This document shows positions 1 through 64,000 of a stretch of 64,000 nucleotides of DNA, piece after piece. How positions within the stretch are numbered: position 1 is the first letter of the stretch; each line of letters opens with the position of its first letter. The translations under genes were made by a program, and so were the position numbers. The notes beneath the pieces were generated by a model. The model made no database searches. It had not been told where the DNA came from and saw nothing but the letters and a program-made list of their open reading frames with translations. The stretch is taken from assembly GCA_021735655.1 (NCBI GenBank), contig JAIPGM010000003.1, positions 64,001-128,000 on the forward strand, read 5' to 3'. The stretch is from Candidatus Omnitrophota bacterium. GTDB lineage: Bacteria; Omnitrophota; Gorgyraeia; Duberdicusellales; 4484-171.

Positions 1-498
1 CTCCCCTTAGGGTATGATCACAAGTATATATATTCACATATTGGTTATAATTTAAAAATTACTGATATGCAGGCAGCAATTGGTTTAGCACAACTTAAGA
101 AACTTAAGAACTTTATTTCTATTCGCAGAAAAAACTTTGACTATCTTTATAAAAATTTATCACAATATGATAAGTATATTGCTTTTCCTAAAGTTAGCAA
201 TAAGTCTAAGGTTAGCTGGTTTGGATTTCCTGTTTTGATAAAATCTGATGCGCCTTTTAAGCGGATTGAGCTAGTAAGGTACCTAGAGAAAAATAAAATT
301 GCTACTCGTATGTTATTCGGAGGAAATTTAACTAAGCAACCGGCTTATCAAGGCATAAAATATAGAGTTTCCGGAAGCTTAAATAATACTAACTTAGTTA
401 TGGACAATCTTTTTTGGATTGGTGTGTACCCAGGCATCACCAAAGATAAGCTTGATTATATAGCAAAAATATTCTCATACTTTTTTAAGAAATTATGA
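1..498 (+). CDS. DegT/DnrJ/EryC1/StrS family sugar aminotransferase (3' part; 5' end beyond the window)
   Basis: The frame is open from nt 1 and reads 'GYNLKITDMQAAIGLAQLKKL', matching the conserved 'GYNxRMxxxQAAxGLAQL' motif of PLP sugar aminotransferases. It is a paralog of the ORFs at 11080 and 18572. Confidence 0.8.
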   Translation, partial: LPLGYDHKYIYSHIGYNLKITDMQAAIGLAQLKKLKNFISIRRKNFDYLYKNLSQYDKYIAFPKVSNKSKVSWFGFPVLIKSDAPFKRIELVRYLEKNKIATRMLFGGNLTKQPAYQGIKYRVSGSLNNTNLVMDNLFWIGVYPGITKDKLDYIAKIFSYFFKKL

Positions 499-1199
499 AG
501 CTTTCGGTAATCATAACTTGCTTTAATGAGAAGGCTACTATCCTGGCAGCCATAGAGGAAGCCAGGCAGTTAGATATCGATAAAGAGATAATTGTTATTG
601 ATAATTGCTCTAGTGATGGCACGAAACAGATTCTAGAAGGGTTAGGCGATAAAACTTTACAGATTGTATTTCAACCTAAGAATTTTGGTGTCGGGCAATC
701 AGTTAAGCTTGGTGTTGAAATGGCAACCGGCGATTGTTGTTATAGCCCTTGCGCTGATTTAGAGTATAGGATGAATGATGTTTTTAAAATGATTAAAAAA
801 ATGGAGCAAAATAATTTAGATGCTGTTTTTGGGTCGCGTATTGCTGATAGAAAGAATATTTCAAAATTAGTAATTATTAAAGAAAGACCATACTATGCCG
901 CAACAATCGTGGCAACGTATCTTATCAATAAGTGGTATGGAAGAAATTTCACGGATATTATTGCTCCGAAGCTTATTAAAGCAGATATTTTTAAAAAACT
1001 AGCTATTAGTTCTAACGGCCAAGCTTTTGAGTTTGAGTTAGTCAGCAGGTTGTGTGAAGTTGGTTGTAGAATAGCTGAAGTGCCTATTTATTATAAGCCT
1101 CGGTCAGCAAAGCAAGGTAAAACTATTAAGCCTTGGGATTTTATTCCTGCTTTGTTAGCTATGATTAAAGTGAGGCTATCTAGAAAAAATAAATCATGA
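495..1199 (+). CDS. Family 2 glycosyltransferase (DPM1/ArnC-like polyprenyl-phosphate sugar synthase type)
   Basis: The N-terminus 'LSVIITCFNE...IIVIDNCSSDGT' is a GT-A signature. Its start overlaps the stop of the upstream aminotransferase by 4 nt. Confidence 0.8.
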   Translation: MKLSVIITCFNEKATILAAIEEARQLDIDKEIIVIDNCSSDGTKQILEGLGDKTLQIVFQPKNFGVGQSVKLGVEMATGDCCYSPCADLEYRMNDVFKMIKKMEQNNLDAVFGSRIADRKNISKLVIIKERPYYAATIVATYLINKWYGRNFTDIIAPKLIKADIFKKLAISSNGQAFEFELVSRLCEVGCRIAEVPIYYKPRSAKQGKTIKPWDFIPALLAMIKVRLSRKNKS

Positions 1200-2611
1200 T
1201 TCATTCTTCGAGAAAAATCTATCCTTTTTATATTTTAACTGATGTGTTTTTTATCGTTTTAAGTTTTTTTATACCTTACCTGTTAAAGTATGGCTCTTCG
1301 CAGATATCCTCTAGTTTAAATATTAAACTGCCGAATTTTGAAGAATATGTAGTGATATTTATACTTTGGGGTTTATTTATAATTATTACCTTAAATCGAA
1401 AAGGTTTCTACGCTACTGATCGCTCGCTGAGTATTCCTAAAGAAGCTTTCCGAGTATCAATAAATATTTTATATGTTAGTATTTTTGTGGCCGGATTGAT
1501 ATTTTTTACTAAGTATCAGTTTTTCTCTCGTGAAATATTCTTTAGCAACTTTGTTTTGCTTTGTGTCTTGTTATCTGGATGGAGAGCGCTTAAAAGATTA
1601 GTTTTACGAAAGTTAATATCTCAGGGATTCAAAAATGTAAATGTTTTAATTGTCGGCGCTGGAAAGATTGGTGAGAGTATTGCTGCAGAAATTTACAAAA
1701 ATCCTTATTGGGGATTTAAAATTTCAGGATTTCTTGATGATAGTAAAGTCAAGGCAGTTAGCGACTTACCGATTTTGGGAACCCTGAGTAACTTTATTTC
1801 TGTGGCCAAGAAGTACTTTATTGATGAAGTAATTATATCTATTCCTTCGGAAAGGAAAGCTGTTTCAGAACTAATCAAACAGGCCCAGAAGATGAACTTG
1901 GGTTTAAGAATCATTCCTGATAGTTTTGAAGAACCGCTTCCGGTGGTAGAGATAACTAATCTTGGGTTAATTCCTTTACTTACTTATAAAGAGAGGAAGC
2001 ACCATCCGGCAGAGTTTGCTTTAAAGCGGTTATTTGATATTTTAGTGTCTTTAATTTTGCTGATTTTATTGTTACCGGTTTTTTTAATAGTTTCAATATT
2101 AATAAAAATAGATTCAAAAGGTCCGGTTTTTTATATTCGTAAGCGCTCTGGTTTTAAAGGGAAAATATTTAGTTTTTATAAATTTCGCTCTATGGGTCAA
2201 GACGCCGATAAGCAAAAAGCCGATCTTTTGAGTAAAAATGAATCTAAAGGCAACCTTATTTTTAAGATGAAAAAAGATCCGCGAGTTACTTCGGTAGGTA
2301 AGTTTTTGCGCCGCTATAGCCTAGATGAATTACCTCAAATATTTAATGTTTTAAAGGGTGATATGAGTTTGGTTGGGCCGCGGCCTTTTCCGGTAGAAGA
2401 AAGCGATAAATTTCAGTATGAACATCTCCAGCGGTTGACGGTGCGCCCGGGAATAACCGGTTTAGCCCAGATTAGAGGCCGTTCAGACCTTTCGGTTTAC
2501 CGTTGGATTAAATGGGACCTTTGGTATGTGAACAACTGGTCTTTTCGGCTGGATTTTTTGATTCTTTGGTGGACAATTCCAGTAGTTTTAAAAGGAAGAG
2601 GAGCCTATTAA
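1196..2611 (+). CDS. Polyprenyl glycosylphosphotransferase (bacterial sugar transferase, WbaP/EpsB-like priming enzyme)
   Basis: It has N-terminal TM helices and a Rossmann 'VLIVGAGKIG' segment. The C-terminal sugar-transferase domain reads 'KRLFDILVSL...PVFYIRKRSGFKGKIFSFYKFRSM...DELPQIFNVLKGDMSLVGPRP'. Confidence 0.85.
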   Translation: MIHSSRKIYPFYILTDVFFIVLSFFIPYLLKYGSSQISSSLNIKLPNFEEYVVIFILWGLFIIITLNRKGFYATDRSLSIPKEAFRVSINILYVSIFVAGLIFFTKYQFFSREIFFSNFVLLCVLLSGWRALKRLVLRKLISQGFKNVNVLIVGAGKIGESIAAEIYKNPYWGFKISGFLDDSKVKAVSDLPILGTLSNFISVAKKYFIDEVIISIPSERKAVSELIKQAQKMNLGLRIIPDSFEEPLPVVEITNLGLIPLLTYKERKHHPAEFALKRLFDILVSLILLILLLPVFLIVSILIKIDSKGPVFYIRKRSGFKGKIFSFYKFRSMGQDADKQKADLLSKNESKGNLIFKMKKDPRVTSVGKFLRRYSLDELPQIFNVLKGDMSLVGPRPFPVEESDKFQYEHLQRLTVRPGITGLAQIRGRSDLSVYRWIKWDLWYVNNWSFRLDFLILWWTIPVVLKGRGAY

Positions 2612-2693
2612 TCTGCGTAATCTCTGCAAAAGATTTATTTTTTCCAAACCGACCATTTTTTTCGCAATATTTATCTTAGTTTCTAGTTCATTC

Positions 2694-3140
2694 ATGCGTC
2701 AGGTGATGAATTTTGTTAAGGCTAATATTGGAGAATTTGGGTTTAGAACTTTAATAAGCTTAATTTTACTAGCTGTCGGATTAGTTTTTGTAGTTTTTGC
2801 AATAAAGAAAATACCGAGCTTAGGGAGAGGTTTTTTTCTTGTTGGACTAACAGCTGTTAGTTTATTATTAGTTTGGCAGATAGAGATAGCTGAGGAAAAA
2901 ATTCATTTATTTGAGTTTGCAGTTTTAGGTTGGCTAGCTTTTAAAGATACTTGGAGTAAAGATAAAAAATCTAAAGGAGTTATTTTAGCTTTAGTTTTTA
3001 CCTTTGCTGTGGGCGTTCTAGATGAAGGATTTCAGGCGGTACTACCCTATCGTTATTTTCAAGGCTGGGATATTTTTTTGAATTGTTTAGGGGGTCTTTG
3101 GGGGGTGCTGTCATTTTTAATTTTCAGAGGCGCAAGATGA
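2694..3140 (+). CDS. VanZ-like small membrane protein
   Basis: It is a 4-TM protein with a 'VLDEGFQAVLPYRYFQGWD' segment resembling the VanZ family. The call is tentative. Confidence 0.45.
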   Translation: MRQVMNFVKANIGEFGFRTLISLILLAVGLVFVVFAIKKIPSLGRGFFLVGLTAVSLLLVWQIEIAEEKIHLFEFAVLGWLAFKDTWSKDKKSKGVILALVFTFAVGVLDEGFQAVLPYRYFQGWDIFLNCLGGLWGVLSFLIFRGAR

Positions 3141-3979
3141 GAAAGTCTCTATTTTTCTTTTTGTTCACATTTTTCGTTTTTTCTTTTTCTGTTTTCGCTG
3201 ATCAGCAATTAGAAATTCATTTTATTGATGTCGGAGAAGGTAATTCCATTTTTATCGAAACGCCCGGCGGCGAAGTAGTCTTAATTGATGCTGGAAATTT
3301 AATTAGTGGATTTAAGTTGTCGAAATATCTAAAAAAGAATAAAGTTGAAAAAATAGATCATCTTATCTTTACTCATCCTCATCTTGATCATATTGGCGGC
3401 AGTTTTTTCGTAACTCAAGAGTTTCAGATAGAGAATACTTATGATAGCGGAGAGGATTTATTGAATCTGGCTAAAGAGCAAGATGTCTATCGTTGGTATG
3501 CGGATTTAGTAAGAGAGGATAGCAGATATCGAGTTTTAACGGCTGGCGATGGACTTTTAACTGGTGAGGTAAGCTTTAAGGTGCTATGGCCTCGGGATCT
3601 ATCGCTAGGGTCTGATTTTAATATTAATTCTTTAGTGATTATGATAAAATATAAAGATTTTAGATGCCTTTTAATGGCTGATGCGACTATTGAGGCTGAG
3701 CGAGAACTTCTTAAAAGAGGAGAAGTTTTGGGAGCCGATATTCTAAAAGTTGGTCATCACGGTTTTCGTGATGCGTCTTCAGAGCAGTTTTTAGGGGCGG
3801 TATCAGCTGATGTGGCCATAATTAGTGTTAACAAGGATAATCTTCGCGGTTATCCTTCATTAGAGGTTTTAGAGCGCCTAAAAAAAGAAAAAGCCGTAAT
3901 TTATCGAACTGATAAAAGTGGAACTATAGTTATTGAAGTAAATTCTAAAGGGGAATTTTTAGTTAAGGAGGAGTTTTGA
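3137..3979 (+). CDS. Secreted MBL-fold metallo-hydrolase (ComEC-type lactamase_B domain)
   Basis: The start is placed at the internal ATG that yields the signal peptide 'MRKSLFFFLFTFFVFSFSVFA'. The sequence carries 'HFIDVGEGNSIFIE...VLIDAG' and 'FTHPHLDHIGG' (HxHxDH). Confidence 0.7.
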   Translation: MRKSLFFFLFTFFVFSFSVFADQQLEIHFIDVGEGNSIFIETPGGEVVLIDAGNLISGFKLSKYLKKNKVEKIDHLIFTHPHLDHIGGSFFVTQEFQIENTYDSGEDLLNLAKEQDVYRWYADLVREDSRYRVLTAGDGLLTGEVSFKVLWPRDLSLGSDFNINSLVIMIKYKDFRCLLMADATIEAERELLKRGEVLGADILKVGHHGFRDASSEQFLGAVSADVAIISVNKDNLRGYPSLEVLERLKKEKAVIYRTDKSGTIVIEVNSKGEFLVKEEF

Positions 3980-5235
3980 CTGAAAGCCAAAAAATGAAGA
4001 TAGTAGATATAATCGATAGGATTGCTGTTTTTTTCTTTGCAGTTTTAATATTTTTTCTTCCTATTTCTAATGCTGCGATTGAGTCTTGTTTTGGGTTTAT
4101 TTACTTATGCTTCATAACCAGATGTTTTTTTAAGCGGCCGACCCTAAGAGCAATAAGAGAGTTTTTTGCCAATAGGGTAAATTTGTCGTTATTGGTTTTT
4201 TATTGCATTGCCGGAATATCAATGTTAGCCACAGGGTCTTTAATTGGTAAAAGTTTTAATGCTTGGTTCTTTAAATGGGGTGAGGGATTTTTACTATTTT
4301 ATTTTGCTCAAGTTTTTATAAAAAAGGAACATATAAAATATTTATTAGTAGTATTTTTCTGTTCTGCTTTTTTGATTTGCATCAATGGCATATATCAAAA
4401 AATATTTTATTCTGGTTTTATAAGAAATTTCAACCTGTCCATTTTATCAAGTAATTCCGGAATCGCTGCGGTTAGGTCTACTTTTCTTCATTATAATGAT
4501 TTTTCTAGTTATCTAACAGTTATATTTTTTTTGACTTTAGGATTTTTTCTTGACGAAAAAAAAATTATTCGAAGATTATTTATTTTTTGTTTATTCTCGG
4601 TGCTATTAGTTAATTTGTTATTTACACTTTCGCGAGGAGCTTGGCTAGCTTTAATAGTCGTTAGCTTTTTTTCAATAATTATTTTTTTTAGTAAAAGAAG
4701 GATAGCATTATCTTTATTTATTTTGGCCATTCTTGCGGGTACTTTATTCTTAATTCCAGGGTTTAACGGTAGGCTTGTGAGTATTTTCCAAGTTGGCGGT
4801 GATGCTGGTAGATTTTTTATATGGAAAACAGCGATGCTTATGTTTAAGGAATCCCCGTTACTAGGAAGAGGCCCAGGGTTATTCATGGATTATATGAATA
4901 GCTATCAATATCGAGGTATGAGCGGCCTAGGCTTTGCAAGCCCTCTGTATGCCCATAACTGTTACTTGCAAATTCTGGCTGAAATGGGAATATTTGGATT
5001 GTTGTCGTTTTTTTGGTTTTTGGGAGAGTTATTAAAGAAAGGCTATCGTAGGACAAGAAAGAGTGGAGACTTTTTGCTTTTAGGAATATTATTAGCCTTA
5101 GTTGCCTTTTTAATTCATTCTTTTTTTGATACCCAATTCTATTCATTAAAGTTATCGATTTTATTTTGGTTGCTTGTTTCGTTTCTTGGAGTGTGTATTA
5201 CAAAAGAGTCGCCAAAGGTAATTACTAGAAATTAA
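3976..5235 (+). CDS. O-antigen ligase family membrane protein (Wzy_C/WaaL-like)
   Basis: It is a polytopic membrane protein with the large periplasmic loop typical of O-antigen ligases/polymerases. The surrounding glycan-island context supports the call. Confidence 0.65.
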   Translation: MTESQKMKIVDIIDRIAVFFFAVLIFFLPISNAAIESCFGFIYLCFITRCFFKRPTLRAIREFFANRVNLSLLVFYCIAGISMLATGSLIGKSFNAWFFKWGEGFLLFYFAQVFIKKEHIKYLLVVFFCSAFLICINGIYQKIFYSGFIRNFNLSILSSNSGIAAVRSTFLHYNDFSSYLTVIFFLTLGFFLDEKKIIRRLFIFCLFSVLLVNLLFTLSRGAWLALIVVSFFSIIIFFSKRRIALSLFILAILAGTLFLIPGFNGRLVSIFQVGGDAGRFFIWKTAMLMFKESPLLGRGPGLFMDYMNSYQYRGMSGLGFASPLYAHNCYLQILAEMGIFGLLSFFWFLGELLKKGYRRTRKSGDFLLLGILLALVAFLIHSFFDTQFYSLKLSILFWLLVSFLGVCITKESPKVITRN

Positions 5236-5239
5236 AGAA

Positions 5240-6598
5240 ATGTTTTTTAAACCGAGAAAGAAAAAAGCATTTGTTATTGGCCTAGATTGTGCTCCGCCGA
5301 GACTTCTCTTTGATAAATTTAAAGATGAGCTGCCTAATTTCAAGATGATGCTAGATAAAGGGGTTCATTGTCCTATGCGTTCAGTGCATCCGCCGATTAC
5401 AATTCCAGCCTGGATGAGCATGTGCTCTGGCTTGGATGTTGGCGAGATTGGCGTTTATGGGTTTAGAACCCGAAAAGATAATTCTTATACAGAATTTGAT
5501 ATCTCTACTTCTAAAAAGTTTTCTCAAATCGATAAGATTTGGGATATTTTAGCAAAATTAAAAAAGAAAAGTGTTCTTGTAGGTGTTCCTCCAAGTTACC
5601 CAACTTATCATATTGATGGAGGTATGATTTCGGGATTTATTTGTCCTGACGCAGCCAGTAATTTTACTTATCCTGAAAGCTTAAAGGGTGAAATTGAAGA
5701 GTTAGTTGGAGAATATAAACTTGATGTGGTGTTTAGAACCGAAGATCGAGATAAGCTAATAAAATCTGCCTGGGAGATGACCGAGAAGAGATTCAAGGTT
5801 ATTGAGTACTTAATAAAAAATAAACAGTGGGATTTTTTTATGTTCGTTGAGATTGGCGTAGACAGAATTCAGCATGCTTTTTGGAAATATTATGATCCGT
5901 CACACCATCTTTATCAACCTGAGCATAAGTATAAAAACGTCATTTTCGATTACTATAAATTTATTGATCAAAAAGTTGGAAAGATTCTTTCAGTTTTGGA
6001 TAAAGATACTACTGTTTTTACAGTATCCGATCACGGGGCAAAGTCAATGAAAGGAGTTTTTTGTCTTAATGAATGGCTTATTGATAAAGGTTATTTAGTG
6101 TTAAATAAATATCCTGATAAGATAGCCAGCTTCAATCAGCTAGATGTTGATTGGCAAAAAACTCGGGCCTGGGGTTGGGGAGGCCATTGTGGAAGGATTT
6201 TTATTAATAAAAAGAACCGCGAAACTCAAGGGTTAGTTAGAGATTCTGAATATGAGAGTTTGCGCGACGGTCTAATTAAGGAGTTAGAAAATGAAACCGA
6301 TCCTTTAGGTAAACCTTGGAATACGAAAGTTTATAAGCCTAAGGATGTCTATAAAGTGTTAAATGGAACCCCTTCGGACCTTGTGGCTTATTTTGATGAC
6401 TTAGCATATAGGGGTGCAGGTACCGTAGGGCATAAAAAGATTTTTCTAGAAGAAAACGATACTGGTCCTGACGATGCCGCACATGATTGGCAAGGTGTAT
6501 TTATTGAGTATAGTCCTTTAAGTAAAAGTGCAGAAGAATTAAACCAAATAAGCATCCTTGATTTCAAAGATAGAGTATTAAAGAGCATGGGAATATGA
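5240..6598 (+). CDS. Alkaline-phosphatase superfamily protein (type I phosphodiesterase/nucleotide pyrophosphatase family), soluble
   Basis: The N-terminal segment 'AFVIGLDCAPPRLLF' matches the 'IGLDGCDW' segment of the ORF at 7697, so the two are paralogs. The metal-ligand region reads 'TVSDHG'. Confidence 0.55.
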   Translation: MFFKPRKKKAFVIGLDCAPPRLLFDKFKDELPNFKMMLDKGVHCPMRSVHPPITIPAWMSMCSGLDVGEIGVYGFRTRKDNSYTEFDISTSKKFSQIDKIWDILAKLKKKSVLVGVPPSYPTYHIDGGMISGFICPDAASNFTYPESLKGEIEELVGEYKLDVVFRTEDRDKLIKSAWEMTEKRFKVIEYLIKNKQWDFFMFVEIGVDRIQHAFWKYYDPSHHLYQPEHKYKNVIFDYYKFIDQKVGKILSVLDKDTTVFTVSDHGAKSMKGVFCLNEWLIDKGYLVLNKYPDKIASFNQLDVDWQKTRAWGWGGHCGRIFINKKNRETQGLVRDSEYESLRDGLIKELENETDPLGKPWNTKVYKPKDVYKVLNGTPSDLVAYFDDLAYRGAGTVGHKKIFLEENDTGPDDAAHDWQGVFIEYSPLSKSAEELNQISILDFKDRVLKSMGI

Positions 6599-7668
6599 AA
6601 TCATTTTTAATTATTAATCCTTTTGGTATCGGTGATGTTTTGTTTTCTACACCGTTGATAAGGAACATTAAGGAAAACTTGCCTGAAAGTAAGATTTTCT
6701 ACCTTTGCAATCGACGCGCCCAACCGATTCTAGAAAATCACCCCTTAATAGATAAGTGTTTTATCTATGAAAGGGATGAATTCGAAGCCATAAGAAAGAG
6801 ATCAAAGATAAGCTGGTTTAAAAAAATATTAAGTTTTATATCTGAAATAAAAAAAGAGAAAATTGACGTTGCTTTAGACCTGTCTTTAAATCCGCAATTT
6901 GGATTTTTATCTTTTATTGCCGGGATAAAAGAGCGAGTTGGTTATGATTATAAACGGCGGGGTCGATTTTTAACTAAAAAAATTAAGTTTTCCGGCTATA
7001 AGGATAAACATGTCATTGAATATTACCTTGATCTTCTAAAATACATTAATTTAGAACCAATTCATCGAAAAACCGAGCTATTTTTGAGTAAAATAGATAA
7101 AAACAAGTTAGATCTTTGGCAAAGATATAATTTATCTGAAACTAATTTAAATATAGTTATAGCGCCTTGTGGCGGTGCAAGTTGGGGTTTAGAGGCAGGT
7201 TATAAACATTGGAACCTTGAGAAATTTGCTCAGCTAGCCGATAGAAGTATAAGCGAGCTTAAAGCTAGAGTAATCTTAGCCGGCAGTAGACAGGAAAAGG
7301 AAGCCATTGAAAAGGTTGAACGGTTAATGAGCAATAAGCCTCAGAAAGCGATCGGTCTAGAACTTGAAGATTTCCTTGCTATCTTAGCCAAAAGTCAGCT
7401 GGCAGTAGTCAATGACGGTGGAGTATTGCATATGGCCGTAGCCTTGGGGATTAAAACTGTATCTATCTTTGGTCCGGTCAATGAAGTAGTCTATGGGCCT
7501 TACCCGATTGATTCTAGTAAGCATGTTGTGCTTAAGGTTGATATAGGTTGTCGGCCGTGCTATGTAAATTTTCGTTTGCCAGAATGTGTTTATAATAAAA
7601 AATGTTTGAACGATCTCGAAGTCAGTGAAGTTTTTAAAGCGGTTAAGTCTTTAATGGATAAAAAATAG
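6595..7668 (+). CDS. Family 9 glycosyltransferase (LPS heptosyltransferase family)
   Basis: The N-terminus reads 'FGIGDVLFSTPLIRNIKENLP'. The C-terminal 'VVNDGGVLHMAVALGIKTVSIFGP' is typical of GT9. Confidence 0.75.
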   Translation: MKSFLIINPFGIGDVLFSTPLIRNIKENLPESKIFYLCNRRAQPILENHPLIDKCFIYERDEFEAIRKRSKISWFKKILSFISEIKKEKIDVALDLSLNPQFGFLSFIAGIKERVGYDYKRRGRFLTKKIKFSGYKDKHVIEYYLDLLKYINLEPIHRKTELFLSKIDKNKLDLWQRYNLSETNLNIVIAPCGGASWGLEAGYKHWNLEKFAQLADRSISELKARVILAGSRQEKEAIEKVERLMSNKPQKAIGLELEDFLAILAKSQLAVVNDGGVLHMAVALGIKTVSIFGPVNEVVYGPYPIDSSKHVVLKVDIGCRPCYVNFRLPECVYNKKCLNDLEVSEVFKAVKSLMDKK

Positions 7669-7696
7669 TCTGAAGTTAATTTAATAATTTAAGCTA

Positions 7697-9565
7697 ATGG
7701 ATATTTTTATTATTGGAATATTGTGGGCTGCGGCGACTTTTTTTCTTTTTGGGGTCATTGTTGGGATAGGAATAAGTTTTCTAAATAGGTTTAATTTTTC
7801 CTTTATTGGAAACCTATGGTTTTATTTTCTGACCGGCCTTTCCTATATAGCTTATTTAGGCGTAAGAATTATACCCTTGGCTGGTTTGTTGGGATTAATA
7901 TTGGAGGGGTTGCTTGGCATATCAAGATCTGCAGTTATTTTAGTATATCTTGGCTGCACGATTAATCTTCTGACTTACTTTTTTGCCAAATGGTATATTA
8001 CTGGAAAAGAAATACCCTCGACCGTCATAAGTTTCATCCCGGTGGTTCTTTTGGTAATTTTTCGTGAAAGTTTTTCATTGAAAATTATTACTTCTTTGGG
8101 TGCGGTTTGGCTGAGCTTAGTAATTTCAATTAGCTTTCTGGCAGCTTTAATAAGAACTTTTTTTCGTAAGAAAACTACTGGCCAAAAAAGCCAAATTAAA
8201 CCTAATAATTCTTTAAAGCCGGAAGTCAACCAGGTTAATAAAAAAGTAGCTTTTATAGGATTAGATGGTTGCGATTGGCAGTTATTAAAGAGATTTATAG
8301 ATCAAGGTAAATTGCTTACTTTCCGAAGGCTTATTGACGGGGGGGCGTCAGCTAGGCTTAAAACTATTCAGCCGACTCTCTCGCCTTTAATTTGGAACTC
8401 TATACTTACTGGCAAATCGCCTTCCGATCACGGTATCGCCCATTGGTATAAAACTAAATTTCCCCTTCTGCCTCCAGTCGTAGGGGATATTGTCCATCCG
8501 CGCTATTGCCGTTCGAAGCGGATTATTTTATGGTTAATAAAGAAAAATCTGATTAGAAGAATTCCTTTTTCAACCGAGGATAGAGGAGTTAAGGCCATTT
8601 GGAATATATTATCTGATTACGATAAGAGCTCTATTAACGTAGGGTGGATTTTTAGCTGGCCAGCTGAAAAGATTAGGGGGGTTCAGGTAAGTTGGCTTTT
8701 TTATCCTTTTGAGGAGGCAGCTCAAGGTTTTAAAAGATTTAGCTCAAGCAAATTGCCTCAAAGAGTCTATCCGGAAAGTCTATTTGCTGATCTTGAGCGT
8801 TTCATTGTTAGGCCTTCTGATTTAGCCGATGCTGAGTTACGCAGTATGCATTTTACAACCGAAAGTATTAATCCTGAGAAACTTTATGTTGATAAGTTAA
8901 GTCCCTGGGATTATACTAAAGACAAAACTTTTTTACAGGTTAGCAGTTATTTGCTCGACCAAAATAAAGAGTTTGATTTTTTCTCTTTATATCTTTATGG
9001 AATTGACGCCGTTTGTCATAATTACTGGCCATTTTCTAAAGATGCAAGCAACAATCAAAAGCATAAAAACGAGCTACTTTCAGTTAGCGACAGCGAAAAA
9101 TTTAAAAAAGAGGCTGAATCGTTTGATAAATGTATTTTGCGTTATTATGAATATTTAGATAGTGAAATTGCTAAACTTTTAAGTAAGCTTGGTCAAGATT
9201 GCAATATAGTCATAGCTTCTGACCACGGATTTAATTTAGACGGTAGTGAACATGAGAATGCCCCCGATGCGGTGTTGATTGCTTATGGACCTTATATCGC
9301 TAAGGGTAAAAACTTAAGTTCTCTTTCGATATATGATGTTTTGCCTACGGTTTTATGCTTGTTGGGCTTACCATTGGCAAATGATATGCCGGGCAGGGTA
9401 GCTAAGGAGTTGTTTAGCGATCAATTTTTGAATGCTTTTCCTTTTAACTATATTGATAGTTACGAACACACTAGCGATAAGTTAAATGATAGGAGCTTTA
9501 AATTGGATGAGGCTAGCCGCAAAGGTATAGAAGAACGCCTTAGGTCCTTAGGTTATATAGATTAA
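7697..9565 (+). CDS. Membrane-anchored alkaline-phosphatase superfamily protein (N-terminal 5 TM + phosphodiesterase/phosphotransferase domain)
   Basis: About 170 aa of TM helices precede 'VAFIGLDGCDWQLL...TIQPTLSPLIWNSILTG...IASDHGF'. It is a paralog of the ORF at 5240. Confidence 0.55.
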   Translation: MDIFIIGILWAAATFFLFGVIVGIGISFLNRFNFSFIGNLWFYFLTGLSYIAYLGVRIIPLAGLLGLILEGLLGISRSAVILVYLGCTINLLTYFFAKWYITGKEIPSTVISFIPVVLLVIFRESFSLKIITSLGAVWLSLVISISFLAALIRTFFRKKTTGQKSQIKPNNSLKPEVNQVNKKVAFIGLDGCDWQLLKRFIDQGKLLTFRRLIDGGASARLKTIQPTLSPLIWNSILTGKSPSDHGIAHWYKTKFPLLPPVVGDIVHPRYCRSKRIILWLIKKNLIRRIPFSTEDRGVKAIWNILSDYDKSSINVGWIFSWPAEKIRGVQVSWLFYPFEEAAQGFKRFSSSKLPQRVYPESLFADLERFIVRPSDLADAELRSMHFTTESINPEKLYVDKLSPWDYTKDKTFLQVSSYLLDQNKEFDFFSLYLYGIDAVCHNYWPFSKDASNNQKHKNELLSVSDSEKFKKEAESFDKCILRYYEYLDSEIAKLLSKLGQDCNIVIASDHGFNLDGSEHENAPDAVLIAYGPYIAKGKNLSSLSIYDVLPTVLCLLGLPLANDMPGRVAKELFSDQFLNAFPFNYIDSYEHTSDKLNDRSFKLDEASRKGIEERLRSLGYID

Positions 9566-9566
9566 T

Positions 9567-10436
9567 ATGAAAATAGCTTTAATTTACAATAAGGATAATA
9601 ATTCTACTACTGGTATCTATATCGAGAAGGTATTTCAGGAAAATAGAATCAACTATAGTCATTTCTGGACCAAAGATGCGGATAATATTCCAAAACAGTT
9701 TGATCTTTACTTGCGAATCGATCACGGCGATTACAAATATGATCTTCCTGAGGATCTCCGTCCGGCCGTATTTTATGTTATCGATACCCATTTAAAAAAG
9801 CCTTATAAAAAAATCCGGCGACAAGCAAGACATTACGATGTAGTGTTTTGTTCAGAAAAAACTGGTTTGTTGTCTTTGCGTCGGCAGGTGAGGAATGTTG
9901 ATTTTCAGCGGCTTCCGCTCTCTTGTGATCCCCAGATTCATAAAAAATTAAACTTACCTAAAAAATATGATATCGGCTTTGTTGGTTCCCAAGCCCGTAA
10001 GTTTCCTCGCGGACGCCTGATAGATGTTTTGAGAGAGAAGTACCCGAATAGTTATATCAAGGGGGCAAAGTTTAAACAGATGAGTGAGATCTATAGCTCT
10101 TCTAAAATTGGCTTTAACTATGCTATTGCTAACGGTGTTAATATGCGTAATTTTGAGATAATGTCTTGTGGTTGTTTTTTGTTGACGAATCGGATAAAAG
10201 ATAACGGCTTTTACGAACTATTTGAAGAAGGAAAGCACCTTGTTACCTATAGCAATGAAAAAGAACTTTTGCGATTAATTGAGTATTATTTACATAATGA
10301 TAGCGAGCGAGAGCGTATTGCTCAGGCCGGGTTTGAGCTGGTGACTGAAAGACACACTTATTATCATCGGGTTCAAACCTTGTTTAATTATCTTGCTTTT
10401 AAATGGGGCGGAAAATTTAATCAGTTGAGGATATAG
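9567..10436 (+). CDS. CgeB-like glycosyltransferase (Glyco_trans_1_2/DUF3880-type)
   Basis: The C-terminal 'FNYAIANGVNMRNFEIMSCGCFLLTN...LVTYSNEKELLRLIEYYLHNDSERERIAQAG' matches the CgeB family. Confidence 0.55.
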   Translation: MKIALIYNKDNNSTTGIYIEKVFQENRINYSHFWTKDADNIPKQFDLYLRIDHGDYKYDLPEDLRPAVFYVIDTHLKKPYKKIRRQARHYDVVFCSEKTGLLSLRRQVRNVDFQRLPLSCDPQIHKKLNLPKKYDIGFVGSQARKFPRGRLIDVLREKYPNSYIKGAKFKQMSEIYSSSKIGFNYAIANGVNMRNFEIMSCGCFLLTNRIKDNGFYELFEEGKHLVTYSNEKELLRLIEYYLHNDSERERIAQAGFELVTERHTYYHRVQTLFNYLAFKWGGKFNQLRI

Positions 10437-10492
10437 GACATATATGAGTAAATGTGTTGCCAATACATTATAAATTGGTTAATATAAGGAAT

Positions 10493-10598
10493 TTAATCCC
10501 TCGCAGAAATACCCGGGCTTTAGCCCGAGGGATGAATGCTCTTTTAGGATTTCTGCTCGGGAGGAAGCCCCCGGCCTTTTAGTCCGGGGAGTCTTCAC
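10493..10598. repeat. Structured intergenic repeat, copy 1 (~105 nt, nested inverted repeats)
   Basis: It is near-identical to 33813-33912 over 'ttaatccctcgcagaaat.cccgggctttagcccgagggatgaatg' and 'ttctgctcgggaggaagcc'. The 3' hairpin is 'cccggcc-tttta-gtccgggg' here and 'ctcggtc-ttta-gaccgagg' in copy 2, a compensatory change. Confidence 0.6.
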
Positions 10599-10618
10599 AA
10601 ATAAAAGAGAGGTAATTT

Positions 10619-11071
10619 ATGAAAGAACGCATAGAACATAAAGGTGAACTTTTAGGCCTTATTATAAGAGGAGACTATAATCCTTCTCAGACTGAGTTTT
10701 TTACACCTAATGAATTTAAGCAACAGGTTGGATATATATTTTACGATACCGGTCAGGAGGTGGCAGCTCATATTCATCATAATATGCCGCGTAGCCTTGA
10801 GGGTACTTCTGAAGTTTTAATTCTTAAAACCGGCCATGCCCGGATTGATTTTTATTCTCAAGATAAACAATATTTAGAAAGCCGGGAGATATTTCCCGGT
10901 GATATTATTATTTTAGTTTTTGGTGGGCATGGTATTCATTTTTATGAACCAAGTTTACTTCTGGAAATAAAACAAGGTCCTTATATCGGAGTTCAGGAAA
11001 AGGAAAGGTTTCCCTCGGCTTACCCAGAGCAAGAAAAGCTAAAGAAGGATGGTGAACCATTATCCCCGTAA
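10619..11071 (+). CDS. Cupin-fold protein, possibly a WxcM/FdtA-like sugar-nucleotide 3,4-ketoisomerase
   Basis: It is 150 aa with His clusters 'AAHIHHNMPRS' and 'GGHGIHFYE'. It sits immediately upstream of a DegT aminotransferase, the FdtA-FdtB arrangement. The call is tentative. Confidence 0.35.
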   Translation: MKERIEHKGELLGLIIRGDYNPSQTEFFTPNEFKQQVGYIFYDTGQEVAAHIHHNMPRSLEGTSEVLILKTGHARIDFYSQDKQYLESREIFPGDIIILVFGGHGIHFYEPSLLLEIKQGPYIGVQEKERFPSAYPEQEKLKKDGEPLSP

Positions 11072-11079
11072 ATGAACCA

Positions 11080-12222
11080 TTGCTGCCGGGCAATGAATTA
11101 AAGTACGTTTCCGAGTGTCTTAAGACTAATTGGATTTCTTCTTCTGGCAGTTTTCTTGAGCGTTTCGAATCCGAATGGGCAAAGTATTGCGGTCAAAAAT
11201 ATGGTATTGCTGTTTGTAACGGAACGGTTGCTTTAGAGTTAGCTGTAGATGCTTGCAATTTTCCTAAGGGAAGTGAAATAATTCTACCTAGTTTTACTAT
11301 TATTTCTTGCGTCCAGGCGGTTACTAAAGCTGGTTGTAAGCCAGTGCTTGTTGATTGTGATTCGGAAACTTACTGTATGCAAGTAAGCCGGATAGAAGCA
11401 AAAATTACTGACCGGACCGTGGCAATTATGCCGGTACATATGTACGGACATCCAGTTGAAATGAAGCCAATAATGGACATTGCTCAGAAACACGGTCTTG
11501 TTGTTATTGAAGATGTGGCTCAGACCCAGGGAGGTGAATATCGAGGAAAAAAATGCGGTAGTTTTGGTAAGCTTTCCTGTTTTTCATTCTATGCAAATAA
11601 AAATATAACTACTGGCGAAGGAGGTATGGTTTTAACCTCTGATACTGTAATTGCTCAACGTTTGCGTAAGCTCAAAAATCTTTGTTTTTTAAAATCACCA
11701 AGATTTTTGCATTACCGGCTAGGCTATAACTATCGAATGACTAATATCCAAGCTGCTTTAGGCTTAGCCCAATTAGAGAATATCGATAGGTTCATTGAAC
11801 GTAAAATTGACATGGCCAAAAAGTATTCGCAGGCCTTAGTAAATTTACCGCTTCAATTACCTATGGAGCATAAATGGGCCAAGAATGTTATTTGGATGTA
11901 TAATGTGCTCCTTAAGGAAGATAAACAAAGCCAGGAGTTTTTTGAAAAAGACTGGAAAAATATAAGTCCAGAAGAGTATTTTAGATGGCCGGCATACAAG
12001 CTAATGAAAGTTTTAGAGCAGGCTGGAGTACAAACTCGTCCCTTTTTTATTGGAATGCATGAGCAGCCTGTGTTTCATGAGCAGGGGCTGTTTAAGGGTG
12101 AGAGATACCCGGTTACTGAAAAAATTGCTCGTTCTGGTTTTTATCTTCCTAGTGGCCAAGCGATAACTGATTTTCAGATAGATGAAGTTTCGCGAGCTTT
12201 AAAGGAGATATTTAATGAATAA
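11080..12222 (+). CDS. DegT/DnrJ/EryC1/StrS family sugar aminotransferase (ArnB/FdtB-like)
   Basis: It carries 'ELKYVSECLKTNWISSSGSF...CNGTVALELA' and the 'GYNYRMTNIQAALGLAQL' motif. Confidence 0.85.
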   Translation: MLPGNELKYVSECLKTNWISSSGSFLERFESEWAKYCGQKYGIAVCNGTVALELAVDACNFPKGSEIILPSFTIISCVQAVTKAGCKPVLVDCDSETYCMQVSRIEAKITDRTVAIMPVHMYGHPVEMKPIMDIAQKHGLVVIEDVAQTQGGEYRGKKCGSFGKLSCFSFYANKNITTGEGGMVLTSDTVIAQRLRKLKNLCFLKSPRFLHYRLGYNYRMTNIQAALGLAQLENIDRFIERKIDMAKKYSQALVNLPLQLPMEHKWAKNVIWMYNVLLKEDKQSQEFFEKDWKNISPEEYFRWPAYKLMKVLEQAGVQTRPFFIGMHEQPVFHEQGLFKGERYPVTEKIARSGFYLPSGQAITDFQIDEVSRALKEIFNE

Positions 12223-12967
12223 ACATTTATCACTTTCAGTAATTTTGCCTACTTACGATGAGGCTGAAAATATAAGACCTTTGATAGAAAGCATAGCTGA
12301 GGCCACTGAGCATCTTCAGGAAATAATAGTTGTTGATGATGATTCTCCTGATGGGACGGCTGATGTTGTTGAAGATATGATCGAAAGCGGAAAATACCCT
12401 TTTCTAAAACTGGAAAGAAGGCTTAAAAACCCTAGCTTAAGAAATAGTATTTGGAGAGGCATAGAGCTAGCTAGCGGAGATACTGTTGGCTGGATGGATT
12501 GCGATTTTTCCATGCCACCTAGATACTTTCCGGTACTTCTATCTTTAGTAAATGCAGATTATGATATAGCTTTAGGTTCTCGTTTTGTTTTAGGGGGTAC
12601 TTGGAGAGAAGAAACTTTGGAGGATTCAGATACGATTTTAGCGGCTTCAGGTAGCAGGCTGATGAATTTTTTTATTCAGATTTTTCTTGACCACAGAGTT
12701 AGGGATTATACCAGTGGTTTTGTAGTTGCCCGGCGCGATATTTTTAAACGGATTAAATTAAGGGGTGATTATGGTGAGTATTTCATTGATTTTATATATC
12801 GGGCCTTAAAGTTAAGGTATCGGGTGGTTGAAATTCCCTATGTTTGGGCTTCCAGAAGAAGGGGATATTCTAAAACAGGTAATAACCTTAAGGATTATTT
12901 TAAGCGAGGAAGAAAGTATATAGCTACAGTCTTGCGTTTGTTGCTTACGCGAAATTATGAATATTAA
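12215..12967 (+). CDS. Family 2 glycosyltransferase, polyprenyl-phosphate sugar synthase type (ArnC/DPM1-like)
   Basis: The N-terminus reads 'LSVILPTYDEAENIRPLIESI...IIVVDDDSPDGTADVV'. Confidence 0.8.
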   Translation: MNKHLSLSVILPTYDEAENIRPLIESIAEATEHLQEIIVVDDDSPDGTADVVEDMIESGKYPFLKLERRLKNPSLRNSIWRGIELASGDTVGWMDCDFSMPPRYFPVLLSLVNADYDIALGSRFVLGGTWREETLEDSDTILAASGSRLMNFFIQIFLDHRVRDYTSGFVVARRDIFKRIKLRGDYGEYFIDFIYRALKLRYRVVEIPYVWASRRRGYSKTGNNLKDYFKRGRKYIATVLRLLLTRNYEY

Positions 12968-14396
12968 AAAAAATATGAAACCTAAAGTTTTATTAATTAG
13001 TCCTCCTTTTGAGCATGAAGAAGAGTCAGTAGGCAAAACTAAAAGCATTATAAAGGTGTTAAATATTGTGCCGCCTTTAGGGATTGCTTATATTGCTGCG
13101 GTTTTAGAAAGAATCGGGATAGAAGTAAAAATAGTCGATTGTGCTACCGGAATTTCTTTCGACAGTCTTTTTAATAGCATAAAAATAGAATCTCCGGATG
13201 TAGTTGGTCTCACAGTTACTACTCCGGCATTTCTCAAAGCCAAAAAGGTAGCAGCTTTTGTCCGAAAAAATCTTCCTCAAGCAAAGATTTTGATCGGAGG
13301 CGCTCAGGTAACAGCTTTACCTAAAGAGACCCTAGAGACCGGTCTTTTTGATATTGGAATAATCGGTGAGGGAGAGTTAATTATTGAGCAGTTATTTAAA
13401 AATTATAAAAATGAAGGATTTGAGAATTTAAAAGAAGTTCCTGGTATTATTTATAGAGATGATCAAGGCATTCATCAAAATGAAAAACAGGCTTTTGTTG
13501 AGGATTTAGATTCTTTACCACTCCCGGCAAGGCATCTTTTGCCACATCCTAAATTTTATCGTCCTACTCCAGCTTCTTGTCGTAAAGTCCCTTATGTTGT
13601 GATTATGACTTCTCGTGGTTGTCCTTCAAAATGTACTTTTTGTGATCGAAAAATATTCGGTGAACGCTGCCGGATGAGAAGTGTAGCTAATATTTTTGAA
13701 GAGATAGAAGAGGTAGTATCAAAATATGGAGTAAAAGAGATAAGGTTTTTTGATGATACTTTTACTTTGGATAAAAAAAGAGTTTATAAAATTTGCGATG
13801 AATTTGAAAAGCGAAAACTTAAGCTTGCTTGGACCTGTCTTACCAAAGCAGCCTGCGTGGATGGTCCGCTACTAAAGCGAATGAGGCAGGTTGGTTGTTG
13901 GCAAGTTTTATATGGTTTTGAATCTGGTGATGACCGAGTCCTCAAACTGCTTAAAAAAGGCAATACTGTAGAGTTGAACAAAAGAGCAGTTCGTTTGACT
14001 AAAGAAGCTGGCCTTGAAGTGAGAGGGGATTTTATCGTTGGAACCCCTGGTGAAACTTGGGAGAGTTTAGAGAGAACCGTGCGTTTTGCTATAGATATGG
14101 ATTTAGATTACGCCCATTTTAATAAATTCATACCTTTTCCGGGAACAGAATTGTACCAGAATCTTAGGCAGCAGGGATATTCTTTTGATTTTTCTAAGAG
14201 TACTATATTAGACCACACTCAAATTCATTATGTTAATGAAGGTATGACTGCGGAGGGGTTTTCTCGATTTTTAGATAAAGCTAATAAAAGGTTTTACTTA
14301 AGATGGAAATATATATTAAAAAGACTATTTTCTATCCGAACTTTTCACCAGTTAAAAGGCCAAATAAACGGATTTTTTGCTATTTTTGAGATTTAA
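12957..14396 (+). CDS. B12-binding domain-containing radical SAM protein
   Basis: An N-terminal cobalamin-binding Rossmann region is followed by 'IMTSRGCPSKCTFCDRKIF', the CxxxCxxC motif. The downstream radical SAM core contains 'VLYGFESGDDRVLKLL'. Confidence 0.85.
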   Translation: MNIKKNMKPKVLLISPPFEHEEESVGKTKSIIKVLNIVPPLGIAYIAAVLERIGIEVKIVDCATGISFDSLFNSIKIESPDVVGLTVTTPAFLKAKKVAAFVRKNLPQAKILIGGAQVTALPKETLETGLFDIGIIGEGELIIEQLFKNYKNEGFENLKEVPGIIYRDDQGIHQNEKQAFVEDLDSLPLPARHLLPHPKFYRPTPASCRKVPYVVIMTSRGCPSKCTFCDRKIFGERCRMRSVANIFEEIEEVVSKYGVKEIRFFDDTFTLDKKRVYKICDEFEKRKLKLAWTCLTKAACVDGPLLKRMRQVGCWQVLYGFESGDDRVLKLLKKGNTVELNKRAVRLTKEAGLEVRGDFIVGTPGETWESLERTVRFAIDMDLDYAHFNKFIPFPGTELYQNLRQQGYSFDFSKSTILDHTQIHYVNEGMTAEGFSRFLDKANKRFYLRWKYILKRLFSIRTFHQLKGQINGFFAIFEI

Positions 14397-14397
14397 A

Positions 14398-15897
14398 ATG
14401 AAAAAAGACGTTGTTTTAATTTTACTTTGTTTTTTTGCAGTGGTAATCCTATTTACTAATTTAGGAGGCACCTATCTTTGGCAAGATGAAGCCACAACCG
14501 CAGTTTTAGGTAGGAACACGTTAAACTTTGGAATCCCTAAGGCTTTTGATGGAAAAAATCTTATTCTCAACATCTATGAAGATCCTTGTGTCGATAAGGG
14601 TTGGAAGTATGCTCCCTGGCTTCAATTTTATCTTGTGGCTGGATCATTTTGGTTATTAGGAGAAACCACCTTTGCTGCTCGCTTGCCTTTTGCTATATTT
14701 GGCGTTGGTGCTTTACTGTTGTGCTTTTTATTGGCCGAGCGGCTGTTTAAAAATAGATTAGTTTCAAGAATTGCTTGCGCCTTCATGGCTTTTTCCAGTA
14801 TTTTTTTCCTCTATATGCGTCAAGCCAGGTGGTATCCACTTACCACTTTTTTCACCCTTTGGCTGCTAGTTTCGTACTTAGATTTAGTCAAAAGTAAGAA
14901 GAAAGCTATTTTAGGTTTTGTGCTTAGCGCTGTATTACTTTTTCACTCTAATTACGGAATTTTCTTTTCCGTATTCTTAGGTCTAGCTTCTCATTTCTTT
15001 ATTTTTAACAGAAGTAACATTAAGGCGATTGGGATAAAAAAGATAGTATTTTGTCTTTTTATGATTACCATATTAACTTTACCTTCTTTATTGTATCTTG
15101 GTAGTGTGGAGTATAGCGGAAAGATAACCTTCGAGCGGACAGAGGACCATTTAGAATTCTATTTTCGTTCACTTAATAAGTATATTTTTCCTGTAGGATT
15201 TTTATTCTTCAGTTTAACTTTTTTTAGCTTCTTTAGGAAAAAAGTTTTTCCAATATTGGGCAAACCGTTAGATAAGCAAAACCTTTGGCTTTTGATTTGT
15301 GTATTTATTTCTACTATTTGTTTTCTTCTTTTGGCCGATGAGAGGCAATTAAGATATCTCGTGCATTTATTGCCAATTTTTTCTATTATCCTAGGAGTTT
15401 TAATTGTCGGATGGTTAAAGATAAATAAAATAGCTGCGGTTTTACTTTTTGTTATTATTTGTTTTACAAATATATTTAATCGGGGAAGTTTCTCTCATAA
15501 TAAACTATCGATTCATCCGGTTAATATAGTTTATGAATTAACCCATGATTATGACGGTCCGGTAGAAGGAATAGTAAAGTTTTTAAATCGCCAGGCAAAG
15601 CCAACAGATACGGTTAAGCTAATTTATGGTGATTATGCTACGATTTTTTATACTGATCTTCGTGTCGACAATAGTTGCTTTAAGTGTAAAACCTTTCCAG
15701 AATGGATTGTTATCAGAGATGGTTGGTTTCCTTTGAAGAATTTAGACAAAGATTATCTTAGAGAGATAAATGAGAGATATCAAAAAATAATACTGGATTA
15801 TCCTGACATAATGTGGGAGAATCGGCCCGACCCTGGTTATCATAAATTCAAAACAGTATCAGATTGGCCGCCGGTTGTAATATATAAGAAAAAATGA
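14398..15897 (+). CDS. GT-C family glycosyltransferase (ArnT / dolichyl-phosphate-mannose protein mannosyltransferase-like, GT39/GT83)
   Basis: The start is placed at the ATG giving 'MKKDVVLILLCFF'. It is a polytopic membrane protein with the N-terminal 'LWQDEATTAVLGRNTLNFGIPKAFDG' typical of ArnT/PMT_2. Confidence 0.65.
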   Translation: MKKDVVLILLCFFAVVILFTNLGGTYLWQDEATTAVLGRNTLNFGIPKAFDGKNLILNIYEDPCVDKGWKYAPWLQFYLVAGSFWLLGETTFAARLPFAIFGVGALLLCFLLAERLFKNRLVSRIACAFMAFSSIFFLYMRQARWYPLTTFFTLWLLVSYLDLVKSKKKAILGFVLSAVLLFHSNYGIFFSVFLGLASHFFIFNRSNIKAIGIKKIVFCLFMITILTLPSLLYLGSVEYSGKITFERTEDHLEFYFRSLNKYIFPVGFLFFSLTFFSFFRKKVFPILGKPLDKQNLWLLICVFISTICFLLLADERQLRYLVHLLPIFSIILGVLIVGWLKINKIAAVLLFVIICFTNIFNRGSFSHNKLSIHPVNIVYELTHDYDGPVEGIVKFLNRQAKPTDTVKLIYGDYATIFYTDLRVDNSCFKCKTFPEWIVIRDGWFPLKNLDKDYLREINERYQKIILDYPDIMWENRPDPGYHKFKTVSDWPPVVIYKKK

Positions 15898-16916
15898 GCT
15901 GCGACATTATTATTCCGGTTTGGAATCTGATTGATTTTACAAGAGATTGTATAGAGAGCGTATTGAGCCAGACAGAATACCCTTTTCATTTGATTGTTAT
16001 TGATAACGGCAGCGATAGTGAAACTAAAGAATATTTATTCAAGTTGGCTCAACAAAGAAAGAACGAAATTACCCTGATTAGAAATGAAAATAATCTAGGA
16101 TTTATTAAAGCAACTAATCAGGGAATAAGAGCCTCTAAGGCCCCTTATTTATGTCTTTTAAATAACGATACAATAGTCACTAAGGGTTGGCTTAGAGAAA
16201 TGGTTAAATTGGCAACTAGCAGAGAAGATATAGGCATAGTCAATCCTAGTAGTAATACTTTAGGTTGTAATCCAAAGCGCGGAGATTCTTTGGAGTCGTT
16301 TGCCGAGGAGCGGAAATCTTACTCGGGAGAATATTCTGAACTAGCCTGGGCAACTGGATTTTGTATGTTGATTAAACGTAAAATTATTGAAGAGGTAGGG
16401 TTGCTTGATGAAGTATATGGAATGGGTAATTTCGAAGACGCTGATTTTTGCAAAAGAGCTCAAAAACAAGGTTATCTATCTGTTTGCGCCAAGGCTGCCT
16501 ATGTTCATCATCAAGAAAGACGTTCATTTATAAGATTTAAGAAATTCAACCAGAACTTTGAGGACAATAAACAGACCTTCTATGCTAAATGGGGAAGCTT
16601 AAAGCGCATACTTTATGTTTTGAATAAAGAAGACCATCTTTATATAGAAAGAATAGGAGCCGAAGCTTTAAAATTGGCCCGTGAGGGAAATATTGTTTGG
16701 ATTTTTTCAAAAGGCAGAGATAAGTTAGAGATTAGAAAGCACTCTAATATTTATGTCTATAATCGCCCAAAGCCTTTTTTTAATTTAACTAATTTTTTGA
16801 TTATTTTGAAACGTAAGAAGAAATTTGATAAGATATACGTAAATAGCAAGAGTTATGCTAAAAGGTTAAACAGTTTTAAATATATTCATAAAGCAGAGGT
16901 GATCTGCGCAGAATAA
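15894..16916 (+). CDS. Family 2 glycosyltransferase
   Basis: The N-terminus reads 'DIIIPVWNLIDFTRDCIESVLSQTEYPFHLIVIDNGSDSET'. A 'DAD' motif follows further downstream. Confidence 0.75.
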   Translation: MSCDIIIPVWNLIDFTRDCIESVLSQTEYPFHLIVIDNGSDSETKEYLFKLAQQRKNEITLIRNENNLGFIKATNQGIRASKAPYLCLLNNDTIVTKGWLREMVKLATSREDIGIVNPSSNTLGCNPKRGDSLESFAEERKSYSGEYSELAWATGFCMLIKRKIIEEVGLLDEVYGMGNFEDADFCKRAQKQGYLSVCAKAAYVHHQERRSFIRFKKFNQNFEDNKQTFYAKWGSLKRILYVLNKEDHLYIERIGAEALKLAREGNIVWIFSKGRDKLEIRKHSNIYVYNRPKPFFNLTNFLIILKRKKKFDKIYVNSKSYAKRLNSFKYIHKAEVICAE

Positions 16917-16966
16917 GGCCTTATATTTTAAAAGAGCATACAAAGAAGCCTTTAAGGGAGAAAAAA

Positions 16967-17974
16967 ATGAAGAGAATTGGAATTATCGGTTGTGGACATT
17001 GGGGCCCGAATTATCTGCGTAATTTTAGTCAGTTAGAAGATTCATCAGTATTAGTTTGTTGTGACTTATCAAAAGATAATTTAGATAAGGTTAAGAAACA
17101 CTACAGATCGATAGAGGTTGTTGAAGATTACAAGGATGTGCTTAGGGACAAGCGTATTGATGCGGTTGTCATTGCTACTCCTGCTCGAACTCATTATAAA
17201 ATCGCTAAAGATGCACTTTCAGCCGGTAAGCATATTTTATTAGAAAAGCCAATGGCTTTAAACTATGCAGATTGTAAAAAGTTGGTCAATTTGGCAAAAG
17301 AAAAGAAAAGAATCCTTATGGTTGGTCACACTTTTTTGTTTAATCCGGCTGTAAGAAAGTTGAAGGATTATATAAAAAAAGGTGCTGTGGGAAAGATTTA
17401 TTATTTGCATGCAACCAGGACACATTTAGGTTTAGTCCGTAACGATGTAAATGTGAGTTGGGATTTAGTACCACATGATATATCTATATTTTCTTATTTA
17501 TTAGGAGAAATGCCGATTAGTGTTTCAGCTTTGGGCGGATCCTTTTTGAGAAGTCCGAAACAAGATGTAGTGTTTATTAATTTAATTTACCCGAAGGGTA
17601 TAATTGCTAATATTCATGCTAGCTGGGCCGATTCCAATAAGGTTAGAGAAATTCAGGTAATCGGCAGTCGGGCCAGAGTGGTTTTTGATGATTTAAATAG
17701 TATGGAAAAGATAAAACTGTACAAGAAAGGAATATCTGTAGATAAGTCATATGCCAATTTTGGTGAATTCCAATTACTTTTAAGAGACGGCGATATTCTT
17801 AGTCCCAAAATTGGTCCCGAGGAACCGCTACGACTTCAATGCCAACATTTTTTAAACTGTCTTAAAAACGGAAAGAAGCCATTTGTTGATGGAGAAGACG
17901 GTGCGAGTGTTGTTAAGATAATGAATGCAATAAATAAATCTTTAGTATTGGGAGCTAGGGTGGTTAAAGTATGA
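16967..17974 (+). CDS. Gfo/Idh/MocA family NAD-dependent sugar oxidoreductase (WbpB/GnnA-like)
   Basis: It carries 'KRIGIIGCGHWGPNYL' and the consensus 'EKP' motif. Confidence 0.8.
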   Translation: MKRIGIIGCGHWGPNYLRNFSQLEDSSVLVCCDLSKDNLDKVKKHYRSIEVVEDYKDVLRDKRIDAVVIATPARTHYKIAKDALSAGKHILLEKPMALNYADCKKLVNLAKEKKRILMVGHTFLFNPAVRKLKDYIKKGAVGKIYYLHATRTHLGLVRNDVNVSWDLVPHDISIFSYLLGEMPISVSALGGSFLRSPKQDVVFINLIYPKGIIANIHASWADSNKVREIQVIGSRARVVFDDLNSMEKIKLYKKGISVDKSYANFGEFQLLLRDGDILSPKIGPEEPLRLQCQHFLNCLKNGKKPFVDGEDGASVVKIMNAINKSLVLGARVVKV

Positions 17975-18579
17975 AAACGAAGAATTTCTTAATTGGAAAA
18001 AATTCTAAAATTGATAAATCGGTAATCTTAGGTGAGAAAACAGGCAGGAAAATTAAGATTTCAAAGACGATTATCGGAAAAGATGCAAGGGTAAGGTCAA
18101 ATACGGTTATTTATTCAAATACTAAGATTGGCGATGGATTGGAGACAGGGCACAATGTTGTGATTCGCGAACAAAACAAAATCGGCAATAATTTAAGTAT
18201 TTGGAATAACTCTACCATTGATTATGGATGTGAAATTGGCAATAATGTTAAGATCCACGCCAATACTTATGTAGCTCAGTTTACTGTCATTGAAGATGAT
18301 GTTTTTCTAGCTCCCGGGGTAATGATTGCAAATGATCCTCATCCTATCTGTACAAAATGCATGAAAGGCCCATTAATAAAAAAAGGGGCACGGATCGGGG
18401 TGAATGTTACGCTTTTACCTAATATTGTAATTGGGGAAAATTCTTTAGTTGGAGCCGGCAGCGTTGTCACTAAGGATGTTGCGGCTAACGTGGTAGTTTT
18501 TGGCTCACCGGCAAAAGTAGGCGGAAGAATTAAAGATTTAAAGTGCAAAGCAAGAATAAAGGATAGAGCCTATGAGTAA
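17971..18579 (+). CDS. Hexapeptide-repeat (left-handed beta-helix) N-acetyltransferase (WbpD/PglD-like)
   Basis: Tandem '[LIV]G.N..I' hexapeptide repeats run through most of the 202-aa protein. Confidence 0.7.
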
Positions 18580-19693
18580 TAATAAGATGAACGTTCCTTT
18601 TGTGGATTTACAGATTCAATATCGTAAGTTGAGCAAGGAAATCAATCAACGGTTAATTGAAACAGTTGAAAGCGGTTCTTTTATTTTAGGTGAAAGTGTT
18701 CAAAAGTTTGAGCAGGAATTTGCTAATTATTGTGGCGCAAAACATGCTGTAGGTATTGCTTCGGGAACTGCTGCTTTATTTTTGTCTCTAAAAAGCTTAG
18801 GAGTCGGCAGGGGAGATGAAGTAATTACTCCGGCAAATACATTTATTGCAACAGCCTTAGCTATTTATTATACCGGAGCAAAGATTATCTTAGTAGACAT
18901 AGATGAAGAAACCTATAATTTAGATATAAAAAAGACAGAAGCGGTAATAAATAGCAAAACCAAAGCTATCCTACCAGTGCATCTTTATGGTCAACCGATA
19001 GATTTAGAGCCTTTACTTGCTTTAGCTAAGAAACACAACTTAATAGTTGTTGAGGATGCTTGCCAGGCTCACGGTGCTGAATATAAAGGCAAAAAGGTGG
19101 GAGGATTCGGTAACGCTGCAGCCTTTAGCTTTTATCCTGGTAAAAATTTAGGTGCTTTTGGTGATGCCGGTATAGTAGTGACTAACGATGAAAAGGTTAA
19201 AGATGAATTGATCATGTTGAGAAACTATGGCCAGAAACAAAAGTATCATCATTTAGTAAAAGGGTATAATTCTCGTTTAGATACAATTCAGGCAGAAATA
19301 TTGAGAGTTAAGCTTGGCTATTTAGACCAATGTAATGAAGAGCGAAGAAAAAGTGCTCAAGTTTATAAAACCTTGCTTCAAAGCATCAGTGACCGTATCT
19401 TAATTCCTAAAGAAATGTCATCAGTAAAACATGTTTGGCATCTTTATGTAATTAGGGCAGAAAAAAGAGATGACTTACAGGAATATCTTAAAAAGGCAGG
19501 GATTAGTACCGGTATACATTATCCTATTCCGATTCATTTGCAGCCGGCTTTTTCTGATTTAGATTATAAGAAGGGAGACCTTCCTGTTACAGAAAAGACT
19601 GCTGATCAGATTCTTTCTTTGCCGATGTACCCAGGGTTAAAAGAAGAGCAAATTGAATATGTTGTGAAAAAAATAAGTGATTTTTTGCAGTAA
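18572..19693 (+). CDS. DegT/DnrJ/EryC1/StrS family sugar aminotransferase (WbpE/GnnB-like)
   Basis: It carries '[13 protein letters not shown]...GTAALFLSL' and '[14 protein letters not shown]'. Confidence 0.85.
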
Positions 19694-19709
19694 GCAACCT
19701 AGTTGATAA

Positions 19710-20807
19710 ATGAAGCTATTTTTTAAATCTTGGCAGAAAAAAAGTAAAAAGAAGAGAATTCTTTTTGCTGGAGTCTGCCATGCTAATTTCATACAGTTTA
19801 GGCCAATTTATGAGATCCTTAAGCAGGATCCAAGAGTTGAAATTTTATTCTCTGGTATGTATCAAAGTAAAGACCGGCCGCGTGAACTCTATAAACCTTT
19901 TAATATAGATAAGAAATTCATCATAAGAGAAAAGTTCGCAAAAACTTTGAGTTTTGACATCTATATTAGCCCAGATTATCACATGATTGACAATAACTAT
20001 TCTTCAACTATTCAGTTTTTTCACACCACTTCTTTTAGAAATTTCTCAGTTAGTGAAGAGGCAAAAAGCTTTGATCAGATTTTTTTAATTGGGCCGTACA
20101 TGAAGCGTAAGTTTATCGAGGCAGGTATTTTTGAAGTTGATGATCCGAGATTAAAAGAAGTAGGCATGCCGCAAACAGATGCTCTTTTAGATAATATCGA
20201 CACTGGTTTGTCTGAGAGACTTGGCTTAGATAAGAGTCTTCCGACTATACTTTACGCTCCAGTCTGGGCGCCGATAGAGAGCTTTCTTGAAGATGTTCAA
20301 ACAACACTTAAAACTTTAACCTCAATTAAGGCTAATCTTCTTCTTAAGTTGCACGATAAATTTTATTATCAACAGGTAAATAAAATTAGATGGCGGGAGT
20401 TTTTGAATTTGGTGCTAAGCGAGAATAAGAATGTACATTTAATAGATGATTTTGATATTATACCTTACATGAAAATTAGTGATTTGCTTGTCAGCGACGT
20501 TAGTGCTGTTGTACATCAGTTTTCTATATTAGATAAGCCAATAGTATGCATGAAGGTAGATGTTGATGAGTTTAAAAAGTTCTGGCCAGGGCTTGATCAT
20601 AAAGCCTATTTAGATCGCGCGGTAATAGAAGCTTCTCAAGGAGAGGCTTTAAAAGAGGCAGTTTTGGGAGAACTTGCTAATCCTGGCAATTTGAGTCAAA
20701 AACGGATAGCCATGAGTAAAGAGTATTTTTATAATATTGGGTTTTCTGCAAAATGCGCAGTTTCGCAAATTTATCAGTCTTTTAATCTAAAGAATACAGA
20801 TGAATAA
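19710..20807 (+). CDS. CDP-glycerol glycerophosphotransferase family protein (TagB/TagF-like), tentative
   Basis: 'PTILYAPVWAP' resembles the TagF 'ILYAPT[WF]R' motif. 'DLLVSDVSAVVHQFSILDKPIV' resembles the TagF C-terminal motif. Confidence 0.45.
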   Translation: MKLFFKSWQKKSKKKRILFAGVCHANFIQFRPIYEILKQDPRVEILFSGMYQSKDRPRELYKPFNIDKKFIIREKFAKTLSFDIYISPDYHMIDNNYSSTIQFFHTTSFRNFSVSEEAKSFDQIFLIGPYMKRKFIEAGIFEVDDPRLKEVGMPQTDALLDNIDTGLSERLGLDKSLPTILYAPVWAPIESFLEDVQTTLKTLTSIKANLLLKLHDKFYYQQVNKIRWREFLNLVLSENKNVHLIDDFDIIPYMKISDLLVSDVSAVVHQFSILDKPIVCMKVDVDEFKKFWPGLDHKAYLDRAVIEASQGEALKEAVLGELANPGNLSQKRIAMSKEYFYNIGFSAKCAVSQIYQSFNLKNTDE

Positions 20808-21903
20808 AAAGCCGCTTTCCTCAAAAAATAGTTTCTTAGTTAAACTGAAAGTCAGCCAAGAAATCCTTATGGATGCCGAGCAAATAGCTATAGGTGGGTA
20901 CGCTCCAGTTGATGGTTTTATGGGAAAGGCTGACTTTGAATCAGTTTTGAATAATATGCGCCTTGTAAAAGGTGATGTTTGGACTTTGCCAATAGTGTTA
21001 GATATAAGTAAAAAAGAAGCAGCATCAATTAAAATCGGGGATGAAATATTGCTTGGTGACGGCCAGGATCAGGAAAATTTTCTTTTTTCTGTGGAAGATA
21101 TTTATGAACATGATAAATCTTTGTATTGCGATAAGGTTTATGGTACTAAAGATGTAGCTCATTCAGGAGTAGCAAAGGTGCTTAAGATGGGAGAGGTCCT
21201 TGTAGGGGGCCGGGTTATATCGGTTTTAAATAATTTTGATTTTGATATGCGTAAATTCACCATGACCCCGAAAGAGACAAAAGCCCAGTTTGAAAAAAAT
21301 AATTGGAAAACGGTTGTTGCTTTTCATACCCGGAATGTGGTGCACAGAGCCCATGAGTATCTTCAGCGCTGTGCTATGGAATATGCCGATGGAATTTTGA
21401 TCCATCCTGCGGTTGGCTTTACAAAACCCGGTGATTTCAAGAAAGAGCTTATAATAAAGGGCTATCAAAGTTTAATTGATAACTATTATCCAAAAAATAA
21501 AGCTCTTCTCTCGGCTTTGGGCATAGGCATGAAATTTGCCGGGCCAAGAGAAGCTGTATTTCATGCCTTGGTGCGGAAAAATTATGGTTGTACACATATA
21601 ATTATTGGTAGAGATCATGCTGGCGTAGGCGGATACTATGAGAAGTATGCCGGACATAAGATATTTTCTAGTTTGCCATCTTTGGGCATAACCCCTTTAT
21701 TATTTAAGGGACCGTTTTATTGCAATAAATGTGAAGCTATGGCTACCGAAAGCACCTGCTCGCATGATGAGTCTTATAGGTCAGAAGTCAGCGGAACATT
21801 AGCTCGTAAATTCATAAAGGAAAAGAAAAAGCTCCCTAAGTGGCTGATGCGTCCTGAAATCGCAAACTTGCTTGAAGACCTCGGTGAAAGCGTTTTTTCT
21901 TAA
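20800..21903 (+). CDS. sat: Sulfate adenylyltransferase (ATP sulfurylase)
   Basis: It has the 'VVAFHTRNVVHRAHEYL' QTRN/HxxH region and the 'IIGRDHAGVGGYY' motif. Confidence 0.8.
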   Translation: MNKKPLSSKNSFLVKLKVSQEILMDAEQIAIGGYAPVDGFMGKADFESVLNNMRLVKGDVWTLPIVLDISKKEAASIKIGDEILLGDGQDQENFLFSVEDIYEHDKSLYCDKVYGTKDVAHSGVAKVLKMGEVLVGGRVISVLNNFDFDMRKFTMTPKETKAQFEKNNWKTVVAFHTRNVVHRAHEYLQRCAMEYADGILIHPAVGFTKPGDFKKELIIKGYQSLIDNYYPKNKALLSALGIGMKFAGPREAVFHALVRKNYGCTHIIIGRDHAGVGGYYEKYAGHKIFSSLPSLGITPLLFKGPFYCNKCEAMATESTCSHDESYRSEVSGTLARKFIKEKKKLPKWLMRPEIANLLEDLGESVFS

Positions 21904-21926
21904 AACTTAAATAAGGAGTAAACAAG

Positions 21927-22469
21927 ATGTTAATAATTTCACAACATGCAAGATTGTTGCATATTCCTTTTCCTGATACTGCTGTATTTAGGGTAAATGT
22001 TGCTTGGATTAAAAGTCAGGAAGAGTTATTCAGCTTACTAAAGCAAATTAAGAATGATGTATTTTTGGATTTTCCTGAAGGGCGATTCAAACCGCCGATC
22101 CCTATTTTAGGTTTAGACGATTTATTGGGAGCCATGGATAGGTTTGACAATATAAAATATTTTGGGGTGACCAATGTGACAGCAGCCGAACAAATTATTG
22201 AAATGAGAAAGAAAGTTCCTCAGAGAGTAATATTAATACCTAAGGTGGAGTCAAGAGAAGGAATAGACAATTTAGAAAAGATACTTGGCCAGCTAGAAAA
22301 GGGTGAAAAATTTATAATGCTAGATAAAGAGGATCTATATACTGATTTAAAGGAGCATAAGGAATTATTTGAACAATATGTTCAGTTGGTAAAAGATAAA
22401 TGCAGGAAAAATAATATTAGCGTGCTTGAGTTGCAAGGTGTGATATTTGCAGCGAATGAAGACTTATAA
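21927..22469 (+). CDS. Hypothetical protein with degenerate pyruvate-kinase/PEP-utilising TIM-barrel-like motifs
   Basis: 'FRVNVAW', 'LIPKVESREGIDNLEKIL' and 'IMLDKEDLYTDL' echo the PK-barrel 'RxNFSHG', 'KIENQEGVxNxDEIL' and 'IMVARGDLGVEI' segments. The protein is only 180 aa. Confidence 0.3.
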   Translation: MLIISQHARLLHIPFPDTAVFRVNVAWIKSQEELFSLLKQIKNDVFLDFPEGRFKPPIPILGLDDLLGAMDRFDNIKYFGVTNVTAAEQIIEMRKKVPQRVILIPKVESREGIDNLEKILGQLEKGEKFIMLDKEDLYTDLKEHKELFEQYVQLVKDKCRKNNISVLELQGVIFAANEDL

Positions 22470-22481
22470 GAGGATTATGGA

Positions 22482-23231
22482 ATGTCGGATATATCCGTAG
22501 TTATCGTTACCGAGAATGCTCAAGACACTATCAAAGACTGTCTTGATTCAGCAAGCTGGGCTGATGAAATTGTTGTTGCAGATGCTGAAAGCAGTGACCA
22601 AACAATTGAGATTGTTACTAAATATACAGATAGAATAGTCAAGATCGACCCACAGCTTAATTCTGGACAGCGGTGGAATCAAGCTATAGCCGCAGCAAGT
22701 AAAAATTGGATATTTTTGCTTGAATCCGACAAAAGAATACCGTTGGCTCTAAGGCTTGAATTAGAAAAGAGAGTTAAAGAAAATAAGTTAAAGGATGCAG
22801 ATGGGTATTTAATTAATACAAGAAATTATTTTTTGAACCATTGGGTTAAGACGGCCGGTTTTTATCCCGATCGTAAATTATATATTTTTAGAAAAGGTAT
22901 GGCTAAATTCCAAGAGCGACAACGTGGCTGTATTGTTTTTGAAGGCAAGATTGATAATCTAAACGGGTATATTGAACATTACGTTTATAGATCTTTAGAA
23001 CAGTGTTTTTCTAAAGTAAATAAAGAGTCAGATAATTTGGCAGAAGAATTTTTTGGCCAGGGGTTAATTTTTAAAAAGCGGTTTGTAATCACAAAACCCT
23101 TGAGAACATTTAAAAAACAATACTTTCGTCATCGGGGCTCAAAGCAAGGGATGGCAGGGTTGTTGATTTCTCTTGTCGCTGCTTTTGAATGTTTTTTTGT
23201 CTATATAAAGGTGTGGGCAATTAGGAGATAG
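22482..23231 (+). CDS. Family 2 glycosyltransferase (LPS-core WaaE/KdtX-like)
   Basis: The N-terminus reads 'ISVVIVTENAQDTIKDCLDSASWADEIVVADAESSDQT'. It is about 250 aa. Confidence 0.75.
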   Translation: MSDISVVIVTENAQDTIKDCLDSASWADEIVVADAESSDQTIEIVTKYTDRIVKIDPQLNSGQRWNQAIAAASKNWIFLLESDKRIPLALRLELEKRVKENKLKDADGYLINTRNYFLNHWVKTAGFYPDRKLYIFRKGMAKFQERQRGCIVFEGKIDNLNGYIEHYVYRSLEQCFSKVNKESDNLAEEFFGQGLIFKKRFVITKPLRTFKKQYFRHRGSKQGMAGLLISLVAAFECFFVYIKVWAIRR

Positions 23232-23232
23232 A

Positions 23233-23997
23233 GTGAAAACAAGGTTGAGTTTTTCAGCGGTTATAATCACTAAGAATGCAGAGGCTAAGATAAGAAATTG
23301 CCTCGAGAGTATAAAATGGGCAGATCAGGTGGTAGTGGTTGATGGATTCTCGACCGATTCGACGGTCGATATTTGTAAAGAGTATGGCGCTAAGATCGTT
23401 CAAAGAAAATTCGAAGGTTTTGATAAAGAAAGAAACGCCGGCATTGAACATGCTTCTGGAGATTGGATTCTTCAGTTAGACGCTGATGAGGTAGTGAGCG
23501 AAGATATGCGCAAGGCTGTAAAGGAAGTGCTTAGTGGTGATGAAAAATATAATGCCTATAAATTTCGCAGGCAGAATTTCTTTTTAGGTAAAGCCATGCG
23601 GTATGGAGGATGGTACCACTACTCTGCTCATTTTTTAAGGAAAGGCAAGGCTCATTATGAAGGCAGCATTCATGAAACTCTTGTTGTTGATGGTCCGATT
23701 GGTAAGTTGGAGGCAGCAGTAGAGCATTATCCTTTTGACAATATATCGGATTTCATCAGGCGTCAAAACAGATACACTAACCTTCAGTCACAAAGGATGC
23801 TCGATGATTTAGGCATTAAAGATGATAAATTTATAAAAAAGAATCTTTTAAAACGAATGCGTAAGGTATTTTGGAAGACTTACATAAAGAAAAAAGGGTT
23901 CAAGGAAGGAATGCATGGTTTAGTATTCAGTATTCTTTTTGTTTGGGTGGAATTTATTAAATGGGCAAAGTATTGGGAACTAGTCAGTAAAAAGTGA
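23233..23997 (+). CDS. Family 2 glycosyltransferase (paralog of 22482; GTG start)
   Basis: The N-terminus reads 'FSAVIITKNAEAKIRNCLESIKWADQVVVVDGFSTDST'. It is a tandem paralog. Confidence 0.7.
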   Translation: MKTRLSFSAVIITKNAEAKIRNCLESIKWADQVVVVDGFSTDSTVDICKEYGAKIVQRKFEGFDKERNAGIEHASGDWILQLDADEVVSEDMRKAVKEVLSGDEKYNAYKFRRQNFFLGKAMRYGGWYHYSAHFLRKGKAHYEGSIHETLVVDGPIGKLEAAVEHYPFDNISDFIRRQNRYTNLQSQRMLDDLGIKDDKFIKKNLLKRMRKVFWKTYIKKKGFKEGMHGLVFSILFVWVEFIKWAKYWELVSKK

Positions 23998-24938
23998 AAA
24001 AAGTTTTATTCATTCGTTCAGACAGATTGGGAGAGTTTTTATTGAGCCTCCCAGCAATTAAACTTTTCAAACTTAATTATCCTCAAAGTGATGTTTACCT
24101 TTTGGCTCAAAAAACTAATATTGAGCTAACCAAGGATGTCGACTTCATCGATTATTTTTTAGAATATAAAGAAAATAGCTTTTCTGGCTTTAAAGGAGTT
24201 TTTCGTTTAGCAGCCTGCTTAAGAAAAGAAAAAATAGACTGTTTAGTGGCTATGAACCCTAAAAAGGAGTTTCATCTAGCTGCTAAGCTAGCCGGTATAC
24301 CTTTACGGGTTGGCTATGATCGAAAGTGGGGCTGGTGTTTAAATAAAAAAATTAAAGATAAAAAGTATTTGGAAGAGAAACACGAGGTTGAATATAATAT
24401 AGAATTAGTAAGGTTGATTTGTGGGGATTTGCCAGCGCTCGAAGTTGATCTTAAGGTCGACGGGCAAGAGTCACTAGATTTTTTAAAAGAAGATTTAGAT
24501 ATCTCAAGTTCTTATTTAATAGTTCATCCATTTACTTCTAATCCCTTAAAGAAGGTTTATTTTGAGTTCTGGCGAAGCTTAATAAGACGGTTAAAAGAAA
24601 AAGGCTTTGAAAATATTGTACTTATTGGCGCAACCAGCGAAAAAGAAGAGGCTAAGGAATTAGCAGCTGAGCTGGGAATTATTGACTTAGTTGGAACTAT
24701 GAGCTTGCGTAATCTAGCTGCTTTTATGAAATATAACTGCTCAGCCTTTGTTGGGTTAGATTCGGGGCCAATGCATTTAGCCAGTTTATTCAAAATTCCG
24801 GTGGTAAGCTTATTTACCACTTCAAATCCTAAACGTTGGGGTCCCTGGAAAACCAAGTCTTTGGTTTTTGAGCTAAAACCAAAAGAGGATTTTTCTAATC
24901 AAGTTACTGAGGCAGTAAATTTTATCCTTAAACAATAA
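23994..24938 (+). CDS. Family 9 glycosyltransferase (heptosyltransferase family; GTG start)
   Basis: 'KKVLFIRSDRLGEFLLSLPAIKLFK' and 'VGLDSGPMHLASLFKIPVVSLF' match GT9. Confidence 0.7.
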   Translation: MKKVLFIRSDRLGEFLLSLPAIKLFKLNYPQSDVYLLAQKTNIELTKDVDFIDYFLEYKENSFSGFKGVFRLAACLRKEKIDCLVAMNPKKEFHLAAKLAGIPLRVGYDRKWGWCLNKKIKDKKYLEEKHEVEYNIELVRLICGDLPALEVDLKVDGQESLDFLKEDLDISSSYLIVHPFTSNPLKKVYFEFWRSLIRRLKEKGFENIVLIGATSEKEEAKELAAELGIIDLVGTMSLRNLAAFMKYNCSAFVGLDSGPMHLASLFKIPVVSLFTTSNPKRWGPWKTKSLVFELKPKEDFSNQVTEAVNFILKQ

Positions 24939-24946
24939 TTTTAATT

Positions 24947-26290
24947 ATGGATAGTTTATTCAATATCCCTAAAGTCTACACAGTTTTAGAACTTAATAAT
25001 ACTGTTCGTTCGGCTATTAAAGATAAGTTTCCTGAACAGGTTTGGGTTTGTGGTGAAATTCAAGGATTGCGTCCTGATCGCGGCAAAAGACACACTTACT
25101 TTGAATTAGTTCAAAAGGGTTCTGAAGTTGAAGGAATTGTAGCTAAAGTTAAGGTTGCTCTTTTTGCCGGGCGTAAACCAGTGATTGATCGGAGAATTCA
25201 AGAAACCAAAGGAGCTTTTGAACTCAAGAACGATATTGAGGTAAAGTTTTTATGTGAAGTTAGTCTACATGCTCCGACTGGTCAATATAGCATTGTAATT
25301 GTTGACATTGATACGGTTTATACTTTAGGTAAGGTTGCCCAGAATAGATTAAAAATAATTGAAGAGTTAAAGCAAAAGGGGGCTTTTGAGAAGAATAAGC
25401 TACACCAATTGCCGCTTTTGCCTTTGAAGGTCGGCTTGATCACTGCTTATGATTCAGCTGCTTATCATGATTTTACCAATGAATTAAGCTTAAGCGGCTT
25501 TGCTTTTAAGGTTTTAGCTATTAACTGTCATATGCAGGGCGCCTTAGTCGAGGCTGATTTGCTCAAAGGGTTAGATTTCTTTAACAAATTGAGCCCTAGT
25601 GAGTTAGACGTTGTTATTGTTACCCGAGGTGGTGGCTCAGTAGCTGATTTGAGCTATTTTGATAATAAAAAGATTGCTGAGGCCATAGCTGATTTAAATT
25701 TTCCGGTTATTTCGGCTATCGGGCATCAGATAAACACTACGATTACTGATATGGTTGCTCATACTTTTTGTAAAACTCCGACTAAGGCTGCTCAGGTTTT
25801 AGTTGAAAAGATGCAGGAGCTTTCACAAAAGCTGGATAATTTAGAAAAGGATATCTTAACTAAAGGAGAAAGTTTAGTTGAAAGCGCTAAGAGTCAGCTT
25901 CAAAACGTAGCCATTAGTATTGACTCGATTGTTTCGCGTTATTTTGTGGTTCATCGTGAAGATATTTTAGAAAAGATGCATTCGATAGCAGCAATTTTAA
26001 GAGTTAGTTTAGCTCAGCAAAATGAATTTTTAAAGAGTACTGTTTTGACTCTTAAGACAGCCTTGCCCAATGTTTTTAGAAGTCTTTTTGAGCAGTTGAG
26101 CCATTTAGAAGAGAAGGTGAGCATATTAGATCCGAAACAGGTCTTGCGGCGCGGTTATTCCTTAACTTATAAGAATGGGCAGATATTTAAGTCAATTAAA
26201 GATGTTGAGGTTGGTGATCGGGTTACTACAGTTCTTTATGATGGTAAAATAGATTCTGAAGTTAAGAAAAAGGAGAAAACAAATGAGTAA
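24947..26290 (+). CDS. xseA: Exodeoxyribonuclease VII large subunit
   Basis: An N-terminal OB fold reads 'VYTVLELNNTVRSAIKDKFPEQVWVCGEIQGL'. The catalytic region reads 'VIVTRGGGSVADL'. Confidence 0.85.
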   Translation: MDSLFNIPKVYTVLELNNTVRSAIKDKFPEQVWVCGEIQGLRPDRGKRHTYFELVQKGSEVEGIVAKVKVALFAGRKPVIDRRIQETKGAFELKNDIEVKFLCEVSLHAPTGQYSIVIVDIDTVYTLGKVAQNRLKIIEELKQKGAFEKNKLHQLPLLPLKVGLITAYDSAAYHDFTNELSLSGFAFKVLAINCHMQGALVEADLLKGLDFFNKLSPSELDVVIVTRGGGSVADLSYFDNKKIAEAIADLNFPVISAIGHQINTTITDMVAHTFCKTPTKAAQVLVEKMQELSQKLDNLEKDILTKGESLVESAKSQLQNVAISIDSIVSRYFVVHREDILEKMHSIAAILRVSLAQQNEFLKSTVLTLKTALPNVFRSLFEQLSHLEEKVSILDPKQVLRRGYSLTYKNGQIFKSIKDVEVGDRVTTVLYDGKIDSEVKKKEKTNE

Positions 26291-26495
26291 AAAACCCACC
26301 AAGTATCGCGAAGCCATAGTTGAGCTACAGGCTATCCTTAATGGTCTTGAATCTGAGCAGATCGATGTCGATGAAGTTTCACAAAAGGTAAAGCGAGCAG
26401 TTGAGCTGATTAAGCTATGCCGGGAAAGAATTGAAAGTACTGAATTAGAGGTTAGAAAGATAGTAAAAGAGTTCGAAAAGGATCCGGCGAAGTAG
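26283..26495 (+). CDS. xseB: Exodeoxyribonuclease VII small subunit
   Basis: It is a 70-aa helical protein whose start overlaps the xseA stop, as in the canonical operon. The sequence reads 'YREAIVELQAILNGLESEQIDVDEV'. Confidence 0.75.
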   Translation: MSKKPTKYREAIVELQAILNGLESEQIDVDEVSQKVKRAVELIKLCRERIESTELEVRKIVKEFEKDPAK

Positions 26496-26508
26496 ATATT
26501 TAATCTAC

Positions 26509-26537
26509 TTGACCTAATTTGAAGCTTTTGTTATAAT
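26509..26537 (+). promoter_or_regulatory. Consensus sigma70-type promoter (TTGACC-17-TATAAT) upstream of rpsO-pnp
   Basis: 'ttgacc' lies at 26509-26514 and 'tataat' at 26532-26537 with a 17-nt spacer. An untranslated leader of about 110 nt follows before rpsO. Confidence 0.5.
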
Positions 26538-26649
26538 ACCTTCCTACGGTGGCTTCCCGCTTCCTTTCCCAATTTCAATTTTTTTGAAGTGAGGGTTGAG
26601 AAGGTAAGCAAAAGTAGTTAATTAGAGTAGTTAATTAAGGTGATTTATT

Positions 26650-26913
26650 ATGATTGAAAAGAGCAAAAAGAAGAAATTAATTGAGAAATTTAAGGTGCAT
26701 GTTGAGGATACTGGTTCAGCAACGGTCCAGATAGCTCTGCTAAGTGAGAGGATAAATTATCTTACCGATCACCTTAAAAAGCACAAGAAAGATTTTCATT
26801 CCCGCCGTGGCCTGTTAACTCTTGTTGGAAGACGTCGTCGCCTCTTGAGTTATCTCGCTATAAAAGAACCTCAAAGCTATGCTGAGGTCACGAAGGAGCT
26901 TAAACTTAAATAA
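26650..26913 (+). CDS. rpsO: 30S ribosomal protein S15
   Basis: It carries '[50 protein letters not shown]'. Confidence 0.9.
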
Positions 26914-26914
26914 T

Positions 26915-29008
26915 ATGACCGCTTCAGTATCTACTTCCAAATTAGGAAAGAGTACACTTAGTTTTTCTACCGGACAGTGGGCCAAACAAGCTCATGGAAG
27001 CGTTTGTGCTTCTTTGGGTGATACTTTAGTTTTAACCACGGCCTGTATGTCTAAGGAGCCTTCTCCGGGAAGAGGTTTTTTCCCGCTTACCGTTGAATAT
27101 CAAGAAAGAACCTATGCAATGGGAAAGATACCGGGAGGTTTTTTCAAGAAAGAGGGAAGGTCCAAGGATGATGAAATCTTAACTGCCCGTCTTATTGATC
27201 GACCCTTAAGGCCACTTTTTCCTAAAGGATTAACTAATGAAGTTCAGTTAATCAACATGGTTTTATCTAGTGACGGAGTAAATGATCCGGATATCTTGGC
27301 GGTTAATGCAGCAAGTTGCGCCTTAGTTATTTCTGATATTCCTTTTGATAATCCAGTTGGCGCAGTGAGAGTTTCAAGATTAGAGAATAAGTTAATAATT
27401 AACCCTAGCTATGAACAGAGGACATCTTCGGATATGGACTTAGTAGTAGTGGGGACTGATTCAAAGATTGTGATGCTTGAGGGAGGTCTAAAAGAGGTTG
27501 CTGAAAAAGATGTTTTAGAAGCAATTAATTTTGCCCATCCATTTATAAAAGAAATCATTACTTTACAGAAGGATTTAGCTAAAAAGGTTGGTAAAAAGAA
27601 ACGTCAGCCGGAATTATCCAAGATAAATGAGGATTTACTTAAGCAGGTTAAGGTTAAGGCTAGTGCCAAGCTTGAGAAAATTTACGCCGTTGTTGATCGC
27701 GACCAAAAACATCTTCAGTCAGAGGAAGTTCTTTCTTTTTTGGTTGAAGAGTTAATAACTGAAGATTCTGAAATAACCGAAACAGACATAAAGAATGCAT
27801 TGGAAGTTGTTGAAGAAGATATTTTACGTGAAAAGATCCTTAAAGAAGGTAAGCGACCGGATGGTCGGTCGATAACTGATATTCGTAATATTGAATGTAA
27901 GGTCGGGGTTTTGCCAAGAACTCATGGTTCAGCAACCTTTACCCGCGGTCAGACTCAATCCTTAGCTGTGGTTACTTTGGGTACCAGTTCTGATGAGCAG
28001 CTGATTGAGACTTTAGAAGGAAAAGATTATAAGAATTTTATTTTTCATTATAGTTTCCCGCCTTTTAGTGTTGGTGAAGTTAAATTTATGCGTGGCCCCT
28101 CAAGAAGAGAAGTTGGCCATGGTGCCTTAGCTGAGAAATCACTAACACCGTTAATTCCTTCCAAGGAAGATTTTCCTTACACGATAAGGCTAGTTTCAGA
28201 AATTCTAGAATCAAATGGTTCTTCAAGCATGGCTTCAGCTTGTGCAGCTTCGCTTTCATTGATGGATGCTGGAGTTCCGATAGAGGAGCTAGTTTCCGGA
28301 ATTGCTATTGGTATGGTCACTAAGGGTGAGGAATATAAAATTCTTACTGATATTGCTGGAGCCGAAGATCATTATGGTGATATGGATTTTAAGGTGGCCG
28401 GGACTAAAAATGGTATTACGGCAATTCAACTTGATACAAAAATTGATGGATTAAATTTTAAGATGATTGAAGATACTCTTGCTCGGGCCAAAGAAGCCCG
28501 GGCTAAAATATTAGAGCATATGGTTAAAGCTATATCAGCACCTCGGGAATCTCTTTCTGAATATGCACCGAAGATAAAGTCATTTGATATAAATCCTGAG
28601 AAAATTGGTGCGATTATCGGGCCCGGTGGAAAGATTATTAAAAGAATTCAGCGTGAAAATAATGTTACTGTTGATATTTCTGATGAGACCGGTACAGTTT
28701 CAGTTGCTGCTCAGACTACAGCAGAATTAGAAAAAGCAGTTAGGCAAATCGAAAACCTAGTCAAAGAAGTAGAGGTTGGCGAAATCTATGAGGCTACCGT
28801 CGAGCGTATTGTTAGCTTTGGTGCCTTTTGTGAAATTGCCCCGGGTAAGTCTGGATTAGTACACGTTTCAGAGCTAGCCGATGGATTTGTCAAAGACGTA
28901 AACGAATTTTTGAAACTGGGTGACGTAGTAACCACAAAAGTAATCGGAATAGACCCTCAGGGCAAAATTCGCCTGAGTATTAAACAAGCAAAGCCAGAAA
29001 ACTCATAA
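26915..29008 (+). CDS. pnp: Polyribonucleotide nucleotidyltransferase (PNPase)
   Basis: The start is placed at the ATG just after the rpsO stop. It has two RNase PH domains, a KH motif 'IGAIIGPGGKIIKRI' and a C-terminal S1 domain. Confidence 0.95.
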   Translation: MTASVSTSKLGKSTLSFSTGQWAKQAHGSVCASLGDTLVLTTACMSKEPSPGRGFFPLTVEYQERTYAMGKIPGGFFKKEGRSKDDEILTARLIDRPLRPLFPKGLTNEVQLINMVLSSDGVNDPDILAVNAASCALVISDIPFDNPVGAVRVSRLENKLIINPSYEQRTSSDMDLVVVGTDSKIVMLEGGLKEVAEKDVLEAINFAHPFIKEIITLQKDLAKKVGKKKRQPELSKINEDLLKQVKVKASAKLEKIYAVVDRDQKHLQSEEVLSFLVEELITEDSEITETDIKNALEVVEEDILREKILKEGKRPDGRSITDIRNIECKVGVLPRTHGSATFTRGQTQSLAVVTLGTSSDEQLIETLEGKDYKNFIFHYSFPPFSVGEVKFMRGPSRREVGHGALAEKSLTPLIPSKEDFPYTIRLVSEILESNGSSSMASACAASLSLMDAGVPIEELVSGIAIGMVTKGEEYKILTDIAGAEDHYGDMDFKVAGTKNGITAIQLDTKIDGLNFKMIEDTLARAKEARAKILEHMVKAISAPRESLSEYAPKIKSFDINPEKIGAIIGPGGKIIKRIQRENNVTVDISDETGTVSVAAQTTAELEKAVRQIENLVKEVEVGEIYEATVERIVSFGAFCEIAPGKSGLVHVSELADGFVKDVNEFLKLGDVVTTKVIGIDPQGKIRLSIKQAKPENS

Positions 29009-29010
29009 CC

Positions 29011-31236
29011 ATGAAGCATCTCTCTTCTTTTCTGAAGAGTGTTACTTTATTCCTCGCTTCAATTCTGATTCTCTTCAGTCTTATATCTTACAATCCTGTT
29101 GATATTTCTTTTTTAACAGCCCCAAAAGCAGCCGCAATTACCAATCTTATTGGTATTGGTGGAGCCTATTTGGCATTCTTACTATTTTTTCTTATCGGCT
29201 ATACAGCTTATTTTATTCCGGTCTATCTTTTTTTAACTGGTTTTAATACTTTGGGGATTGTGCGTTCTACCGGTTTAGCTAGTCGAAAGACAATCAGTCT
29301 ATTTGCTTTTATATTTTTTGTTTCTTTCCTTGCGGCTTTTATTGGGGTATTTCCTCAAAGCCAGGTCGATATATTTAGTGCTTCTGGGATTATTGGTTTT
29401 TCTTTAGCTTCATTTTTTAAGAAATATCTTGGGACCCACGGCGCCTTACTTACTTTATTTCTACTTATAGCGGTAAACGCAACTCTTTTATTTGGTTTTT
29501 TCTTTGTCGATCTAGTTAAGGCAATTAAAGCTTTAATCATTAGTTTAGTTTCTTTTATTAGAGATCGAAAGGCTAATCAAGGAGAAGGACCTGAATTAGT
29601 ACGCAAGAAAAAGAAATTGATAACACCGGCTAAAATATTTGAAAAAATAAAACCGGAGATAAAAGTATATGCGCCTAAGGTTGAAACTGATTCTAATTTA
29701 ACTTCTCAGCGGGCCAGTAAAGAAGAGCTTAAGCTTAAAAGTGCTAGTTTAAGAGCTTCAGTTGGTAACAAAGATTCTGCCAATAGCGGTTTTGATCCTC
29801 AAAATGAGCAGCCGGGGAAACCTTTTGATCCGCGTAACTACAAGTTGCCTCATCCATCATTGATAAAGTTGCCCCCTTATTCTGATCAACGTCAGTCCAA
29901 AGATGATATAAAGTCTAAGATTAAGGAGTTAGAGAAAACCTTACTTGATTTCGGTGTTGAAGCCAAAGTGGTTAGTGTCCAGAAGGGGCCGGTGGTTACT
30001 ATGTACGAAGTTTCTCCTCAGTCAGGTACGAAAATTCAGAAAATTTCAGTACTCGCTGATGATATAGCTTTATCAATGAAGTCTTCGCATGTTCGGATAG
30101 TCGCTCCGATTCCTGGAAAGGGGACGGTTGGTGTTGAGATTCCTAACAGCGTAAAGAACTTTGTATTTTTAAGAGAAGTTATTGAAGAAAAAGCTTTTAC
30201 TAACGCTACCTCGAAACTCAGCGTTGCTATTGGAAAAGATGTTTCGGGGAATCCGGTGGTTGCCGATCTTACTGAGATGCCGCACCTTTTAATTGCCGGC
30301 GCAACCGGTGCCGGAAAAACCATCTGCGTTAACTCTTTAATTTCATCAATTCTTTTTAAAGCTCGACCGGATGAGGTTAAATTCATAATGGTTGATCCAA
30401 AAATGGTCGAACTAGCAATATTTTCCGGAATTCCTCATCTTATCCATCCGATTATCTCCGAAGCCAAAAAAGCATTTTTAGCTTTGAACTGGGCAACTGA
30501 AGAGATGGAAAGAAGATACCAGCTCTTGGCTGATGAAGGTTGTCGCAATATACAGGCTTACAATAAAAAAGGTAAAAAACTTCCTTATATCGTTATTATT
30601 GTTGATGAGTTGGCCGATTTAATGATAGTTGCTCGTGATAGCATTGAGACTACGATTCAAAGATTGGCTCAGCTTTCCCGGGCAGTAGGTATTCACTTGG
30701 TTTTAGCTACCCAGCGGCCATCAGTGGATGTTATTACCGGAGTAATTAAAGCTAACTTTCCTTCACGTATTTCTTTTAAGGTAGCTTCTAAGGTTGACTC
30801 GCGTACGGTTTTGGATTCAATGGGGGCTGATAAACTTCTTGGTAATGGAGATTTACTTTTCTTAAAGCCAGGCGCTTTAAAGTTAATTCGAGCTCAAGGT
30901 TCTTTTCTTGACGATGAAGATATCGAGATTCTTGCTAATTTTGTCAAAGTTCAAGGAAGGCCAGTTTATGAAGAGGCAATTTCTGAAGCTGAAAAGAAAG
31001 CTAAAACTAATCTAGGTAGCGATGAGCTATTTGATGATGCGGTAAAGGTTATTCTCGGTGCTCGTCAGGCTTCAGCTTCGATACTGCAACGAAGAATGCG
31101 GGTTGGTTATACCCGAGCCGCCCGATTGCTAGATATAATGGAGCAGGAGGGAATTGTTGGTCCGTTTTGCGGAAGCAAGGCTAGGGAGATTATAGTTGAG
31201 CCTGAGAAGTACTTAGCTGAAAGGGGTTGGTTATGA
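29011..31236 (+). CDS. ftsK: DNA translocase FtsK/SpoIIIE
   Basis: An N-terminal TM domain and linker precede the Walker A 'LIAGATGAGKT'. The C-terminal gamma domain reads 'LYDDAVKVILGARQASASILQRRMRVGYTRAARLLDIME'. Confidence 0.9.
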   Translation: MKHLSSFLKSVTLFLASILILFSLISYNPVDISFLTAPKAAAITNLIGIGGAYLAFLLFFLIGYTAYFIPVYLFLTGFNTLGIVRSTGLASRKTISLFAFIFFVSFLAAFIGVFPQSQVDIFSASGIIGFSLASFFKKYLGTHGALLTLFLLIAVNATLLFGFFFVDLVKAIKALIISLVSFIRDRKANQGEGPELVRKKKKLITPAKIFEKIKPEIKVYAPKVETDSNLTSQRASKEELKLKSASLRASVGNKDSANSGFDPQNEQPGKPFDPRNYKLPHPSLIKLPPYSDQRQSKDDIKSKIKELEKTLLDFGVEAKVVSVQKGPVVTMYEVSPQSGTKIQKISVLADDIALSMKSSHVRIVAPIPGKGTVGVEIPNSVKNFVFLREVIEEKAFTNATSKLSVAIGKDVSGNPVVADLTEMPHLLIAGATGAGKTICVNSLISSILFKARPDEVKFIMVDPKMVELAIFSGIPHLIHPIISEAKKAFLALNWATEEMERRYQLLADEGCRNIQAYNKKGKKLPYIVIIVDELADLMIVARDSIETTIQRLAQLSRAVGIHLVLATQRPSVDVITGVIKANFPSRISFKVASKVDSRTVLDSMGADKLLGNGDLLFLKPGALKLIRAQGSFLDDEDIEILANFVKVQGRPVYEEAISEAEKKAKTNLGSDELFDDAVKVILGARQASASILQRRMRVGYTRAARLLDIMEQEGIVGPFCGSKAREIIVEPEKYLAERGWL

Positions 31237-31979
31237 TTAAAGAGCTATGTCATAGGTTGAAAGAGAAGCGTTGTGCTCTCGGCTATAGCATTGAATATAC
31301 GGTTGAGAAAACCAAGATCCATCCTTCAGCGATTAGAGATATTGAATCCGGTGATCTTACTAATATAAGCCCGATCTACTTAAGGGGTTTCATGAGAATC
31401 TATGCAGAGTTTCTGGGGGTAGATTTAGGTACGGCCTTAGAAGAAATAAATTCTCTCAGTATTCCGAATAAGAAAGCTAAGTTTATCCGAAAAGTTCCAG
31501 TTGCCAAGGTAGGCCAAGAGGCTAAACCCAAACCAGCTAAGATATCACCGGAATTAAAAAAGAAAATCTTACTTATAGTTTTAGGTCTGGTTTTGCTTTG
31601 GATTTTAGTTGTAGTCGGCGGGAAAATTATTGGCGGAATAGCAAAAATATTTAAAGGTAAACCAAAACAGGAAACAATAGTCCAAACTGAGAATATAACT
31701 ACCCCCTTAGTCACTAAGGGCGAACTTTTAGTTTCTCTGACCGTTAAACGAAAGTGTTTTTTAAGGGTAGTTGTTGATGGTACATTATACTTTGACGGAC
31801 TTCTTGCTAAAGGGGCCCGGGAAAGTTGGAAAGGAAAAAAAGAGATAGAACTCAAGATAAGCGATGGTTCTGCAGTCTATTTAGAAGTGAACGGAAAGTC
31901 AATTCCCACCCTGACATCTCTACGAAAGCCGATAAAGAGCCTTAAGGTCACACATTCGGGCATCTCGGTTGATAAATAA
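31227..31979 (+). CDS. RodZ-like cytoskeleton-associated protein (HTH + single TM + DUF4115-like C-terminus)
   Basis: The N-terminal HTH 'LGYSIEYTVEKTKIHPSAIRDIESGD...YLRGFMRIYAEFLGVD' matches the RodZ pattern. A TM helix 'ILLIVLGLVLLWILVVV' follows. Confidence 0.6.
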   Translation: MVMIKELCHRLKEKRCALGYSIEYTVEKTKIHPSAIRDIESGDLTNISPIYLRGFMRIYAEFLGVDLGTALEEINSLSIPNKKAKFIRKVPVAKVGQEAKPKPAKISPELKKKILLIVLGLVLLWILVVVGGKIIGGIAKIFKGKPKQETIVQTENITTPLVTKGELLVSLTVKRKCFLRVVVDGTLYFDGLLAKGARESWKGKKEIELKISDGSAVYLEVNGKSIPTLTSLRKPIKSLKVTHSGISVDK

Positions 31980-31990
31980 CTCGTACCAAA

Positions 31991-33235
31991 ATGTCTAAAA
32001 AAAGTTTTTCGATAGTATCGTTAGGTTGTTTTCGCAATAATTATGATTCGTTAAGGTTAAAAAAACAACTTCTTGAAAAGGGCTTTAACTTTAAAGAAAG
32101 CAGCGAAAAAACTGATACGATAGTTATCAACACTTGCGGATTTATTGATTCAGCAAAGGAAGAGTCTTTAGCGGTAATTAATGAAGCCTTAGATTTAAAG
32201 CGGAAAAAAAAGGTAAAAAAAATAGTAGTTGTTGGTTGTTTAGTTGAGCGATATCGAAAAGAATTAGAGTCATCTTTTAAAGAGGTTGATGAGTGGCAAG
32301 GTGTTTTTGAATTAAAAAGTTTTTCGGCTAAACTTAAAGAAACCGAAAATGCTTATAGTGATTTTTTAAAAATCTGTGAAGGTTGCCTGAATCGATGCAG
32401 CTTTTGTACGATTCCTGATATAAAAGGACCGCTTAAGAGCCGGGTTATTTCAGATATTTTAAAAGAAGTTCGCTACCTGGATAAACATAAGCTAAAAGAG
32501 CTTAATTTAATCGGTCAAGACATTACCAGTTGGGGCAAAGATTTAAAGCCGAAAAAGGATCTGGTCTTGCTGCTAAAGAAGATTCTAAGAACTTCCAAGC
32601 ATATAGGGTGGATAAGATTAATCTATACCCATCCGCGCCATTTAACTGATTCATTAATTGAGCTTATTGCTAAGAGTCCGCGTATTTGTAAATATATTGA
32701 TTTGCCTATTCAACATATAAATGATAAAATTTTAAGAAGTATGGGTCGAAAGACAACCAAGAAAGACATCGTCAACTTGCTCTCTAAAATTAGAAAGAAA
32801 ATTCCTAACTGTGCGATTCGGACATCGGTGATTGTTGGTTTCCCTGGTGAAGGGGAGAAAGAATTTAAGGAGCTGCTTCAGTTTCTAAAAGATATCCAGT
32901 TTGAGCGCTTGGGAGCTTTTACTTATTCTCAAGAAGAAGGAACCCCGGCTTATAATTTTAAACCCCAGGTGAATCAGAGAACTAAACTAAAACGTAAGTC
33001 AATAGTTATGAATTTACAAAAACAAATCAGCGCCAAATTGAATCAAAAGTTTATCGGTCAGGAATTAGATGTTTTGGTTGAAGAAAAAAGAACTGGATTT
33101 TTCTTAGGCCGGACCCAGTTTGATGCGCCGGAGGTCGATGGAGTTGTTTTTATAAAGAAAAATAATCTAAAAATAGGCGATTTTTACAGGGCGAAAATAG
33201 TCGATGCTTATGACTATGATTTAGTCGCAATTTAA
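31991..33235 (+). CDS. rimO: MiaB-like radical SAM methylthiotransferase, probably ribosomal protein S12 methylthiotransferase RimO
   Basis: It has the N-terminal MTTase domain 'SIVSLGCFRNNYDS' and the radical SAM motif 'CEGCLNRCSFCTIP'. The C-terminal TRAM-like region reads 'GRTQFDAPEVDGVVFI'. Confidence 0.7.
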   Translation: MSKKSFSIVSLGCFRNNYDSLRLKKQLLEKGFNFKESSEKTDTIVINTCGFIDSAKEESLAVINEALDLKRKKKVKKIVVVGCLVERYRKELESSFKEVDEWQGVFELKSFSAKLKETENAYSDFLKICEGCLNRCSFCTIPDIKGPLKSRVISDILKEVRYLDKHKLKELNLIGQDITSWGKDLKPKKDLVLLLKKILRTSKHIGWIRLIYTHPRHLTDSLIELIAKSPRICKYIDLPIQHINDKILRSMGRKTTKKDIVNLLSKIRKKIPNCAIRTSVIVGFPGEGEKEFKELLQFLKDIQFERLGAFTYSQEEGTPAYNFKPQVNQRTKLKRKSIVMNLQKQISAKLNQKFIGQELDVLVEEKRTGFFLGRTQFDAPEVDGVVFIKKNNLKIGDFYRAKIVDAYDYDLVAI

Positions 33236-33249
33236 TCAATTGATAAAAA

Positions 33250-33816
33250 ATGAATATTGCTAATAAGCTTACAATCTTGAGAATATTATTGGCTTTTGTC
33301 TGTATTGGCTTTATTTTAGTTAACAGTTTTTCATCGTTAGTGATTGCTCTTATTATTTTTATCATTGCTTCAGTAACTGATTTTTTAGACGGCTACTTAG
33401 CTCGTAAGTACAATTTAATTTCCGATCTAGGAAAACTTCTTGATCCGATAGCGGATAAGATATTAATTATTGGTGTATTTTGTGCTTTTTTAGAGTTAGG
33501 AGTTGTTAATGCCTGGATGGTAAGCTCAATTATGCTTCGTGAGTTTATTATTACTGGTTTGCGTTTTTACGGTTTGAGCAAGGGGGTTGTTTTGGAGGCA
33601 AGGCGCCTAGGCAAACATAAAACCTTATCTCAAGTGATCGGGCTGGGAGTCATCCTTCTTACTCTTATTTTGTTTAAGGTTCTACCTGAGAGCAAAATGG
33701 TAATTCTTCTTTATCACTTGTTCATACCGGTTTTAATGTGGTATATCGTAGGTATTACTTTGCTTTCGGGAGTTTATTATTTTTGGGTAAACCGTCGGAC
33801 AATAAGAACCTTTTAA
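33250..33816 (+). CDS. pgsA: CDP-diacylglycerol--glycerol-3-phosphate 3-phosphatidyltransferase
   Basis: It carries the CDP-alcohol phosphatidyltransferase motif 'DFLDGYLARKYNLISDLGKLLDPIADKIL' on a multi-TM protein. Confidence 0.85.
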   Translation: MNIANKLTILRILLAFVCIGFILVNSFSSLVIALIIFIIASVTDFLDGYLARKYNLISDLGKLLDPIADKILIIGVFCAFLELGVVNAWMVSSIMLREFIITGLRFYGLSKGVVLEARRLGKHKTLSQVIGLGVILLTLILFKVLPESKMVILLYHLFIPVLMWYIVGITLLSGVYYFWVNRRTIRTF

Positions 33817-33912
33817 TCCCTCGCAGAAATCCCCGGGCTTTAGCCCGAGGGATGAATGTACATTGTTTTCTGCTCGGGAGGAAGCCTCGGTCTTTAGACC
33901 GAGGAGCTTCAC
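33813..33912. repeat. Structured intergenic repeat, copy 2 (begins at the pgsA stop codon)
   Basis: See copy 1 at 10493-10598: the core is shared and the 3' hairpin shows compensatory substitutions. A further hairpin 'agattttt-cttcg-aaaaatct' follows at about 33920-33940. Confidence 0.6.
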
Positions 33913-34018
33913 TGAAACTTAGATTTTTCTTCGAAAAATCTCTAGTTGAATTAGTCCTGAGGAGCGAAGCGACGAAGGATAATTCCTGAGTATAGGCAGG
34001 GTTTATTATTGAAGTTAT

Positions 34019-35095
34019 ATGAGCAGTAAAAAAACAGTTTTAGTTACCGGTTCTGCCGGTTTAATTGGTTCAGAGTGCGTTCTTTTTTTTGCAGCAAAAG
34101 GGTTTAAGGTTATTGGTGTAGACAATAACATGAGAAAAAAGCTCTTTGGCGACGAAGCTTCAATCCAATGGAATAAGAATTTCTTGTTGGAGAAGGTTCC
34201 TGAGTATGTTCATTATGATATTGATATTAGGGACCAAAAAAAGATACAAGAATTATTTAATCAATATAAGTTTGATTTAATTATTCACGCTGCCGCTCAA
34301 CCTTCTCATGATTGGGCAGTGAAAGACCCTAATCTTGATTTTACGATCAATGCTAACGGCACCTTAATTTTGCTTGAGAATTTTAGGAAGTATGCTCCGG
34401 AGGCGGTTTTTATATTTATATCTACTAATAAGGTTTATGGGGACAGGCCTAATAAATTACCTTTCATAGAGCTTCCGATGAGGTATGAATTACCTTTTGA
34501 TCATCAATATTACTCAGGCATAGACGAAGCTTTGAGCATAGATAATTGTCTTCATAGTTTGTTTGGTGCTTCGAAAGTAGCCGCAGATATTCTTGTTCAG
34601 GAATATGGAAAATACTTTGACTTAAAAACCGCTGTATTCAGGGGTGGGTGTTTAACTGGTCCGGCTCATTCTGGGGCTGAACTTCATGGATTTTTGTCAT
34701 ATCTAGTGAGATGCTGTATAACTGAGAAGAAATACACTATCTATGGCTATAAAGGTAAGCAGGTCAGGGATAATATACATTCTTATGATTTGGTGAATGC
34801 GCTTTATAATTTTTATTTAAAGCCTAATTACGGAGAGGTTTATAATATTGGAGGAAGTCGGTTGTCTAATATTTCGGTATTGGAAGCTATTGAGTTGTGT
34901 GAAAAAGTATCTGGCAAAAAATTAATTTATGAATATACAGATAAAAGCAGAAAAGGAGACCATATTTGGTGGATAAGTGATGTTTCAAAATTTAAAAGTC
35001 ATTATCCCGAATGGGAGATAACCTATAATATTGAAAAGATAATTGAAGAGATATTTACTCAACAGCAAAAAATTCAATATACTTATGGAACCTAA
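34019..35095 (+). CDS. Extended SDR family NAD-dependent epimerase/dehydratase (CDP-paratose 2-epimerase-like)
   Basis: It has '[12 protein letters not shown]' (GxxGxxG) and the general RfbE-like architecture. The expected '[PS]YGxSK' catalytic motif reads 'LFGASK', with F in the Tyr position. Confidence 0.65.
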
Positions 35096-35567
35096 AAACA
35101 AAAAAACCTCTCGATTCGATAAAGTTTATCTAATTCTAGCTACCCTTTTTGGTGTTGGCCACGTTCCCTTGGCTCCGGGAACCGCCGGCTGTCTTCCAGC
35201 AGTTTTAGTTTTTATTTTGATTAGAAATCCGGTCCATTTTTTTATTTTTACCGTAATTTCAGTAACTGTAGCTTTTTTAGTTTCATCAAGGGCTGAAAAG
35301 ATTTACGCCAAGAAAGATTGCAAATTAATAGTTATTGATGATTTTTCAGGAATGCTAATTACTTTTTTATTCCTGCCTCAAGAAATTCGCTATATCATTT
35401 GTGGATTTTTCCTTTTTCGAATGTTGGATATGCTTAAGATTCCTCCGGCAAACATTATCGAACGTTATCCTGGATCAAGAGGGGTTGTTGGTGATGATCT
35501 GATAGCCGGAATATATTCTAATCTTATTCTTCAGTCAGTAAGAGGACTGCTGGCAATTATCGTATAG
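35085..35567 (+). CDS. pgpA: Phosphatidylglycerophosphatase A
   Basis: The start is placed at the internal ATG. '[31 protein letters not shown]' is the PgpA signature. Confidence 0.8.
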
Positions 35568-36079
35568 ATTGGGCCGCTAGCGGTAAGGTTGCTTTTATAG
35601 ATAGTTATTTTTCCTACCGAGAATCTTTCTTTCAGCCGTATAGCTTTTGTTTTTTCAATTAAAAGGTCAATATTTTCCTGACTTTTTATTCGGGCTAAGG
35701 TTAGATGAGCCTTAAATTTATTTTCAATTGGAAATCCAAGCTGAGTAAGATTATTTTCTAATTTAGTAACTAAAAGTCGCAGTGGTTCTGAATTTTTTAG
35801 GTTGGTTAAGAATATTCGTGGGTTTTTTTGATTAGGAAAAAAACCGAGTCCCTCAGCAGTCAGCTCAAAGGTTTTTATTTGATCAGTTGTTTGAGCAACA
35901 ACTTTTTTAATTTCTAGCAGTTGATCTTCGTCGATCTCACCTAAGAATTTTAAGGTTAGGTGGATGTTATCAGGTTCAACCCATTTAAATTTTAGATTGT
36001 CGGTTTCTAAATCTTTCTGAATTTGGCTAAGTTTGGTTTTTAAATTTTCCGGCAGATCAATGGCGATGAAAGTTCTCAT
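35531..36079 (-). CDS. thpR: RNA 2',3'-cyclic phosphodiesterase (2H phosphoesterase, ThpR/LigT)
   Basis: It has two H-x-T/S-x motifs, 'HLTLKFLGEI' and 'HLTLARIK'. Confidence 0.8.
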   Translation of the reverse strand: MRTFIAIDLPENLKTKLSQIQKDLETDNLKFKWVEPDNIHLTLKFLGEIDEDQLLEIKKVVAQTTDQIKTFELTAEGLGFFPNQKNPRIFLTNLKNSEPLRLLVTKLENNLTQLGFPIENKFKAHLTLARIKSQENIDLLIEKTKAIRLKERFSVGKITIYKSNLTASGPIYTIIASSPLTD

Positions 36080-36546
36080 TTCTTAAGAAATATTTTGGCC
36101 AGTTCAGCAATAAGAATATTGGCGGCTTTTTTTCTTATTTGGTCTCTGCTTCCTTTTAAGATTAACTTTCTAGATAGGAGAGTATTTTTATAGCTTATGG
36201 CGATAAAAATTGTTCCGGTTTTTGTGTCTTTTTTGCTCTTTGGCCCGGCAAAGCCAACTAAGGAGGCGCCGATATCAGATTCTAGTTTTTTTCTTACTCC
36301 TTTAGCTAGTTTAACAGCAATATTGTTTGATACTCCTTGAGTCTTTTTTAAGGTACTTTTAGGTATTTTAAACAATTTATTTTTTGTATCTAGCGAATAG
36401 ACAACTAGGCTGCCTTTAAAGACTTTTGAGGCCCCGGGGGTTTTAGTCAAAAGGTAAGAGGCATATCCGCCACTGGCTGATTCGGCTAAGGCTAAAGTTA
36501 GCTTGTTTTTGGCAAGACTAGTGGTGAGTTTTTTTAGCTGATCCAT
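36076..36546 (-). CDS. CinA C-terminal domain protein (nicotinamide-nucleotide amidohydrolase PncC-like)
   Basis: 'LALAESASGGYASYLLTKTPGASKVFKGSLVVYS' is typical of the CinA_C family. Confidence 0.75.
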   Translation of the reverse strand: MDQLKKLTTSLAKNKLTLALAESASGGYASYLLTKTPGASKVFKGSLVVYSLDTKNKLFKIPKSTLKKTQGVSNNIAVKLAKGVRKKLESDIGASLVGFAGPKSKKDTKTGTIFIAISYKNTLLSRKLILKGSRDQIRKKAANILIAELAKIFLKK

Positions 36547-36650
36547 TAAGTCTATTTTATCAAAAAAGCCTGTATTTACTAGTATATATTATATTAATGT
36601 AGACTTTTCGGCCAATTTGAACGTCTAATTGTATGGAGGAGGTAATCAGG

Positions 36651-37493
36651 ATGAGGCAGAGAGAATTAATCGGTATTCAGGGTAATGGTCAGAAAATTAA
36701 GGGGGTGTTTACAGTGAAAAAACTAGCAGTAGTTATCTTGGTTGGGATTTTTTGTTTATCAGCTGTTTCCGGATTTGCTCAAGGCTCTGAGCGAGAATGG
36801 GGCCGGCAGTCTAGGGATCGGGGAGGTTTTGAAGGTAAACATAAGCAGAGGATTGAATCTTTGGTTGTGTTTGCAACTCTTGATCCTGAGGAGCGTGCAG
36901 CGCTTCTTAAGTTACGTCAGGAGGATAAAGAGGAATTTAATAAAGTTATAGGAATAAAAATTAGAGATCGGGCAAGAGAACTTTATGAGATTAAACAAGC
37001 CGATCCTCAAGAGTTTGAGCTCATGAAGCAGGCAGCAGTCGAAGAGGTAAAGGGCTATGCCAAACAAATTAAAGAGGATATTGAGGTGGCAACTCGCTTT
37101 AAGAAAGCTGCTGGCCGAGTGAAAGGTAAGCAGGAATTAGGTAAACATATTGTTCTTGAGACCTTACCTGACAAACAGAAGAAAAAAATAGTAGCCTTGA
37201 GAGAAAAGTATCGTCAAACTTTGGATACAGCTTTGGAAGAAAGAACCCAAGAACTTGAGCTATTGAAAAAGGAAAATCCCGAGGAGTTTAAAAAGATTAT
37301 CAGTCAAGCAATCGAAGGGGCTAAAGAAAGAATGGCTAAGGGTCGGCGCCAGAGGCCTGAGGCTTTTAAGCGTTTTGAGAAGATGAAACCCGAATATTTA
37401 AAGGAAAAATTAGATTGGTTAAAAAGCGAAGATCCGGAACTTTATCAATATTTGATAAAAAGAGGTAGCACTGAGCAGAAAGAACCTAGATAA
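36651..37493 (+). CDS. Secreted charged coiled-coil protein (first gene of the ECF sigma module)
   Basis: The RBS 'ggaggagg' lies 7 nt upstream of the ATG. The signal peptide reads 'KKLAVVILVGIFCLSAVSGFAQG', and the remainder is K/E-rich helical repeats. Confidence 0.45.
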   Translation: MRQRELIGIQGNGQKIKGVFTVKKLAVVILVGIFCLSAVSGFAQGSEREWGRQSRDRGGFEGKHKQRIESLVVFATLDPEERAALLKLRQEDKEEFNKVIGIKIRDRARELYEIKQADPQEFELMKQAAVEEVKGYAKQIKEDIEVATRFKKAAGRVKGKQELGKHIVLETLPDKQKKKIVALREKYRQTLDTALEERTQELELLKKENPEEFKKIISQAIEGAKERMAKGRRQRPEAFKRFEKMKPEYLKEKLDWLKSEDPELYQYLIKRGSTEQKEPR

Positions 37494-37507
37494 CTATAAA
37501 CTAATAG

Positions 37508-37545
37508 TCTGCAGCGTGAATCTAAGCTTAGGTTTGCGTTGCAGA
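37508..37545 (+). terminator. Palindromic hairpin between the periplasmic protein and ECF sigma genes (possible terminator/attenuator)
   Basis: 'tctgcagcg-tg-aatctaagcttaggttt-gcgttgcaga' contains a perfect 10-bp palindrome 'ctaagcttag' and is followed by 'tttctt'. The U-tract is weak. Confidence 0.3.
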
Positions 37546-37573
37546 TTTCTTGGCGATAATGTAAAATAAACCG

Positions 37574-38125
37574 ATGCTTAGAGCTAAAGAAGAAGAGTTA
37601 AAGATTTTAGTCGAGGCTTTTTTAAAAGGCGAGATGAGAGCTTTCGAGGAAATGGTACCGCTTATTTATCAGGATATTTTAAATATTGCTTATCGTTATC
37701 TTAGTAATCTTGAGGACGCTAAAGATGTTTTACAGGAAGTGCTTATGAAGATTTATCATAAAGTTAAATTCTTTAAAAGAGATTCAAAACTGTCTACCTG
37801 GATTTACCGGATAGTGGTTAATACGGCTATTGACGCTATTCGTAGAAGAAAGAGGGGCTTTAACCTTGGCAATCGCTATAAAGAGAATAAAAATCAGGTC
37901 AGATCCTTAAGGGACGATATAGATTTACGTGATAAAGAGCGGAAGGTAAAGTTAGCTTTAGCCGCCTTACCCTTGCGTCAAAAGAATGTTTTTATTTTGA
38001 AACACTATGAAACTTTAACTATTGCTGAAATTAGTGAAGTTTTAAGCTGTTCAGAAAGCGCAGTAAAAACGCATTTAACCAGAGCGATCAATAATTTAAA
38101 GAATAATCTAGGAGGCTTATCATGA
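37574..38125 (+). CDS. ECF-type RNA polymerase sigma-70 factor
   Basis: Region 2 reads 'VLMKIYHKVKFFKRDSKLSTWIYRIVVNTAIDAIRRRK'. Region 4 reads 'LPLRQKNVFILKHYETLTIAEISEVLSCSESAVKTHLTRA'. Confidence 0.8.
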   Translation: MLRAKEEELKILVEAFLKGEMRAFEEMVPLIYQDILNIAYRYLSNLEDAKDVLQEVLMKIYHKVKFFKRDSKLSTWIYRIVVNTAIDAIRRRKRGFNLGNRYKENKNQVRSLRDDIDLRDKERKVKLALAALPLRQKNVFILKHYETLTIAEISEVLSCSESAVKTHLTRAINNLKNNLGGLS

Positions 38126-38625
38126 AATGTCCGTTAAATAAAATCTGGCCTTTGTTTTACTATAAAGATTTAAAATCAGAAAATTTAATAAATTTAAGCC
38201 AGCATCTTAAAGTTTGCCCTAAGTGTCGGACTCACTATGAAGCTTTAAGTGATACCCTTTCAGGTATCTCTAAAACTCAGGTTGATTTATCAGAGCCAGA
38301 GCTTTCAAAAATGATTCAGTCGATAAGCGGTGAGCCGAACAGTTCTTTTGGTATTTTTGAACAGCTTAAGGTTAAAAGCAGTGAATTTGTTGAAAAACTA
38401 CACTGGGGGATATTTTATCAGCCGCAGTTTGCCTGGGTGATGGTTGCGGTTTTGTTGATAACTTTGTTTGTGCCGCTACAGAGGAAACAGGCTATTTTCC
38501 AAGAACAGCTATTTGATCTGCAGATGGATTTAGTTTCCGGCGAAGATGATTTCGAAACTTTTCTCGACCTCTATAGCCTAGAGGAGCAATCTCAAAATCC
38601 TTCTTCGACTATAATTGTTTCATAA
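38122..38625 (+). CDS. Putative anti-sigma factor (zinc-finger + single TM)
   Basis: It is translationally coupled to the sigma gene. It carries 'HLKVCPKCRTHYE' (Cys/His cluster) and the TM helix 'WVMVAVLLITLFV'. Confidence 0.45.
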   Translation: MKCPLNKIWPLFYYKDLKSENLINLSQHLKVCPKCRTHYEALSDTLSGISKTQVDLSEPELSKMIQSISGEPNSSFGIFEQLKVKSSEFVEKLHWGIFYQPQFAWVMVAVLLITLFVPLQRKQAIFQEQLFDLQMDLVSGEDDFETFLDLYSLEEQSQNPSSTIIVS

Positions 38626-40544
38626 GTGTTTTTAGGTAGTTCCTCTAGAAACATTGAAGGCTGAGTGATAATCGCTCCATTTTTGAAGGTATATTTTATT
38701 TGAGGGTAGGTTATGTGAAGCAGTGATTTTGTTCGGGTTGTGGCTACATAAAATAGTCTTCTTTCTTCCTCGAGAGATTTATTGCTTTCAATAGCTTTAG
38801 GGTGAGGAAACTCATATTCGCAGAAACCAATAATAAATACCGCTTCCCATTCAAGGCCTTTGGCTTGATGGATTGTTGAGAGAACCAGAGTTTCCTGTTT
38901 TTCGTAGTTATTGGTACGGGTTTCACCTTTAAAATTATCGAATGAGCTTAGATCAAGAAGGAAGCTTTTGATTGATTGATATTGTTGGGACATTTTGGTT
39001 AACTCTTCTAAGTCCATTATCCGTTCATCAGGATTGTCAAAGGAAAGATAGCAGTAGTCCTTATAGTATTTAAGAATTTCTTCTAAGGCTTCATTAGGCT
39101 TTTTTATTTTTTTCAGAGCCTCAAAGACCAGGGCGAAATTGTTAAAACCTTCGGCTTGGCGTTTAGGAAGGCTTTTTTTTATTTCTGAAAGGCTGGTTTT
39201 TCTATCGGTAAACTTATCCCATATTTTATAGGCGTAGCTTCGACCAATTCCTTTATGGAGACAGACAGCACGTTTAAAAGATAGTTCGTCCTGAGGGTTG
39301 AGAATTATTTTAAGATAAGAGAGGGTATCTTTTATGTGAGCTTGCTCAAAAAAACGCATCCCGCCTCGGATAAGGTAAGGGATGTTTCTTTTAATCAGTT
39401 CCATTTCAAGTTCTAGGGCTTGAAAGCGAGACCGAAACAGCACGGCTATCTCACCTAGCTGAATACCTTCGCGGTTTAGTTCAAGTATCCTTTGGCCGAT
39501 GAATTTAGCTTGCTGGTAAACATCTTTTGTTTCAACTACACAGGGCAGATCACCACCGGTTTTTATTGCTTCTAAATCTTTTGGAAATTGATCGATATTG
39601 TGTTTTATGATTTCGTTAGCTAAGTTTAATATCGGTGGTTGCGAGCGGTAGTTTATCTGAAGCTTGAAAATTTTTGTTTCTTTAAAGGTGTTTGGAAATT
39701 CAAGAATATTATTTATATCGGCGGCGCGAAATGAGTATATTGATTGAGCATCATCTCCGACCGCTAAGATATTATTATGATGGGAGCTTAGTTTTTTGAG
39801 TATCTCAAACTGTAATTTATTAGTATCTTGGTATTCGTCAACCAGGATATAGCGAAAGATTCTAGAATACTTTTCACAGATGTTAGGGTTAGTTAAAACT
39901 TCCAACCATCTGGTTAAAAGATCGCTGAAGTCCATAGCATTAGCGTTTTTCTTTTTCTTTCTGTAACTGGCAACTATTTTTTTTACGATTGGAATGTATT
40001 CTTCTAGGTGCGGATGAAATTCTTCGATAATTTCATCAACTCCTTTAAGTGAACTGGAAGCGAGACTGTAGATATTATAGATGACTCTTTTTTTGGGAAA
40101 CATTTTTTCTTTCTTGTAGAGACCTAAATCTTCAACGCAATCATCAATTAAATCTTGGGCATCTTCTCGGTCAACAATAGTAAAATTGGGCGAGTAACCT
40201 AGTGATTCGGCTTCTTTTCTTAAAGTTATATTACCGATATGGTGGAAGGTTCCGGCCCAAAGATCAGACAGGCTTGATTTGAGCAGAACTTCGGCTCGGT
40301 TAATCATTTCATTAGCTGCCCGGTTAGTAAAGGTAGCTAGGAGAATATTCCGGGTCGGGATTCCTTTTTCTAACAGATAGGCTAAACGATAAATCAGAAC
40401 TCTGGTTTTGCCGCTGCCGGCGCCGGCTAAAACTAAGGATGGCCCCTCAGCTTCAGAAACTACTTTTAATTGTTGGGGATTGAGGTTATCGGGATAGTCA
40501 ATTTGAGTTTGTGAGGAAAAAGGCTCTAACTTATACTTTTTCAT
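38592..40544 (-). CDS. uvrD: UvrD/PcrA/Rep family ATP-dependent DNA helicase
   Basis: 'LNPQQLKVVSEAEGPSLVLAGAGSGKTRVLIYRLAYLL' is helicase motif I. Motifs 'VDEYQDTN' and 'TIHQAKGLEW' follow. Confidence 0.85.
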   Translation of the reverse strand: MKKYKLEPFSSQTQIDYPDNLNPQQLKVVSEAEGPSLVLAGAGSGKTRVLIYRLAYLLEKGIPTRNILLATFTNRAANEMINRAEVLLKSSLSDLWAGTFHHIGNITLRKEAESLGYSPNFTIVDREDAQDLIDDCVEDLGLYKKEKMFPKKRVIYNIYSLASSSLKGVDEIIEEFHPHLEEYIPIVKKIVASYRKKKKNANAMDFSDLLTRWLEVLTNPNICEKYSRIFRYILVDEYQDTNKLQFEILKKLSSHHNNILAVGDDAQSIYSFRAADINNILEFPNTFKETKIFKLQINYRSQPPILNLANEIIKHNIDQFPKDLEAIKTGGDLPCVVETKDVYQQAKFIGQRILELNREGIQLGEIAVLFRSRFQALELEMELIKRNIPYLIRGGMRFFEQAHIKDTLSYLKIILNPQDELSFKRAVCLHKGIGRSYAYKIWDKFTDRKTSLSEIKKSLPKRQAEGFNNFALVFEALKKIKKPNEALEEILKYYKDYCYLSFDNPDERIMDLEELTKMSQQYQSIKSFLLDLSSFDNFKGETRTNNYEKQETLVLSTIHQAKGLEWEAVFIIGFCEYEFPHPKAIESNKSLEEERRLFYVATTRTKSLLHITYPQIKYTFKNGAIITQPSMFLEELPKNTYETIIVEEGF

Positions 40545-40626
40545 AGTTTTTTATCTTATCATAAAGTTTGGGTTTGTATATATTTTGTTGAGTAAGGATA
40601 GTGGCTGTGTTATAATGATATTTATT

Positions 40627-40733
40627 ATCCCGCCTCACTATATAGCAGGTAAATTCTCGGGGAGAATTTACCTGCACTCGGCGGGATTTAATTCGACTAG
40701 GCATTTTTGCACGCCTTATCTAGGCAAAAATGC
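40627..40733 (+). promoter_or_regulatory. Structured 5' leader: 61-nt nested perfect hairpin plus a second 10-bp-stem hairpin upstream of the ACT-domain gene
   Basis: Hairpin 1 is 'atcccgcc..gcaggtaaattctc-ggg-gagaatttacctgc..ggcgggat' at 40627-40687. Hairpin 2 is 'gcatttttgc-(13 nt)-gcaaaaatgc' at 40701-40733. A promoter-like TTGAGT-17-TATAAT at 40588-40616 would start transcription just 5' of hairpin 1. Confidence 0.4.
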
Positions 40734-40755
40734 AAGTCTCATTAAGGAGGTTATT

Positions 40756-41151
40756 ATGAAAGCTAAAAAAGCTACCGAATTACTGCTTATCGCCGACAAT
40801 AAGGTTGGAAAACTTGCTGAGATTTCTCAACAAGTAAAAGAGAACGGATTGAATATTCAGGCAATATCAGCCTGGGCTTTTGATGATAAGGCTTATTTTA
40901 GATTAGTTGCTTCTGATAGCTCCAAGGCCAGAGAAACTTTACAAGGTTTGGGTAAACTGGAGGAGAGGGAAGTTTTAATCGTTGATATGCCTGATGAAGT
41001 TGGTCAACTATTTCTACTTACTTCTAAGTTGAAAGATAGCAATATTGATATTCGTTACATTTACGGAACTGCTTCTCAGCCAGGAAGCTCAGCAATTGTT
41101 GTTCTTTCTTCAGACTCTAACGAAAAGGCTTTAGAAATTATTTCTGCCTAG
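40756..41151 (+). CDS. ACT-domain protein (small ligand-binding regulatory domain)
   Basis: The RBS 'aaggagg' lies 5 nt upstream of the ATG. The 131-aa protein reads 'LLIADNKVGKLAEISQQVKENGLNIQAISA'. The upstream in-frame extension in the ORF track lacks an RBS and overlaps the hairpins. Confidence 0.55.
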   Translation: MKAKKATELLLIADNKVGKLAEISQQVKENGLNIQAISAWAFDDKAYFRLVASDSSKARETLQGLGKLEEREVLIVDMPDEVGQLFLLTSKLKDSNIDIRYIYGTASQPGSSAIVVLSSDSNEKALEIISA

Positions 41152-42357
41152 ATGCAGGTTAAATTTCCTTCTAACTTTTTGTGGGGGGCTTCGCTCTCCA
41201 GCTATCAATCTGAAGGTGGAAACCTTAACACCGATTGGTATCTTTGGGAAAAAGAGCGAGGCCTTGAGGGTTGTCAGCTTACTTGTGACCACTATCATCT
41301 TTTCGATAAAGATTTTCAATTAGCCAGCCAGCTAAACCTTAACTCTTTAAGATTTTCAATAGAGTGGGCTAGAGTATGTCCCTATGAAGAGGTGTTTTCT
41401 CAAAAAGAAATCGAACATTATTCTAGCGTGTTCGATTCACTTCTTAAATATCAATTAAAACCAGTAGTGACTTTGCATCATTTTACTAATCCGGCTTGGT
41501 TTGCTGATCGCGGCGGGTGGTTAAAAAGTTCCAATATCGATTACTTTCTTAAGTTTTTGAGAAAAATAGTAGAGGTCAATAAGGATAAGGTAGATACTTG
41601 GCTTATTTTTAATGAACCTCTAGTCTATATCTATCAAGGATTTATAACTGGCTGTTGGCCTCCGGGGAGGCGTTCCTATAAAGATGCAAAAAAAGTTTTA
41701 GCCAATATTTTAGAGGCTTATTGTACTGGTTACGAAGAGATAAAACGAATATACGATAAAGATCCGGTTTCAGTATCTTTAGCCAAAAGTATGCGGGCTT
41801 TTTCTAGTTGCCCTGATAGCTTGCCATTGTTAAGTAAGTTCACAGTTTTTTTAAGAGACAGGCATTTTAATTGGCAAGTTCTTAATTATTTAGCTAAGCG
41901 GAAAAAATTAGACTTTATTGGTCTTAATTACTATTGTAAGGATTATGCTAAGGTTAAAGGAGTTTTTGGTGATGAGTGCAAGCACACTCATCATTCGGAA
42001 AGAAGAAACTATCTTGGTTGGTATATTTGGCCAGAAGGTTTATATAAAATTTTGCTTAGCCTTAAGAAGCTAGATTTGCCAATAGTTATTACTGAAAACG
42101 GGACTGCTGAAAGCCGGGATGAATTTTATCAATTGTATTTAGTCCAACACCTTGAGATGGTAGCGAAAGCTATAACTAAGGGAGTTAAGATAGAGGGTTA
42201 CTTTTGGTGGTCACTGTTAGATAATTTTGAGTGGGATAAAGGTTTTGGCCCGCGCTTTGGTTTATTTGAAGTTGACTACAAGAGTCTAGAGCGAATTCCT
42301 CGAGATGTTTCCAGTGTTTATGCTAAAATAGTTTCTGAGAATAAGATAGAAATTTAA
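41152..42357 (+). CDS. Glycoside hydrolase family 1 (beta-glucosidase/6-phospho-beta-glucosidase family)
   Basis: It has 'FLWGASLSSYQSEGG' and 'TLHHFTNPAWF'. 'IFNEP' is the acid/base site and 'ITENG' the nucleophile. Its ATG directly abuts the stop of the ACT gene. Confidence 0.85.
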   Translation: MQVKFPSNFLWGASLSSYQSEGGNLNTDWYLWEKERGLEGCQLTCDHYHLFDKDFQLASQLNLNSLRFSIEWARVCPYEEVFSQKEIEHYSSVFDSLLKYQLKPVVTLHHFTNPAWFADRGGWLKSSNIDYFLKFLRKIVEVNKDKVDTWLIFNEPLVYIYQGFITGCWPPGRRSYKDAKKVLANILEAYCTGYEEIKRIYDKDPVSVSLAKSMRAFSSCPDSLPLLSKFTVFLRDRHFNWQVLNYLAKRKKLDFIGLNYYCKDYAKVKGVFGDECKHTHHSERRNYLGWYIWPEGLYKILLSLKKLDLPIVITENGTAESRDEFYQLYLVQHLEMVAKAITKGVKIEGYFWWSLLDNFEWDKGFGPRFGLFEVDYKSLERIPRDVSSVYAKIVSENKIEI

Positions 42358-42360
42358 CTT

Positions 42361-44208
42361 ATGCAAAAAGAAGAAACAAAACTTATCATCAGTAATAACC
42401 CGCCGTTTAACAAGCTGGCTGAAGACGAGATCAATAAGCTTGTTGAGATATCTGAAATTAAAGAGTATAAAAATGGAGAAATAATATACAATCAGGGCGA
42501 TCAGCCGGATTTTTTATATTTGCTGCTTAAAGGCCGGGTTATGGTTTCGGTTCTAGCTGAAAACAAGGACTCAGAGATTGAGATTATTAAACGCGGTACC
42601 TGTTTTGGAATAATTTCTTTACTTACCGATGAGCCTCATTCGGTAACCACCAAATCAATCGAAACTTCATTTATTATCCAGATAACAAATGAAGATTTCA
42701 AAAAATTCCTAGATAATAATCCTTACTTAGCTTTAGATTTTTCACGGACACTTTCTCAGCGGGTGAAGGGCCGTTTTAAGCCAAAGAGAATATTTCAGTC
42801 AAAGAAGATAGGAATAATCGGTGTTTCGGCATCCGGCAAGACGACCTTTATGTTTAATCTCGCAAAAGAGATAAAAAACCAAACCAAAAAAGAGATTGTT
42901 TGCATTCAAATTATCCCTAGTGCTCAGGCCAGCTTCAGTGATAAAAAGAGAGGATTATTACTAAATAATTTTTCAGAAACTACTCTTTATGATTATATTA
43001 AGAAAGGCTCGATTGACAGCCTTTGTGTAATTGCCGATAGCAGTAGAGATTTTGCTTCGATTATAAATTTCCTTTCTGAGAGCTATCATTTTATTTTGTA
43101 TGAAATTCCTTATAGTTTTTCAGAACTAGACAGAGAGAGCCTTATTGAGCCGGCTCAAAATTTACATTATCTAATTTTTCCCAAAAAAGGTGCTTTGAAG
43201 GAAAGTTCCAATGCCATCAAAAATTTAATTAAACAAAATCCAGTCAACCGAGAGAAAATCAAAGTAATTTTAGCCGAATTTCCGGTAGACGATCAACTAT
43301 CTTTTGTTCAAAAAAATAGTTTATTAGAGCATCCGATTGAAGCAGTTCTTTCTAGTCAGGATTCTTTAAGTTATCAGGCAACCTTGCGTAGGTTAGCTCG
43401 TCAAATCGGCGAAGTTACAATTGGTGTAGCCTTAGGTAGCGGAGCCGCTTACGGCTATGCACATATCGGAGTTTTAAAGACTTTAGCTGAGGCTAAGATT
43501 CCAATTGATATCATTTGTGGCTCAAGTATGGGGGCGGTAATCGCTGCTCTTTGGGCTACCGGGTTTTCTATTTCTGATATCGAAAATTATTCTACTGAAG
43601 TTGGCAAGGGGATTGGTTCTTTTTCTTTGTTCGGTCTTTCAATTCCCTTCCAAGGGATTATGAAGGCTAAGCGCCTAGAAAGTATCTTTAAGAAGATATT
43701 TGGTAATTTGACATTTTATGATTTAAAGCAAAGCATTAAAGTGGTTACTTTTGACTTTAAAAGACGAGAAACAGTAGTTTTAGAAGAAGGTTTAATTTAT
43801 GAAGCTTTAGCCGCAAGTTGTGCTTTTCCGGGAATATTCGAACCAGTATGTCTCAAAAAAGATATTTTTTTAGACGGAGGTATTTTAAATCCTCTTCCGA
43901 CAAAAATATTACTTCAATACGGTGCTCATAAGATCATTGCTTCCAATATTACTCTTTCTCAGGAACAAGCCCTTTCCGAATATGCCAAGCGAGATAAATT
44001 CCATATTTTTGATTTTATTTTTGGTAGTATTGAAACTATGCAACAACACTTTGTTAGGCAAGCTATAGAGTTAGCTGATGTAACTATCCATAGCAATCTA
44101 GAGGGGTTGGGTTGGACTGAGTTTAACAAAATAGATGAGTTTATCGCCCGGGGGCAGGCAGCAGCTCAAGATAAGTTAACGGAAATTAAAAAATTAACTA
44201 GTTTATGA
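42361..44208 (+). CDS. Three-domain protein: cyclic-nucleotide-binding domain + P-loop (Walker A) middle domain + patatin-like phospholipase
   Basis: A cNMP-binding-like N-terminus carries 'RGTCFGIISLL'. The middle domain has 'IGIIGVSASGKTTFMFNLA' (G-x4-GKT) and 'LCVIADSS'. The patatin domain has 'GVALGSGAAYGYAHIGVL', the GxSxG site 'CGSSMGAVIAA' and 'FLDGGILNPLP' (catalytic D-G-G). Confidence 0.7.
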   Translation: MQKEETKLIISNNPPFNKLAEDEINKLVEISEIKEYKNGEIIYNQGDQPDFLYLLLKGRVMVSVLAENKDSEIEIIKRGTCFGIISLLTDEPHSVTTKSIETSFIIQITNEDFKKFLDNNPYLALDFSRTLSQRVKGRFKPKRIFQSKKIGIIGVSASGKTTFMFNLAKEIKNQTKKEIVCIQIIPSAQASFSDKKRGLLLNNFSETTLYDYIKKGSIDSLCVIADSSRDFASIINFLSESYHFILYEIPYSFSELDRESLIEPAQNLHYLIFPKKGALKESSNAIKNLIKQNPVNREKIKVILAEFPVDDQLSFVQKNSLLEHPIEAVLSSQDSLSYQATLRRLARQIGEVTIGVALGSGAAYGYAHIGVLKTLAEAKIPIDIICGSSMGAVIAALWATGFSISDIENYSTEVGKGIGSFSLFGLSIPFQGIMKAKRLESIFKKIFGNLTFYDLKQSIKVVTFDFKRRETVVLEEGLIYEALAASCAFPGIFEPVCLKKDIFLDGGILNPLPTKILLQYGAHKIIASNITLSQEQALSEYAKRDKFHIFDFIFGSIETMQQHFVRQAIELADVTIHSNLEGLGWTEFNKIDEFIARGQAAAQDKLTEIKKLTSL

Positions 44209-44912
44209 GGAAATTGGTAATATTTTTATTATTAGTGGTGAGTTTTCAGTTTTTAAGCTATGGTCAAAGTATTAAGGAACGCTTTAAGGGGCAGGATAAG
44301 CTAATTTATGAGGTTTACTACAATGGGATGTTTTCCGGTCATATCTATTGGAGCTATAAAGGGACTGAAAAGGTTGAAGGCGGGCTGGCTGATGTGATCC
44401 ACGTAAGTTCTGATACTAAGATTTTAGGCTTACTGGATTTAACCAGCGATGAAGATGTTTTCCTTGATTCGGAAAATCACCTTCCGCTTAAAGTAAAGCG
44501 AAATATAGTTATGTTTGGCAAGAAAGAGCTGATTGATGAGATTTACGATCAGGGAAAAGGTTTTGTGCGGTTAATTATAAGAGGCGATGAAGCCAGAGAG
44601 GAAATTATTTCTCAGGATAAGCCAATTCATAATATTTTGGCCTTGCTTTATTTTTTCCCGCAAAATGTTAAGTTAGAAAAAGATCGATGGATGAACTTCA
44701 ATCTTCCTACCCAAAAGATAAAGATAAAATTTATCAAAGAGCGACCTCTAAAAACAGATACTGGAGAAGTTGATACTTATTTTTTAATTGGTAGGGGGGC
44801 CAAGCGCTTTAGTCTCTGGATGGATAAAGTTACCCGCATGCCTCTGCGTCTTGAGTTTGTTTCTCTTCTAGGAAAGGTTAGCATTGTGAGAGCCGAAGAA
44901 AACCAGCCTTAA
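44205..44912 (+). CDS. Secreted hypothetical protein (DUF3108-like), translationally coupled to the patatin gene
   Basis: It has a 4-nt ATGA overlap with the upstream stop. The signal peptide reads 'MRKLVIFLLLVVSFQFLSYGQ', followed by a beta-rich remainder. Confidence 0.4.
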   Translation: MRKLVIFLLLVVSFQFLSYGQSIKERFKGQDKLIYEVYYNGMFSGHIYWSYKGTEKVEGGLADVIHVSSDTKILGLLDLTSDEDVFLDSENHLPLKVKRNIVMFGKKELIDEIYDQGKGFVRLIIRGDEAREEIISQDKPIHNILALLYFFPQNVKLEKDRWMNFNLPTQKIKIKFIKERPLKTDTGEVDTYFLIGRGAKRFSLWMDKVTRMPLRLEFVSLLGKVSIVRAEENQP

Positions 44913-45514
44913 TTAAGAGTCATCGTTGTTACAATGTCGTCACAGCTGTATTCGTGTCCATCTGGGCCAAATGAAAGTAAAACCGGAGGAGCAATGGGTG
45001 TAGCTGTGCTGCCGCCGTTAGCCACACAAACTTCTCTGGCTGAGGAATTATCGCAGGCTGAATCGCTGTAAACATTTTCACATGGGCTAACTCCACCGCA
45101 GCCCGGTGGAGCACAAAAAGCGTAATCAGGGTCATATAAATAGGCATTTTTCCAGAAGTCAAGGCCATTACTTTCAATATATGGGCCATCCCAGGCATTA
45201 ACTGCACCTTGGGTCCATTGGCAGCCGCCAACAGGAGCTGCCTCGAAGTCTGGTTTTGTAATAAGACCGGCATTTGAGGCATTGATATAAGTTTCAGGAT
45301 CTGTTTGAGTAAAAGCTAAACAGCCTCTAATAACCTTTCCAGTGTCAGCATAAAGGGCAGTAGTTCCAGTTTTTATTGATTTTAAATCAGCAGTTGTCTT
45401 AGCTGCCCGGGCTTTCTCAATTGCTTTAAAAGCATTGGGTGCGATTATTGCAGCTAGAATGGCAATGATCGCGATAACTACGATTAGTTCAATAAGCGTA
45501 AATGACTTTTTCAT
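44909..45514 (-). CDS. Type IV pilin-like / T2SS pseudopilin (prepilin-type N-terminal cleavage/methylation domain)
   Basis: 'MKKSFTLIELIVVIAIIAILAAIIAPNAFKAIEKA' is a class III signal peptide with the G/F-T-L-I-E motif and a hydrophobic helix. The ATG is at 45514; the ORF-track start at 45517 is a TTG extension. Confidence 0.8.
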   Translation of the reverse strand: MKKSFTLIELIVVIAIIAILAAIIAPNAFKAIEKARAAKTTADLKSIKTGTTALYADTGKVIRGCLAFTQTDPETYINASNAGLITKPDFEAAPVGGCQWTQGAVNAWDGPYIESNGLDFWKNAYLYDPDYAFCAPPGCGGVSPCENVYSDSACDNSSAREVCVANGGSTATPIAPPVLLSFGPDGHEYSCDDIVTTMTLN

Positions 45515-45683
45515 CAAAATACCTCCTTTTAAAGCATTGTATCATTGATTGAAAAAATTTTAAATTAGATTGATTGGTTATAATTTGTTATTTAGGATTA
45601 TAGGAAATGAGGATAGTTTTGACATTCTAGAGGAAAAGATTGAAAGTCTGCCAGTGATGCTGTATCCAGGAGGTTAGTTTATA

Positions 45684-45812
45684 TTATTCAACATCCCCTA
45701 TTTCAGCTATAGGATCATAATATTCTGATTCCACTTGGTTTGCTGAGGGCGTAGTTTTTTGCGAAGAACAGGCCATTGTCATAACTATAGCTAATAATAA
45801 AAATATTTTCAT
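45684..45812 (-). CDS. Candidate 42-aa micro-lipoprotein between the two pilin genes
   Basis: The RBS 'aggag' precedes the ATG. The ORF translates to 'MKIFLLLAIVMTMACSSQKTTPSANQVESEYYDPIAEIGDVE', a signal peptide with a lipobox-like 'TMAC'. It falls below the ORF-track length cutoff. Confidence 0.3.
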   Translation of the reverse strand: MKIFLLLAIVMTMACSSQKTTPSANQVESEYYDPIAEIGDVE

Positions 45813-45887
45813 CTTAACAATACTCCTGGTTAATTTTAAATAAAAATCCGATCAATTTTTTCGTTTTTAACTTAACTAATTAAAAAC

Positions 45888-46493
45888 CTAATCGGGATAA
45901 GTCTGAATGAACATGTCGTAAGAATAATATTGCTTCTGAGCAGCAGCATAATACCTTCTATGGCGACCGCTGTTATATACGCCGTCATCGGTTATTTCAT
46001 CTATTTTATCTAGAATTTTTTGAGGCATTCCACAAGTATTAGTCGCTGGCGAAACCGGAGAATAACAACGAAAGTAACGAGTATAACGCACACCTCTAGC
46101 CCAAGAGAGTGTAGTTCTGGCGTCATAGAGTAGATAATTAGTTCCACCCCAACGATTTAGAGCTGACATTTTTTCCATGTAAGGGCCTTCCCAGCCGAAC
46201 CACCCAGAAGCATTAGTCATTAAATTGCTGGGATCCCAGCCAGTATATTGAGTGTCGTCGAGCCTTGCGTAATTGTATCCAGTGGCTGGCATAGTGGCTC
46301 GCCATCCCGGAAAATGACCGGTATCTGCATATAAAGACATTATTGCTGTTTTAAGACTCTTTGCCTCAGCTATGTCAGCAGAGATTTTGGCCTTCTCAAT
46401 TGCTTTAAAAGCATTGGGTGCGATTATTGCAGCTAGAATGGCAATGATCGCGATAACTACGATTAGTTCAATAAGCGTAAATGACTTTTTCAT
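45888..46493 (-). CDS. Type IV pilin-like / pseudopilin paralog
   Basis: The first 33 codons and RBS are nucleotide-identical to the neighbouring pilin gene. The C-terminal globular domain diverges ('KISADIAEAKSLKTAIMSLYADTGHFPGW...'). The ATG is at 46493. Confidence 0.8.
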   Translation of the reverse strand: MKKSFTLIELIVVIAIIAILAAIIAPNAFKAIEKAKISADIAEAKSLKTAIMSLYADTGHFPGWRATMPATGYNYARLDDTQYTGWDPSNLMTNASGWFGWEGPYMEKMSALNRWGGTNYLLYDARTTLSWARGVRYTRYFRCYSPVSPATNTCGMPQKILDKIDEITDDGVYNSGRHRRYYAAAQKQYYSYDMFIQTYPD

Positions 46494-46506
46494 CAAAATA
46501 CCTCCT
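46393..46506. repeat. 114-bp segment 100% identical to 45414-45527 (pilin RBS + first ~33 codons)
   Basis: Direct comparison of the two loci shows identity over 'ttctcaattgctttaaaagcattgggtgcgattattgcagctagaatggcaatgatcgcgataactacgattagttcaataagcgtaaatgactttttcatcaaaatacctcct'. Flanking sequence is unrelated. Confidence 0.8.
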
Positions 46507-46550
46507 GTAAAAAAGTATATCATTAATTGGGGGTAATTTCAAATCGAAGT

Positions 46551-47312
46551 TCAAAGAATTATCTTTGTGGCAAAGACAATGTATCCGGTGTGTGAAGGCA
46601 TGCGTTGTTCGGGGCGAGTTTTTCCGCGTCGAACCAGAATTCTTCTTAAGAAAATCTCCATTGATTCGATGTTGATAAATCCTTTTTCTTCCAAAGTAAA
46701 CACGGTTTTAGTTAGCTGCTCAAAAGTTGGGCAAATTGTTGCTAGGCGCGCTCCGCCTTTTAAAGATTTATAAGCTGCATCGATTAAATCCCACTGGCTT
46801 CCAATGTCGATCATTATAAAATCAGCTTCTTTTTGTGGGAACTCATCACTGATCTCAGCATGATTAAATTCAACCCATTCAGCGAGTCCATTTTTTTCTA
46901 AGTTTTTTTTAGCATTTTTTAAAAATTCTTCACTTCGTTCATAACTGTGAACTTTCCCGTTTGGCCTAACGAAATTAGCTAAGGCGGTAGTTAAGGCTCC
47001 GCTACCAATTCCGCATTCAATTACCGTTGCTCCGGGAAAGATACAACTACGCATTAGAATCATTCCAATGTCTTTAGGATAGAGGATTTGAGTTTGTCGA
47101 CGGACTTTCATAATCATTTCATACATATAAGGACGGAGGATATAGAAGGAATGGTTAAGATTGGTTTCCACTTTTTCACCGAATTGCTTGCCGATTAAGT
47201 CAGATAGTTTAAGAAAACCCTTATCGGTATGAAGTGTTTTTTTGTCAATTCGAGTCAAAAAGTTTCTTTTTTCATCGTGGTAGAGAAATATCAGTTCATT
47301 TTCCTTAATCAT
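46551..47312 (-). CDS. trmI: tRNA (adenine-N1)-methyltransferase (TrmI/Gcd14 family)
   Basis: 'TQILYPKDIGMILMRSCIFPGATVIECGIGSGALTTALANFVRPNGKVHSYERSEEF' matches the GCD14 family. Confidence 0.8.
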   Translation of the reverse strand: MIKENELIFLYHDEKRNFLTRIDKKTLHTDKGFLKLSDLIGKQFGEKVETNLNHSFYILRPYMYEMIMKVRRQTQILYPKDIGMILMRSCIFPGATVIECGIGSGALTTALANFVRPNGKVHSYERSEEFLKNAKKNLEKNGLAEWVEFNHAEISDEFPQKEADFIMIDIGSQWDLIDAAYKSLKGGARLATICPTFEQLTKTVFTLEEKGFINIESMEIFLRRILVRRGKTRPEQRMPSHTGYIVFATKIIL

Positions 47313-47447
47313 AGTAAAACTATACCATTTTAGAAATATCTTGCAAGTAGATTCAGTTTATATTAAACTTAATGAGACTTGTGGCTTAGGAAATCAAGTA
47401 AATCTAAGTCATCCAGTCGAATATCCCCGTATGGGGAATAAATTATT

Positions 47448-48641
47448 ATGAAATATATTATTATTGTTCCTGACGGTGCAGCTGATGATCCCTTAGGAGC
47501 TCTTGGTGGCAAGACTCCTTTAGAGGTAGCTGATATCCCTTATATGGATTTATTGGCTAAGCAAGGGGTTCTTGGCAGAGTGAAAACTATTCCCCGAGGT
47601 TTTATTCCCTCAAGTGATGTGGCTAATCTTTCGCTTCTTGGTTATGACCCTAATCGTTATTATAGCGGAAGGGGCCCATTGGAAGCAGCTAACTTGGGAG
47701 TTACTTTAGCCGAGGAAGATTTAGCTTTTCGCTGCAATTTGGTTACTGAAGGAGAGGGTAAGCTTCTCGATTACAGCGCCGGTCATATTACTGACAAAGA
47801 AGCTAAAGTTCTCATCGAAACAATAAATGAGAAGTTAGGGACTAAAGATATCGAGTTCTTTTTTGGTACTAGCTATCGGAATCTTATGGTAATCCGTGGT
47901 GGTAAGGGTTTAGGCTTAGATAAGCTTAAGTATCACGCGCCTCACGATATCATGGGTAAGAATATATCTAAATATTTACCTAAGGGGAAAAATAGTTCAA
48001 CTTTAATTGATTTGATGAATCATTCTCAAGAGGTGTTAGCAAGTTGTGAGATAAATAAAGTAAGAATTGATTTGGGCGAAAGCCCGGCTAATATGATTTG
48101 GCTTTGGGGCTGTGGCGGTTCACCGACTATGCCGCCTTTTAAAGAATTATTCGGTATTAACGGTGCAGTAATTTCAGCAGTAGATTTAATAAAAGGCATT
48201 GGTAAGATTGTCGGTCTTCGGGTGCTTGATGTTGAAGGGGCCAATGGGTATTATGATACTAACTACTTGGGAAAGGCCCGAGCCGCTTTGAGTGCCCTTG
48301 AAACCCATGATTTTGTTTTTGTACATATAGAAGCCACTGATGAAGCAGGCCATAATCAAGATTTACGGATGAAGATAGCCTGTCTTGAACGTATAGATAA
48401 GATGGTTGTAGGAACTATTTTTGAGGAATTAAAGGATCAGGATTTTAGAATTTTAGTTACTCCTGACCACCCGACACCGATTGCTAAAAGAACCCATACC
48501 GACGAACCGGTTCCTTTTTTGATTTCCGGTACCGGAATTACAGCTGATAGTTTTTCTGCTTATTCAGAAGTTGAGGCTCAAGCCAGCTCTTTGTATTTTG
48601 ATAGTGGTGAAGCCTTAATGAGGCATTTTCTTGGTAGATGA
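47448..48641 (+). CDS. apgM: Cofactor-independent phosphoglycerate mutase, archaeal-type (ApgM family)
   Basis: 'MKYIIIVPDGAADDPL...GKTPLEVADIPYMDLLA' is the ApgM N-terminal signature. The protein is about 400 aa. Confidence 0.85.
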   Translation: MKYIIIVPDGAADDPLGALGGKTPLEVADIPYMDLLAKQGVLGRVKTIPRGFIPSSDVANLSLLGYDPNRYYSGRGPLEAANLGVTLAEEDLAFRCNLVTEGEGKLLDYSAGHITDKEAKVLIETINEKLGTKDIEFFFGTSYRNLMVIRGGKGLGLDKLKYHAPHDIMGKNISKYLPKGKNSSTLIDLMNHSQEVLASCEINKVRIDLGESPANMIWLWGCGGSPTMPPFKELFGINGAVISAVDLIKGIGKIVGLRVLDVEGANGYYDTNYLGKARAALSALETHDFVFVHIEATDEAGHNQDLRMKIACLERIDKMVVGTIFEELKDQDFRILVTPDHPTPIAKRTHTDEPVPFLISGTGITADSFSAYSEVEAQASSLYFDSGEALMRHFLGR

Positions 48642-50209
48642 GCACCTTAATTTTTATTGTAACCAGCTTAATTTTTTTAACTGCTTACTTTTCGTACGGA
48701 AAGTTTTTAAGTAAAACCCTAGGTATTGATGCTAAACGTAAGACCCCGGCTGATACTGCCTACGACGGAGTAGATTATGTTCCGGCTAGAAATTCGTTTA
48801 TTCTTTTTGGTCATCATTTTGCTTCTATCGCTGGAGCCGGACCAATAGTCGGACCGGTCTTTGCTTATATTTATTGGGGTTGGTTGGGTGCCTTGATTTG
48901 GATAGTTTTTGGTTCAATTTTTATCGGAGCGGTTCATGATTTTGTTTCACTTTTTATCTCGGTGCGTGAAGGTGGAGCGACTATCGGGCAAATTGCTGAG
49001 AAGTATATATCCCGGCGCGCGAGTATAGTTTTTTTAATCTTTTTATGGCTGGCTTTAATTTTAGTTATTGCCGTATTCGCTAAGTTTTGTGCCAGCAGTT
49101 TTATTAGTGAACCGAAAATAGTTTTTCCTTCTTTGGGCTTAATCCCGGTGGCAATCATAGTTGGGTTTTTAATTTATCAGAAGAAAGTTAATATTTTTGC
49201 AGCTACCGTAGTTGGATTAATAATGTTAACTTTTTTAATTATTCTTGGGAATAGTTTTCCTTTAGTTATCACCGGAGGCAATGCTTATATTATTTGGCTG
49301 GTTATTCTTTTTATTTATTCTTTTTTTGCTTCGATTTTTCCGGTGAATGTGCTTTTGCAGCCGCGGGATTATATTTCTAGTTTTTTGCTTTTTTTTGGAA
49401 TCGCGGTTGCCTTTGTGGGAATAGTTTTAAAACCATTACCTTTAGCTCCATCTCAGGTATTTAAATTTAGCAGTCCGATTGGTCCGATATTTCCGATGAT
49501 GTTTATTACTGTAGCTTGTGGGGCGATTTCCGGGTTTCATTCCTTAGTCTCTAGCGGTACAACTTCTAAACAGTTAGCCAAGGAGACTGATATTCAAAAA
49601 ATCGGCTACGGGGCAATGCTTCTGGAAGGTCTGCTTGCAGTGATTGCTTTAATTTGTGTTGCTTTTGGTTTGCGGAGCATACCTCAAGGCGAGCCTAATG
49701 TTATTGCGATGTTTGCTCAAGGATTTGGCCGGATTGTATTTTTCTTAGGAGATTATGCTAAGTTTATCGCTTTGGTTATCGTTAATGCTTTTATTTTGAC
49801 CACTTTAGACACGGCAACTAGAATTACTCGATTTTTGACTCAGGAACTTACTGGAATAGAGAACAAGTATCTGACTACTGGGATTGTAATAGCAGTTGCT
49901 GGGTATTTTTGTATAAGCGGGAGCTTCCAATTGCTCTGGCCAATGTTCGGGGCATCGAATCAATTAGTAGCTGGATTAGCCTTATTGGTTGCTAGTAGCT
50001 ATTTGCTTAAGCAAGGAAGAAATTATAAGATAACCTTGATTCCGGCGATAGCTATGTTTATAATAACCTTTGTGGCTCTTTCAGTGAAAGCCCAACAGTT
50101 TTTTAAGACTGGCAACTATTTATTGTTTAGCCTTAGCATTGTTTTGACTTTGTTGGGATTGTTTATTATTTATGAGTTTATAAAGAGGAAAAAAGAATAT
50201 GCCAAGTAA
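48638..50209 (+). CDS. cstA: Carbon starvation protein A family transporter
   Basis: 'TPADTAYDGVDYVPARNSFILFGHHFASIAGAGPIVGPVFA' aligns with the E. coli CstA N-terminal region. Confidence 0.8.
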   Translation: MSTLIFIVTSLIFLTAYFSYGKFLSKTLGIDAKRKTPADTAYDGVDYVPARNSFILFGHHFASIAGAGPIVGPVFAYIYWGWLGALIWIVFGSIFIGAVHDFVSLFISVREGGATIGQIAEKYISRRASIVFLIFLWLALILVIAVFAKFCASSFISEPKIVFPSLGLIPVAIIVGFLIYQKKVNIFAATVVGLIMLTFLIILGNSFPLVITGGNAYIIWLVILFIYSFFASIFPVNVLLQPRDYISSFLLFFGIAVAFVGIVLKPLPLAPSQVFKFSSPIGPIFPMMFITVACGAISGFHSLVSSGTTSKQLAKETDIQKIGYGAMLLEGLLAVIALICVAFGLRSIPQGEPNVIAMFAQGFGRIVFFLGDYAKFIALVIVNAFILTTLDTATRITRFLTQELTGIENKYLTTGIVIAVAGYFCISGSFQLLWPMFGASNQLVAGLALLVASSYLLKQGRNYKITLIPAIAMFIITFVALSVKAQQFFKTGNYLLFSLSIVLTLLGLFIIYEFIKRKKEYAK

Positions 50210-51431
50210 AAAGTTAATTGTTCAAAAATACGGTGGTTCCTCAGTAGCTACCCCTAAACATATTGAAAATGTTTCCAAGCGAGTTATTGCCTATGCTAAA
50301 AAGGGGAATAAGGTTGTAGTCATTGTTTCGGCGATGGGAGATACTACCGATGAGCTTATCAGCTTAGCTAAAAAGATTAATCCACATCCTTCAGAACGGG
50401 AGATGGATATGCTTGTGTCGACTGGTGAGCAAATTTCTTGTTCGCTCTTAGCTTTGGCAATTCATAAAAGGGGATTCGATGCGATATCTTTTACCGGGCC
50501 ACAAGTAGGCATAATTACCGATACTTATCATAGCCAGGCTAAAATTCTTAAAATTGAAACTGATCGAATAAAGAAAGAACTAACGAAAGGCAGAATTGTT
50601 ATTGTTGCCGGGTTCCAGGGTTTGAGCACTGCCTTAGAGATTACCACCTTGGGTCGTGGGGGTTCGGATTTAAGTGCCGTAGCTATGGCAGTTTCTTTAG
50701 GGGCAGATATTTGTGAGATTTATACTGATGTTGATGGAATTTACACTGCTGATCCAAGAATAGTAAAAAATGCCAGTAAATTAAAGGATATAACTTTTGA
50801 CGAAATGCTTGAGCTTGCTTCACTTGGAGCTCAGGTTATGCATACTCGAGCTGTTGAAGTAGCTAAGAAATTTAACATTCCTTTGCATGTGAGAAGCAGT
50901 TTTCTGAAAAAGGAGGGAACAACAATTATGAAGAATTCGCCAGGTATAGAGGATCCGGTAGTGCGCGGAGTGGCCCTTACCGAAAATGAAGCTAAGATTA
51001 CAATTTGCAATGTTCCTGATAAGCCGGGAGTTGCTGCTCGTTTATTTAAGGAGTTAGCTCGGAACAATGTTAATGTCGATATGATTGTTCAGAATGTTAG
51101 CCATAAGCGGACTACCGATATTTCTTTTACTGCACCAAAAAAGAATTTAACCAAAGCGCTTAAGATATCAAAGCAGCTGGCAAAAAAGATTGGTGCCAGA
51201 AGTGTGACATCCGATGAGACTATTGCTAAGGTTTCGGTGGTCGGGGTAGGTATGAAATCACACTCAGGAGTTGCTGCTAGGTGTTTTGAGGTTTTGGCTA
51301 AAAACAAGATCAATATTGATATGATTTCTACTTCCGAGATAAGTATTTCTTGTGTAGTTAAAAAAGGTTCTGGAAAGAGAGCCCTAAGGCTGCTTCATCA
51401 AGCCTTTAAATTAAGTAAAATAAAATCATGA
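50199..51431 (+). CDS. lysC: Aspartate kinase
   Basis: 'LIVQKYGGSSVATPKHIENVSKRV' is followed by two C-terminal ACT domains. Confidence 0.9.
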   Translation: MPSKKLIVQKYGGSSVATPKHIENVSKRVIAYAKKGNKVVVIVSAMGDTTDELISLAKKINPHPSEREMDMLVSTGEQISCSLLALAIHKRGFDAISFTGPQVGIITDTYHSQAKILKIETDRIKKELTKGRIVIVAGFQGLSTALEITTLGRGGSDLSAVAMAVSLGADICEIYTDVDGIYTADPRIVKNASKLKDITFDEMLELASLGAQVMHTRAVEVAKKFNIPLHVRSSFLKKEGTTIMKNSPGIEDPVVRGVALTENEAKITICNVPDKPGVAARLFKELARNNVNVDMIVQNVSHKRTTDISFTAPKKNLTKALKISKQLAKKIGARSVTSDETIAKVSVVGVGMKSHSGVAARCFEVLAKNKINIDMISTSEISISCVVKKGSGKRALRLLHQAFKLSKIKS

Positions 51432-53011
51432 ACAAGAAAAGAGTTTATATTTACGATACAACCTTAAGAGATGGTTCACAGACTGAAGGGATATCTTACT
51501 CAGCTCAGGATAAGATTAATATCGCCAAGAAGCTAGATGATTTTGGGGTTGATTTTATCGAGGGCGGTTGGCCCTTTTCAAACCCTAAGGATAAAGAACT
51601 TTTTGATTATTTTAAGAAGAATCCGTTGAAGAAAAGCAAGTTGGTTCCTTTTGGTTCAACTGCTCATCCGGCTCATCCGGCGAGTGAGGATGAAAATCTT
51701 CTTAGTTTAGTTTCCTCCGGCACTGAGTACGTTACTATTTTTGGAAAGACCTGGGATTTACACGTAAAAGAAGTTTTAAAGATAAAGCCAGAGGACAATT
51801 TAAGGATAATTTCTGACAGCGTTGCTTTTTTAAAGAAAAAAGGCAAACGGGTTTTCTATGATGCCGAACATTTCTTTGATGGCTATAAGAGCAACTCTAA
51901 ATATGCTTTAGAGACACTGGCCGTAGCAATAAAGGCCGGAGCTGAGCTAATTATTTTTTGTGATACTAACGGTGGGACTTTGCCTTGGGAAGTTAAAGAG
52001 ATCGCCGCTAAAGTTAAGGCTGATCTAGCTTTAGATAGCTTTGGGATCCATTGTCATAATGATTTAGGTCTAGCTGTTGCCAATTCGGTTTCTTCGGTTG
52101 ATCAAGGTTGCTGTCATATCCAGGGTACAATCAATGGTTATGGTGAGCGTTGCGGTAATGCGGATTTAATTTCGATCATGGGAATTTTACAGCTTAAGAT
52201 GGGGCAATCAGTAGTTTCGCCAAAAAAGATGGAAGGGTTAGTTCACCTTTCTCACTTTGTCAGCGAAGTGAGCAATATGGTCCATCGCGATAATCATCCT
52301 TTTATCGGAAGGAGCGCTTTCGCTCATAAAGGCGGAGTACATATTGATGCGGTAATAAAGAACCCTTTGGCCTATGAGCATCTTGAGCCTAAAAAAGTTG
52401 GCAATAAAAGTAGATTTGTAGTTTCCGAGTTGGCCGGAAAGTCCACCTTGGTGGTTAAGGCTAAGGAGTTAGATTTTGATTTAGATAAAAAATCAAAGCA
52501 AGCCAAAGATTTACATTCGTTAATTCAAAAATTAGAAAATCAAGGTTATCAATTTGAAGCTGCCGAAGCTTCTTTTAAGTTATTGCTTGAAAAAGAGCTT
52601 AAAAAATGTAAGAAGTTCTTTGATCTGGTAAGTTTCAAGACTGTAGTTGAAAAAAGAGAAGACGGTAAAATGGCTTCTGAGGCTACGATTAAATTAAAAA
52701 TTAAAGATAAGATGGAACAAGCTACTTCCGAAGGTGACGGTCCAGTTAATGCTTTAGATGCTGCTCTTCGCAAGGTCCTAGCTAAGTTTTATCCGACCCT
52801 TGCTTCGATGCATTTAACTGATTTTAAGGTGAGAGTCCTAGATGAAAAATCAGGTACGGCGGCCAAAGTAAGGGTGCTTATCCAATCTCAGGATGAAAAA
52901 GATAATTGGTCGACTATCGGAGTATCGGAAAATATCATCGAAGCCTCCTGGCAAGCCCTTTTGGATAGTGTGGAATATAAATTGCTGAAGGATACCAAGA
53001 AGCCCAGTTGA
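51428..53011 (+). CDS. cimA: (R)-citramalate synthase
   Basis: 'YDTTLRDGSQTEG' and the CimA-type 'IEGGWPFSNPKDKELF' are present. The 527-aa protein carries a LeuA-type dimerisation/regulatory C-terminus. Confidence 0.75.
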   Translation: MNKKRVYIYDTTLRDGSQTEGISYSAQDKINIAKKLDDFGVDFIEGGWPFSNPKDKELFDYFKKNPLKKSKLVPFGSTAHPAHPASEDENLLSLVSSGTEYVTIFGKTWDLHVKEVLKIKPEDNLRIISDSVAFLKKKGKRVFYDAEHFFDGYKSNSKYALETLAVAIKAGAELIIFCDTNGGTLPWEVKEIAAKVKADLALDSFGIHCHNDLGLAVANSVSSVDQGCCHIQGTINGYGERCGNADLISIMGILQLKMGQSVVSPKKMEGLVHLSHFVSEVSNMVHRDNHPFIGRSAFAHKGGVHIDAVIKNPLAYEHLEPKKVGNKSRFVVSELAGKSTLVVKAKELDFDLDKKSKQAKDLHSLIQKLENQGYQFEAAEASFKLLLEKELKKCKKFFDLVSFKTVVEKREDGKMASEATIKLKIKDKMEQATSEGDGPVNALDAALRKVLAKFYPTLASMHLTDFKVRVLDEKSGTAAKVRVLIQSQDEKDNWSTIGVSENIIEASWQALLDSVEYKLLKDTKKPS

Positions 53012-53033
53012 GGGTAGTTTCCAGCCAATATTT

Positions 53034-53092
53034 ACCTGCTTTAGCCTAGAAAATAACCTTTTAACAAGCAGGTCAATTTCATATTGTTTTTT
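53034..53092 (+). promoter_or_regulatory. Stem-loop + T-run between cimA and ilvB (possible attenuator/terminator; promoter-like 'gatataat' follows at ~53103)
   Basis: 'acctgctt' pairs with 'aagcaggt' across a 24-nt loop, then 'atattgttttttcag' follows. It is not a canonical intrinsic terminator. Confidence 0.25.
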
Positions 53093-53120
53093 CAGAAGCT
53101 AATGATATAATTTAAGGACT

Positions 53121-54797
53121 ATGAAAGGCGCTAAGATACTAATTGAAAGCTTACTTAAGGAGGGAGTTGAGGTAATTTTTGGCTACCCGGGAGGTTCAGT
53201 CATACCTTTGTTTGATTCTCTTTACGATTCTCCAATTAAGCTTATCGTTCCCCGCCATGAACAAGCTGGAGCTCATATGGCTGATGGTTATGCTCGTTCA
53301 ACCGGAAAGGTCGGAGTTTGCCTAGCAACTTCTGGGCCTGGGGCAACCAATCTAACTACTGGTATTGCCACCGCTCATATGGATTCAGTTTCAATGGTAG
53401 CTATCACTGGACAGGTAAAGAATTCTTTAATCGGTAACGATGCTTTTCAGGAAGCTGATGTTACTGGAATCACCCGTTCTATTTCCAAGCATAATTACTT
53501 AGTAAAAGACGTTAAGGATCTAGCTTATACAATAAAAGAGGCTTTTTACTTAGCTAGCAGCGGAAGGCCGGGGCCGGTTGTTATTGATCTTCCGGTAGAC
53601 GTTCAAATGCAAGATGCTAAGTTTGACTATTTTGATAAGATTGAAATAAGGAGCTATCGGCCTAGCCACTTCGGCCATGCCGGTCAAATAAAGAAAATTC
53701 TTAAGCTAATCTATAGTGCTAAAAAACCGGTTTTAATTACCGGAGGTGGAATTATTATCTCCGGAGCCAATCAGGAGCTTTTGCGGTTTGCTGAGAAAAC
53801 TAATATTCCGGTTACGACCACTTTTATGGGTTTGGGTGGTTTTCCTTCGACCCATAAGCTAGCCTTAGGTATGCCGGGGATGCATGGAACAGTTTATGCT
53901 AATATGGCTATCACTGAAAGTGATCTTTTAATTTCAGTGGGCAGCCGTTTTGACGACCGAGTTACCGGAAAGCTTTCTGAATTTGCACCGAAAGCCAAGA
54001 TAGTCCATATTGATATTGATCCGACTTCAATAAGCAAGAATATTAATGTTGATATTCCTGTAGTTGGCGATGCTAAAACAGTTCTTGAGCAGTTAATTGA
54101 AGAGTTAGATGAATCAAAACTTTCTAATTTAGATAGTTGGCATAAGAACATTGAAACTTGGAAGAAAAAGAATCCGCTTAAGTACAGCCAAGAAAAAACC
54201 GGAAAAATTAAACCTCAATATGTTATCGAGGAAATTTATAATCAGACTAAGGGCGGAGCGATAATCGTTACTGAGGTAGGCCAACATCAGATGTGGGCAG
54301 CCCAATTTTATAAATATGATTATCCGCGTAGCTTTTTATCAAGCGGTGGTCTGGGCACAATGGGTTATGGCTTTCCGGCAGCAATCGGAGCTAAAATAGC
54401 AAATTCTAATAAGGAAGTAATAGTTATTGCCGGAGACGGCTCTATTCAGATGAATATTCAGGAGTTAGCAACTTTGAGTGCTTATAACGTTAACATAAAG
54501 ATAATTATTCTAAATAATAATTATTTGGGTATGGTTAGGCAATGGCAGGAGCTTTTTTATGATCGTCGCTATTCGGGAACGCCTTTAAAAAACCCTGATT
54601 TTGTAAAGGTTGCCGAGGGTTATGGTATAAAAGGCATCAGGGTAAAAAAGCCCTCAGATGTAAAAAGTGCAGTAAAAGAAATTTTATCTTCAAAAAAACC
54701 AGTTTTGGCTGATTTTTGGATTGAAGAGGAAGAGAATGTTTTTCCAATGGTTCCGGCTGGTGAGGCTATTAATCGGATGATTGGAGGCATGGCATAG
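53121..54797 (+). CDS. ilvB: Acetolactate synthase (acetohydroxyacid synthase) large subunit
   Basis: It is a ThDP enzyme with 'GYPGGSVIPLFDSL' and the ThDP-binding 'GDGSIQMNIQEL'. Confidence 0.9.
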   Translation: MKGAKILIESLLKEGVEVIFGYPGGSVIPLFDSLYDSPIKLIVPRHEQAGAHMADGYARSTGKVGVCLATSGPGATNLTTGIATAHMDSVSMVAITGQVKNSLIGNDAFQEADVTGITRSISKHNYLVKDVKDLAYTIKEAFYLASSGRPGPVVIDLPVDVQMQDAKFDYFDKIEIRSYRPSHFGHAGQIKKILKLIYSAKKPVLITGGGIIISGANQELLRFAEKTNIPVTTTFMGLGGFPSTHKLALGMPGMHGTVYANMAITESDLLISVGSRFDDRVTGKLSEFAPKAKIVHIDIDPTSISKNINVDIPVVGDAKTVLEQLIEELDESKLSNLDSWHKNIETWKKKNPLKYSQEKTGKIKPQYVIEEIYNQTKGGAIIVTEVGQHQMWAAQFYKYDYPRSFLSSGGLGTMGYGFPAAIGAKIANSNKEVIVIAGDGSIQMNIQELATLSAYNVNIKIIILNNNYLGMVRQWQELFYDRRYSGTPLKNPDFVKVAEGYGIKGIRVKKPSDVKSAVKEILSSKKPVLADFWIEEEENVFPMVPAGEAINRMIGGMA

Positions 54798-54800
54798 AAA

Positions 54801-54923
54801 ATGAAAGATAGAAGAGAAGGGCCCAAAGAAAGAAGAAGAGAGGGCAAACCAAAGAAGTCGCGGAAGAAAGATAAACGGCTGACTAAGAAAGATCGAAGAA
54901 AGTTTAACATTCTTCACGTATAA
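54801..54923 (+). CDS. Candidate 40-aa highly basic small ORF between ilvB and ilvN (may be non-coding purine-rich spacer)
   Basis: It translates to 'MKDRREGPKERRREGKPKKSRKKDKRLTKKDRRKFNILHV'. It starts 4 nt after the ilvB stop. 'ggagg' lies 12 nt upstream, a suboptimal spacing. Confidence 0.2.
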   Translation: MKDRREGPKERRREGKPKKSRKKDKRLTKKDRRKFNILHV

Positions 54924-54937
54924 CTATTTATTAGGTA

Positions 54938-55414
54938 ATGATAAAACATACAATTCAAGCACTAGTTGAAAATAAGTTTGGCGTATTGGCTAGGGTTGCT
55001 TCTTTATTTAGCGCTCGCGGTTACAATATCAGTTCTTTGGCTGTCGGTGAAACTCAGGATCCAACAATTTCTTGCATGACGATTGTGGTTAGCGCTGAAG
55101 ATGAAAGAATACTAGAGCAGATTAAAAAGCAGCTCCATAAACTTATTGATGTTATCACGGTTATTGATTTTACGCGTCGTGACCATATCGATCGAGAACT
55201 GCTTTTGGCCAAGGTTGTTAAAACCAAGGAATCAAAAGCCACGATTGATAAATTAATTAAGGCTTACGATTTAAAACTTACCGAAGAAACTGGCGGTTAC
55301 TGCATTATTGAAGTTTCTGCTGAGCATCATAAAATAAAAGAAGTCCTCCAAAGTCTAAAAAAGTTTGAGCTTAAAGAATTGGTAAGGACAGGTAGGATAG
55401 CAATTAGCAAATAA
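54938..55414 (+). CDS. ilvN: Acetolactate synthase small (regulatory) subunit
   Basis: The ACT domain reads 'HTIQALVENKFGVLARVASLFSARGYNISSLAVGETQDP'. Confidence 0.85.
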   Translation: MIKHTIQALVENKFGVLARVASLFSARGYNISSLAVGETQDPTISCMTIVVSAEDERILEQIKKQLHKLIDVITVIDFTRRDHIDRELLLAKVVKTKESKATIDKLIKAYDLKLTEETGGYCIIEVSAEHHKIKEVLQSLKKFELKELVRTGRIAISK

Positions 55415-55472
55415 TTCGCCTCAACAACTTATGTTCCATAAGTCGGGGGCTCACTAAACAAGGAGGAAAGTT

Positions 55473-56465
55473 ATGGCAAAGGTGTATTATGACAAAGATG
55501 CGGATTTGGAACTTATAAAATCAAAAAAAATTGCTATTATTGGCTATGGCATACAAGGAAGAGGCCAGTCTTTATGCTTACGTGATTCTGGTTGCCAAGT
55601 TATTGTCTCTGAACTTGAGGGGACAGAGAATTACAAACAGGCCAAGGCTGATGGTTTTGATCCAGTGACTGCCGAAGAAGCAGCCAAGAAAGCCGATGTT
55701 ATTCAGATTTTAACTCAAGACCATGTTCAGGCTAAAGTTTATATGGATAAAATAAAGCCTAATTTAAAAAAGGGAAAAGCACTTTGTTTTTCGCATGGTT
55801 TCAACATTCGTTTTAAACAGATTAAGCCATCTAAGACGGTTGATGTTTTTATGGTTGCTCCAAAAGGGCCGGGTGCCTTAGTTAGAAGGATGTATGAGCA
55901 GGGGAAGGGTGTACCTTGTTTAATTGCTATACATCAAGATGCAACCGGAAAAGCTAAAGATATTGCTTTATCTTATGCAAAAGCAATCGGTGGAACTAGA
56001 ATGGGAGTTATTGAAACAACATTTTCTGAAGAAACTGAAACTGATCTTTTTGGTGAGCAAGCTGTTCTTTGCGGTGGAGTAACCGAATTGATTAAGGCTG
56101 GTTTTGATACTTTGGTTGAAGCTGGATATCAACCGGAGATTGCTTATTTCGAAGTATTACATGAATTAAAATTAATTACTGATTTGGTTCAAGAGGTTGG
56201 AATCAGCGGTATGCGCCGGAGAGTTTCTGACACGGCTTGCTATGGCGATTTAACCCGTGGCCCAAGAGTAATTACTGATAAGACTCGTAAAACAATGCAG
56301 AAAATGTTAAAAGAAATTACCTCAGGTAAATTCGCCAAGGAATGGATTAAAGAAAATGAAACCGGTCGTGAGAATTTTAATAAATTAATGAAAGATGGCG
56401 ATAATCATCAGATCGAGAAAGTAGGAAAAGATTTAAGAGAAATGATGCCTTGGATGAAAGAATAG
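55473..56465 (+). CDS. ilvC: Ketol-acid reductoisomerase
   Basis: It has the Rossmann '[21 protein letters not shown]' and a class I KARI C-terminal domain. Confidence 0.9.
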
Positions 56466-56468
56466 TTA

Positions 56469-57968
56469 ATGGAAAAAGTAATAATTTTTGATACAACTTT
56501 ACGTGATGGTGAGCAGGCTCCAGGGGCAGCGTTAAGCTCTGAGCAAAAGCTAGAGGTTGCCTATCAATTGGAGCATTTAGGGGTTGATGTAATTGAAGCT
56601 GGGTTTCCGATAGCTTCGCCTGACGATTTTAAAGCTGTTGATTTGGTTGCTCGCAATATCAAGAAAGGTATTGTTTGCGGTTTAGCTCGTTGTCTTAAAA
56701 AAGACATTGAGGCTGCCCGGGATTCTTTAAAAAGAGCAAAACATCCTCGGATGCATATATTTCTAGCTACGTCAAAGATTCACCTTAAATATAAGTTTAA
56801 AAAGGCTGAAGCTGAAATATTAGCTTTGGCTAAGAAGGCTACCGCTTTGGCTAGAAACTATTGTTCCGACGTTGAATTTTCTCCTGAAGATGCGACTCGC
56901 ACGAATCGAGATTTTTTATTTAGAGTGATTGAAGCCGCAATTAGCCAAGGGGCTCGGACGATAAATATTCCCGACACAGTCGGTTATTCCTATCCCCAAG
57001 AGGTACACTCCTTGATAAGTGATATTATCAATAATGTTCCCAGTATCAACAAGGCAGTTATTTCAATTCATTGCCATGATGATTTGGGTATGGCCGTTGC
57101 TAATTCGCTTTCAGCGGTGTTAGCCGGAGCTCGCCAGGTTCATTGCACAGTTAACGGAATTGGTGAACGAGCCGGGAATGCTTCGTTGGAAGAGGTGGTA
57201 ATGGCCTTAAAGACTCGTAAGGATGCTTTTAAGGGAATTACCATTGATATCAATACTAAGGAGATTCTACGTATTTCAAAGTTAGTAAGTCATTTAACCG
57301 GTTTTGTTGTCCAGCCGAATAAGGCTATTGTTGGCAGAAATGCCTTTGCTCATGAGGCCGGGATTCATCAGGATGCAGTTATTAAGAAGAGGAATACTTA
57401 TGAGATAATGGATCCTAAGGATGTTGGTGTAGATAAGAGCCAGATTATTCTAGGTAAACATTCTGGGCGGCATGCTTTGGCTAAGCGCTTAGAAAGGTTA
57501 GGATTTAAATTTTCAAAAGAAAAAATAGATTTGGTTTTTAAACAGTTTAAGCAGTTAGCTGATAAGAAAAAGGAAATTTTTGATGATGATTTAATTGTTT
57601 TAGCTGAAGAAGAAACAAAACCTAAGCACAAAGCTTATCAGTTTATTTCAATAAGAGTAACTACCGGAACTGGTATTGAGCCAGAGGCAGTAGTTAAAAT
57701 TAAGCATAAAAATAAGATTCTTGAAGCTAAGTCAAGTGGTGACGGACCGGTGGACGCCTGCTATCGAGCAATTGATAAATCAACTAAAATAAAAGCTAGG
57801 CTTACTAATTATAAGATTGAAGCAATTACCATTGGAAAGGATGCTCAAGGCCTGGTAAGAGTGGAAATTAAGGCCAAAGGTAAACAGAGCTCTGGCAGAG
57901 GCTCAAGTACCGATATTTTAGAGGCTTCGGTCAAGGCTTACCTTGATGCTCTGAATAAAATTATTTAA
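56469..57968 (+). CDS. leuA: 2-isopropylmalate synthase
   Basis: It carries 'FDTTLRDGEQAPG', 'IEAGFPIASPDDFKAV' and the 'HCHDDLGMAVANSL' motif. Confidence 0.85.
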   Translation: MEKVIIFDTTLRDGEQAPGAALSSEQKLEVAYQLEHLGVDVIEAGFPIASPDDFKAVDLVARNIKKGIVCGLARCLKKDIEAARDSLKRAKHPRMHIFLATSKIHLKYKFKKAEAEILALAKKATALARNYCSDVEFSPEDATRTNRDFLFRVIEAAISQGARTINIPDTVGYSYPQEVHSLISDIINNVPSINKAVISIHCHDDLGMAVANSLSAVLAGARQVHCTVNGIGERAGNASLEEVVMALKTRKDAFKGITIDINTKEILRISKLVSHLTGFVVQPNKAIVGRNAFAHEAGIHQDAVIKKRNTYEIMDPKDVGVDKSQIILGKHSGRHALAKRLERLGFKFSKEKIDLVFKQFKQLADKKKEIFDDDLIVLAEEETKPKHKAYQFISIRVTTGTGIEPEAVVKIKHKNKILEAKSSGDGPVDACYRAIDKSTKIKARLTNYKIEAITIGKDAQGLVRVEIKAKGKQSSGRGSSTDILEASVKAYLDALNKII

Positions 57969-58015
57969 TTCTGCTAGCAATTGGATTTTACTGAATAATT
58001 AAATTGAGGTTTTTA

Positions 58016-58471
58016 ATGAAGTATATAACTAATCTTATTGCCATCGGCGTAATTGCTTTTTTAGTTTTTGGTGCCATTAAGTTTAAGCAGACTGACGCCT
58101 ATTCTACGGCTCGCTGGCATGTATCAAATTTTTTTAAGAGTACTAAGAATTTTGTTGAAGCTAAGAAGAAAAATATAAGTGAGGAGTTAAAACCTTCCCG
58201 CCAGCGCCCATTAACTTTTATGCAAATTCAGGGAGAACTTCAGAACTGGATGCCGGAAGTTTTCCTGGAGCAGTTTGGTGATTCTGATTGGGAGCTTATG
58301 TGGAACCTTGTTTATATAGCGGATAAGGTTGATGACGGTGGTTTTAAAGTATACCGCTATAAAACTCGTGAAGAAGTTGAATCTATCCTACGTTATGAGT
58401 ATACAGATCTTAATTATTTAAAGGATAATGATTGGCGGGAACTTTGGAGTATAGCCAAGGTATCATGGTGA
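58016..58471 (+). CDS. Hypothetical protein with N-terminal TM helix
   Basis: The start is placed at the ATG with 'gagg' RBS; the ORF-track start is a TTG. It carries 'MKYITNLIAIGVIAFLVFGAI'. Confidence 0.4.
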   Translation: MKYITNLIAIGVIAFLVFGAIKFKQTDAYSTARWHVSNFFKSTKNFVEAKKKNISEELKPSRQRPLTFMQIQGELQNWMPEVFLEQFGDSDWELMWNLVYIADKVDDGGFKVYRYKTREEVESILRYEYTDLNYLKDNDWRELWSIAKVSW

Positions 58472-58472
58472 G

Positions 58473-59384
58473 ATGAACCAGAGTAAAAAAGCTCTTTATG
58501 GTTTAGTTGGATTTCCAATCAAACATTCCTTTTCTCCAGCCATGCATAATGCGGCATTCGCCGCTTGTAATATTTCTGCTGAGTATAAATTATTTGAAGT
58601 AGAGTCTCCGGAGCTAGAAAACTTTTTGCTCAAAAGAAACGATATTGCTGGTTTTAATATTACCATTCCTCATAAGGTGAAAGCTTGCCAAATTCTGGAG
58701 AAGAACTTTCCTTTTAACAAAAATTCAAAAGCAACGCTAGATGATTTATACTACGTTAAATTATCGGGAGCTGTAAATACAGTAAAAAGAAAAGGTGAAG
58801 GCGCAGATTATTACAACACTGACGCGAGAGGTTTTTTAAGGTCTTTAAAGGAAGATTTACAGTTTGAACCAGAAGCTAAAACTGTATTACTTATTGGGTG
58901 TGGCGGAGTTGGTAGAGCTGTGCTTGCGGCTTTAAGTTGGAAGAATGGAGGAGCTGAAAAAATATACATATATGATTTAAACCAAAAAGCTATTGATTCT
59001 TTACAAAGACATTTTTTAACCCTACCTCAAGAATGGAGAGCCATTGCTGATAAAAAAATCGAAGTTATCTCGCAAGATAAAATAGCTGAGAAAATAAAGG
59101 AATCTCAACTATTGGTTAACGCAACACCTTTGGGAATGAAAGAAGGAGATCCTTCGCCAATTGATAAAAATATGCTTCATAAAGATTTATTTGTTTATGA
59201 TGTGGTGTATAATAGGAATACAGAGTTAATTAGCGATGCTAAGGCGAGGTGTAGTGCAGTTTCCGGGGGTCTGGGGATGCTACTTTATCAAGGGGTAGCG
59301 GCTTGGGAGTTATGGACTAAGAAAACTGCACCGGTTGAGGTAATGCGTAAAACTTTAAACGAGGAGATTAAGAAAAAATGTTAG
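58473..59384 (+). CDS. aroE: Shikimate dehydrogenase
   Basis: It has 'LYGLVGFPIKHSFSPAMHNAAF' and the NADP-binding 'LLIGCGGVGRAV'. Confidence 0.85.
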   Translation: MNQSKKALYGLVGFPIKHSFSPAMHNAAFAACNISAEYKLFEVESPELENFLLKRNDIAGFNITIPHKVKACQILEKNFPFNKNSKATLDDLYYVKLSGAVNTVKRKGEGADYYNTDARGFLRSLKEDLQFEPEAKTVLLIGCGGVGRAVLAALSWKNGGAEKIYIYDLNQKAIDSLQRHFLTLPQEWRAIADKKIEVISQDKIAEKIKESQLLVNATPLGMKEGDPSPIDKNMLHKDLFVYDVVYNRNTELISDAKARCSAVSGGLGMLLYQGVAAWELWTKKTAPVEVMRKTLNEEIKKKC

Positions 59385-60199
59385 AAAAGATAGTTGCCTT
59401 TATTTTGGGAAGCTGTTTGGGTAGTTTTTTGAATGTTTGTATTCATCGATTACCGAAGGAAAAATCTGTTGTTCGGCCGCGTTCGTTTTGTCCGGAGTGT
59501 AAGGTAACTATAAAGTGGTATGATAATATACCTCTGTTGAGCTATTTAATTTTAAGAGCCAAATGTAGAGGTTGCGGTGAGAAAATATCATTTAGATATC
59601 CTTTGGTTGAGTTGATTACTGGAATTTTGACTTTGGTTCTTTATTCAAAATTTGGCTTAAGTGTTCTTTTATTCAAATTTGTTTTCTTTTTCGCCTTATT
59701 GGTTGTAGTTTCTTTTATTGATATTGATTACCATGCCATTCCGGTTTATTTATGTGTTGTTGGAATCATTGTCGGCTTGGCTTTTACGATTGTGCCAAGT
59801 TTAAATATATTCAAATCAGGAGTGGTCAGCCTAGATGGATTACCGCTATTTTTGGCGGTTAAAGGGCTTATTTTTGGTTTCGGTTTTACTTATTTATTTA
59901 AGTTTTTCGGTGATGTTTTTATTGATTTTTATTTAAAGTTTAGAAAAAAAGAATCAATTGAGGGGGAAACTGAATCCCTAGGCTTAGGAGATGTTGATTT
60001 TATGGGCATGGTTGGTGTATTTTTGGGAATGCAATCGGTTGTCTTGGTATTTTTTCTAGCTCCTTTTTTTGCGGTTTTTTATTCAATTTTTGCACTTATT
60101 TTTAAAAAGTCACATTTAATACCTTATTTACCGTACTTATCTTTAGCGACTCTGACTGCGTTTTTTTGGGGAAGTAAAATTCTGAGTTTTATATTTTAA
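59378..60199 (+). CDS. pilD: Prepilin peptidase (A24 family, PilD-like)
   Basis: The N-terminal zinc-binding region has 'CPECKVTIKWYDNIPLLSYLILRAKCRGCGEKIS'. 'LGLGDVDFMG' is the second catalytic Asp region. The start overlaps the aroE stop. Confidence 0.85.
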   Translation: MLEKIVAFILGSCLGSFLNVCIHRLPKEKSVVRPRSFCPECKVTIKWYDNIPLLSYLILRAKCRGCGEKISFRYPLVELITGILTLVLYSKFGLSVLLFKFVFFFALLVVVSFIDIDYHAIPVYLCVVGIIVGLAFTIVPSLNIFKSGVVSLDGLPLFLAVKGLIFGFGFTYLFKFFGDVFIDFYLKFRKKESIEGETESLGLGDVDFMGMVGVFLGMQSVVLVFFLAPFFAVFYSIFALIFKKSHLIPYLPYLSLATLTAFFWGSKILSFIF

Positions 60200-60213
60200 A
60201 CTGGAGGTAATAG

Positions 60214-61329
60214 ATGAGAATTTTAACTGCCGGTGAGTCTCATGGTGAGGCTAATATTGCTATTTTAGAAGGCTTTCCTAAGGGTGTTAAGATTGATGCA
60301 GAAATTATAGATCAGGAGTTACAAAGAAGAGCTTCCGGACCAGGTCGAGGAAAGAGAATGTCAATCGAGAACGATAAAGTTCGGATTCTTTCCGGTCTTC
60401 GTAATAAAATTACCTTGGGAAGTCCGATTGGCCTATTGGTTAAAAATAAAGATAATACTATTTTTGCTCAAAAGGCTGATAATTTGTCAGCGATGAATGT
60501 GCCGAGACCGGCTCATGCTGGTTTAGCCGGCGCTTTAAAGTATGGTGAGAGCGATGTGAGAAATATCTTAGAGCGTTCTTCAGCCAGAGAGACTGTTGCT
60601 AGGGTCTGCGTAGGCTCAGTTTGTAAACAATTTTTAAGTAATTTCAAAATACAGATTGTAAGTTTTACTCTTGGTTTAGGTGATGTGGTGTCTGACAAAA
60701 GGCCAACCAGCATAAGTGAGATAATCAATAAGACTAAAAAATCAAAACTTAATTCTATCGATAAAGATAGTCAAATGTTAGCCGAGATTAATAAGGCCAG
60801 GAAGGATAAGGATACCCTTGGTGGCATTATTGAGATTTGGATAGCTGGTTTACCAGCCGGGTTAGGTAGCTGTATGCACTATGATCAGCGTCTTGATGCC
60901 AAACTGGCTTATAATTTAATGAGTATACCAGCAATAAAAGGGGTAGAGGTTGGTTTGGGATTTGAATATGCGCTAATGCGAGGTTCAGAAACCCATGATG
61001 CTATTTGTTATTCTAAAAACAAAGGGTTTTACCATAAGGCTAATAATTCCGGCGGAATCGAAGGCGGTATGTCTACTGGTGAACCGATTGTTTTGCGTAT
61101 AGCTATGAAGCCAATAGCAACTTTGGCTGAACCATTGGAATCAGTTAATCTTAAGACTAAAAAAATCGACAAAGCTCCAACAGTGCGTTCAGATACTTGC
61201 GCTGTAGTTGCTTGTGGAGTGATTGCTGAAAGTATGTCAGCCATTGCAATTACTGAAAGTATGCTAGAGAAGTTTGGTTGTGATTCATTAGCTGAAATAA
61301 AAACCAATTATAAAAATTATTCTAAATAA
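60214..61329 (+). CDS. aroC: Chorismate synthase
   Basis: It carries 'MRILTAGESHGEANIAILEGFPKGVKI' and 'RSSARETVARV'. Confidence 0.9.
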   Translation: MRILTAGESHGEANIAILEGFPKGVKIDAEIIDQELQRRASGPGRGKRMSIENDKVRILSGLRNKITLGSPIGLLVKNKDNTIFAQKADNLSAMNVPRPAHAGLAGALKYGESDVRNILERSSARETVARVCVGSVCKQFLSNFKIQIVSFTLGLGDVVSDKRPTSISEIINKTKKSKLNSIDKDSQMLAEINKARKDKDTLGGIIEIWIAGLPAGLGSCMHYDQRLDAKLAYNLMSIPAIKGVEVGLGFEYALMRGSETHDAICYSKNKGFYHKANNSGGIEGGMSTGEPIVLRIAMKPIATLAEPLESVNLKTKKIDKAPTVRSDTCAVVACGVIAESMSAIAITESMLEKFGCDSLAEIKTNYKNYSK

Positions 61330-61374
61330 GCAATATTTTTAGGTCAAATATAAGAATATGATAAAAAAGGAAGC

Positions 61375-61992
61375 ATGATTAGAGAAGGCTTTACTTTAAT
61401 TGAGCTAATCGTAGTTATTGCAATCATTGCAATTCTAGCAGCAATCATCGCTCCCAATGCTTTTAAGGCGATAGAAAAGGCAAAGGTTAGTAAAGTGGTG
61501 AGTGATTTAAAAACTTTAAAAACTGCAGCGATGTCTTATTATGGTGACACTGGTCAGTGGCCGCCTGATGTTTGCCCTAATGATGATCCTGGTTTTATGA
61601 GTCATGATGCGTTCCTTACGGCTTGTTGTATTACCGTTCCTAATGGAGATATCCCAGCTTTTATTGCTTTGATTGAAGATTATTGGGATGGTCCGTATTT
61701 AGAAGGGGGGTTTCCTAATTCAACGCCTTGGGGTGGAAGCTATGATTGGGAATGGTGGCCGTCCGGAGCAGTGGTGTGGCAAATGCCGCCAGGTTGTTAT
61801 ATAAGCGCTCGTGCCAAGTGGGATAGTACTCCCGCTGTTTGTGGTTTTGCTGTTGGTAATTCCGGTACTGAAGTTCCGGCTAATGCAGAGGTTAGACTTC
61901 AGCAACAAGATTTTGACCGGCATCTTTTGCCAGCCCCGGCTACAGTGGATGATCCTAGCGGTCTTGTTATTTTGACAATAGCAAATTTTTAG
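61375..61992 (+). CDS. Type IV pilin-like / pseudopilin (third paralog)
   Basis: The N-terminus reads 'MIREGFTLIELIVVIAIIAILAAIIAPNAFKAIEKAKV'. It is about 80% nucleotide-similar to the other two at the 5' end but not identical. Confidence 0.8.
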   Translation: MIREGFTLIELIVVIAIIAILAAIIAPNAFKAIEKAKVSKVVSDLKTLKTAAMSYYGDTGQWPPDVCPNDDPGFMSHDAFLTACCITVPNGDIPAFIALIEDYWDGPYLEGGFPNSTPWGGSYDWEWWPSGAVVWQMPPGCYISARAKWDSTPAVCGFAVGNSGTEVPANAEVRLQQQDFDRHLLPAPATVDDPSGLVILTIANF

Positions 61993-62003
61993 GAGGAGTA
62001 CTA

Positions 62004-62165
62004 ATGTTTGATATGAATAAGTTAGGTGATTTAAGTAAAATGGCCAATCAGGCTAAAGAGATTCAGAAGAATCAGGAACGCCAACAGAGTGAACAGTTAA
62101 CTCTCTTAAAAAAGATATCTAAGCAGCTTGAGGAAATAGTAGTACTACTTAAGCAGAAGCAATAG
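62004..62165 (+). CDS. Candidate 53-aa helical small protein downstream of the pseudopilin
   Basis: The RBS 'aggagg' lies 7 nt upstream. It translates to 'MFDMNKLGDLSKMANQAKEIQKNQERQQSEQLTLLKKISKQLEEIVVLLKQKQ'. It falls below the ORF-track length cutoff. Confidence 0.3.
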   Translation: MFDMNKLGDLSKMANQAKEIQKNQERQQSEQLTLLKKISKQLEEIVVLLKQKQ

Positions 62166-62187
62166 TCTAATAAAAAAAGGATTAAAA

Positions 62188-62451
62188 ATGATTGAGAAGA
62201 TAGCTTTGGTCGCGGCAATAGTTTTACCATTTTGGAATATCCCTTTAATTGTAAGAATTGTAAAGAGAAAGTCTTCACGTGATATTAGTATGTATTGGGC
62301 TTTGGGCGTTTGGATTTGTTTTGTTCTAATGGCTCCTTCGGGATTTACTACTGATGATTTAGTTTGGCGAACTTTCAATATTGCTAATTTGATTCTTTTT
62401 AGTTTAGTAGTTATTTTTGTCTTAGCTTACCGTAAAGGAAAGAAAAACTAA
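62188..62451 (+). CDS. Small 3-TM membrane protein (possible PQ-loop/SemiSWEET-like or LAB_N-like)
   Basis: It is 87 aa with three predicted helices and a basic loop 'VKRKSSRDIS'. The family assignment is uncertain. Confidence 0.35.
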   Translation: MIEKIALVAAIVLPFWNIPLIVRIVKRKSSRDISMYWALGVWICFVLMAPSGFTTDDLVWRTFNIANLILFSLVVIFVLAYRKGKKN

Positions 62452-62462
62452 ATAATGTTAAT

Positions 62463-62666
62463 ATGAATTTACCGAATACAGTTTTTTTTAAATTCATTAA
62501 GCAGTACCCGAGGGTTTCAATAGCGCTTGGTCTAATTATTTTAGTCATCTTGTTATTTTTACCAGGTTCATTAGAGAAAAAGATAAAACTTTTGATACTT
62601 TCGGCAATTTTAGGTTTTTTTGCGGCTTTAGGGCTAAAATATTTTTTAGCTAGGAGGAAATCATGA
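62463..62666 (+). CDS. Small 2-TM membrane protein
   Basis: The 67-aa protein reads 'VSIALGLIILVILLFLPG' and 'LILSAILGFFAALGLKYFL'. Confidence 0.3.
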   Translation: MNLPNTVFFKFIKQYPRVSIALGLIILVILLFLPGSLEKKIKLLILSAILGFFAALGLKYFLARRKS

Positions 62667-62974
62667 GTGGAGTGTTTGAGAAAATTAGCAGTTGGTTTGG
62701 TTCTAACGAGTCAGTGAAACATGTTCGTTGTACCGAGAGTGCAGTGAAAGAAGTAATTGAAGCAGTCATTAATGAAATTGGCCTAAAGAGAAAAGTGGAC
62801 AATATTACTTATCGGCCCAAACATCATTGGTATATCGTGCGTTTTTTCTCACCACCTAGCTGCATTATCCCTCGACAATTTATAGAAGCCTATTTAAAGA
62901 CTGATGGCGTAAAAGGCAAAGCAGAGATTGTTGAGATATTGTCAGTTAAGCAAAAAGGTTTTGAATTGATTTAA
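62663..62974 (+). CDS. Hypothetical protein
   Basis: The 103-aa ORF has a start overlapping the upstream stop (ATGA). No family was recognised. Confidence 0.3.
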   Translation: MSGVFEKISSWFGSNESVKHVRCTESAVKEVIEAVINEIGLKRKVDNITYRPKHHWYIVRFFSPPSCIIPRQFIEAYLKTDGVKGKAEIVEILSVKQKGFELI

Positions 62975-62995
62975 ATTTTTAGTTTAGGTGTTATA

Positions 62996-63289
62996 ATGAA
63001 ATTAATGCGAGAATTGATTGTTAGTATTTTTTTAGTAGTTTTCCTGTCGGGTTGTACTGGTTTTCTTGATGAAATAACGCGCCAACCAGGACCTAAGATA
63101 GGGTATTATTCTAATTTAGAGGGGTTATCTAAAGAAGCCGTGGCCAGAAAGTTTGGTCAGCCGACCTCAAAAGAAATTTCTTTTAGCTTTAAACATCGCA
63201 CCGATCATTGGAACTATCGACTTGCTGAAGAAAGAGGAATGAAGATTACCTTTACTGACGGTTACGTTAGTGAAGTTTCCTACGATTAA
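62996..63289 (+). CDS. Small lipoprotein
   Basis: 'MKLMRELIVSIFLVVFLSGCTGF' carries the lipobox LSGC. Confidence 0.45.
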   Translation: MKLMRELIVSIFLVVFLSGCTGFLDEITRQPGPKIGYYSNLEGLSKEAVARKFGQPTSKEISFSFKHRTDHWNYRLAEERGMKITFTDGYVSEVSYD

Positions 63290-63309
63290 GTTTTTTATTG
63301 AGTGAGTAG

Positions 63310-63645
63310 GTGAATAAAGCACAATCAATCATGAAGCTTTTATCAGGTATTAGTTTAGTTGTCTTCATCTGTTTGTCTATCGGTTGTCACCAATATGCAG
63401 CGGTAGAAAACTATACTGTTTTTACGACACCTTTTGGCCCGGTTGCAAAGGGTGATTCAATGCGCGAGGTTGTCAGTAGACTGGGTAACCCGATGAATGT
63501 CAGTAATTACAAGCGAAAAGAAGTTTGGAGCTACAATTTTGAAAAAACCGGAGAAGTGTTTGTATACTTTGAAAAGGGAAATGTTATTGACATGCAATTT
63601 CCAAATAAACCCAAAACTTGCGATAAGTGCAAAGGTGAACAATGA
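63310..63645 (+). CDS. Small lipoprotein
   Basis: 'LLSGISLVVFICLSIGCHQY' carries the lipobox SIGC. The C-terminal 'CDKCKGEQ' holds a Cys pair. Confidence 0.45.
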   Translation: MNKAQSIMKLLSGISLVVFICLSIGCHQYAAVENYTVFTTPFGPVAKGDSMREVVSRLGNPMNVSNYKRKEVWSYNFEKTGEVFVYFEKGNVIDMQFPNKPKTCDKCKGEQ

Positions 63646-64000
63646 AAATAAAAGTTCTTATTGTTGATGATGAGAAAGAGGTCGTTGAGTCATTAGAACG
63701 AGGCCTTATCAAAGAAGGTTTTGATACGGTTTGCGCTTTTGACGGAATAGAAGCAAAGAATAAGATATTAAGTGACAATCCGGATGTAATATTGCTTGAT
63801 CTTGTTATGCCTGTTTTGGATGGTTGGGGGGTTTTACAATGGTTACGTGAAGAAAAAAAATCATTCATTCCTACCATTATCCTTTCAGCTAAAGATGGGG
63901 TATCGGACATGAAGCGAGGCTATAACTTAGAAGCAGATACCTATTTGGTTAAACCGGTAAGCATTGAGGACGTGGTTAGTGGGATTAAATTAGTGTGTTC
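63642..64000 (+). CDS. Response regulator receiver domain protein (5' part; continues beyond the window)
   Basis: It reads 'MKIKVLIVDDEKEVVESLERGL...DVILLDLVMPVLDGWGV...LSAKDG...YLVKP', with the acidic pocket, phospho-acceptor D and conserved K. Confidence 0.8.
   Translation, partial: MKIKVLIVDDEKEVVESLERGLIKEGFDTVCAFDGIEAKNKILSDNPDVILLDLVMPVLDGWGVLQWLREEKKSFIPTIILSAKDGVSDMKRGYNLEADTYLVKPVSIEDVVSGIKLVC

Follow-up and report, generated by a model that had tools for sequence, protein, structure and literature searches.

The two copies of a repeat of about 100 nt that lie in the window, i.e. the whole 64-kb stretch of DNA that was analysed, probably represent a gene-less miniature element derived from insertion sequences of the IS200/IS605 type (a PATE, palindrome-associated transposable element) and mobilised in trans. 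Such an element would consist of the left and right ends of an IS200/IS605 insertion sequence, a family that transposes as single-stranded DNA ('peel and paste'). This identification follows from several features: (i) absence of inverted termini and of a consistent target duplication, (ii) a conserved pentanucleotide just outside the left end, (iii) a conserved right terminus and (iv) presence of two direct hairpins on the same strand. A PATE-like miniature element of IS200/IS605 type in Candidatus Omnitrophota is previously undescribed; the literature searched contained no description of such repeats in Omnitrophota, nor of the sequence itself or of Omnitrophota non-coding RNAs. A REP/MITE-like element was one of the options in the original prediction, and a mobile miniature element is indeed the reading favoured here.

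Two copies of the repeat in the window

Two copies of the repeat were found in the window, both on the + strand and 23 kb apart: copy A at 10492–10598 and copy B at 33812–33912. Neither 27-mer search, repeat finding nor a covariance model revealed a third copy in the window. The 27-mer taken from the first block has 2 exact matches in the window, where none is expected (100 shuffles). The two near-identical blocks reported at the outset were confirmed: the first extends over 47 nt (10492–10538 and 33812–33858; 98% identity between copies) and the second, TTTCTGCTCGGGAGGAAGCC, is identical at 20 out of 20 positions, repeat finding extending it to 29 nt at 86% identity. Over their whole length the copies are only 81% identical; copy B is closer, at 92% identity, to copies found in other genomes or metagenomes (L003, L006 and L013). 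The pair is therefore not a local duplication, and the original view that no recent duplication is involved holds.

The repeat unit stands out by its GC content (52–53% versus 33–41% for the window) and by its folding. Scores against the covariance model were 102 bits for copy A and 122.5 bits for copy B; z-scores for folding as single-stranded DNA were −3.3 and −5.7, respectively, and those for folding as RNA ranged from −2.7 to −6.3. A Logan contig breaks inside copy A, as is expected of a repeat. The 3′ hairpins of the two copies were originally described as different in sequence yet perfectly paired. This is true of copy B, the upper stem of which is a perfect 8-bp helix, but copy A contains one mismatch or bulge; one clear compensatory change, C-G to U-A, separates the two hairpins. 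The existence of a covarying repeat of about 100 nt is thus a real and statistically solid observation.

A dispersed family of full-length copies

The proposal to look for further copies in genomes and metagenomes proved fruitful, since a dispersed family of 17 full copies was collected, mostly from Candidatus Omnitrophota MAGs or SAGs and from metagenomes. An exact 23-mer search of bacterial and archaeal genomes (one genome per species) led to 9 loci: 7 are labelled Candidatus Omnitrophota, 4 of these being from one MAG, and the remaining two are assigned by database label only, one to Saccharibacteria and one to Planctomycetia. A gapped-pattern search of metagenomes added 6 further loci. The window too belongs to Omnitrophota, judging from its pgsA homologues, and two of its proteins have counterparts of 100% identity in an NCBI Omnitrophica MAG. 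No copy was detected in viral contigs (three pattern scans) or in plasmids and phages (blastn). In the data searched, copy number is 2 in the 64-kb window, 4 in one MAG and 1 at each other locus.

All 17 copies are full-length and can be aligned end to end, while their flanks are unrelated. The edges of conservation are sharp, similarity beginning at TTTAA-TCCC and stopping at CT(Y)CAC, and the element contains no ORF. Pairwise identity between copies is 67–95% and the GC content of the hosts varies from 35 to 59%. Such conservation over such hosts is high for selfish DNA and implies horizontal spread or an added function.

Anatomy of the element

The consensus fold consists of three helices and is the same with RNA and DNA energy parameters. 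P1 is a long-range helix of 14 nt linking the left and right halves (TCCC-(TC)-GCAGAAA with TTTCTGC-(TC)-GGGA). P2 is an inner hairpin (CCCCGGGC-TTTA-GCCCG(A)GGG), separated from the 3′ strand of P1 by a variable linker. P3, the 3′ hairpin, is built of an upper stem of 8 bp and a lower stem of 4 bp (GRAG/CTYC) and has a purine bulge. The 8-bp stem shares the form CCYYGGNC-TTYA-GNCCRRGG with P2, the two being in direct orientation on the same strand. Both are subterminal: some 14 nt separate the left boundary from P2, and 7–9 nt separate the 8-bp stem of P3 from the right boundary. Unpaired positions that are conserved comprise the UC/UC internal loop and AUGAA, the latter being fixed by the search patterns.

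In copy A, all features being on the + strand, the pentanucleotide TTTAA, the putative TAM or insertion target, is found at 10492–10496; it matches the site of Sulfolobus IS605 elements (PMC11043419). The ORF-less element body follows at 10497–10598 (102 nt from left to right end), as delimited by the conservation from TCCC to CAC in the alignment. Its first nucleotides, TCCC-TC-GCAGAAA (10497–10509), are complementary to the 3′ strand of P1, TTTCTGC-TC-GGGA (10550–10562), and this pairing is present in both the minimum-energy and the consensus folds. The left-end subterminal hairpin, P2 (CCCGGGC-TTTA-GCCCGAGGG), was located by folding at 10512–10531; it is preceded by GCAGAAAT, which contains a candidate left guide (AAA or AAAT), proposed on the basis of its complementarity to TTTAA. 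The right-end module (10564–10598) is composed of a guide GAAG (10564–10567), a hairpin (10568–10589), a bulge, the sequence CTTC (10593–10596) and the end motif TTCAC (10594–10598). Its delineation draws on the covariation of the hairpin and of GRAG with CTYC (see below), and on the identity of TTCAC with the end of ISGst2 and of the Sulfolobus IS605 elements.

Copy B is organized in the same way on the + strand. TTTAA (33812–33816) is where pgsA ends, being formed by its final Phe codon and its stop codon, and the element body (33817–33912, 96 nt), which is supported by folds, alignment and the model score of 122.5 bits, contains a left hairpin (33831–33851), a guide GAAG (33881–33884), a right hairpin (33885–33904) and TTCAC (33908–33912).

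Covariation and the case for an RNA

Over the 17 copies, 94.3% of the cells expected to be paired are paired, against 32–54% when the partners are slid by 1–3 columns. Cells changed on both sides number 21 versus 9.3 ± 2.7 in shuffled alignments, and none of 500 shuffles reached 21. Five pairs are compensated, all of them in P3 and 4 of them at upper-stem positions; selection on the structure of the 3′ hairpin, originally proposed from two copies, is thereby upheld across 17. The other helices have to be read in the light of the searches: both patterns fix the 3′ arm of P2 and ATGAA, and the second fixes part of the 3′ strand of P1. No double (compensatory) change was seen in P1 or P2 over the 17 copies, an invariance that is partly forced by these patterns. 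Pairing is 98% for P1, with three G-U pairs, and 96.5% for P2, where the invariance of the 3′ arm carries no weight as that arm is fixed by the patterns.

A second kind of covariation links the putative right guide to the end motif: GRAG and CTYC covary in 17 out of 17 copies. GGAAG accompanies TTCAC in all 6 copies with this end, whereas G at the covarying guide position accompanies TCC(A/T)C in the other 11; the pair concerned (76–106) is GC in 11 copies, AU in 6 and never broken. This covariation may represent a single subfamily split. It fits a plain 4-bp extension of the helix, set 2 nt back from the boundary. On the left side, AAA(T) is complementary to TTT(A)A and both are nearly invariant. 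Which guide bases pair with TTTAA and with the end motif is what we infer from these complementarities.

The strong folds, the covarying 3′ hairpin and the conserved unpaired positions (the UC/UC loop and AUGAA, with the reservation made above for the latter) are also what one would look for in a structured non-coding RNA, i.e. a leader or antiterminator of polysaccharide and sugar-nucleotide operons, or a horizontally spreading family of small RNAs or ribozymes. In addition, some segments read as able to pair in mutually exclusive ways, like a switch, and the window copies as well as those at L004 and L007 are upstream of co-oriented glycan genes. We nevertheless consider such an RNA decidedly unlikely. 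Among non-Watson–Crick cells, G-U (13) and A-C (14) are equally frequent, so that neither strand is favoured. As to orientation relative to the neighbouring genes, about 10 of the 17 copies are co-oriented, but 6 (L005, L010, L011, L013, L015 and L016) are antisense to both neighbours and 1 lies between convergent genes. There is no conserved promoter upstream of the element and no T-run after it, and the element is absent before the closest epimerase homologues and at orthologous sites. No match to Rfam 15 reached the gathering score in the window, and searches at permissive thresholds (E up to 10; copy A and four other copy loci) gave chance-level matches only. The small RNA that figured among the first suggestions is thus disfavoured by mixed orientation, lack of a strand signal and lack of an Rfam match; in the same searches the repeat matched no known Rfam family; such a match would have refuted the original prediction. 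The covariation is, in our analysis, better explained by single-stranded DNA hairpins and guide pairing than by an RNA function.

Several more specific roles were considered. That the element is a leader of the epimerase or glycosyltransferase gene is rejected, since the homologues' loci carry no copy; as to a promoter or terminator role, no conserved promoter and no T-run were found. Hammerhead, twister, group II intron domain 5, tRNA-like minihelix, C/D box, CsrA-sponge and SRP RNA were discarded since motif order or geometry did not fit by eye and Rfam gave no support. No tRNA or tmRNA was found in the window.

Boundaries and insertion sites

The pentanucleotide immediately 5′ of the element is TTTAA in 13 of the 17 copies and differs from it by one change in the other 4. 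The right end is TTCAC in 6 copies, TCCAC in 9 and TCCTC in 2, and is followed by T in 12 out of 17. TTCAC departs from TTTAA at two positions only, 3 and 5. In the 17-copy alignments no terminal inverted repeats are apparent, the ends being TCCCTCG... and ...GCTYCAC, nor is there a consistent target duplication: the bases that come after CAC do not repeat the left flank.

These boundaries match those of known IS200/IS605 elements. In Sulfolobus islandicus, IS605 elements insert at TTTAA and end with TTCAC, within a partly conserved TTCACT (PMC11043419). ISGst2 of Geobacillus stearothermophilus has TTTAT outside and TTCAC inside (PMC10055086). For ISGst elements, differences between outside and end motifs are reported 'at positions 3 and 5', and both motifs pair with covarying internal DNA guides (PMC10055086); gene-less PATE-like copies are mobilised in trans in the same species (PMC10055086).

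Copy B also bears on the left boundary. It starts in the stop codon of pgsA (ORF 33250–33816, 188 aa), which has the same length in relatives; in relatives devoid of the element pgsA ends with ...ACTTTTTAA or ...ACTTTTTGA. Judging from these alignments, the TTTAA at copy B is host coding sequence, i.e. the native Phe-stop of pgsA. This is as expected for a transposon-adjacent motif, and it means that the conserved 5′ edge cannot be a transcript-level motif. In the closest relative (L034; pgsA 90% identical), a 36-nt spacer without the element lies between pgsA and the same epimerase gene. In comparison with it, the left edge of the extra DNA in the window falls exactly at the TTTAA that ends pgsA. 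The extra DNA amounts to 161 nt, namely the element plus 61–65 nt outside the family, and the whole stretch is flanked by TAAT. The part 3′ of copy B (33913–33977, + strand), defined by pairwise alignment and unique in the window, contains an AT-rich hairpin (AGATTTTTC-TTC-GAAAAATCT) and finishes with a degenerate inverted stretch that resembles the left end (CGACGAAGGATAAT versus the reverse complement CTGCGAGGGATTAAA; alignment and inspection by eye). This stretch may derive from an inverted copy that has decayed or from captured flanking DNA.

The TAAT flanks and the inverted likeness of this far end to the left end are among the observations that would suit another kind of small mobile repeat, either a classical MITE mobilised by a DDE transposase and flanked by a short target duplication (TAAT, TAA or TA) or a REP/REPIN moved by a RAYT. 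So are the flanks of L005 (TTTAG on the left, TAG at the start of the right flank), the position of the L009 copy at 23 nt from a truncated DDE_Tnp_1 transposase ORF, and the solo P2- or P3-like hairpins near the L006 and L015 copies. For a MITE, however, the unit of about 100 nt has neither terminal inverted repeats nor a consistent duplication, and the transposase at L009 is truncated and unrelated to the other 16 sites. For a REP or REPIN, there is no GTAG-type head, the two hairpins are direct and not inverted, and no RAYT-like ORF was found by tblastn in the 376 kb searched. Moreover, the TTTAA/TTCAC(T) pattern is specific to IS200/IS605 elements, and we regard a MITE or REP as unlikely. 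The original prediction was to be refuted if the repeat turned out to be the terminal inverted repeat of a known IS. This is close in spirit, since the element looks like the fused left and right ends of an IS200/IS605-type element, but it does not literally apply, as there are no inverted repeats and no parent IS was recovered.

Genomic context and comparison with relatives

Copy A is preceded by a Glyco_trans_1_2 gene, at a distance of 56 nt, and followed after 20 nt by a 150-aa ORF and then a DegT gene; copy B is 106 nt upstream of an SDR epimerase gene. The DegT and SDR epimerase contexts are as first described, while the 150-aa ORF, initially called a cupin, has no significant match in Pfam or the PDB. 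Elsewhere in the family no common function unites the neighbours, among which are glycosyltransferases, a RumA-type methyltransferase, ExbD, a beta-CASP nuclease, a beta-lactamase, an acylphosphatase, UvrC and a truncated DDE transposase. No element copy was found at the loci of the closest epimerase homologues. The link to sugar-nucleotide genes hinted at by the two window copies is not supported, given these mixed neighbours and element-free homologues.

Relatives with 81–82% identical pgsA share more than 20 kb of synteny with the window (xseA-xseB-rpsO-pnp-ftsK-rodZ-miaB-pgsA-pgpA), and in them pgpA directly follows pgsA, without element and without epimerase. No copy occurs in about 95 kb of DNA from syntenic relatives, nor in about 190 kb from relatives overall. 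The existence of the epimerase without the element in L034 indicates that the insertion of the epimerase and that of the element were separate events. At the site of copy A, the gene that comes after the orthologous glycosyltransferase in relatives is a GT2 or a MetW-like gene; in the window this position is taken by the element and a 13.5-kb glycan block, the latter standing where L028 has a single GT2 gene. On the strength of these comparisons, copies A and B are at junctions with what appears to be recently exchanged DNA.

Both window copies indeed border, on its left side, DNA that is absent from relatives: copy B precedes the epimerase inserted between pgsA and pgpA, and copy A the 13.5-kb glycan block, as would be expected if the repeat were a site-specific recombination or cassette-junction site (attC- or JUMPStart-like) at which glycan genes are swapped in. 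This we hold to be extremely unlikely. The epimerase insertion of L034 lacks the element, so that such exchange can proceed without it. Neither insertion has a second site at its right edge, and the window ORFs that were scanned include no integrase. The window copies are 23 kb apart among housekeeping genes, and elsewhere the element borders housekeeping genes that are unrelated. Conservation across hosts also extends to the sequence itself, whereas in attC sites it is the structure that is kept. The simplest account of the position before sugar genes is that a compact genome offers few free intergenic gaps, here at junctions with recently exchanged glycan genes. The element serves as a marker of recent gene-exchange junctions in the glycan region of the cell envelope, and it accounts for short-read contig breaks at these sites.

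Proposed mode of mobilization

If the element is a PATE of IS200/IS605 type, a Y1 (HUH-type) TnpA encoded elsewhere in the genome would bind the two top-strand hairpins of single-stranded DNA. The cut sites would be recognized by pairing: the flanking TTTAA with AAA/AAAT 5′ of the left hairpin, and the end motif CTYC-AC with GRAG 5′ of the right one. The element strand would then be excised as a circle and pasted 3′ of another TTTAA without target duplication. The covariation would in this case reflect a constraint on the DNA hairpin and on the pairing of guide and end motif. P1 may keep both ends close to each other or may represent a remnant of the guide-RNA scaffold found at the right end of tnpB-bearing relatives.

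Some observations do not sit easily with a PATE. P1, as a long-range helix, is not a described feature of the IS200/IS605 family, and the identity between copies from different hosts is, as noted, high for selfish DNA. The right junction at site B is not clean, with 61–65 nt of further DNA, so that the comparison with L034 is exact on the left only. Tblastn over the 376 kb searched, which includes the surroundings of the copies, returned no tnpA, RAYT or tnpB, Pfam scans of the window ORFs yielded no Y1 transposase and no tnpB, and no full-length parent IS with these ends was recovered in the search of one genome per species. IS200/IS605 elements are expected to prefer the lagging-strand template. 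As a proxy for this strand we took GC skew, which on the element strand is positive in 10 copies and negative in 7, values obtained from short fragments in which skew is confounded with gene orientation.

The long-range helix and the conservation across hosts would, on the other hand, both be accommodated as RNA-scaffold constraints if the repeat were an orphan guide-RNA gene. Its right half would then be a remnant omega RNA (reRNA) scaffold, and transcripts running past TTCAC would carry the adjacent 16–20 nt as a guide, steering a TnpB or a nuclease-dead TnpB-like repressor encoded elsewhere. In this very unlikely case, the copies that precede glycan genes by 20–106 nt might regulate genes for surface sugars or protect the junctions from being lost.

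To return to a PATE, this reading predicts a TTTAA-recognizing TnpA, and possibly a TnpB, in these genomes or in their mobile elements. It also carries a warning for the discovery of RNA motifs in metagenome bins, namely that covariation can stem from transposition of single-stranded DNA.

Comparison with known systems

ERIC sequences consist of one long imperfect palindrome and are conserved between species with compensatory changes in the stem. Like ERIC and REP sequences, the present elements are short, structured, intergenic repeats found in either orientation. Unlike them, they have TTTAA and TTCAC boundaries, which are lacking in both ERIC and REP, and REPs differ further in having a GTAG head and being moved by RAYTs.

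IS608 of Helicobacter pylori, the structural paradigm for TnpA, reportedly has hairpins about 19 and 10 nt from its ends, with motifs TTAC and TCAA that are recognized by partly non-canonical pairing. The asymmetry of the subterminal hairpins is similar here (about 14 and 7–9 nt), as is the complementarity of the bases 5′ of the hairpin foot to the cleavage motif. The differences are that the motifs of IS608 are 4 nt long and its pairing is said to be partly non-canonical, whereas the pairing at the right end here is a plain 4-bp helix extension.

PATEs have been described in Haloquadratum walsbyi and Geobacillus stearothermophilus (PMC3119063, PMC10055086). As in PATEs, the elements are short and without ORF, each of their ends (left and right) has a subterminal hairpin on the same strand, there are no inverted termini and no consistent target duplication, and the copies are multiple and intergenic; a fixed pentanucleotide is 5′ of the left end and a related pentanucleotide constitutes the right end. 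Unlike PATEs, no cognate element bearing tnpA or tnpB was found, a 14-nt helix joins the two halves, and the copy number is low in the data searched, yet the element is conserved over hosts of very different GC content.

The boundaries can be compared with individual IS elements. S. islandicus and ISGst2 elements differ from the present ones in size (1.3–2 kb) and in encoding TnpA and/or TnpB and a guide RNA, and their hosts are an archaeon and a Firmicute. Against one right-end fragment of S. islandicus, taken from a primer, similarity beyond the end motif is weak (8 out of 12 bases by eye). With ISGst2 the elements share the TTCAC end, and the difference between outside and end motifs at positions 3 and 5; with the IS605-type element of S. 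islandicus REY15A (tnpB7), they share TTTAA outside, the TTCAC end, the partly conserved T that follows it and, here too, the difference between the two motifs at positions 3 and 5.

Gene content beside the two copies and elsewhere in the window

Copy A is followed in the window by a 13.5-kb block of glycan genes (about 10600-23990), including a 150-aa ORF of unknown family, two DegT genes and genes for B12-radical SAM, PMT_2, GFO_IDH, hexapeptide transferase, Glyphos_transf, ATP-sulfurylase and GT2 proteins. In the related loci L028 and L029, where the position is flanked by Glyco_trans_1_2 and GT9 genes orthologous to those in the window, it is held by a single GT2 gene; in L030 and L031 it is occupied by a MetW-like methyltransferase. 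The site is a hot spot of glycan-gene replacement.

At the site of copy B, an SDR epimerase gene (CDP-paratose 2-epimerase-like; 34019-35095) lies between pgsA and pgpA; in relatives with 81-82% pgsA identity these two genes are neighbours, separated by 2-4 nt. At its 3' end, the epimerase gene apparently runs into the probable start codon of pgpA (ATG near 35085). The insertion is common to the window and its closest relative, L034. There, an early in-frame TAA close to the 3' end of pgsA (416-964) accounts for the call of that gene at 182 aa.

Repeats of 124-146 nt were also found at three places in the window: a direct pair (45410-45533 and 46389-46512; 98% identity) and a third, inverted one (61336-61481; 72-84% identity). 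They correspond to the 5' ends of three paralogous type IV pilin-like genes (44909-45517 and 45888-46523 on the - strand, 61375-61992 on the + strand), whose products carry the N-terminal methylation motif. The two adjacent genes appear to be an insertion in the window's lineage, since in the relatives L017 and L021 a DUF3108-like gene is directly followed by a GCD14-type methyltransferase gene.

Assembly effects and taxonomic labels

In another assembly of the same organism, a short-read contig (L001; Logan SRR12088349_55422) begins within copy A, 78 nt ahead of the 150-aa gene, so the element breaks assemblies, and its copy numbers in MAGs are likely to be underestimates. An assembly artefact in a public record is seen in L032, whose contig terminates in Illumina adapter (1007-1030; AGATCGGAAGAGCACACGTCTGAAC) directly after pgsA. 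One copy each was found in two MAG contigs whose labels, Saccharibacteria (L002) and Planctomycetia (L004), place them outside Omnitrophota; the contigs could be mis-binned or mislabelled, or the element could have been transferred horizontally.

Solo hairpins and mobile DNA beside other copies

Next to the full copies in two contigs (L015, 7736-7812, and L006, 3325-3378; both on the - strand) there are solo hairpins similar to those of the element (CCTCGGGC-TTTA-GCCCGAGG), which could be decayed element ends or members of an independent hairpin family. The one in L015 sits just past the stop codon of a YfhO-like gene and is followed by T7, so that it looks like an intrinsic terminator. In L009 (oriented), the element (609-715) lies 23 nt upstream of an ORF (738-1400) encoding a 220-aa DDE_Tnp_1 transposase of IS4/IS5 type that lacks its N-terminal part; mobile DNA has probably accumulated here by chance.

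Follow-up and report, generated by a model that had tools for sequence, protein, structure and literature searches.

We propose, with a probability of about one half, that a compact gene cassette carries out a periplasmic decoration of the cell envelope via a polyprenyl-phosphate carrier, with sugar chemistry of its own. As such, it represents a variant among the polyprenyl-phosphate-sugar decoration systems that is widely conserved, occurs in many uncultivated phyla and is so far uncharacterised and unstudied. The proposal is built on the domain and fold identities of the encoded proteins, on their nearest relatives, on tight gene packing and on synteny across phyla, all of which are observed directly.

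The set of six genes occupies positions 10619 to 16916 of the window (the whole stretch of 64,000 nucleotides that was analysed), which comes from an uncultivated Omnitrophota bacterium:

10619 to 11071, plus strand: cupin-like protein, 150 aa, with a weak WbuC cupin match and an HxH...E...H pattern
11059 to 12222, plus strand: DegT-family PLP sugar aminotransferase (DegT1), GDP-perosamine-synthase-like (PF01041, 363 bits)
12215 to 12967, plus strand: GT2a, 250 aa, a putative polyprenyl-phosphate sugar synthase of the Dol-P-Man-synthase/ArnC/GtrB type (PF00535 Glycos_transf_2, 98 bits)
12957 to 14396, plus strand: class-B-type radical SAM protein (rSAM), 479 aa (PF02310 B12-binding, 78 bits; PF04055 Radical_SAM, 96 bits)
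14398 to 15897, plus strand: polytopic ArnT-like GT-C protein, 499 aa (PMT_2, 25.8 bits, just below the cut-off of 26.1)
15894 to 16916, plus strand: GT2b, 340 aa (PF00535, 104 bits), sharing 4 nt at its start with the end of the GT-C gene

The intergenic gaps are, in gene order, 8, -8, -11, +1 and -4 nt, and the overlap of reading frames argues for co-transcription. Terminator-like sites show no excess (8 observed versus 6.9 expected). The first five of these genes had been recognized in an earlier, sequence-only reading, and all were recovered on the plus strand where it had placed them, with the starts of two amended. The open reading frame for GT-C spans 14377-15897, and its start is most likely the ATG at 14398, because an identical 499-aa protein at NCBI (P0121, named ‘glycosyltransferase family 39 protein’) begins there. 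For DegT, the frame counted from the first canonical start (TTG at 11080) spans 11080-12222. The true start, however, very probably lies upstream, as a conserved N-terminal peptide, TIIPVNEP, is encoded between an in-frame TGA (11053-55) and this TTG, making ATT at 11059 or ATC at 11062 the probable start codon.

As to the sugar, the best PDB match of DegT is the perosamine synthetase of C. crescentus (3BN1; E 1e-82; 46.5% identical across 288 aligned columns). The catalytic lysine is kept: Lys174 shares its column with a Lys in 3BN1/3DR7 and an Ala in 3DR4. The C-terminal third diverges from perosamine synthase, carries an insertion and is only weakly aligned. The closest NCBIfam family is that of the LegC-type GDP-sugar 4-aminotransferases, whose score of 308 bits is below the cut-off of 420. 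These similarities suggest a GDP-sugar of the perosamine type as the substrate. Per/RfbE and LegC are not coupled to GT2a and rSAM, whereas the cassette DegT always is, and no Gmd is found beside it.

The lipid-carrier logic of the cassette is supported by the nearest relatives of two further proteins, GT2a being nearest to Dol-P-Man synthase and GT-C to ArnT. GT2a, with a DCD motif at residues 95-97, matches the Dol-P-Man synthase of P. furiosus (5MLZ, E 5e-29) in the PDB, followed by ArnC as the second-best solved relative (E 2e-10) and GtrB (E 2e-7), and its top NCBIfam matches (ArnC, haloarchaeal Dol-P-hexose transferase, AglJ, PgfS) are all polyprenyl-phosphate glycosyltransferases, all scoring under cut-off. 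While GtrB, ArnC and PfDPMS have transmembrane helices, GT2a has none; its C-terminus is cationic and amphipathic (residues 224-241, hydrophobic moment 0.67, net charge +5). The C-terminus of rSAM is of the same kind, and both would fit action at the membrane surface. Residues W28, D30 and E31 of GT-C are conserved without exception among 42 homologues, placing an Asp-Glu pair right behind TM1, and the C-terminal part of the protein is a periplasmic alpha/beta domain. Its AF2 model (pLDDT 89.6, pTM 0.92) has the GT-C fold, with ArnT (5F15/5EZM, E 3.5e-8) at the top of the Foldseek matches, then ALG9/12, OST/PglB, Emb and PMT. ArnT is also the sole PDB match of the family profile (E 2.5e-10), bearing out the earlier classification of GT-C as ArnT-like.

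The sequence-only reading had seen here a module of the Arn (Pmr) type, which places L-Ara4N on lipid A. The shared logic of a DegT aminotransferase, a GT2 loading polyprenyl phosphate and a periplasmic GT-C holds, but orthology does not: DegT scores 200 bits with the ArnB model (cut-off 631), GT2a 53 bits with ArnC (cut-off 529) and GT-C 17 bits with ArnT (cut-off 567), and no equivalents of ArnA, ArnD or ArnE/F were found near the cassette by domain annotation of the surroundings. The DegT relationship further suggests that the sugar is a GDP-6-deoxyhexose and not a UDP-pentose, and the B12-domain rSAM is an obligatory extra. A GT2 of the DPMS/GtrB type is also combined with a GT-C in GtrA/GtrB/Gtr*, CsbB/YfhO, GacI/GacL, PpgS/Rv3779 and Dpm1/PMT. 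These three-component systems, however, move unmodified Glc, GlcNAc, GalNAc or Man and lack sugar-tailoring enzymes, whereas the cassette has a built-in aminotransferase and rSAM, often accompanied by a methyltransferase. No GtrA-like flippase, nor any other flippase candidate, was found for the cassette, which counts against our proposal.

Cross-phylum comparison drew on 31 related loci in which the rSAM orthologue is flanked on both sides by at least 4 kb. A GT2a-like gene adjoins this orthologue in 27 loci, and in 25 of them DegT1-like and GT2a-like genes alike occur within 5 kb of the orthologue, thus the grouping of the three is not due to chance. The triad is found in Omnitrophota, the PVC group, Planctomycetes, Verrucomicrobia, Chloroflexi and Desulfobacterota, remaining intact across at least six phylum-level lineages despite rearrangements of order and strand. 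Rather than having been inserted into the module, as previously suggested, rSAM is a core member of the cassette and the most constant of the three. GT-C genes usually lie close by: each of the five Pfam-annotated contexts has one for a GT-C/PMT_2 protein within a few genes of the triad. Often a class I methyltransferase gene is also nearby; its absence from the window weighs against our proposal. In Desulfobacterota, where GT-C proteins of one subfamily are present in duplicate, minimal loci contain solely genes for GT2, DegT, methyltransferase, rSAM and the two GT-C proteins, and what surrounds them, for example cytochrome cd1 and serine-biosynthesis genes, is otherwise unrelated.

Two observations on GT-C count against a single cassette. 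The model of the window-type GT-C misses the PMT_2 proteins of loci L049 and L052, so the GT-C proteins of different phyla do not form a single orthologous family, and in a close relative (L053) GT-C is encoded approximately 7 kb away from the triad. Such separation would fit genes that merely happened to share a large locus for LPS or polysaccharide, with rSAM modifying an unrelated lipid, cofactor or peptide. The first 26 kb of the window are indeed a single long glycan locus, all on the same strand, where many unrelated steps lie side by side, and four loci (L029-L031 and L034) encode extra rSAM paralogues in the absence of DegT and GT2. We nevertheless find simple neighbourhood very improbable, given the cohesion of the triad in unrelated surroundings and the overlapping start and stop codons in the window.

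The rSAM protein has an N-terminal B12-binding Rossmann domain followed by a CxxxCxxC core, CPSKCTFC at residues 222-229, of which C222, C226 and C229 are invariant. The protein may use cobalamin, but cobalamin binding is not readable from the sequence, and AprD4 has a related N-terminal domain yet binds no B12 (PMC12931638), which counts against our proposal. The search yielded 3721 homologues, and the close ones that are named come from uncultivated lineages. Among NCBIfam families, HpnJ ranks first (225 bits, cut-off 578) and BchE second (208 bits, cut-off 481), an order seen for all 37 members of the rSAM family, with every other family scoring lower; identity is about 30% to genuine HpnJ as well as to genuine BchE. 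In the PDB, the sequence matches AprD4 (E 1e-25) and MgmA (E 3e-19), and the AF2 model (pLDDT 91) retrieves AprD4 (TM 0.75), then MgmA, TsrM, OxsB, CysS and TokK, with AprD4 (E about 5e-26) and MgmA (8e-26) in a tie at TM-scores of 0.67-0.78. These two closest solved structures, each only about 22% identical to rSAM, catalyse unrelated reactions, so likeness to them assigns no reaction: AprD4, a radical SAM 1,2-diol dehydratase of apramycin biosynthesis, acts on an aminosugar without cobalamin, while MgmA/QCMT is a cobalamin-dependent glutamine C-methyltransferase. This placement does not bear out the earlier view of rSAM as a C-methyltransferase, and it goes part of the way toward a non-methylating clade, which was to speak against that view. 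With both the best curated and the best structural match (HpnJ, BchE and AprD4) non-methylating, a point against our proposal as well, C-methylation may still be the single most likely reaction, non-methylating chemistry being nearly as likely.

One form of the latter would have rSAM act before DegT. A dehydratase or dehydrogenase, following the logic of AprD4, BtrN or DesII, would create on a GDP- or polyprenyl-phosphate-linked hexose the keto group that DegT transaminates, making an SDR dehydratase unnecessary and resulting in a deoxy-amino sugar. Radical SAM and DegT enzymes do partner on sugars in BtrN/BtrS and DesI/DesII; DegT and rSAM are a tightly coupled pair here, AprD4, which rSAM resembles most among solved structures in both sequence and fold, acts on the aminosugar ring of paromamine, and an SDR or other keto-sugar source is not consistently linked to the cassette, being absent from the minimal Desulfobacterota loci. 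We still regard this order as rather unlikely. With the AprD4 family model, rSAM scores 109 bits (cut-off 500), and several methylase families score higher, MgmA among them (136 bits, also far under its cut-off); the methylases MgmA, TsrM, CysS and TokK are nearly equal in fold match. The strong B12-binding match favours a true cobalamin enzyme over an AprD4-like one, and the high identity between DegT1 and perosamine synthase points to GDP-4-keto-6-deoxymannose as an ordinary substrate, one normally provided by Gmd.

The HpnJ ranking brings up another possibility, a ring contraction as by HpnJ or calditol synthase, in which GT2 would link a hexose to a membrane lipid. From that hexose rSAM would form a carbocyclic cyclitol, which DegT would aminate, and the outcome would be an aminocyclitol lipid head group and not a transferable sugar. 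HpnI-HpnK-HpnJ convert bacteriohopanetetrol glucosamine into a cyclitol ether; HpnJ has the length and architecture of rSAM, aligns with it over the full length and, like it, follows a GT2 (HpnI) in a pathway on a lipid-linked aminosugar (PMC13459092), and the amphipathic C-terminus of rSAM would be in line with such a substrate. However, rSAM scores only 156 bits with genuine HpnJ, to which it is no closer than to BchE, GT2a is of the DPMS type, with HpnI not among its 20 NCBIfam matches, an HpnK-like deacetylase is absent and no hopanoid genes are nearby. The recurrent GT-C, moreover, implies a transferable glycosyl donor, which an ether-linked, ring-contracted cyclitol would not be. We consider this scenario improbable.

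Returning to envelope decoration, DegT would transaminate a GDP-linked 4-keto-6-deoxyhexose, supplied by an enzyme encoded elsewhere, to GDP-4-amino-4,6-dideoxyhexose, which GT2a would load onto polyprenyl phosphate at the inner membrane face. The rSAM may contribute one radical tailoring step, on either the nucleotide sugar or the lipid-linked sugar. A flippase would carry the latter across the membrane, and the ArnT-like GT-C would transfer the sugar to an envelope glycan. No 4,6-dehydratase or other keto-sugar source is encoded in the first 26 kb of the window, and the sole SDR is generic and 18 kb away; this counts against the scheme. Two GT9 genes, Wzy_C, Bac_transf and a WbpB/D/E-like trio near the cassette provide an envelope context, and, as GT9, Wzy_C and Bac_transf genes surround it, the acceptor in this organism is probably the LPS core or O-antigen. 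Lipid A, the acceptor suggested earlier, is unlikely in general because the cassette is also present in Chloroflexi/Anaerolineae. Lipid A is not expected in Chloroflexi.

The cupin-like protein, whose gene is directly upstream of DegT1 in six loci (L001, L003, L005, L006, L007 and L053), is an accessory partner limited to Omnitrophota-type versions of the cassette. Its H51, H53, E65 and H104 are invariant among the 7 homologues compared. The sole NCBIfam match is the WbuC cupin, at 19.2 bits versus a cut-off of 42; Pfam yields no family at E<=0.01 and noise alone at E<=1, and a PDB search with the family profile yields no match. The FdtA-like ketoisomerase identity once considered for it is not supported, neither the Pfam nor the PDB profile search giving an FdtA signal. 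At the other end, GT2b accompanies the window-type GT-C subfamily in Omnitrophota, the two genes being neighbours in L001 and L053 and near each other in L041, and it probably belongs to the same decoration step or to the synthesis of its acceptor.

The first 26 kb of the window, whose G+C content is about 36% and whose genes lie nearly all on the + strand, form, by Pfam annotation, a single long envelope-glycan locus (1-26 kb), encoding a Bac_transf initiating transferase, a Wzy_C/O-antigen-ligase-like protein, two GT9 heptosyltransferase-like proteins, two AlkP-superfamily phosphodiesterase-like proteins, several GT2 and GT1 enzymes, a WbpB/WbpD/WbpE-like trio, a glycerophosphotransferase-like protein and an ATP sulfurylase. 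The cassette of interest lies within this locus, and each gene named in the sequence-only reading (cupin, DegT, GT2, B12-binding radical SAM, GT-C) was found where it had been placed, two of the starts being corrected.

Genes of the cassette (window coordinates)
10619-11071, + strand: cupin, a 150-aa protein
11080-12222, start to be moved upstream, + strand: DegT1, a DegT aminotransferase
12215-12967, + strand: GT2a, a 250-aa GT2
12957-14396, + strand: rSAM, a B12-binding radical SAM protein
14377-15897 as called, start corrected to 14398, + strand: GT-C, a polytopic PMT_2-like protein
15894-16916, + strand: GT2b, a 340-aa GT2

Successive genes are spaced by 8, -8, -11, +1 and -4 nt, and a consensus scan of the block for terminator-like and promoter-like sites revealed no excess over shuffled sequence, so that an operon split by internal terminators or promoters was rejected. 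The start of GT-C is most likely ATG 14398, as a 100% identical NCBI protein (P0121, annotated as 'glycosyltransferase family 39 protein [Candidatus Omnitrophica bacterium]') begins there. As to DegT1, the conserved N-terminal peptide TIIPVNEP is encoded 5' of the first ATG, GTG or TTG, immediately past an in-frame TGA (window 11053-11082), and translation thus very probably begins at ATT 11059 or ATC 11062, overlapping the end of the cupin gene; the locus of the closest relative (L001) presents the same arrangement of peptide and start codon.

The rSAM has 3721 detectable homologues. All of the organism-named ones among the closest (92-70% identity) belong to Candidatus Omnitrophota, and those at 53-60% identity come from Aminicenantes, Desulfobacterota, Chloroflexi, the PVC group and other metagenome-derived genomes. 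A genome scan for relatives produced 46 loci, and in 25 of the 31 that extend at least 4 kb to either side of the rSAM orthologue, a DegT1-like and a GT2a-like gene are found beside it (tblastn and ORF clustering), with gene order and strand of this triad differing among lineages. Two further partners are frequent in the Pfam-annotated contexts, a class I SAM methyltransferase (MT, about 246 aa), no copy of which was found in the window, and a GT-C/PMT_2 protein. One example is a Chloroflexi locus (L049), with the order PMT_2, GT2, DegT, rSAM, MT; another is a metagenomic contig without assigned origin (L052), with the order GT2, DegT, rSAM, PMT_2. A third is presented by two Desulfobacterota loci (L047 and L051), in which two GT-C paralogues and the rSAM are followed by MT-DegT-GT2 on the opposite strand, the whole embedded among unrelated housekeeping genes. 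The cupin is confined to Omnitrophota-type loci (7 members), and GT2b accompanies the window-type GT-C. Given this conservation of the triad across lineages, the rSAM belongs to the core of a conserved cassette and is not, as had been read from the sequence alone, an insertion into an existing module. The cassette, compact and uncharacterised, has been conserved in Omnitrophota, PVC lineages, Chloroflexi and Desulfobacterota.

Many of the related loci (L002, L003, L006, L041, L049, L052) also possess two to four extra B12-binding rSAM paralogues (24-33% identical) adjoining the triad, along with GT1/GT4 enzymes, methyltransferases and a carbamoyltransferase, and thus represent much larger, radical-SAM-rich glycan clusters. 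A search of a plasmid collection for cultured carriers returned only rSAM paralogues of 27-31% identity, likewise located in glycan clusters. These are from cultured Desulfovibrionaceae, Lawsonia intracellularis (plasmid 1, L055) and Solidesulfovibrio carbinolicus (pDCAR1, L054), and the clusters encode GT2s, class I methyltransferases, SIS/HAD/GHMP heptose-type functions and DUF2142/DUF2304 membrane proteins; the Lawsonia paralogue is closest to HpnJ (266 bits). From these distant plasmid-borne paralogues, B12-type rSAM proteins in surface-glycan loci appear to be a recurring, unstudied theme.

As to the substrate of the aminotransferase, the best curated family for DegT1 is of the LegC type (308 bits, under cut-off), and its best solved relative is the GDP-perosamine synthase of C. 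crescentus (E 1e-82), with 46.5% identity over residues 3-288, the C-terminal third aligning weakly. As to the PLP-binding lysine, Lys174 corresponds in the alignment to a position occupied by Lys in 3BN1 and 3DR7 and by Ala in 3DR4. As the identity with perosamine synthase is as high as that among triad DegTs of different phyla (40-45%), the comparison suggests GDP-4-keto-6-deoxyhexose as the substrate. No Gmd gene is adjacent to DegT1, and the only candidate keto-sugar source of this kind in the window is a generic SDR gene (34019-35095), outside the locus and 18 kb off; among related loci, no SDR dehydratase is consistently linked to the cassette. This SDR, an epimerase/dehydratase resembling dTDP-glucose 4,6-dehydratase and GalE, though far under cut-offs, is the only candidate sugar dehydratase of the window, and it lies between pgsA-like and pgpA-like phospholipid genes.

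The two transferases point to a lipid carrier. Among solved structures, GT2a is closest to the Pyrococcus Dol-P-Man synthase (DPMS, 5MLZ, E 5e-29), then to ArnC and GtrB, its top NCBIfam matches are all polyprenyl-phosphate glycosyltransferases, and it has a DCD motif (DxD type) and a cationic amphipathic C-terminus, without a transmembrane helix, features of a putative polyprenyl-phosphate sugar synthase of the DPMS/ArnC/GtrB type. The AF2 model of GT-C (pLDDT 89.6, pTM 0.92) retrieves ArnT first in Foldseek (E 3.5e-8), then ALG9/12, OST/PglB, Emb and PMT, and a profile of its 42-sequence family matches ArnT alone in the PDB (E 2.5e-10). GT-C enzymes carry catalytic acidic residues in the first external loop, and directly past TM1 the motif W28-Q-D30-E31 is invariant or nearly so in this family, D30 and E31 being invariant. 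A protein O-mannosyltransferase (PMT, GT39) was considered and rejected: the PMT_2 score nearly reaches its cut-off (25.8 against 26.1), but PF02366 and MIR have no match, PMT structures rank under ArnT, ALG and OST in the Foldseek list, and the length of 499 aa is ArnT-like, not PMT-like. The HMM of the window GT-C family recognizes the Desulfobacterota GT-C pair (E 1e-46 to 1e-50) and does not recognize the PMT_2 proteins of the Chloroflexi locus L049 and the metagenomic locus L052, and the GT-C partner is therefore not a single orthologous family. As to a dedicated flippase (GtrA, ArnE/F, Wzx-like), no small multi-TM ORF is present at 10.4-17 kb, and one may be encoded elsewhere. A 148-aa VanZ-like protein with 4 TM is encoded 8 kb upstream of the cassette.

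The logic of the cassette is like that of the Arn, Gtr, GacI/L and PpgS systems, while every test of Arn membership run here failed. The cassette proteins miss the NCBIfam equivalog cut-offs for ArnB (200 bits versus 631), ArnC (52.8 versus 529) and ArnT (17.3 versus 567), and no equivalent of ArnA (UDP-GlcA dehydrogenase/formyltransferase), ArnD deformylase or the ArnE/F flippase was found, formyltransferase, SDR decarboxylase, polysaccharide deacetylase and EamA/SMR-pair domains all being absent (Pfam, ORFs of at least 100 aa, 1-32 kb). Of the Arn-like module originally proposed, the carrier logic is thus retained, with GT2a nearest to DPMS/ArnC and GT-C nearest to ArnT, and orthology with Arn is abandoned. 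The parsimonious and most likely reading is that of a polyprenyl-phosphate-carrier decoration system, in which DegT1 would make a perosamine-type GDP-4-amino-4,6-dideoxyhexose, the DPMS-like GT2 would place this sugar on polyprenyl phosphate, the rSAM would tailor the aminodideoxy sugar and, after flipping, the ArnT-like GT-C would hand it on to a glycan of the envelope. The acceptor in this diderm is probably the LPS core or O-antigen, considering the surrounding glycan-locus genes. Lipid A is unlikely as a universal target of the cassette, which is also present in Chloroflexi, generally regarded as lacking LPS; of the two acceptors suggested earlier, an envelope glycan, proposed from context, is kept and lipid A is dropped as the general one.

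The rSAM itself contains full-length PF04055 (96 bits) and PF02310 (78 bits) domains, both over cut-off, and an invariant CxxxCxxC motif (C222, C226, C229), and this combination of the cluster motif with an N-terminal B12-binding Rossmann domain is the class B architecture. Its AF2 model (pLDDT 91) matches the folds of TsrM, OxsB, TokK, CysS and MgmA in Foldseek. No curated family is reached in NCBIfam: the best scores are to HpnJ (TIGR03471, 224.7 versus a cut-off of 577.6) and BchE (TIGR02026, 207.9 versus 481), followed by ApyD, two P-methyltransferase families, MgmA, a ladderane-type lipid rSAM, BzaD, HpnR and AprD4, with the same ranking in all 37 of the 37 aligned family members. In pairwise BLAST, the family is equidistant from a genuine Mycetohabitans HpnJ and three annotated BchE proteins (each about 30% identical, mean 156-173 bits). 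The two top-scoring assignments are rejected, by score as well as by context, as is AprD4: the Mycetohabitans hpnJ is flanked by hpnI and hpnK and the window contains no hopanoid genes, and for BchE the bch context is lacking. Matches to Sden_1168 (168 bits) and PhpK (139 bits) brought up a P-methyltransferase/phosphonate role, which is rejected as well, both ranking under HpnJ and BchE and the triad including no PEP mutase.

Structure is of little help with respect to the reaction. Among solved structures, AprD4 and MgmA (recognized via PDB entry 9CCB) come nearest, and Foldseek cannot separate AprD4 (TM 0.75/0.78) from MgmA, TsrM, OxsB, CysS and TokK. With AprD4 and MgmA tied, an assignment by nearest structure was rejected, the fold being uninformative about the reaction. 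Of these, AprD4 is a diol dehydratase that neither methylates nor binds B12, and the remainder are cobalamin enzymes (PMC12931638); similarity therefore decides neither cobalamin use nor methyl transfer.

Characterized class B radical SAM enzymes are mostly methylases, and on this basis we put C-methylation at about 45%. The sequence-only reading had derived a C-methyltransferase from the class, and the placement of the family, with HpnJ and then BchE on top in every member, does not bear this out. Somewhat less likely is non-methylating radical chemistry on the sugar. In its favor, neither the closest curated families nor the closest structure methylate, two of these act on aminosugars, and no SDR dehydratase accompanies the cassette consistently. 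Some other reaction accounts for the remainder. A non-methylating rSAM acting directly on the polyprenyl-phosphate-linked (or GDP-linked) hexose, as a new and widespread route of tailoring ahead of the GT-C step, is in our estimation less likely than not; such chemistry could be a dehydration or oxidation providing the partner aminotransferase with its ketone, or else a carbon-skeleton rearrangement.

The cupin was previously regarded as a possible FdtA-like ketoisomerase, a role that is rejected here. It belongs to no Pfam family, with a sub-threshold match to WbuC only and a conserved HxH...E...H pattern; no FdtA/QdtA signal (PF05523) is found in Pfam even at E<=1, and a 7-sequence cupin profile has no meaningful match in the PDB at E<=10. 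In the spacer 5' of the cupin gene lies a repeat element (10492-10597) about 100 nt long, structured (RNA fold z-score -2.5) and containing two G+C-rich hairpins, for which Rfam has no match. A second copy is present in another intergenic spacer (33812-33895, 5' of the SDR gene), with 98% identity over 47 nt and 86% over another 29 nt, and the closest relative, L001, lacks the element in its orthologous spacer. The repeat probably represents a small REP/MITE-like insertion and is not part of the cassette module. A cobalamin or other riboswitch 5' of the cassette is rejected, Rfam giving only noise at 10350-10700; over the whole 64 kb, no Rfam family reaches its gathering score, with no rRNA, riboswitch or other known RNA, nor any tRNA by the Rfam models.

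Polyprenyl-phosphate-sugar/GT-C systems (Arn, Gtr, GacI/L, PpgS) are a major route for decorating lipid A, O-antigen, teichoic acids and arabinogalactan, and such decorations affect antibiotic resistance as well as phage and immune recognition. To our knowledge, the characterized systems all move ordinary sugars, or Ara4N. With a B12-type rSAM as a constant part of the system, the envelope sugar would be expected to lie beyond the reach of ordinary two-electron chemistry, and radical SAM enzymology would gain a new class of substrates, the nucleotide- or lipid-linked sugars of primary cell-envelope metabolism; interest would be substantially higher if the enzyme performs non-methylating chemistry on a carrier-bound sugar. 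No relevant literature came up that ties B12-rSAM enzymes to undecaprenyl, O-antigen, perosamine or GT-C, and recent reviews of B12-rSAM enzymes (2026; PMC12931638) and of lipid-modifying rSAM enzymes (2026; PMC13459092) include no enzyme of this kind. All carriers found so far are uncultivated, and the cassette, with its four to six genes, is compact and hence amenable to heterologous expression.

Other features of the window also deserve mention. Directly downstream of the cassette, three genes with overlapping frames (16967-19693) encode a GFO/IDH/MocA oxidoreductase (UDP-GlcNAc 3-dehydrogenase-like), a hexapeptide acetyltransferase and a second DegT, and resemble a WbpB/WbpD/WbpE-like trio for a 2,3-diacetamido sugar. 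Further within the glycan locus (19710-22469), a CDP-glycerol glycerophosphotransferase-like gene, the ATP sulfurylase gene and a 180-aa HpcH/PK-barrel-like fragment hint that the same glycan may be decorated with glycerophosphate and/or sulfate. The two type I phosphodiesterase/AlkP-superfamily proteins (5240-6598 and 7697-9565), one with about 6 TM, are encoded between the genes of the O-antigen-ligase-like and GT9 proteins; NCBIfam gives no equivalog for either, and they may be phospho-substituent transferases for LPS. Finally, three pilin-like genes with the N_methyl motif have near-identical 5' ends (45410-45533, 46389-46512 and 61336-61484), present as 124-nt direct repeats and 95-146-nt inverted repeats, with a prepilin peptidase gene nearby (59378-60199).

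Follow-up and report, generated by a model that had tools for sequence, protein, structure and literature searches.

The spacer upstream of the ACT-GH1 gene pair carries the local copy of a modular, structured 5′ leader that, judged from sequence comparison, is lineage-restricted and belongs to an ACT-GH1-(cNMP-patatin)-DUF3108 operon of Omnitrophota. The aligned leaders establish that the structure is under selection for pairing and that the leader is an optional element, with a conserved promoter on its 5′ side and a strong, exposed Shine-Dalgarno (SD) sequence on its 3′ side. We infer that the leader acts at the RNA level and affects mRNA stability or translation. Our tentatively favoured reading is that it may serve as a constitutive, cis-acting and optional structural leader that tunes mRNA stability or translation initiation in the manner of the ompA 5′ UTR. 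All positions refer to the window, i.e., the whole stretch of 64,000 nt that was analysed.

Structure of the window leader and its operon

The leader consists of two adjoining hairpins, P1 and P2, preceded by a promoter-like site and followed by the SD and the first gene of the operon. The features are listed below.

38592-40544, minus strand: UvrD helicase, divergent (Pfam)
40588-40616, plus strand: sigma-70-like promoter, TTGAGT-17-TATAAT with a TG extension (10/12 matches)
40627-40687, plus strand: P1, with an outer 8-bp stem, an asymmetric internal loop and an inner 14-bp hairpin (sequence and fold)
40627-40634 (AUCCCGCC) with 40680-40687 (GGCGGGAU), plus strand: P1 outer stem, 8 bp, C-rich/G-rich
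40635-44 and 40676-79, plus strand: P1 asymmetric internal loop
40645-40658 (GCAGGTAAATTCTC) with 40662-40675 (GAGAATTTACCTGC), plus strand: P1 inner stem, 14/14 bp, GGG loop
40688-40745, plus strand: P2, with a base helix, a UC/UC loop, a 4-bp helix and a 10-bp upper stem (folds)
40688-92 (UUAAU) with 40741-45 (AUUAA), plus strand: P2 base helix
40693-94 (UC) and 40739-40 (UC), plus strand: P2 2x2 internal loop
40695-98 (GACU) with 40735-38 (AGUC), plus strand: P2 4-bp helix
40701-40710 (GCATTTTTGC) with 40724-40733 (GCAAAAATGC), plus strand: P2 upper stem, 10 bp
40711-23, plus strand: P2 apical loop, 13 nt
40746-50, plus strand: Shine-Dalgarno sequence GGAGG, directly 3′ of P2
40756-58, plus strand: ACT start codon ATG
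40756-41151, plus strand: ACT-domain-pair protein, 131 aa, first gene of the operon (Pfam ACT and ACT_8)
41152-42357, plus strand: GH1 family glycosidase (Pfam Glyco_hydro_1, E = 4e-77)
42361-44208: cNMP-binding patatin (Pfam)
44205-44912: DUF3108 (Pfam)

The two hairpins that the preliminary description had reported, a nested one of 61 nt and one with a 10-bp stem, are both present and are statistically exceptional. The RNA fold of 40615-40760 had an energy of -51.4 kcal/mol, compared with -30.0 ± 3.7 kcal/mol for dinucleotide shuffles (z = -5.8), and none of the 200 shuffles was as stable. The search for inverted repeats reported 20 pairs in the 64-kb window, of which the inner stem of P1 alone was perfect over 14 nt or more, and a repeat search found no recurrence of its arms within the window. 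A tRNA/tmRNA scan returned nothing. The 10-bp stem of the second hairpin was correctly placed at 40701-40733, but the extent of this hairpin had been underestimated, as the helix spans 40688-40745. Below the upper stem, the structure continues through the GACU/AGUC and UUAAU/AUUAA helices, and P2 therefore closes 1 base before the SD. Across the leaders compared, P1 is separated from P2 by 0-2 nt.

The TTGAGT-17-TATAAT site, proposed earlier as the promoter, was the best promoter-like match of the region in our promoter scan, and it was kept in the related loci L034, L002 and L040, whether or not they had the leader. From its position, we infer a transcription start at approximately 40622-40625. 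The distance from the -10 element to the start of P1 is 10 nt in the window (10-11 nt in the window and L034). The transcribed leader is thus probably ~130 nt long; the previously given length of 170 nt counts the promoter as well. In L013 and L051, the promoter-like site was located ~58 nt upstream of P1, and the scan of the L006 leader found no such site, so P1 is not always 5′-terminal. In consequence, the trait common to all instances is the position of P2, adjoining the SD.

The accessibility of the SD was assessed with partition-function folds of whole leaders together with 30 nt of coding sequence. The window SD had a mean predicted unpaired probability of 0.65. The values were 0.42-0.74 for motif-bearing and 0.34-0.76 for motif-less leaders; the SD is equally accessible with and without the motif, which argues against an OFF-state helix. 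No alternative helix sequestering the SD was found in the predicted ensembles.

The arrangement of the genes was as first described: the ACT stop codon TAG (41149-41151) abuts the GH1 ATG at 41152, and uvrD is divergent upstream. The database entry of the window ACT protein is a hypothetical protein from a Candidatus Omnitrophica MAG, and 2f06, the solved structure closest to it, is a protein without an assigned function. The protein has 253 homologues at E ≤ 1e-20; among the 120 homologues listed, most carried no source name, and every name given was Omnitrophica or Omnitrophota. In tblastn searches of the window proteins against the fetched homologous loci, ACT and GH1 were adjacent in ~17 loci, or in about two dozen when gene tables were also counted. 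After the pair, cNMP-patatin and DUF3108 usually come next, and UvrD is often found upstream in divergent orientation; another clade has the gene order GH57-DUF2934-ACT-GH1. The combination of ACT and glycosidase genes, which had been considered unusual, is therefore a conserved Omnitrophota operon.

Homologous leaders, covariation and leaderless relatives

In the conservation check that the preliminary description had proposed, the hairpins proved to be conserved ahead of related ACT-GH1 operons: covarying, homologous leaders were found in seven other Omnitrophota loci (L034, L006, L013, L051, L003, L036 and L007). The two-hairpin leader was present in L034, L006 and L013, whose ACT proteins are 86%, 55% and 59-60% identical to that of the window, respectively, and in L051, with an ACT protein 82% identical to that of L013. 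L003 (65% identical to the window) had the two hairpins and an additional 5′ hairpin, P0, whereas L036 (66-67%) had P0 and P1 only. In L007, the leader was located one gene upstream, before DUF2934; thus L006 and L007, with ACT proteins 88% identical to each other, carry the motif in different adjacent spacers. A covariance model built from the window leader alone recovered L006 (80 bits) and L013 (31 bits).

The shared architecture comprises a C-rich/G-rich P1, a linker of 0-2 nt, the element UUAAU-UC...helix...UC-AUUAA and the SD. Strand asymmetry is kept, both in the UC/UC loop and in P1, where the 5′ arm is C-rich and the 3′ arm G-rich. The invariant nucleotides are confined to the P2 base helix and the UC/UC loop, and the conserved P2 half-elements are 15 to about 50 nt apart. 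The interiors and loops of P1 vary in length and sequence; P1 is smallest in L007, where 5 bp enclose an 11-nt loop, and largest in the window, with 8 + 14 bp. Conservation of the P1 loops does not extend to all instances. L034 and L006, however, have an identical 9-nt P1 apical loop, CUCUACGAU, on entirely different stems.

The 4-bp helix above the UC/UC loop illustrates how the stems change. It is formed by GACU/AGUC in the window and L013, GCAC/GUGC in L006, GUCC/GGAC in L003, UCCG/CGGA in L051, UCCU/AGGA in L034 and CAAU/AUUG in L007. The P1 outer stem also covaries across seven loci. MAFFT alignments of whole leaders mis-registered the covarying stems, and the following values come from alignments of only 8-10 sequences, made by hand with the structure in mind and with loop interiors given as N. 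For the P1 base together with the P2 core, 95.1% of the cells were paired, with a covariation of 0.381 against 0.116 in shuffled alignments (reached in 0/500) and at most 0.073 in slid ones. Ten P2 cores gave 96.6% paired cells and a covariation of 0.598 (shuffled 0.138, 0/500; slid ≤0.089). In the P1 inner stem of the window, L006 and L034, all 32 of 32 cells were paired (100%), 6 of the 11 pairs had changed on both sides, and the covariation was 0.727 (shuffled 0.262, 1/500; slid ≤0.061). G.U pairs were very rare, with a few in L036, L051 and the second module described below.

Between the window and L034, with ACT proteins 86% identical, the stem sequences are completely different and yet the pairing is kept, which argues that selection acts on the structure and not on the sequence. 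Together, the preserved pairing and the covariation above the controls point to a conserved, strand-specific structure, which is most likely that of an RNA.

Other arrangements were considered across these instances and rejected. A leader peptide that stops at the UAA within UUAAUUC was discarded because its frame has no start codon. Sequestration of the SD by the C-rich P1 arm, or anti-SD pairing of that arm, was not conserved across the instances, and nor were kissing interactions between loops. It is also unlikely that the hairpins are part of the uvrD transcript: a conserved TTATCTTATCATAAA block, which reads as a -10-like TATGATAAGAT on the minus strand, adjoins the start of uvrD, and loci without uvrD can have the motif as well.

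Several close relatives have no leader, i.e., L002 and L040 (ACT 82% identical), L010 and L011 (79%) and L042 (76%). These loci keep the promoter and the whole operon, and the -10 element runs directly into the RBS; L002 and L040, for instance, read TATAAT-CTAGGAA-AAGGAGG. In a neighbour-joining tree of GH1, the carriers (window and L034) were interleaved with the non-carriers L040 and L002, from which it follows that the leader was lost or gained repeatedly and is dispensable. A comparison of the filled (window, L034) with the empty (L002, L040) junctions revealed neither target-site duplications nor terminal repeats. The spacers of L040 and L011 contain other perfect palindromes elsewhere.

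A second P2-like module and the copy number of the family

A structure-aware pattern scan located a second P2-like module in the window, in the 58-nt spacer between ilvH and ilvC (flanking genes identified by Pfam).

55412-55458 (55412-55466 with the SD), plus strand: P2-like module in the ilvH-ilvC spacer
55418-22 (GCCUC) with 55446-50 (GGGGC), plus strand: helix, preceded by UAAU-UC
55427-43, plus strand: apical hairpin ACUUAUG-UUC-CAUAAGU
55461-66, plus strand: SD AGGAGG, following the 3′ end of the module, UC-ACUAAA

The UAA within UAAU is the ilvH stop codon. The window contained two SD-adjacent matches to the pattern, compared with a mean of 0.025 in 200 dinucleotide shuffles, none of which reached two. 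The 3′ half of the ilvC module is nearly identical to that of P2 in the L003 ACT leader, and the module as a whole is closer to this P2 than to the ACT P2 of the window; the two modules of the window have only the core in common. The minimum free energy prediction for the single sequence prefers another fold, and hence the assignment of the ilvC module rests on homology.

Inverted P2-like modules were detected by the P2 model on the minus strand in P0 of L003 and in the inner part of the L007 helix. In L003, two inverted modules flank P1. Covariance models R1, R2 and R3 revealed no convincing further copies over about 293 kb, and neither a covariance model nor a regular expression found any elsewhere in about 230 kb of other loci. 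With no further copies beyond chance in these scans, the leader family appears to be a low-copy one. The core pattern gave 117 matches in the 116 fetched stretches of viral contigs; we rejected them, as only 3 had the required adjacent 4-bp helix, approximately the number predicted by chance. A blastn search of phage and plasmid collections with the leader gave no match.

Possible roles of the leader

The 5′ UTR of E. coli ompA is an mRNA stabiliser with one hairpin (hp1) at the 5′ end and another (hp2) adjoining the RBS. The Omnitrophota leader is similar in its length of ~130 nt, in having a hairpin near the presumed 5′ end and a second one upstream of an exposed RBS, and in having neither a terminator nor a ligand. 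As in ompA, structure stands beside an accessible RBS, since P2 stops 1 base short of GGAGG, an SD with a predicted unpaired state. The two leaders have no sequence relationship, however; the 5′-terminal position, deduced for the window, does not hold in L013, L051 and L006, and ompA has no counterpart of the invariant UC/UC loop and base helix. If the Omnitrophota leader is such a stabiliser, transcription from TTGAGT-17-TATAAT would place the GC-clamped P1 a few nucleotides from the 5′ end, where it would limit 5′-end-dependent decay. P2 would insulate and present the RBS, its invariant base closing against the unpaired, strong SD. Acting together and with no ligand sensing, P1 and P2 would increase or adjust the output of the operon, as the ompA 5′ UTR does, and the relatives would have lost an optional leader. 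The recurrence of the module 5′ of the strong ilvC SD fits a generic role adjoining the RBS. Some observations are less easily reconciled with a stabiliser. The transcription start is deduced from the promoter, P1 is not 5′-terminal in L013 and L051, and L006 has no promoter-like site. A generic element needs neither an invariant UC/UC loop nor the CUCUACGAU loop common to L034 and L006, which hint at specific recognition by some factor. The rarity of G.U pairs is also compatible with palindrome maintenance at the DNA level, inverted copies of the module exist, and the covariation alignments were made by hand from 8-10 sequences.

The preliminary description had proposed that a ligand-responsive riboswitch or transcription attenuator controls the ACT-GH1 pair. 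The leader does share a covarying, conserved structure in the 5′ UTR with riboswitches and other Rfam leaders, the first gene of the operon encodes a small-molecule-binding domain, and a weak terminator-like site was called in the window (40671-40685, 5 bp, tail ATTTAATTCG). In the homologues, however, P1 is followed by UUAAUUC, GUAAUUC or UUAAGUUC, which are not U-tracts; the terminator scan gave no call in L013 and L051, and the scans of the window and its homologues found no conserved intrinsic terminator after P1 and no antiterminator alternative. Rfam had no match at the gathering threshold in the whole window or the seven homologous loci, and in permissive E-value mode nothing fell below E = 0.1 in the two module regions, where the best hits (E ≥ 0.13) were at chance level and lay outside or across the hairpins. 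The leader alignment contains no multi-helix junction pocket with invariant unpaired nucleotides, and no aptamer-like bulge core; the size of P1 varies widely, and no expression platform was recognised, the SD being free in the predicted ensembles. Moreover, the closest relatives have the same operon without the leader, and a P2-like module is also found at ilvC. On present evidence, the leader adds no riboswitch class, and control by a ligand or by attenuation is very unlikely. In RAT/BglG antitermination, a RAT hairpin overlaps a terminator and a CAT-PRD antiterminator acts together with PTS genes in β-glucoside (GH1) operons. The Omnitrophota leader is likewise rich in hairpins and precedes an operon with a GH1 enzyme, but it has no hairpin overlapped by a terminator, and the cluster in the window codes for ACT, GH1, cNMP-patatin and DUF3108 only (Pfam), with no CAT-PRD or PTS gene. 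The inner stem of the window is loosely RAT-like, a feature not conserved in the relatives. An operator for a DNA-binding repressor, with no role for RNA, had been named as the alternative. We considered such an operator, or a cruciform, in the promoter region between the divergent uvrD and ACT genes, with a dimeric repressor as the protein that binds it. Perfect palindromic arms just downstream of a promoter are what such an operator would present, but this explanation fails because the arms vary even at 86% ACT identity, where the pairing is conserved, because the spacing of the half-elements ranges from 15 to about 50 nt, and because the motif occurs in L006, L007 and the ilvH-ilvC spacer, away from uvrD or any divergent promoter. 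The UC/UC asymmetry, kept in most modules, also means that the element is no true palindrome, and we consider a DNA operator extremely improbable.

The invariant UC/UC core and the P1 loop common to L034 and L006 keep alive a model in which the leader is a translational operator for a trans-acting RNA-binding protein, possibly the ACT protein as a metabolite sensor. Such a regulator would bind the P2 base and the UC/UC loop, perhaps also the P1 loop, and compete with the 30S subunit, as the threonyl-tRNA synthetase (ThrRS) does. The strand-specific element UUAAU-UC...UC-AUUAA adjoins the SD, whereas all parts above it are free to vary, CUCUACGAU is retained on fully covaried stems, and the same core precedes ilvC, directly after ilvH, which is itself an ACT-domain gene. 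The E. coli thrS translational operator, a repressor platform competing with the ribosome, also has two hairpins with a short linker directly upstream of the SD. In contrast to thrS, the Omnitrophota loops show no anticodon mimicry, and the leader is dispensable in close relatives. We found no candidate RNA-binding protein, the closest structure to the ACT protein (2f06) has no assigned function, we know of no ACT domain that binds RNA, several close relatives keep the ACT protein without the leader, and the P1 loops vary among the instances. A translational operator is therefore, in our estimate, rather unlikely. Unlikelier still is the more specific proposal that the P2 core would be recognised by a post-transcriptional regulator of Omnitrophota not described before, which might be the ACT-pair protein encoded alongside and which would co-regulate the ACT-GH1-patatin operon and ilvC. 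An equally small chance attaches to the modules being REP/REPIN- or MITE-like palindromic DNA, selfish or neutral: small hairpin-forming repeats that would enter intergenic DNA by insertion or recombination and have incidental effects on the flanking genes at most. REP, BIME and REPIN elements are intergenic palindromes of proteobacteria, e.g., the malE-malF REPs, and can stabilise mRNA. Like them, the Omnitrophota element is an imperfect palindrome with conserved flanks and internal mismatches that is found in direct as well as inverted orientation (inverted in P0 of L003 and the inner part of the L007 module), sometimes as inverted pairs, and in an intercistronic position (ilvH-ilvC). The patchiness at one site among close relatives that interleave in the tree, the inverted copies with their REPIN-like arrangement around P1 of L003, the similarity across loci between the ilvC module and L003 P2, and the almost exclusively Watson-Crick pairing keep this model alive; the different spacers used in L006 and L007 and the other palindromes in the L040 and L011 spacers also agree with it. 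Nevertheless, the window holds only two copies in 64 kb, with little in common beyond the core, and the scans of about 230 kb of other loci found none elsewhere. The boundaries between filled and empty sites show no target-site duplication or terminal repeats, and viral, phage and plasmid sequences gave no matches beyond chance. Unlike REPs, which lie 3′ of genes, the element is found 5′ of the SD and, in distant genomes with ACT proteins only 55-65% identical, consistently stands at the start of one operon.

The stabiliser reading thus remains the one that we favour, and with it the leader would belong to an already known kind of element, the structured 5′-UTR hairpin. As a family it is previously undescribed: Rfam has no match, and our search of the literature on Omnitrophota RNA motifs found nothing relevant. 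To our knowledge, essentially nothing is known about post-transcriptional control in Omnitrophota. If our interpretation is true, the leaders represent an uncatalogued family of structured mRNA leaders, absent from Rfam, in an uncultivated phylum. The motif is compact and supported by covariation, with an invariant core that abuts the SD, and the natural pairs of close relatives with and without it would be useful for studying how leader hairpins tune expression. It also provides a marker for a conserved, uncharacterised operon encoding the ACT pair, GH1, cNMP-patatin and DUF3108. Should the P2 core prove to be the site of a regulator, such as the ACT protein, the two would form a new regulator-operator pair, found in a phylum without experimental genetics.

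A P2-like module between the ilv genes

A second hairpin module resembling P2, the helix adjacent to the Shine-Dalgarno (SD) sequence in the leader of the ACT-GH1 operon, was located in the ilvH-ilvC spacer:

55412-55466: P2-like hairpin module, ilvH-ilvC spacer

Its conserved UAAUUC begins with UAA, the stop codon of ilvH, and its 3' half is closely matched by P2 of the ACT leader in L003, a homologous locus carrying an extra 5' hairpin. The 140-nt ilvB-ilvH spacer contains a 40-codon ORF (54801-54923, plus strand) with no obvious SD upstream; the predicted product is an extremely basic peptide, MKDRREGPKERRREGKPKKSRKKDKRLTKKDRRKFNILHV.

The uvrD side of the spacer and the minus-strand ORF

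The start codon of uvrD is directly adjoined by a conserved block, TTATCTTATCATAAA (40556-40572), which is present at the equivalent position in most loci and reads on the minus strand as the -10-like TATGATAAGATAA. The lack of a visible SD before the ATG makes a very short leader, or none at all, possible for uvrD. One gene call overlaps the ACT leader on the same strand as uvrD:

40531-40704, minus strand: 57-aa ORF, called as a gene in a Logan assembly (locus L001, 4776-4949)

This ORF consists of promoter and hairpin sequence, and it is probably spurious, judging from the absence of its sequence in relatives that lack the leader.

Other structures and repeats upstream of ACT or DUF2934

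Further palindromes, hairpins and repeats were observed in the homologous loci:

L040, 1401-1435: long perfect palindrome, e.g. GGGGACGGTTCTATTTAATTAAATAGAACCGTCTC
L011, about 1560-1600: long perfect palindrome
L006, 4500-4610; L016, about 900-1010; L052, 1040-1130: long short-repeat hairpins
L047-L050, some 400 nt 5' of ACT: T-rich and AACCTT repeats

The palindromes belong to leader-less relatives and lie in the uvrD-ACT spacer, upstream of the ACT promoter. The hairpins of the L006 clade precede the DUF2934 gene and are made of CACGAAT-like or CAGATGA-like short repeats. In L047-L050, the uvrD-ACT spacer is enlarged by tandem repeats rich in T (GGTTTTTTAGTCTTTT...) and by repeats of AACCTT, whose copy number varies between assemblies. 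A structured leader of another type abuts the ACT SD in L046 (1-57); the portion seen, cut upstream by the contig end, comprises two GUAA-tetraloop hairpins inside an outer stem, GGGCAAG/CTTGCCC.

Degenerate forms of the two-hairpin leader may be present in two segments, namely L015 about 300-385 (UCCCG...CGGGA-UUAUAA-CUUGCG...CGCAAG) and L017 60-124 (UUAUG-AGCGCUUCGAUC-CAUAA...UCAUUAAAGGAGG). The covariance models picked up neither segment.

The operon cluster in Omnitrophota

The gene cluster itself is kept in many Omnitrophota MAGs:

38592-44912 and loci L002-L054: UvrD (minus strand) / ACT pair - GH1 - cNMP-binding patatin - DUF3108

In one clade, the gene order is GH57 - DUF2934 - ACT - GH1.
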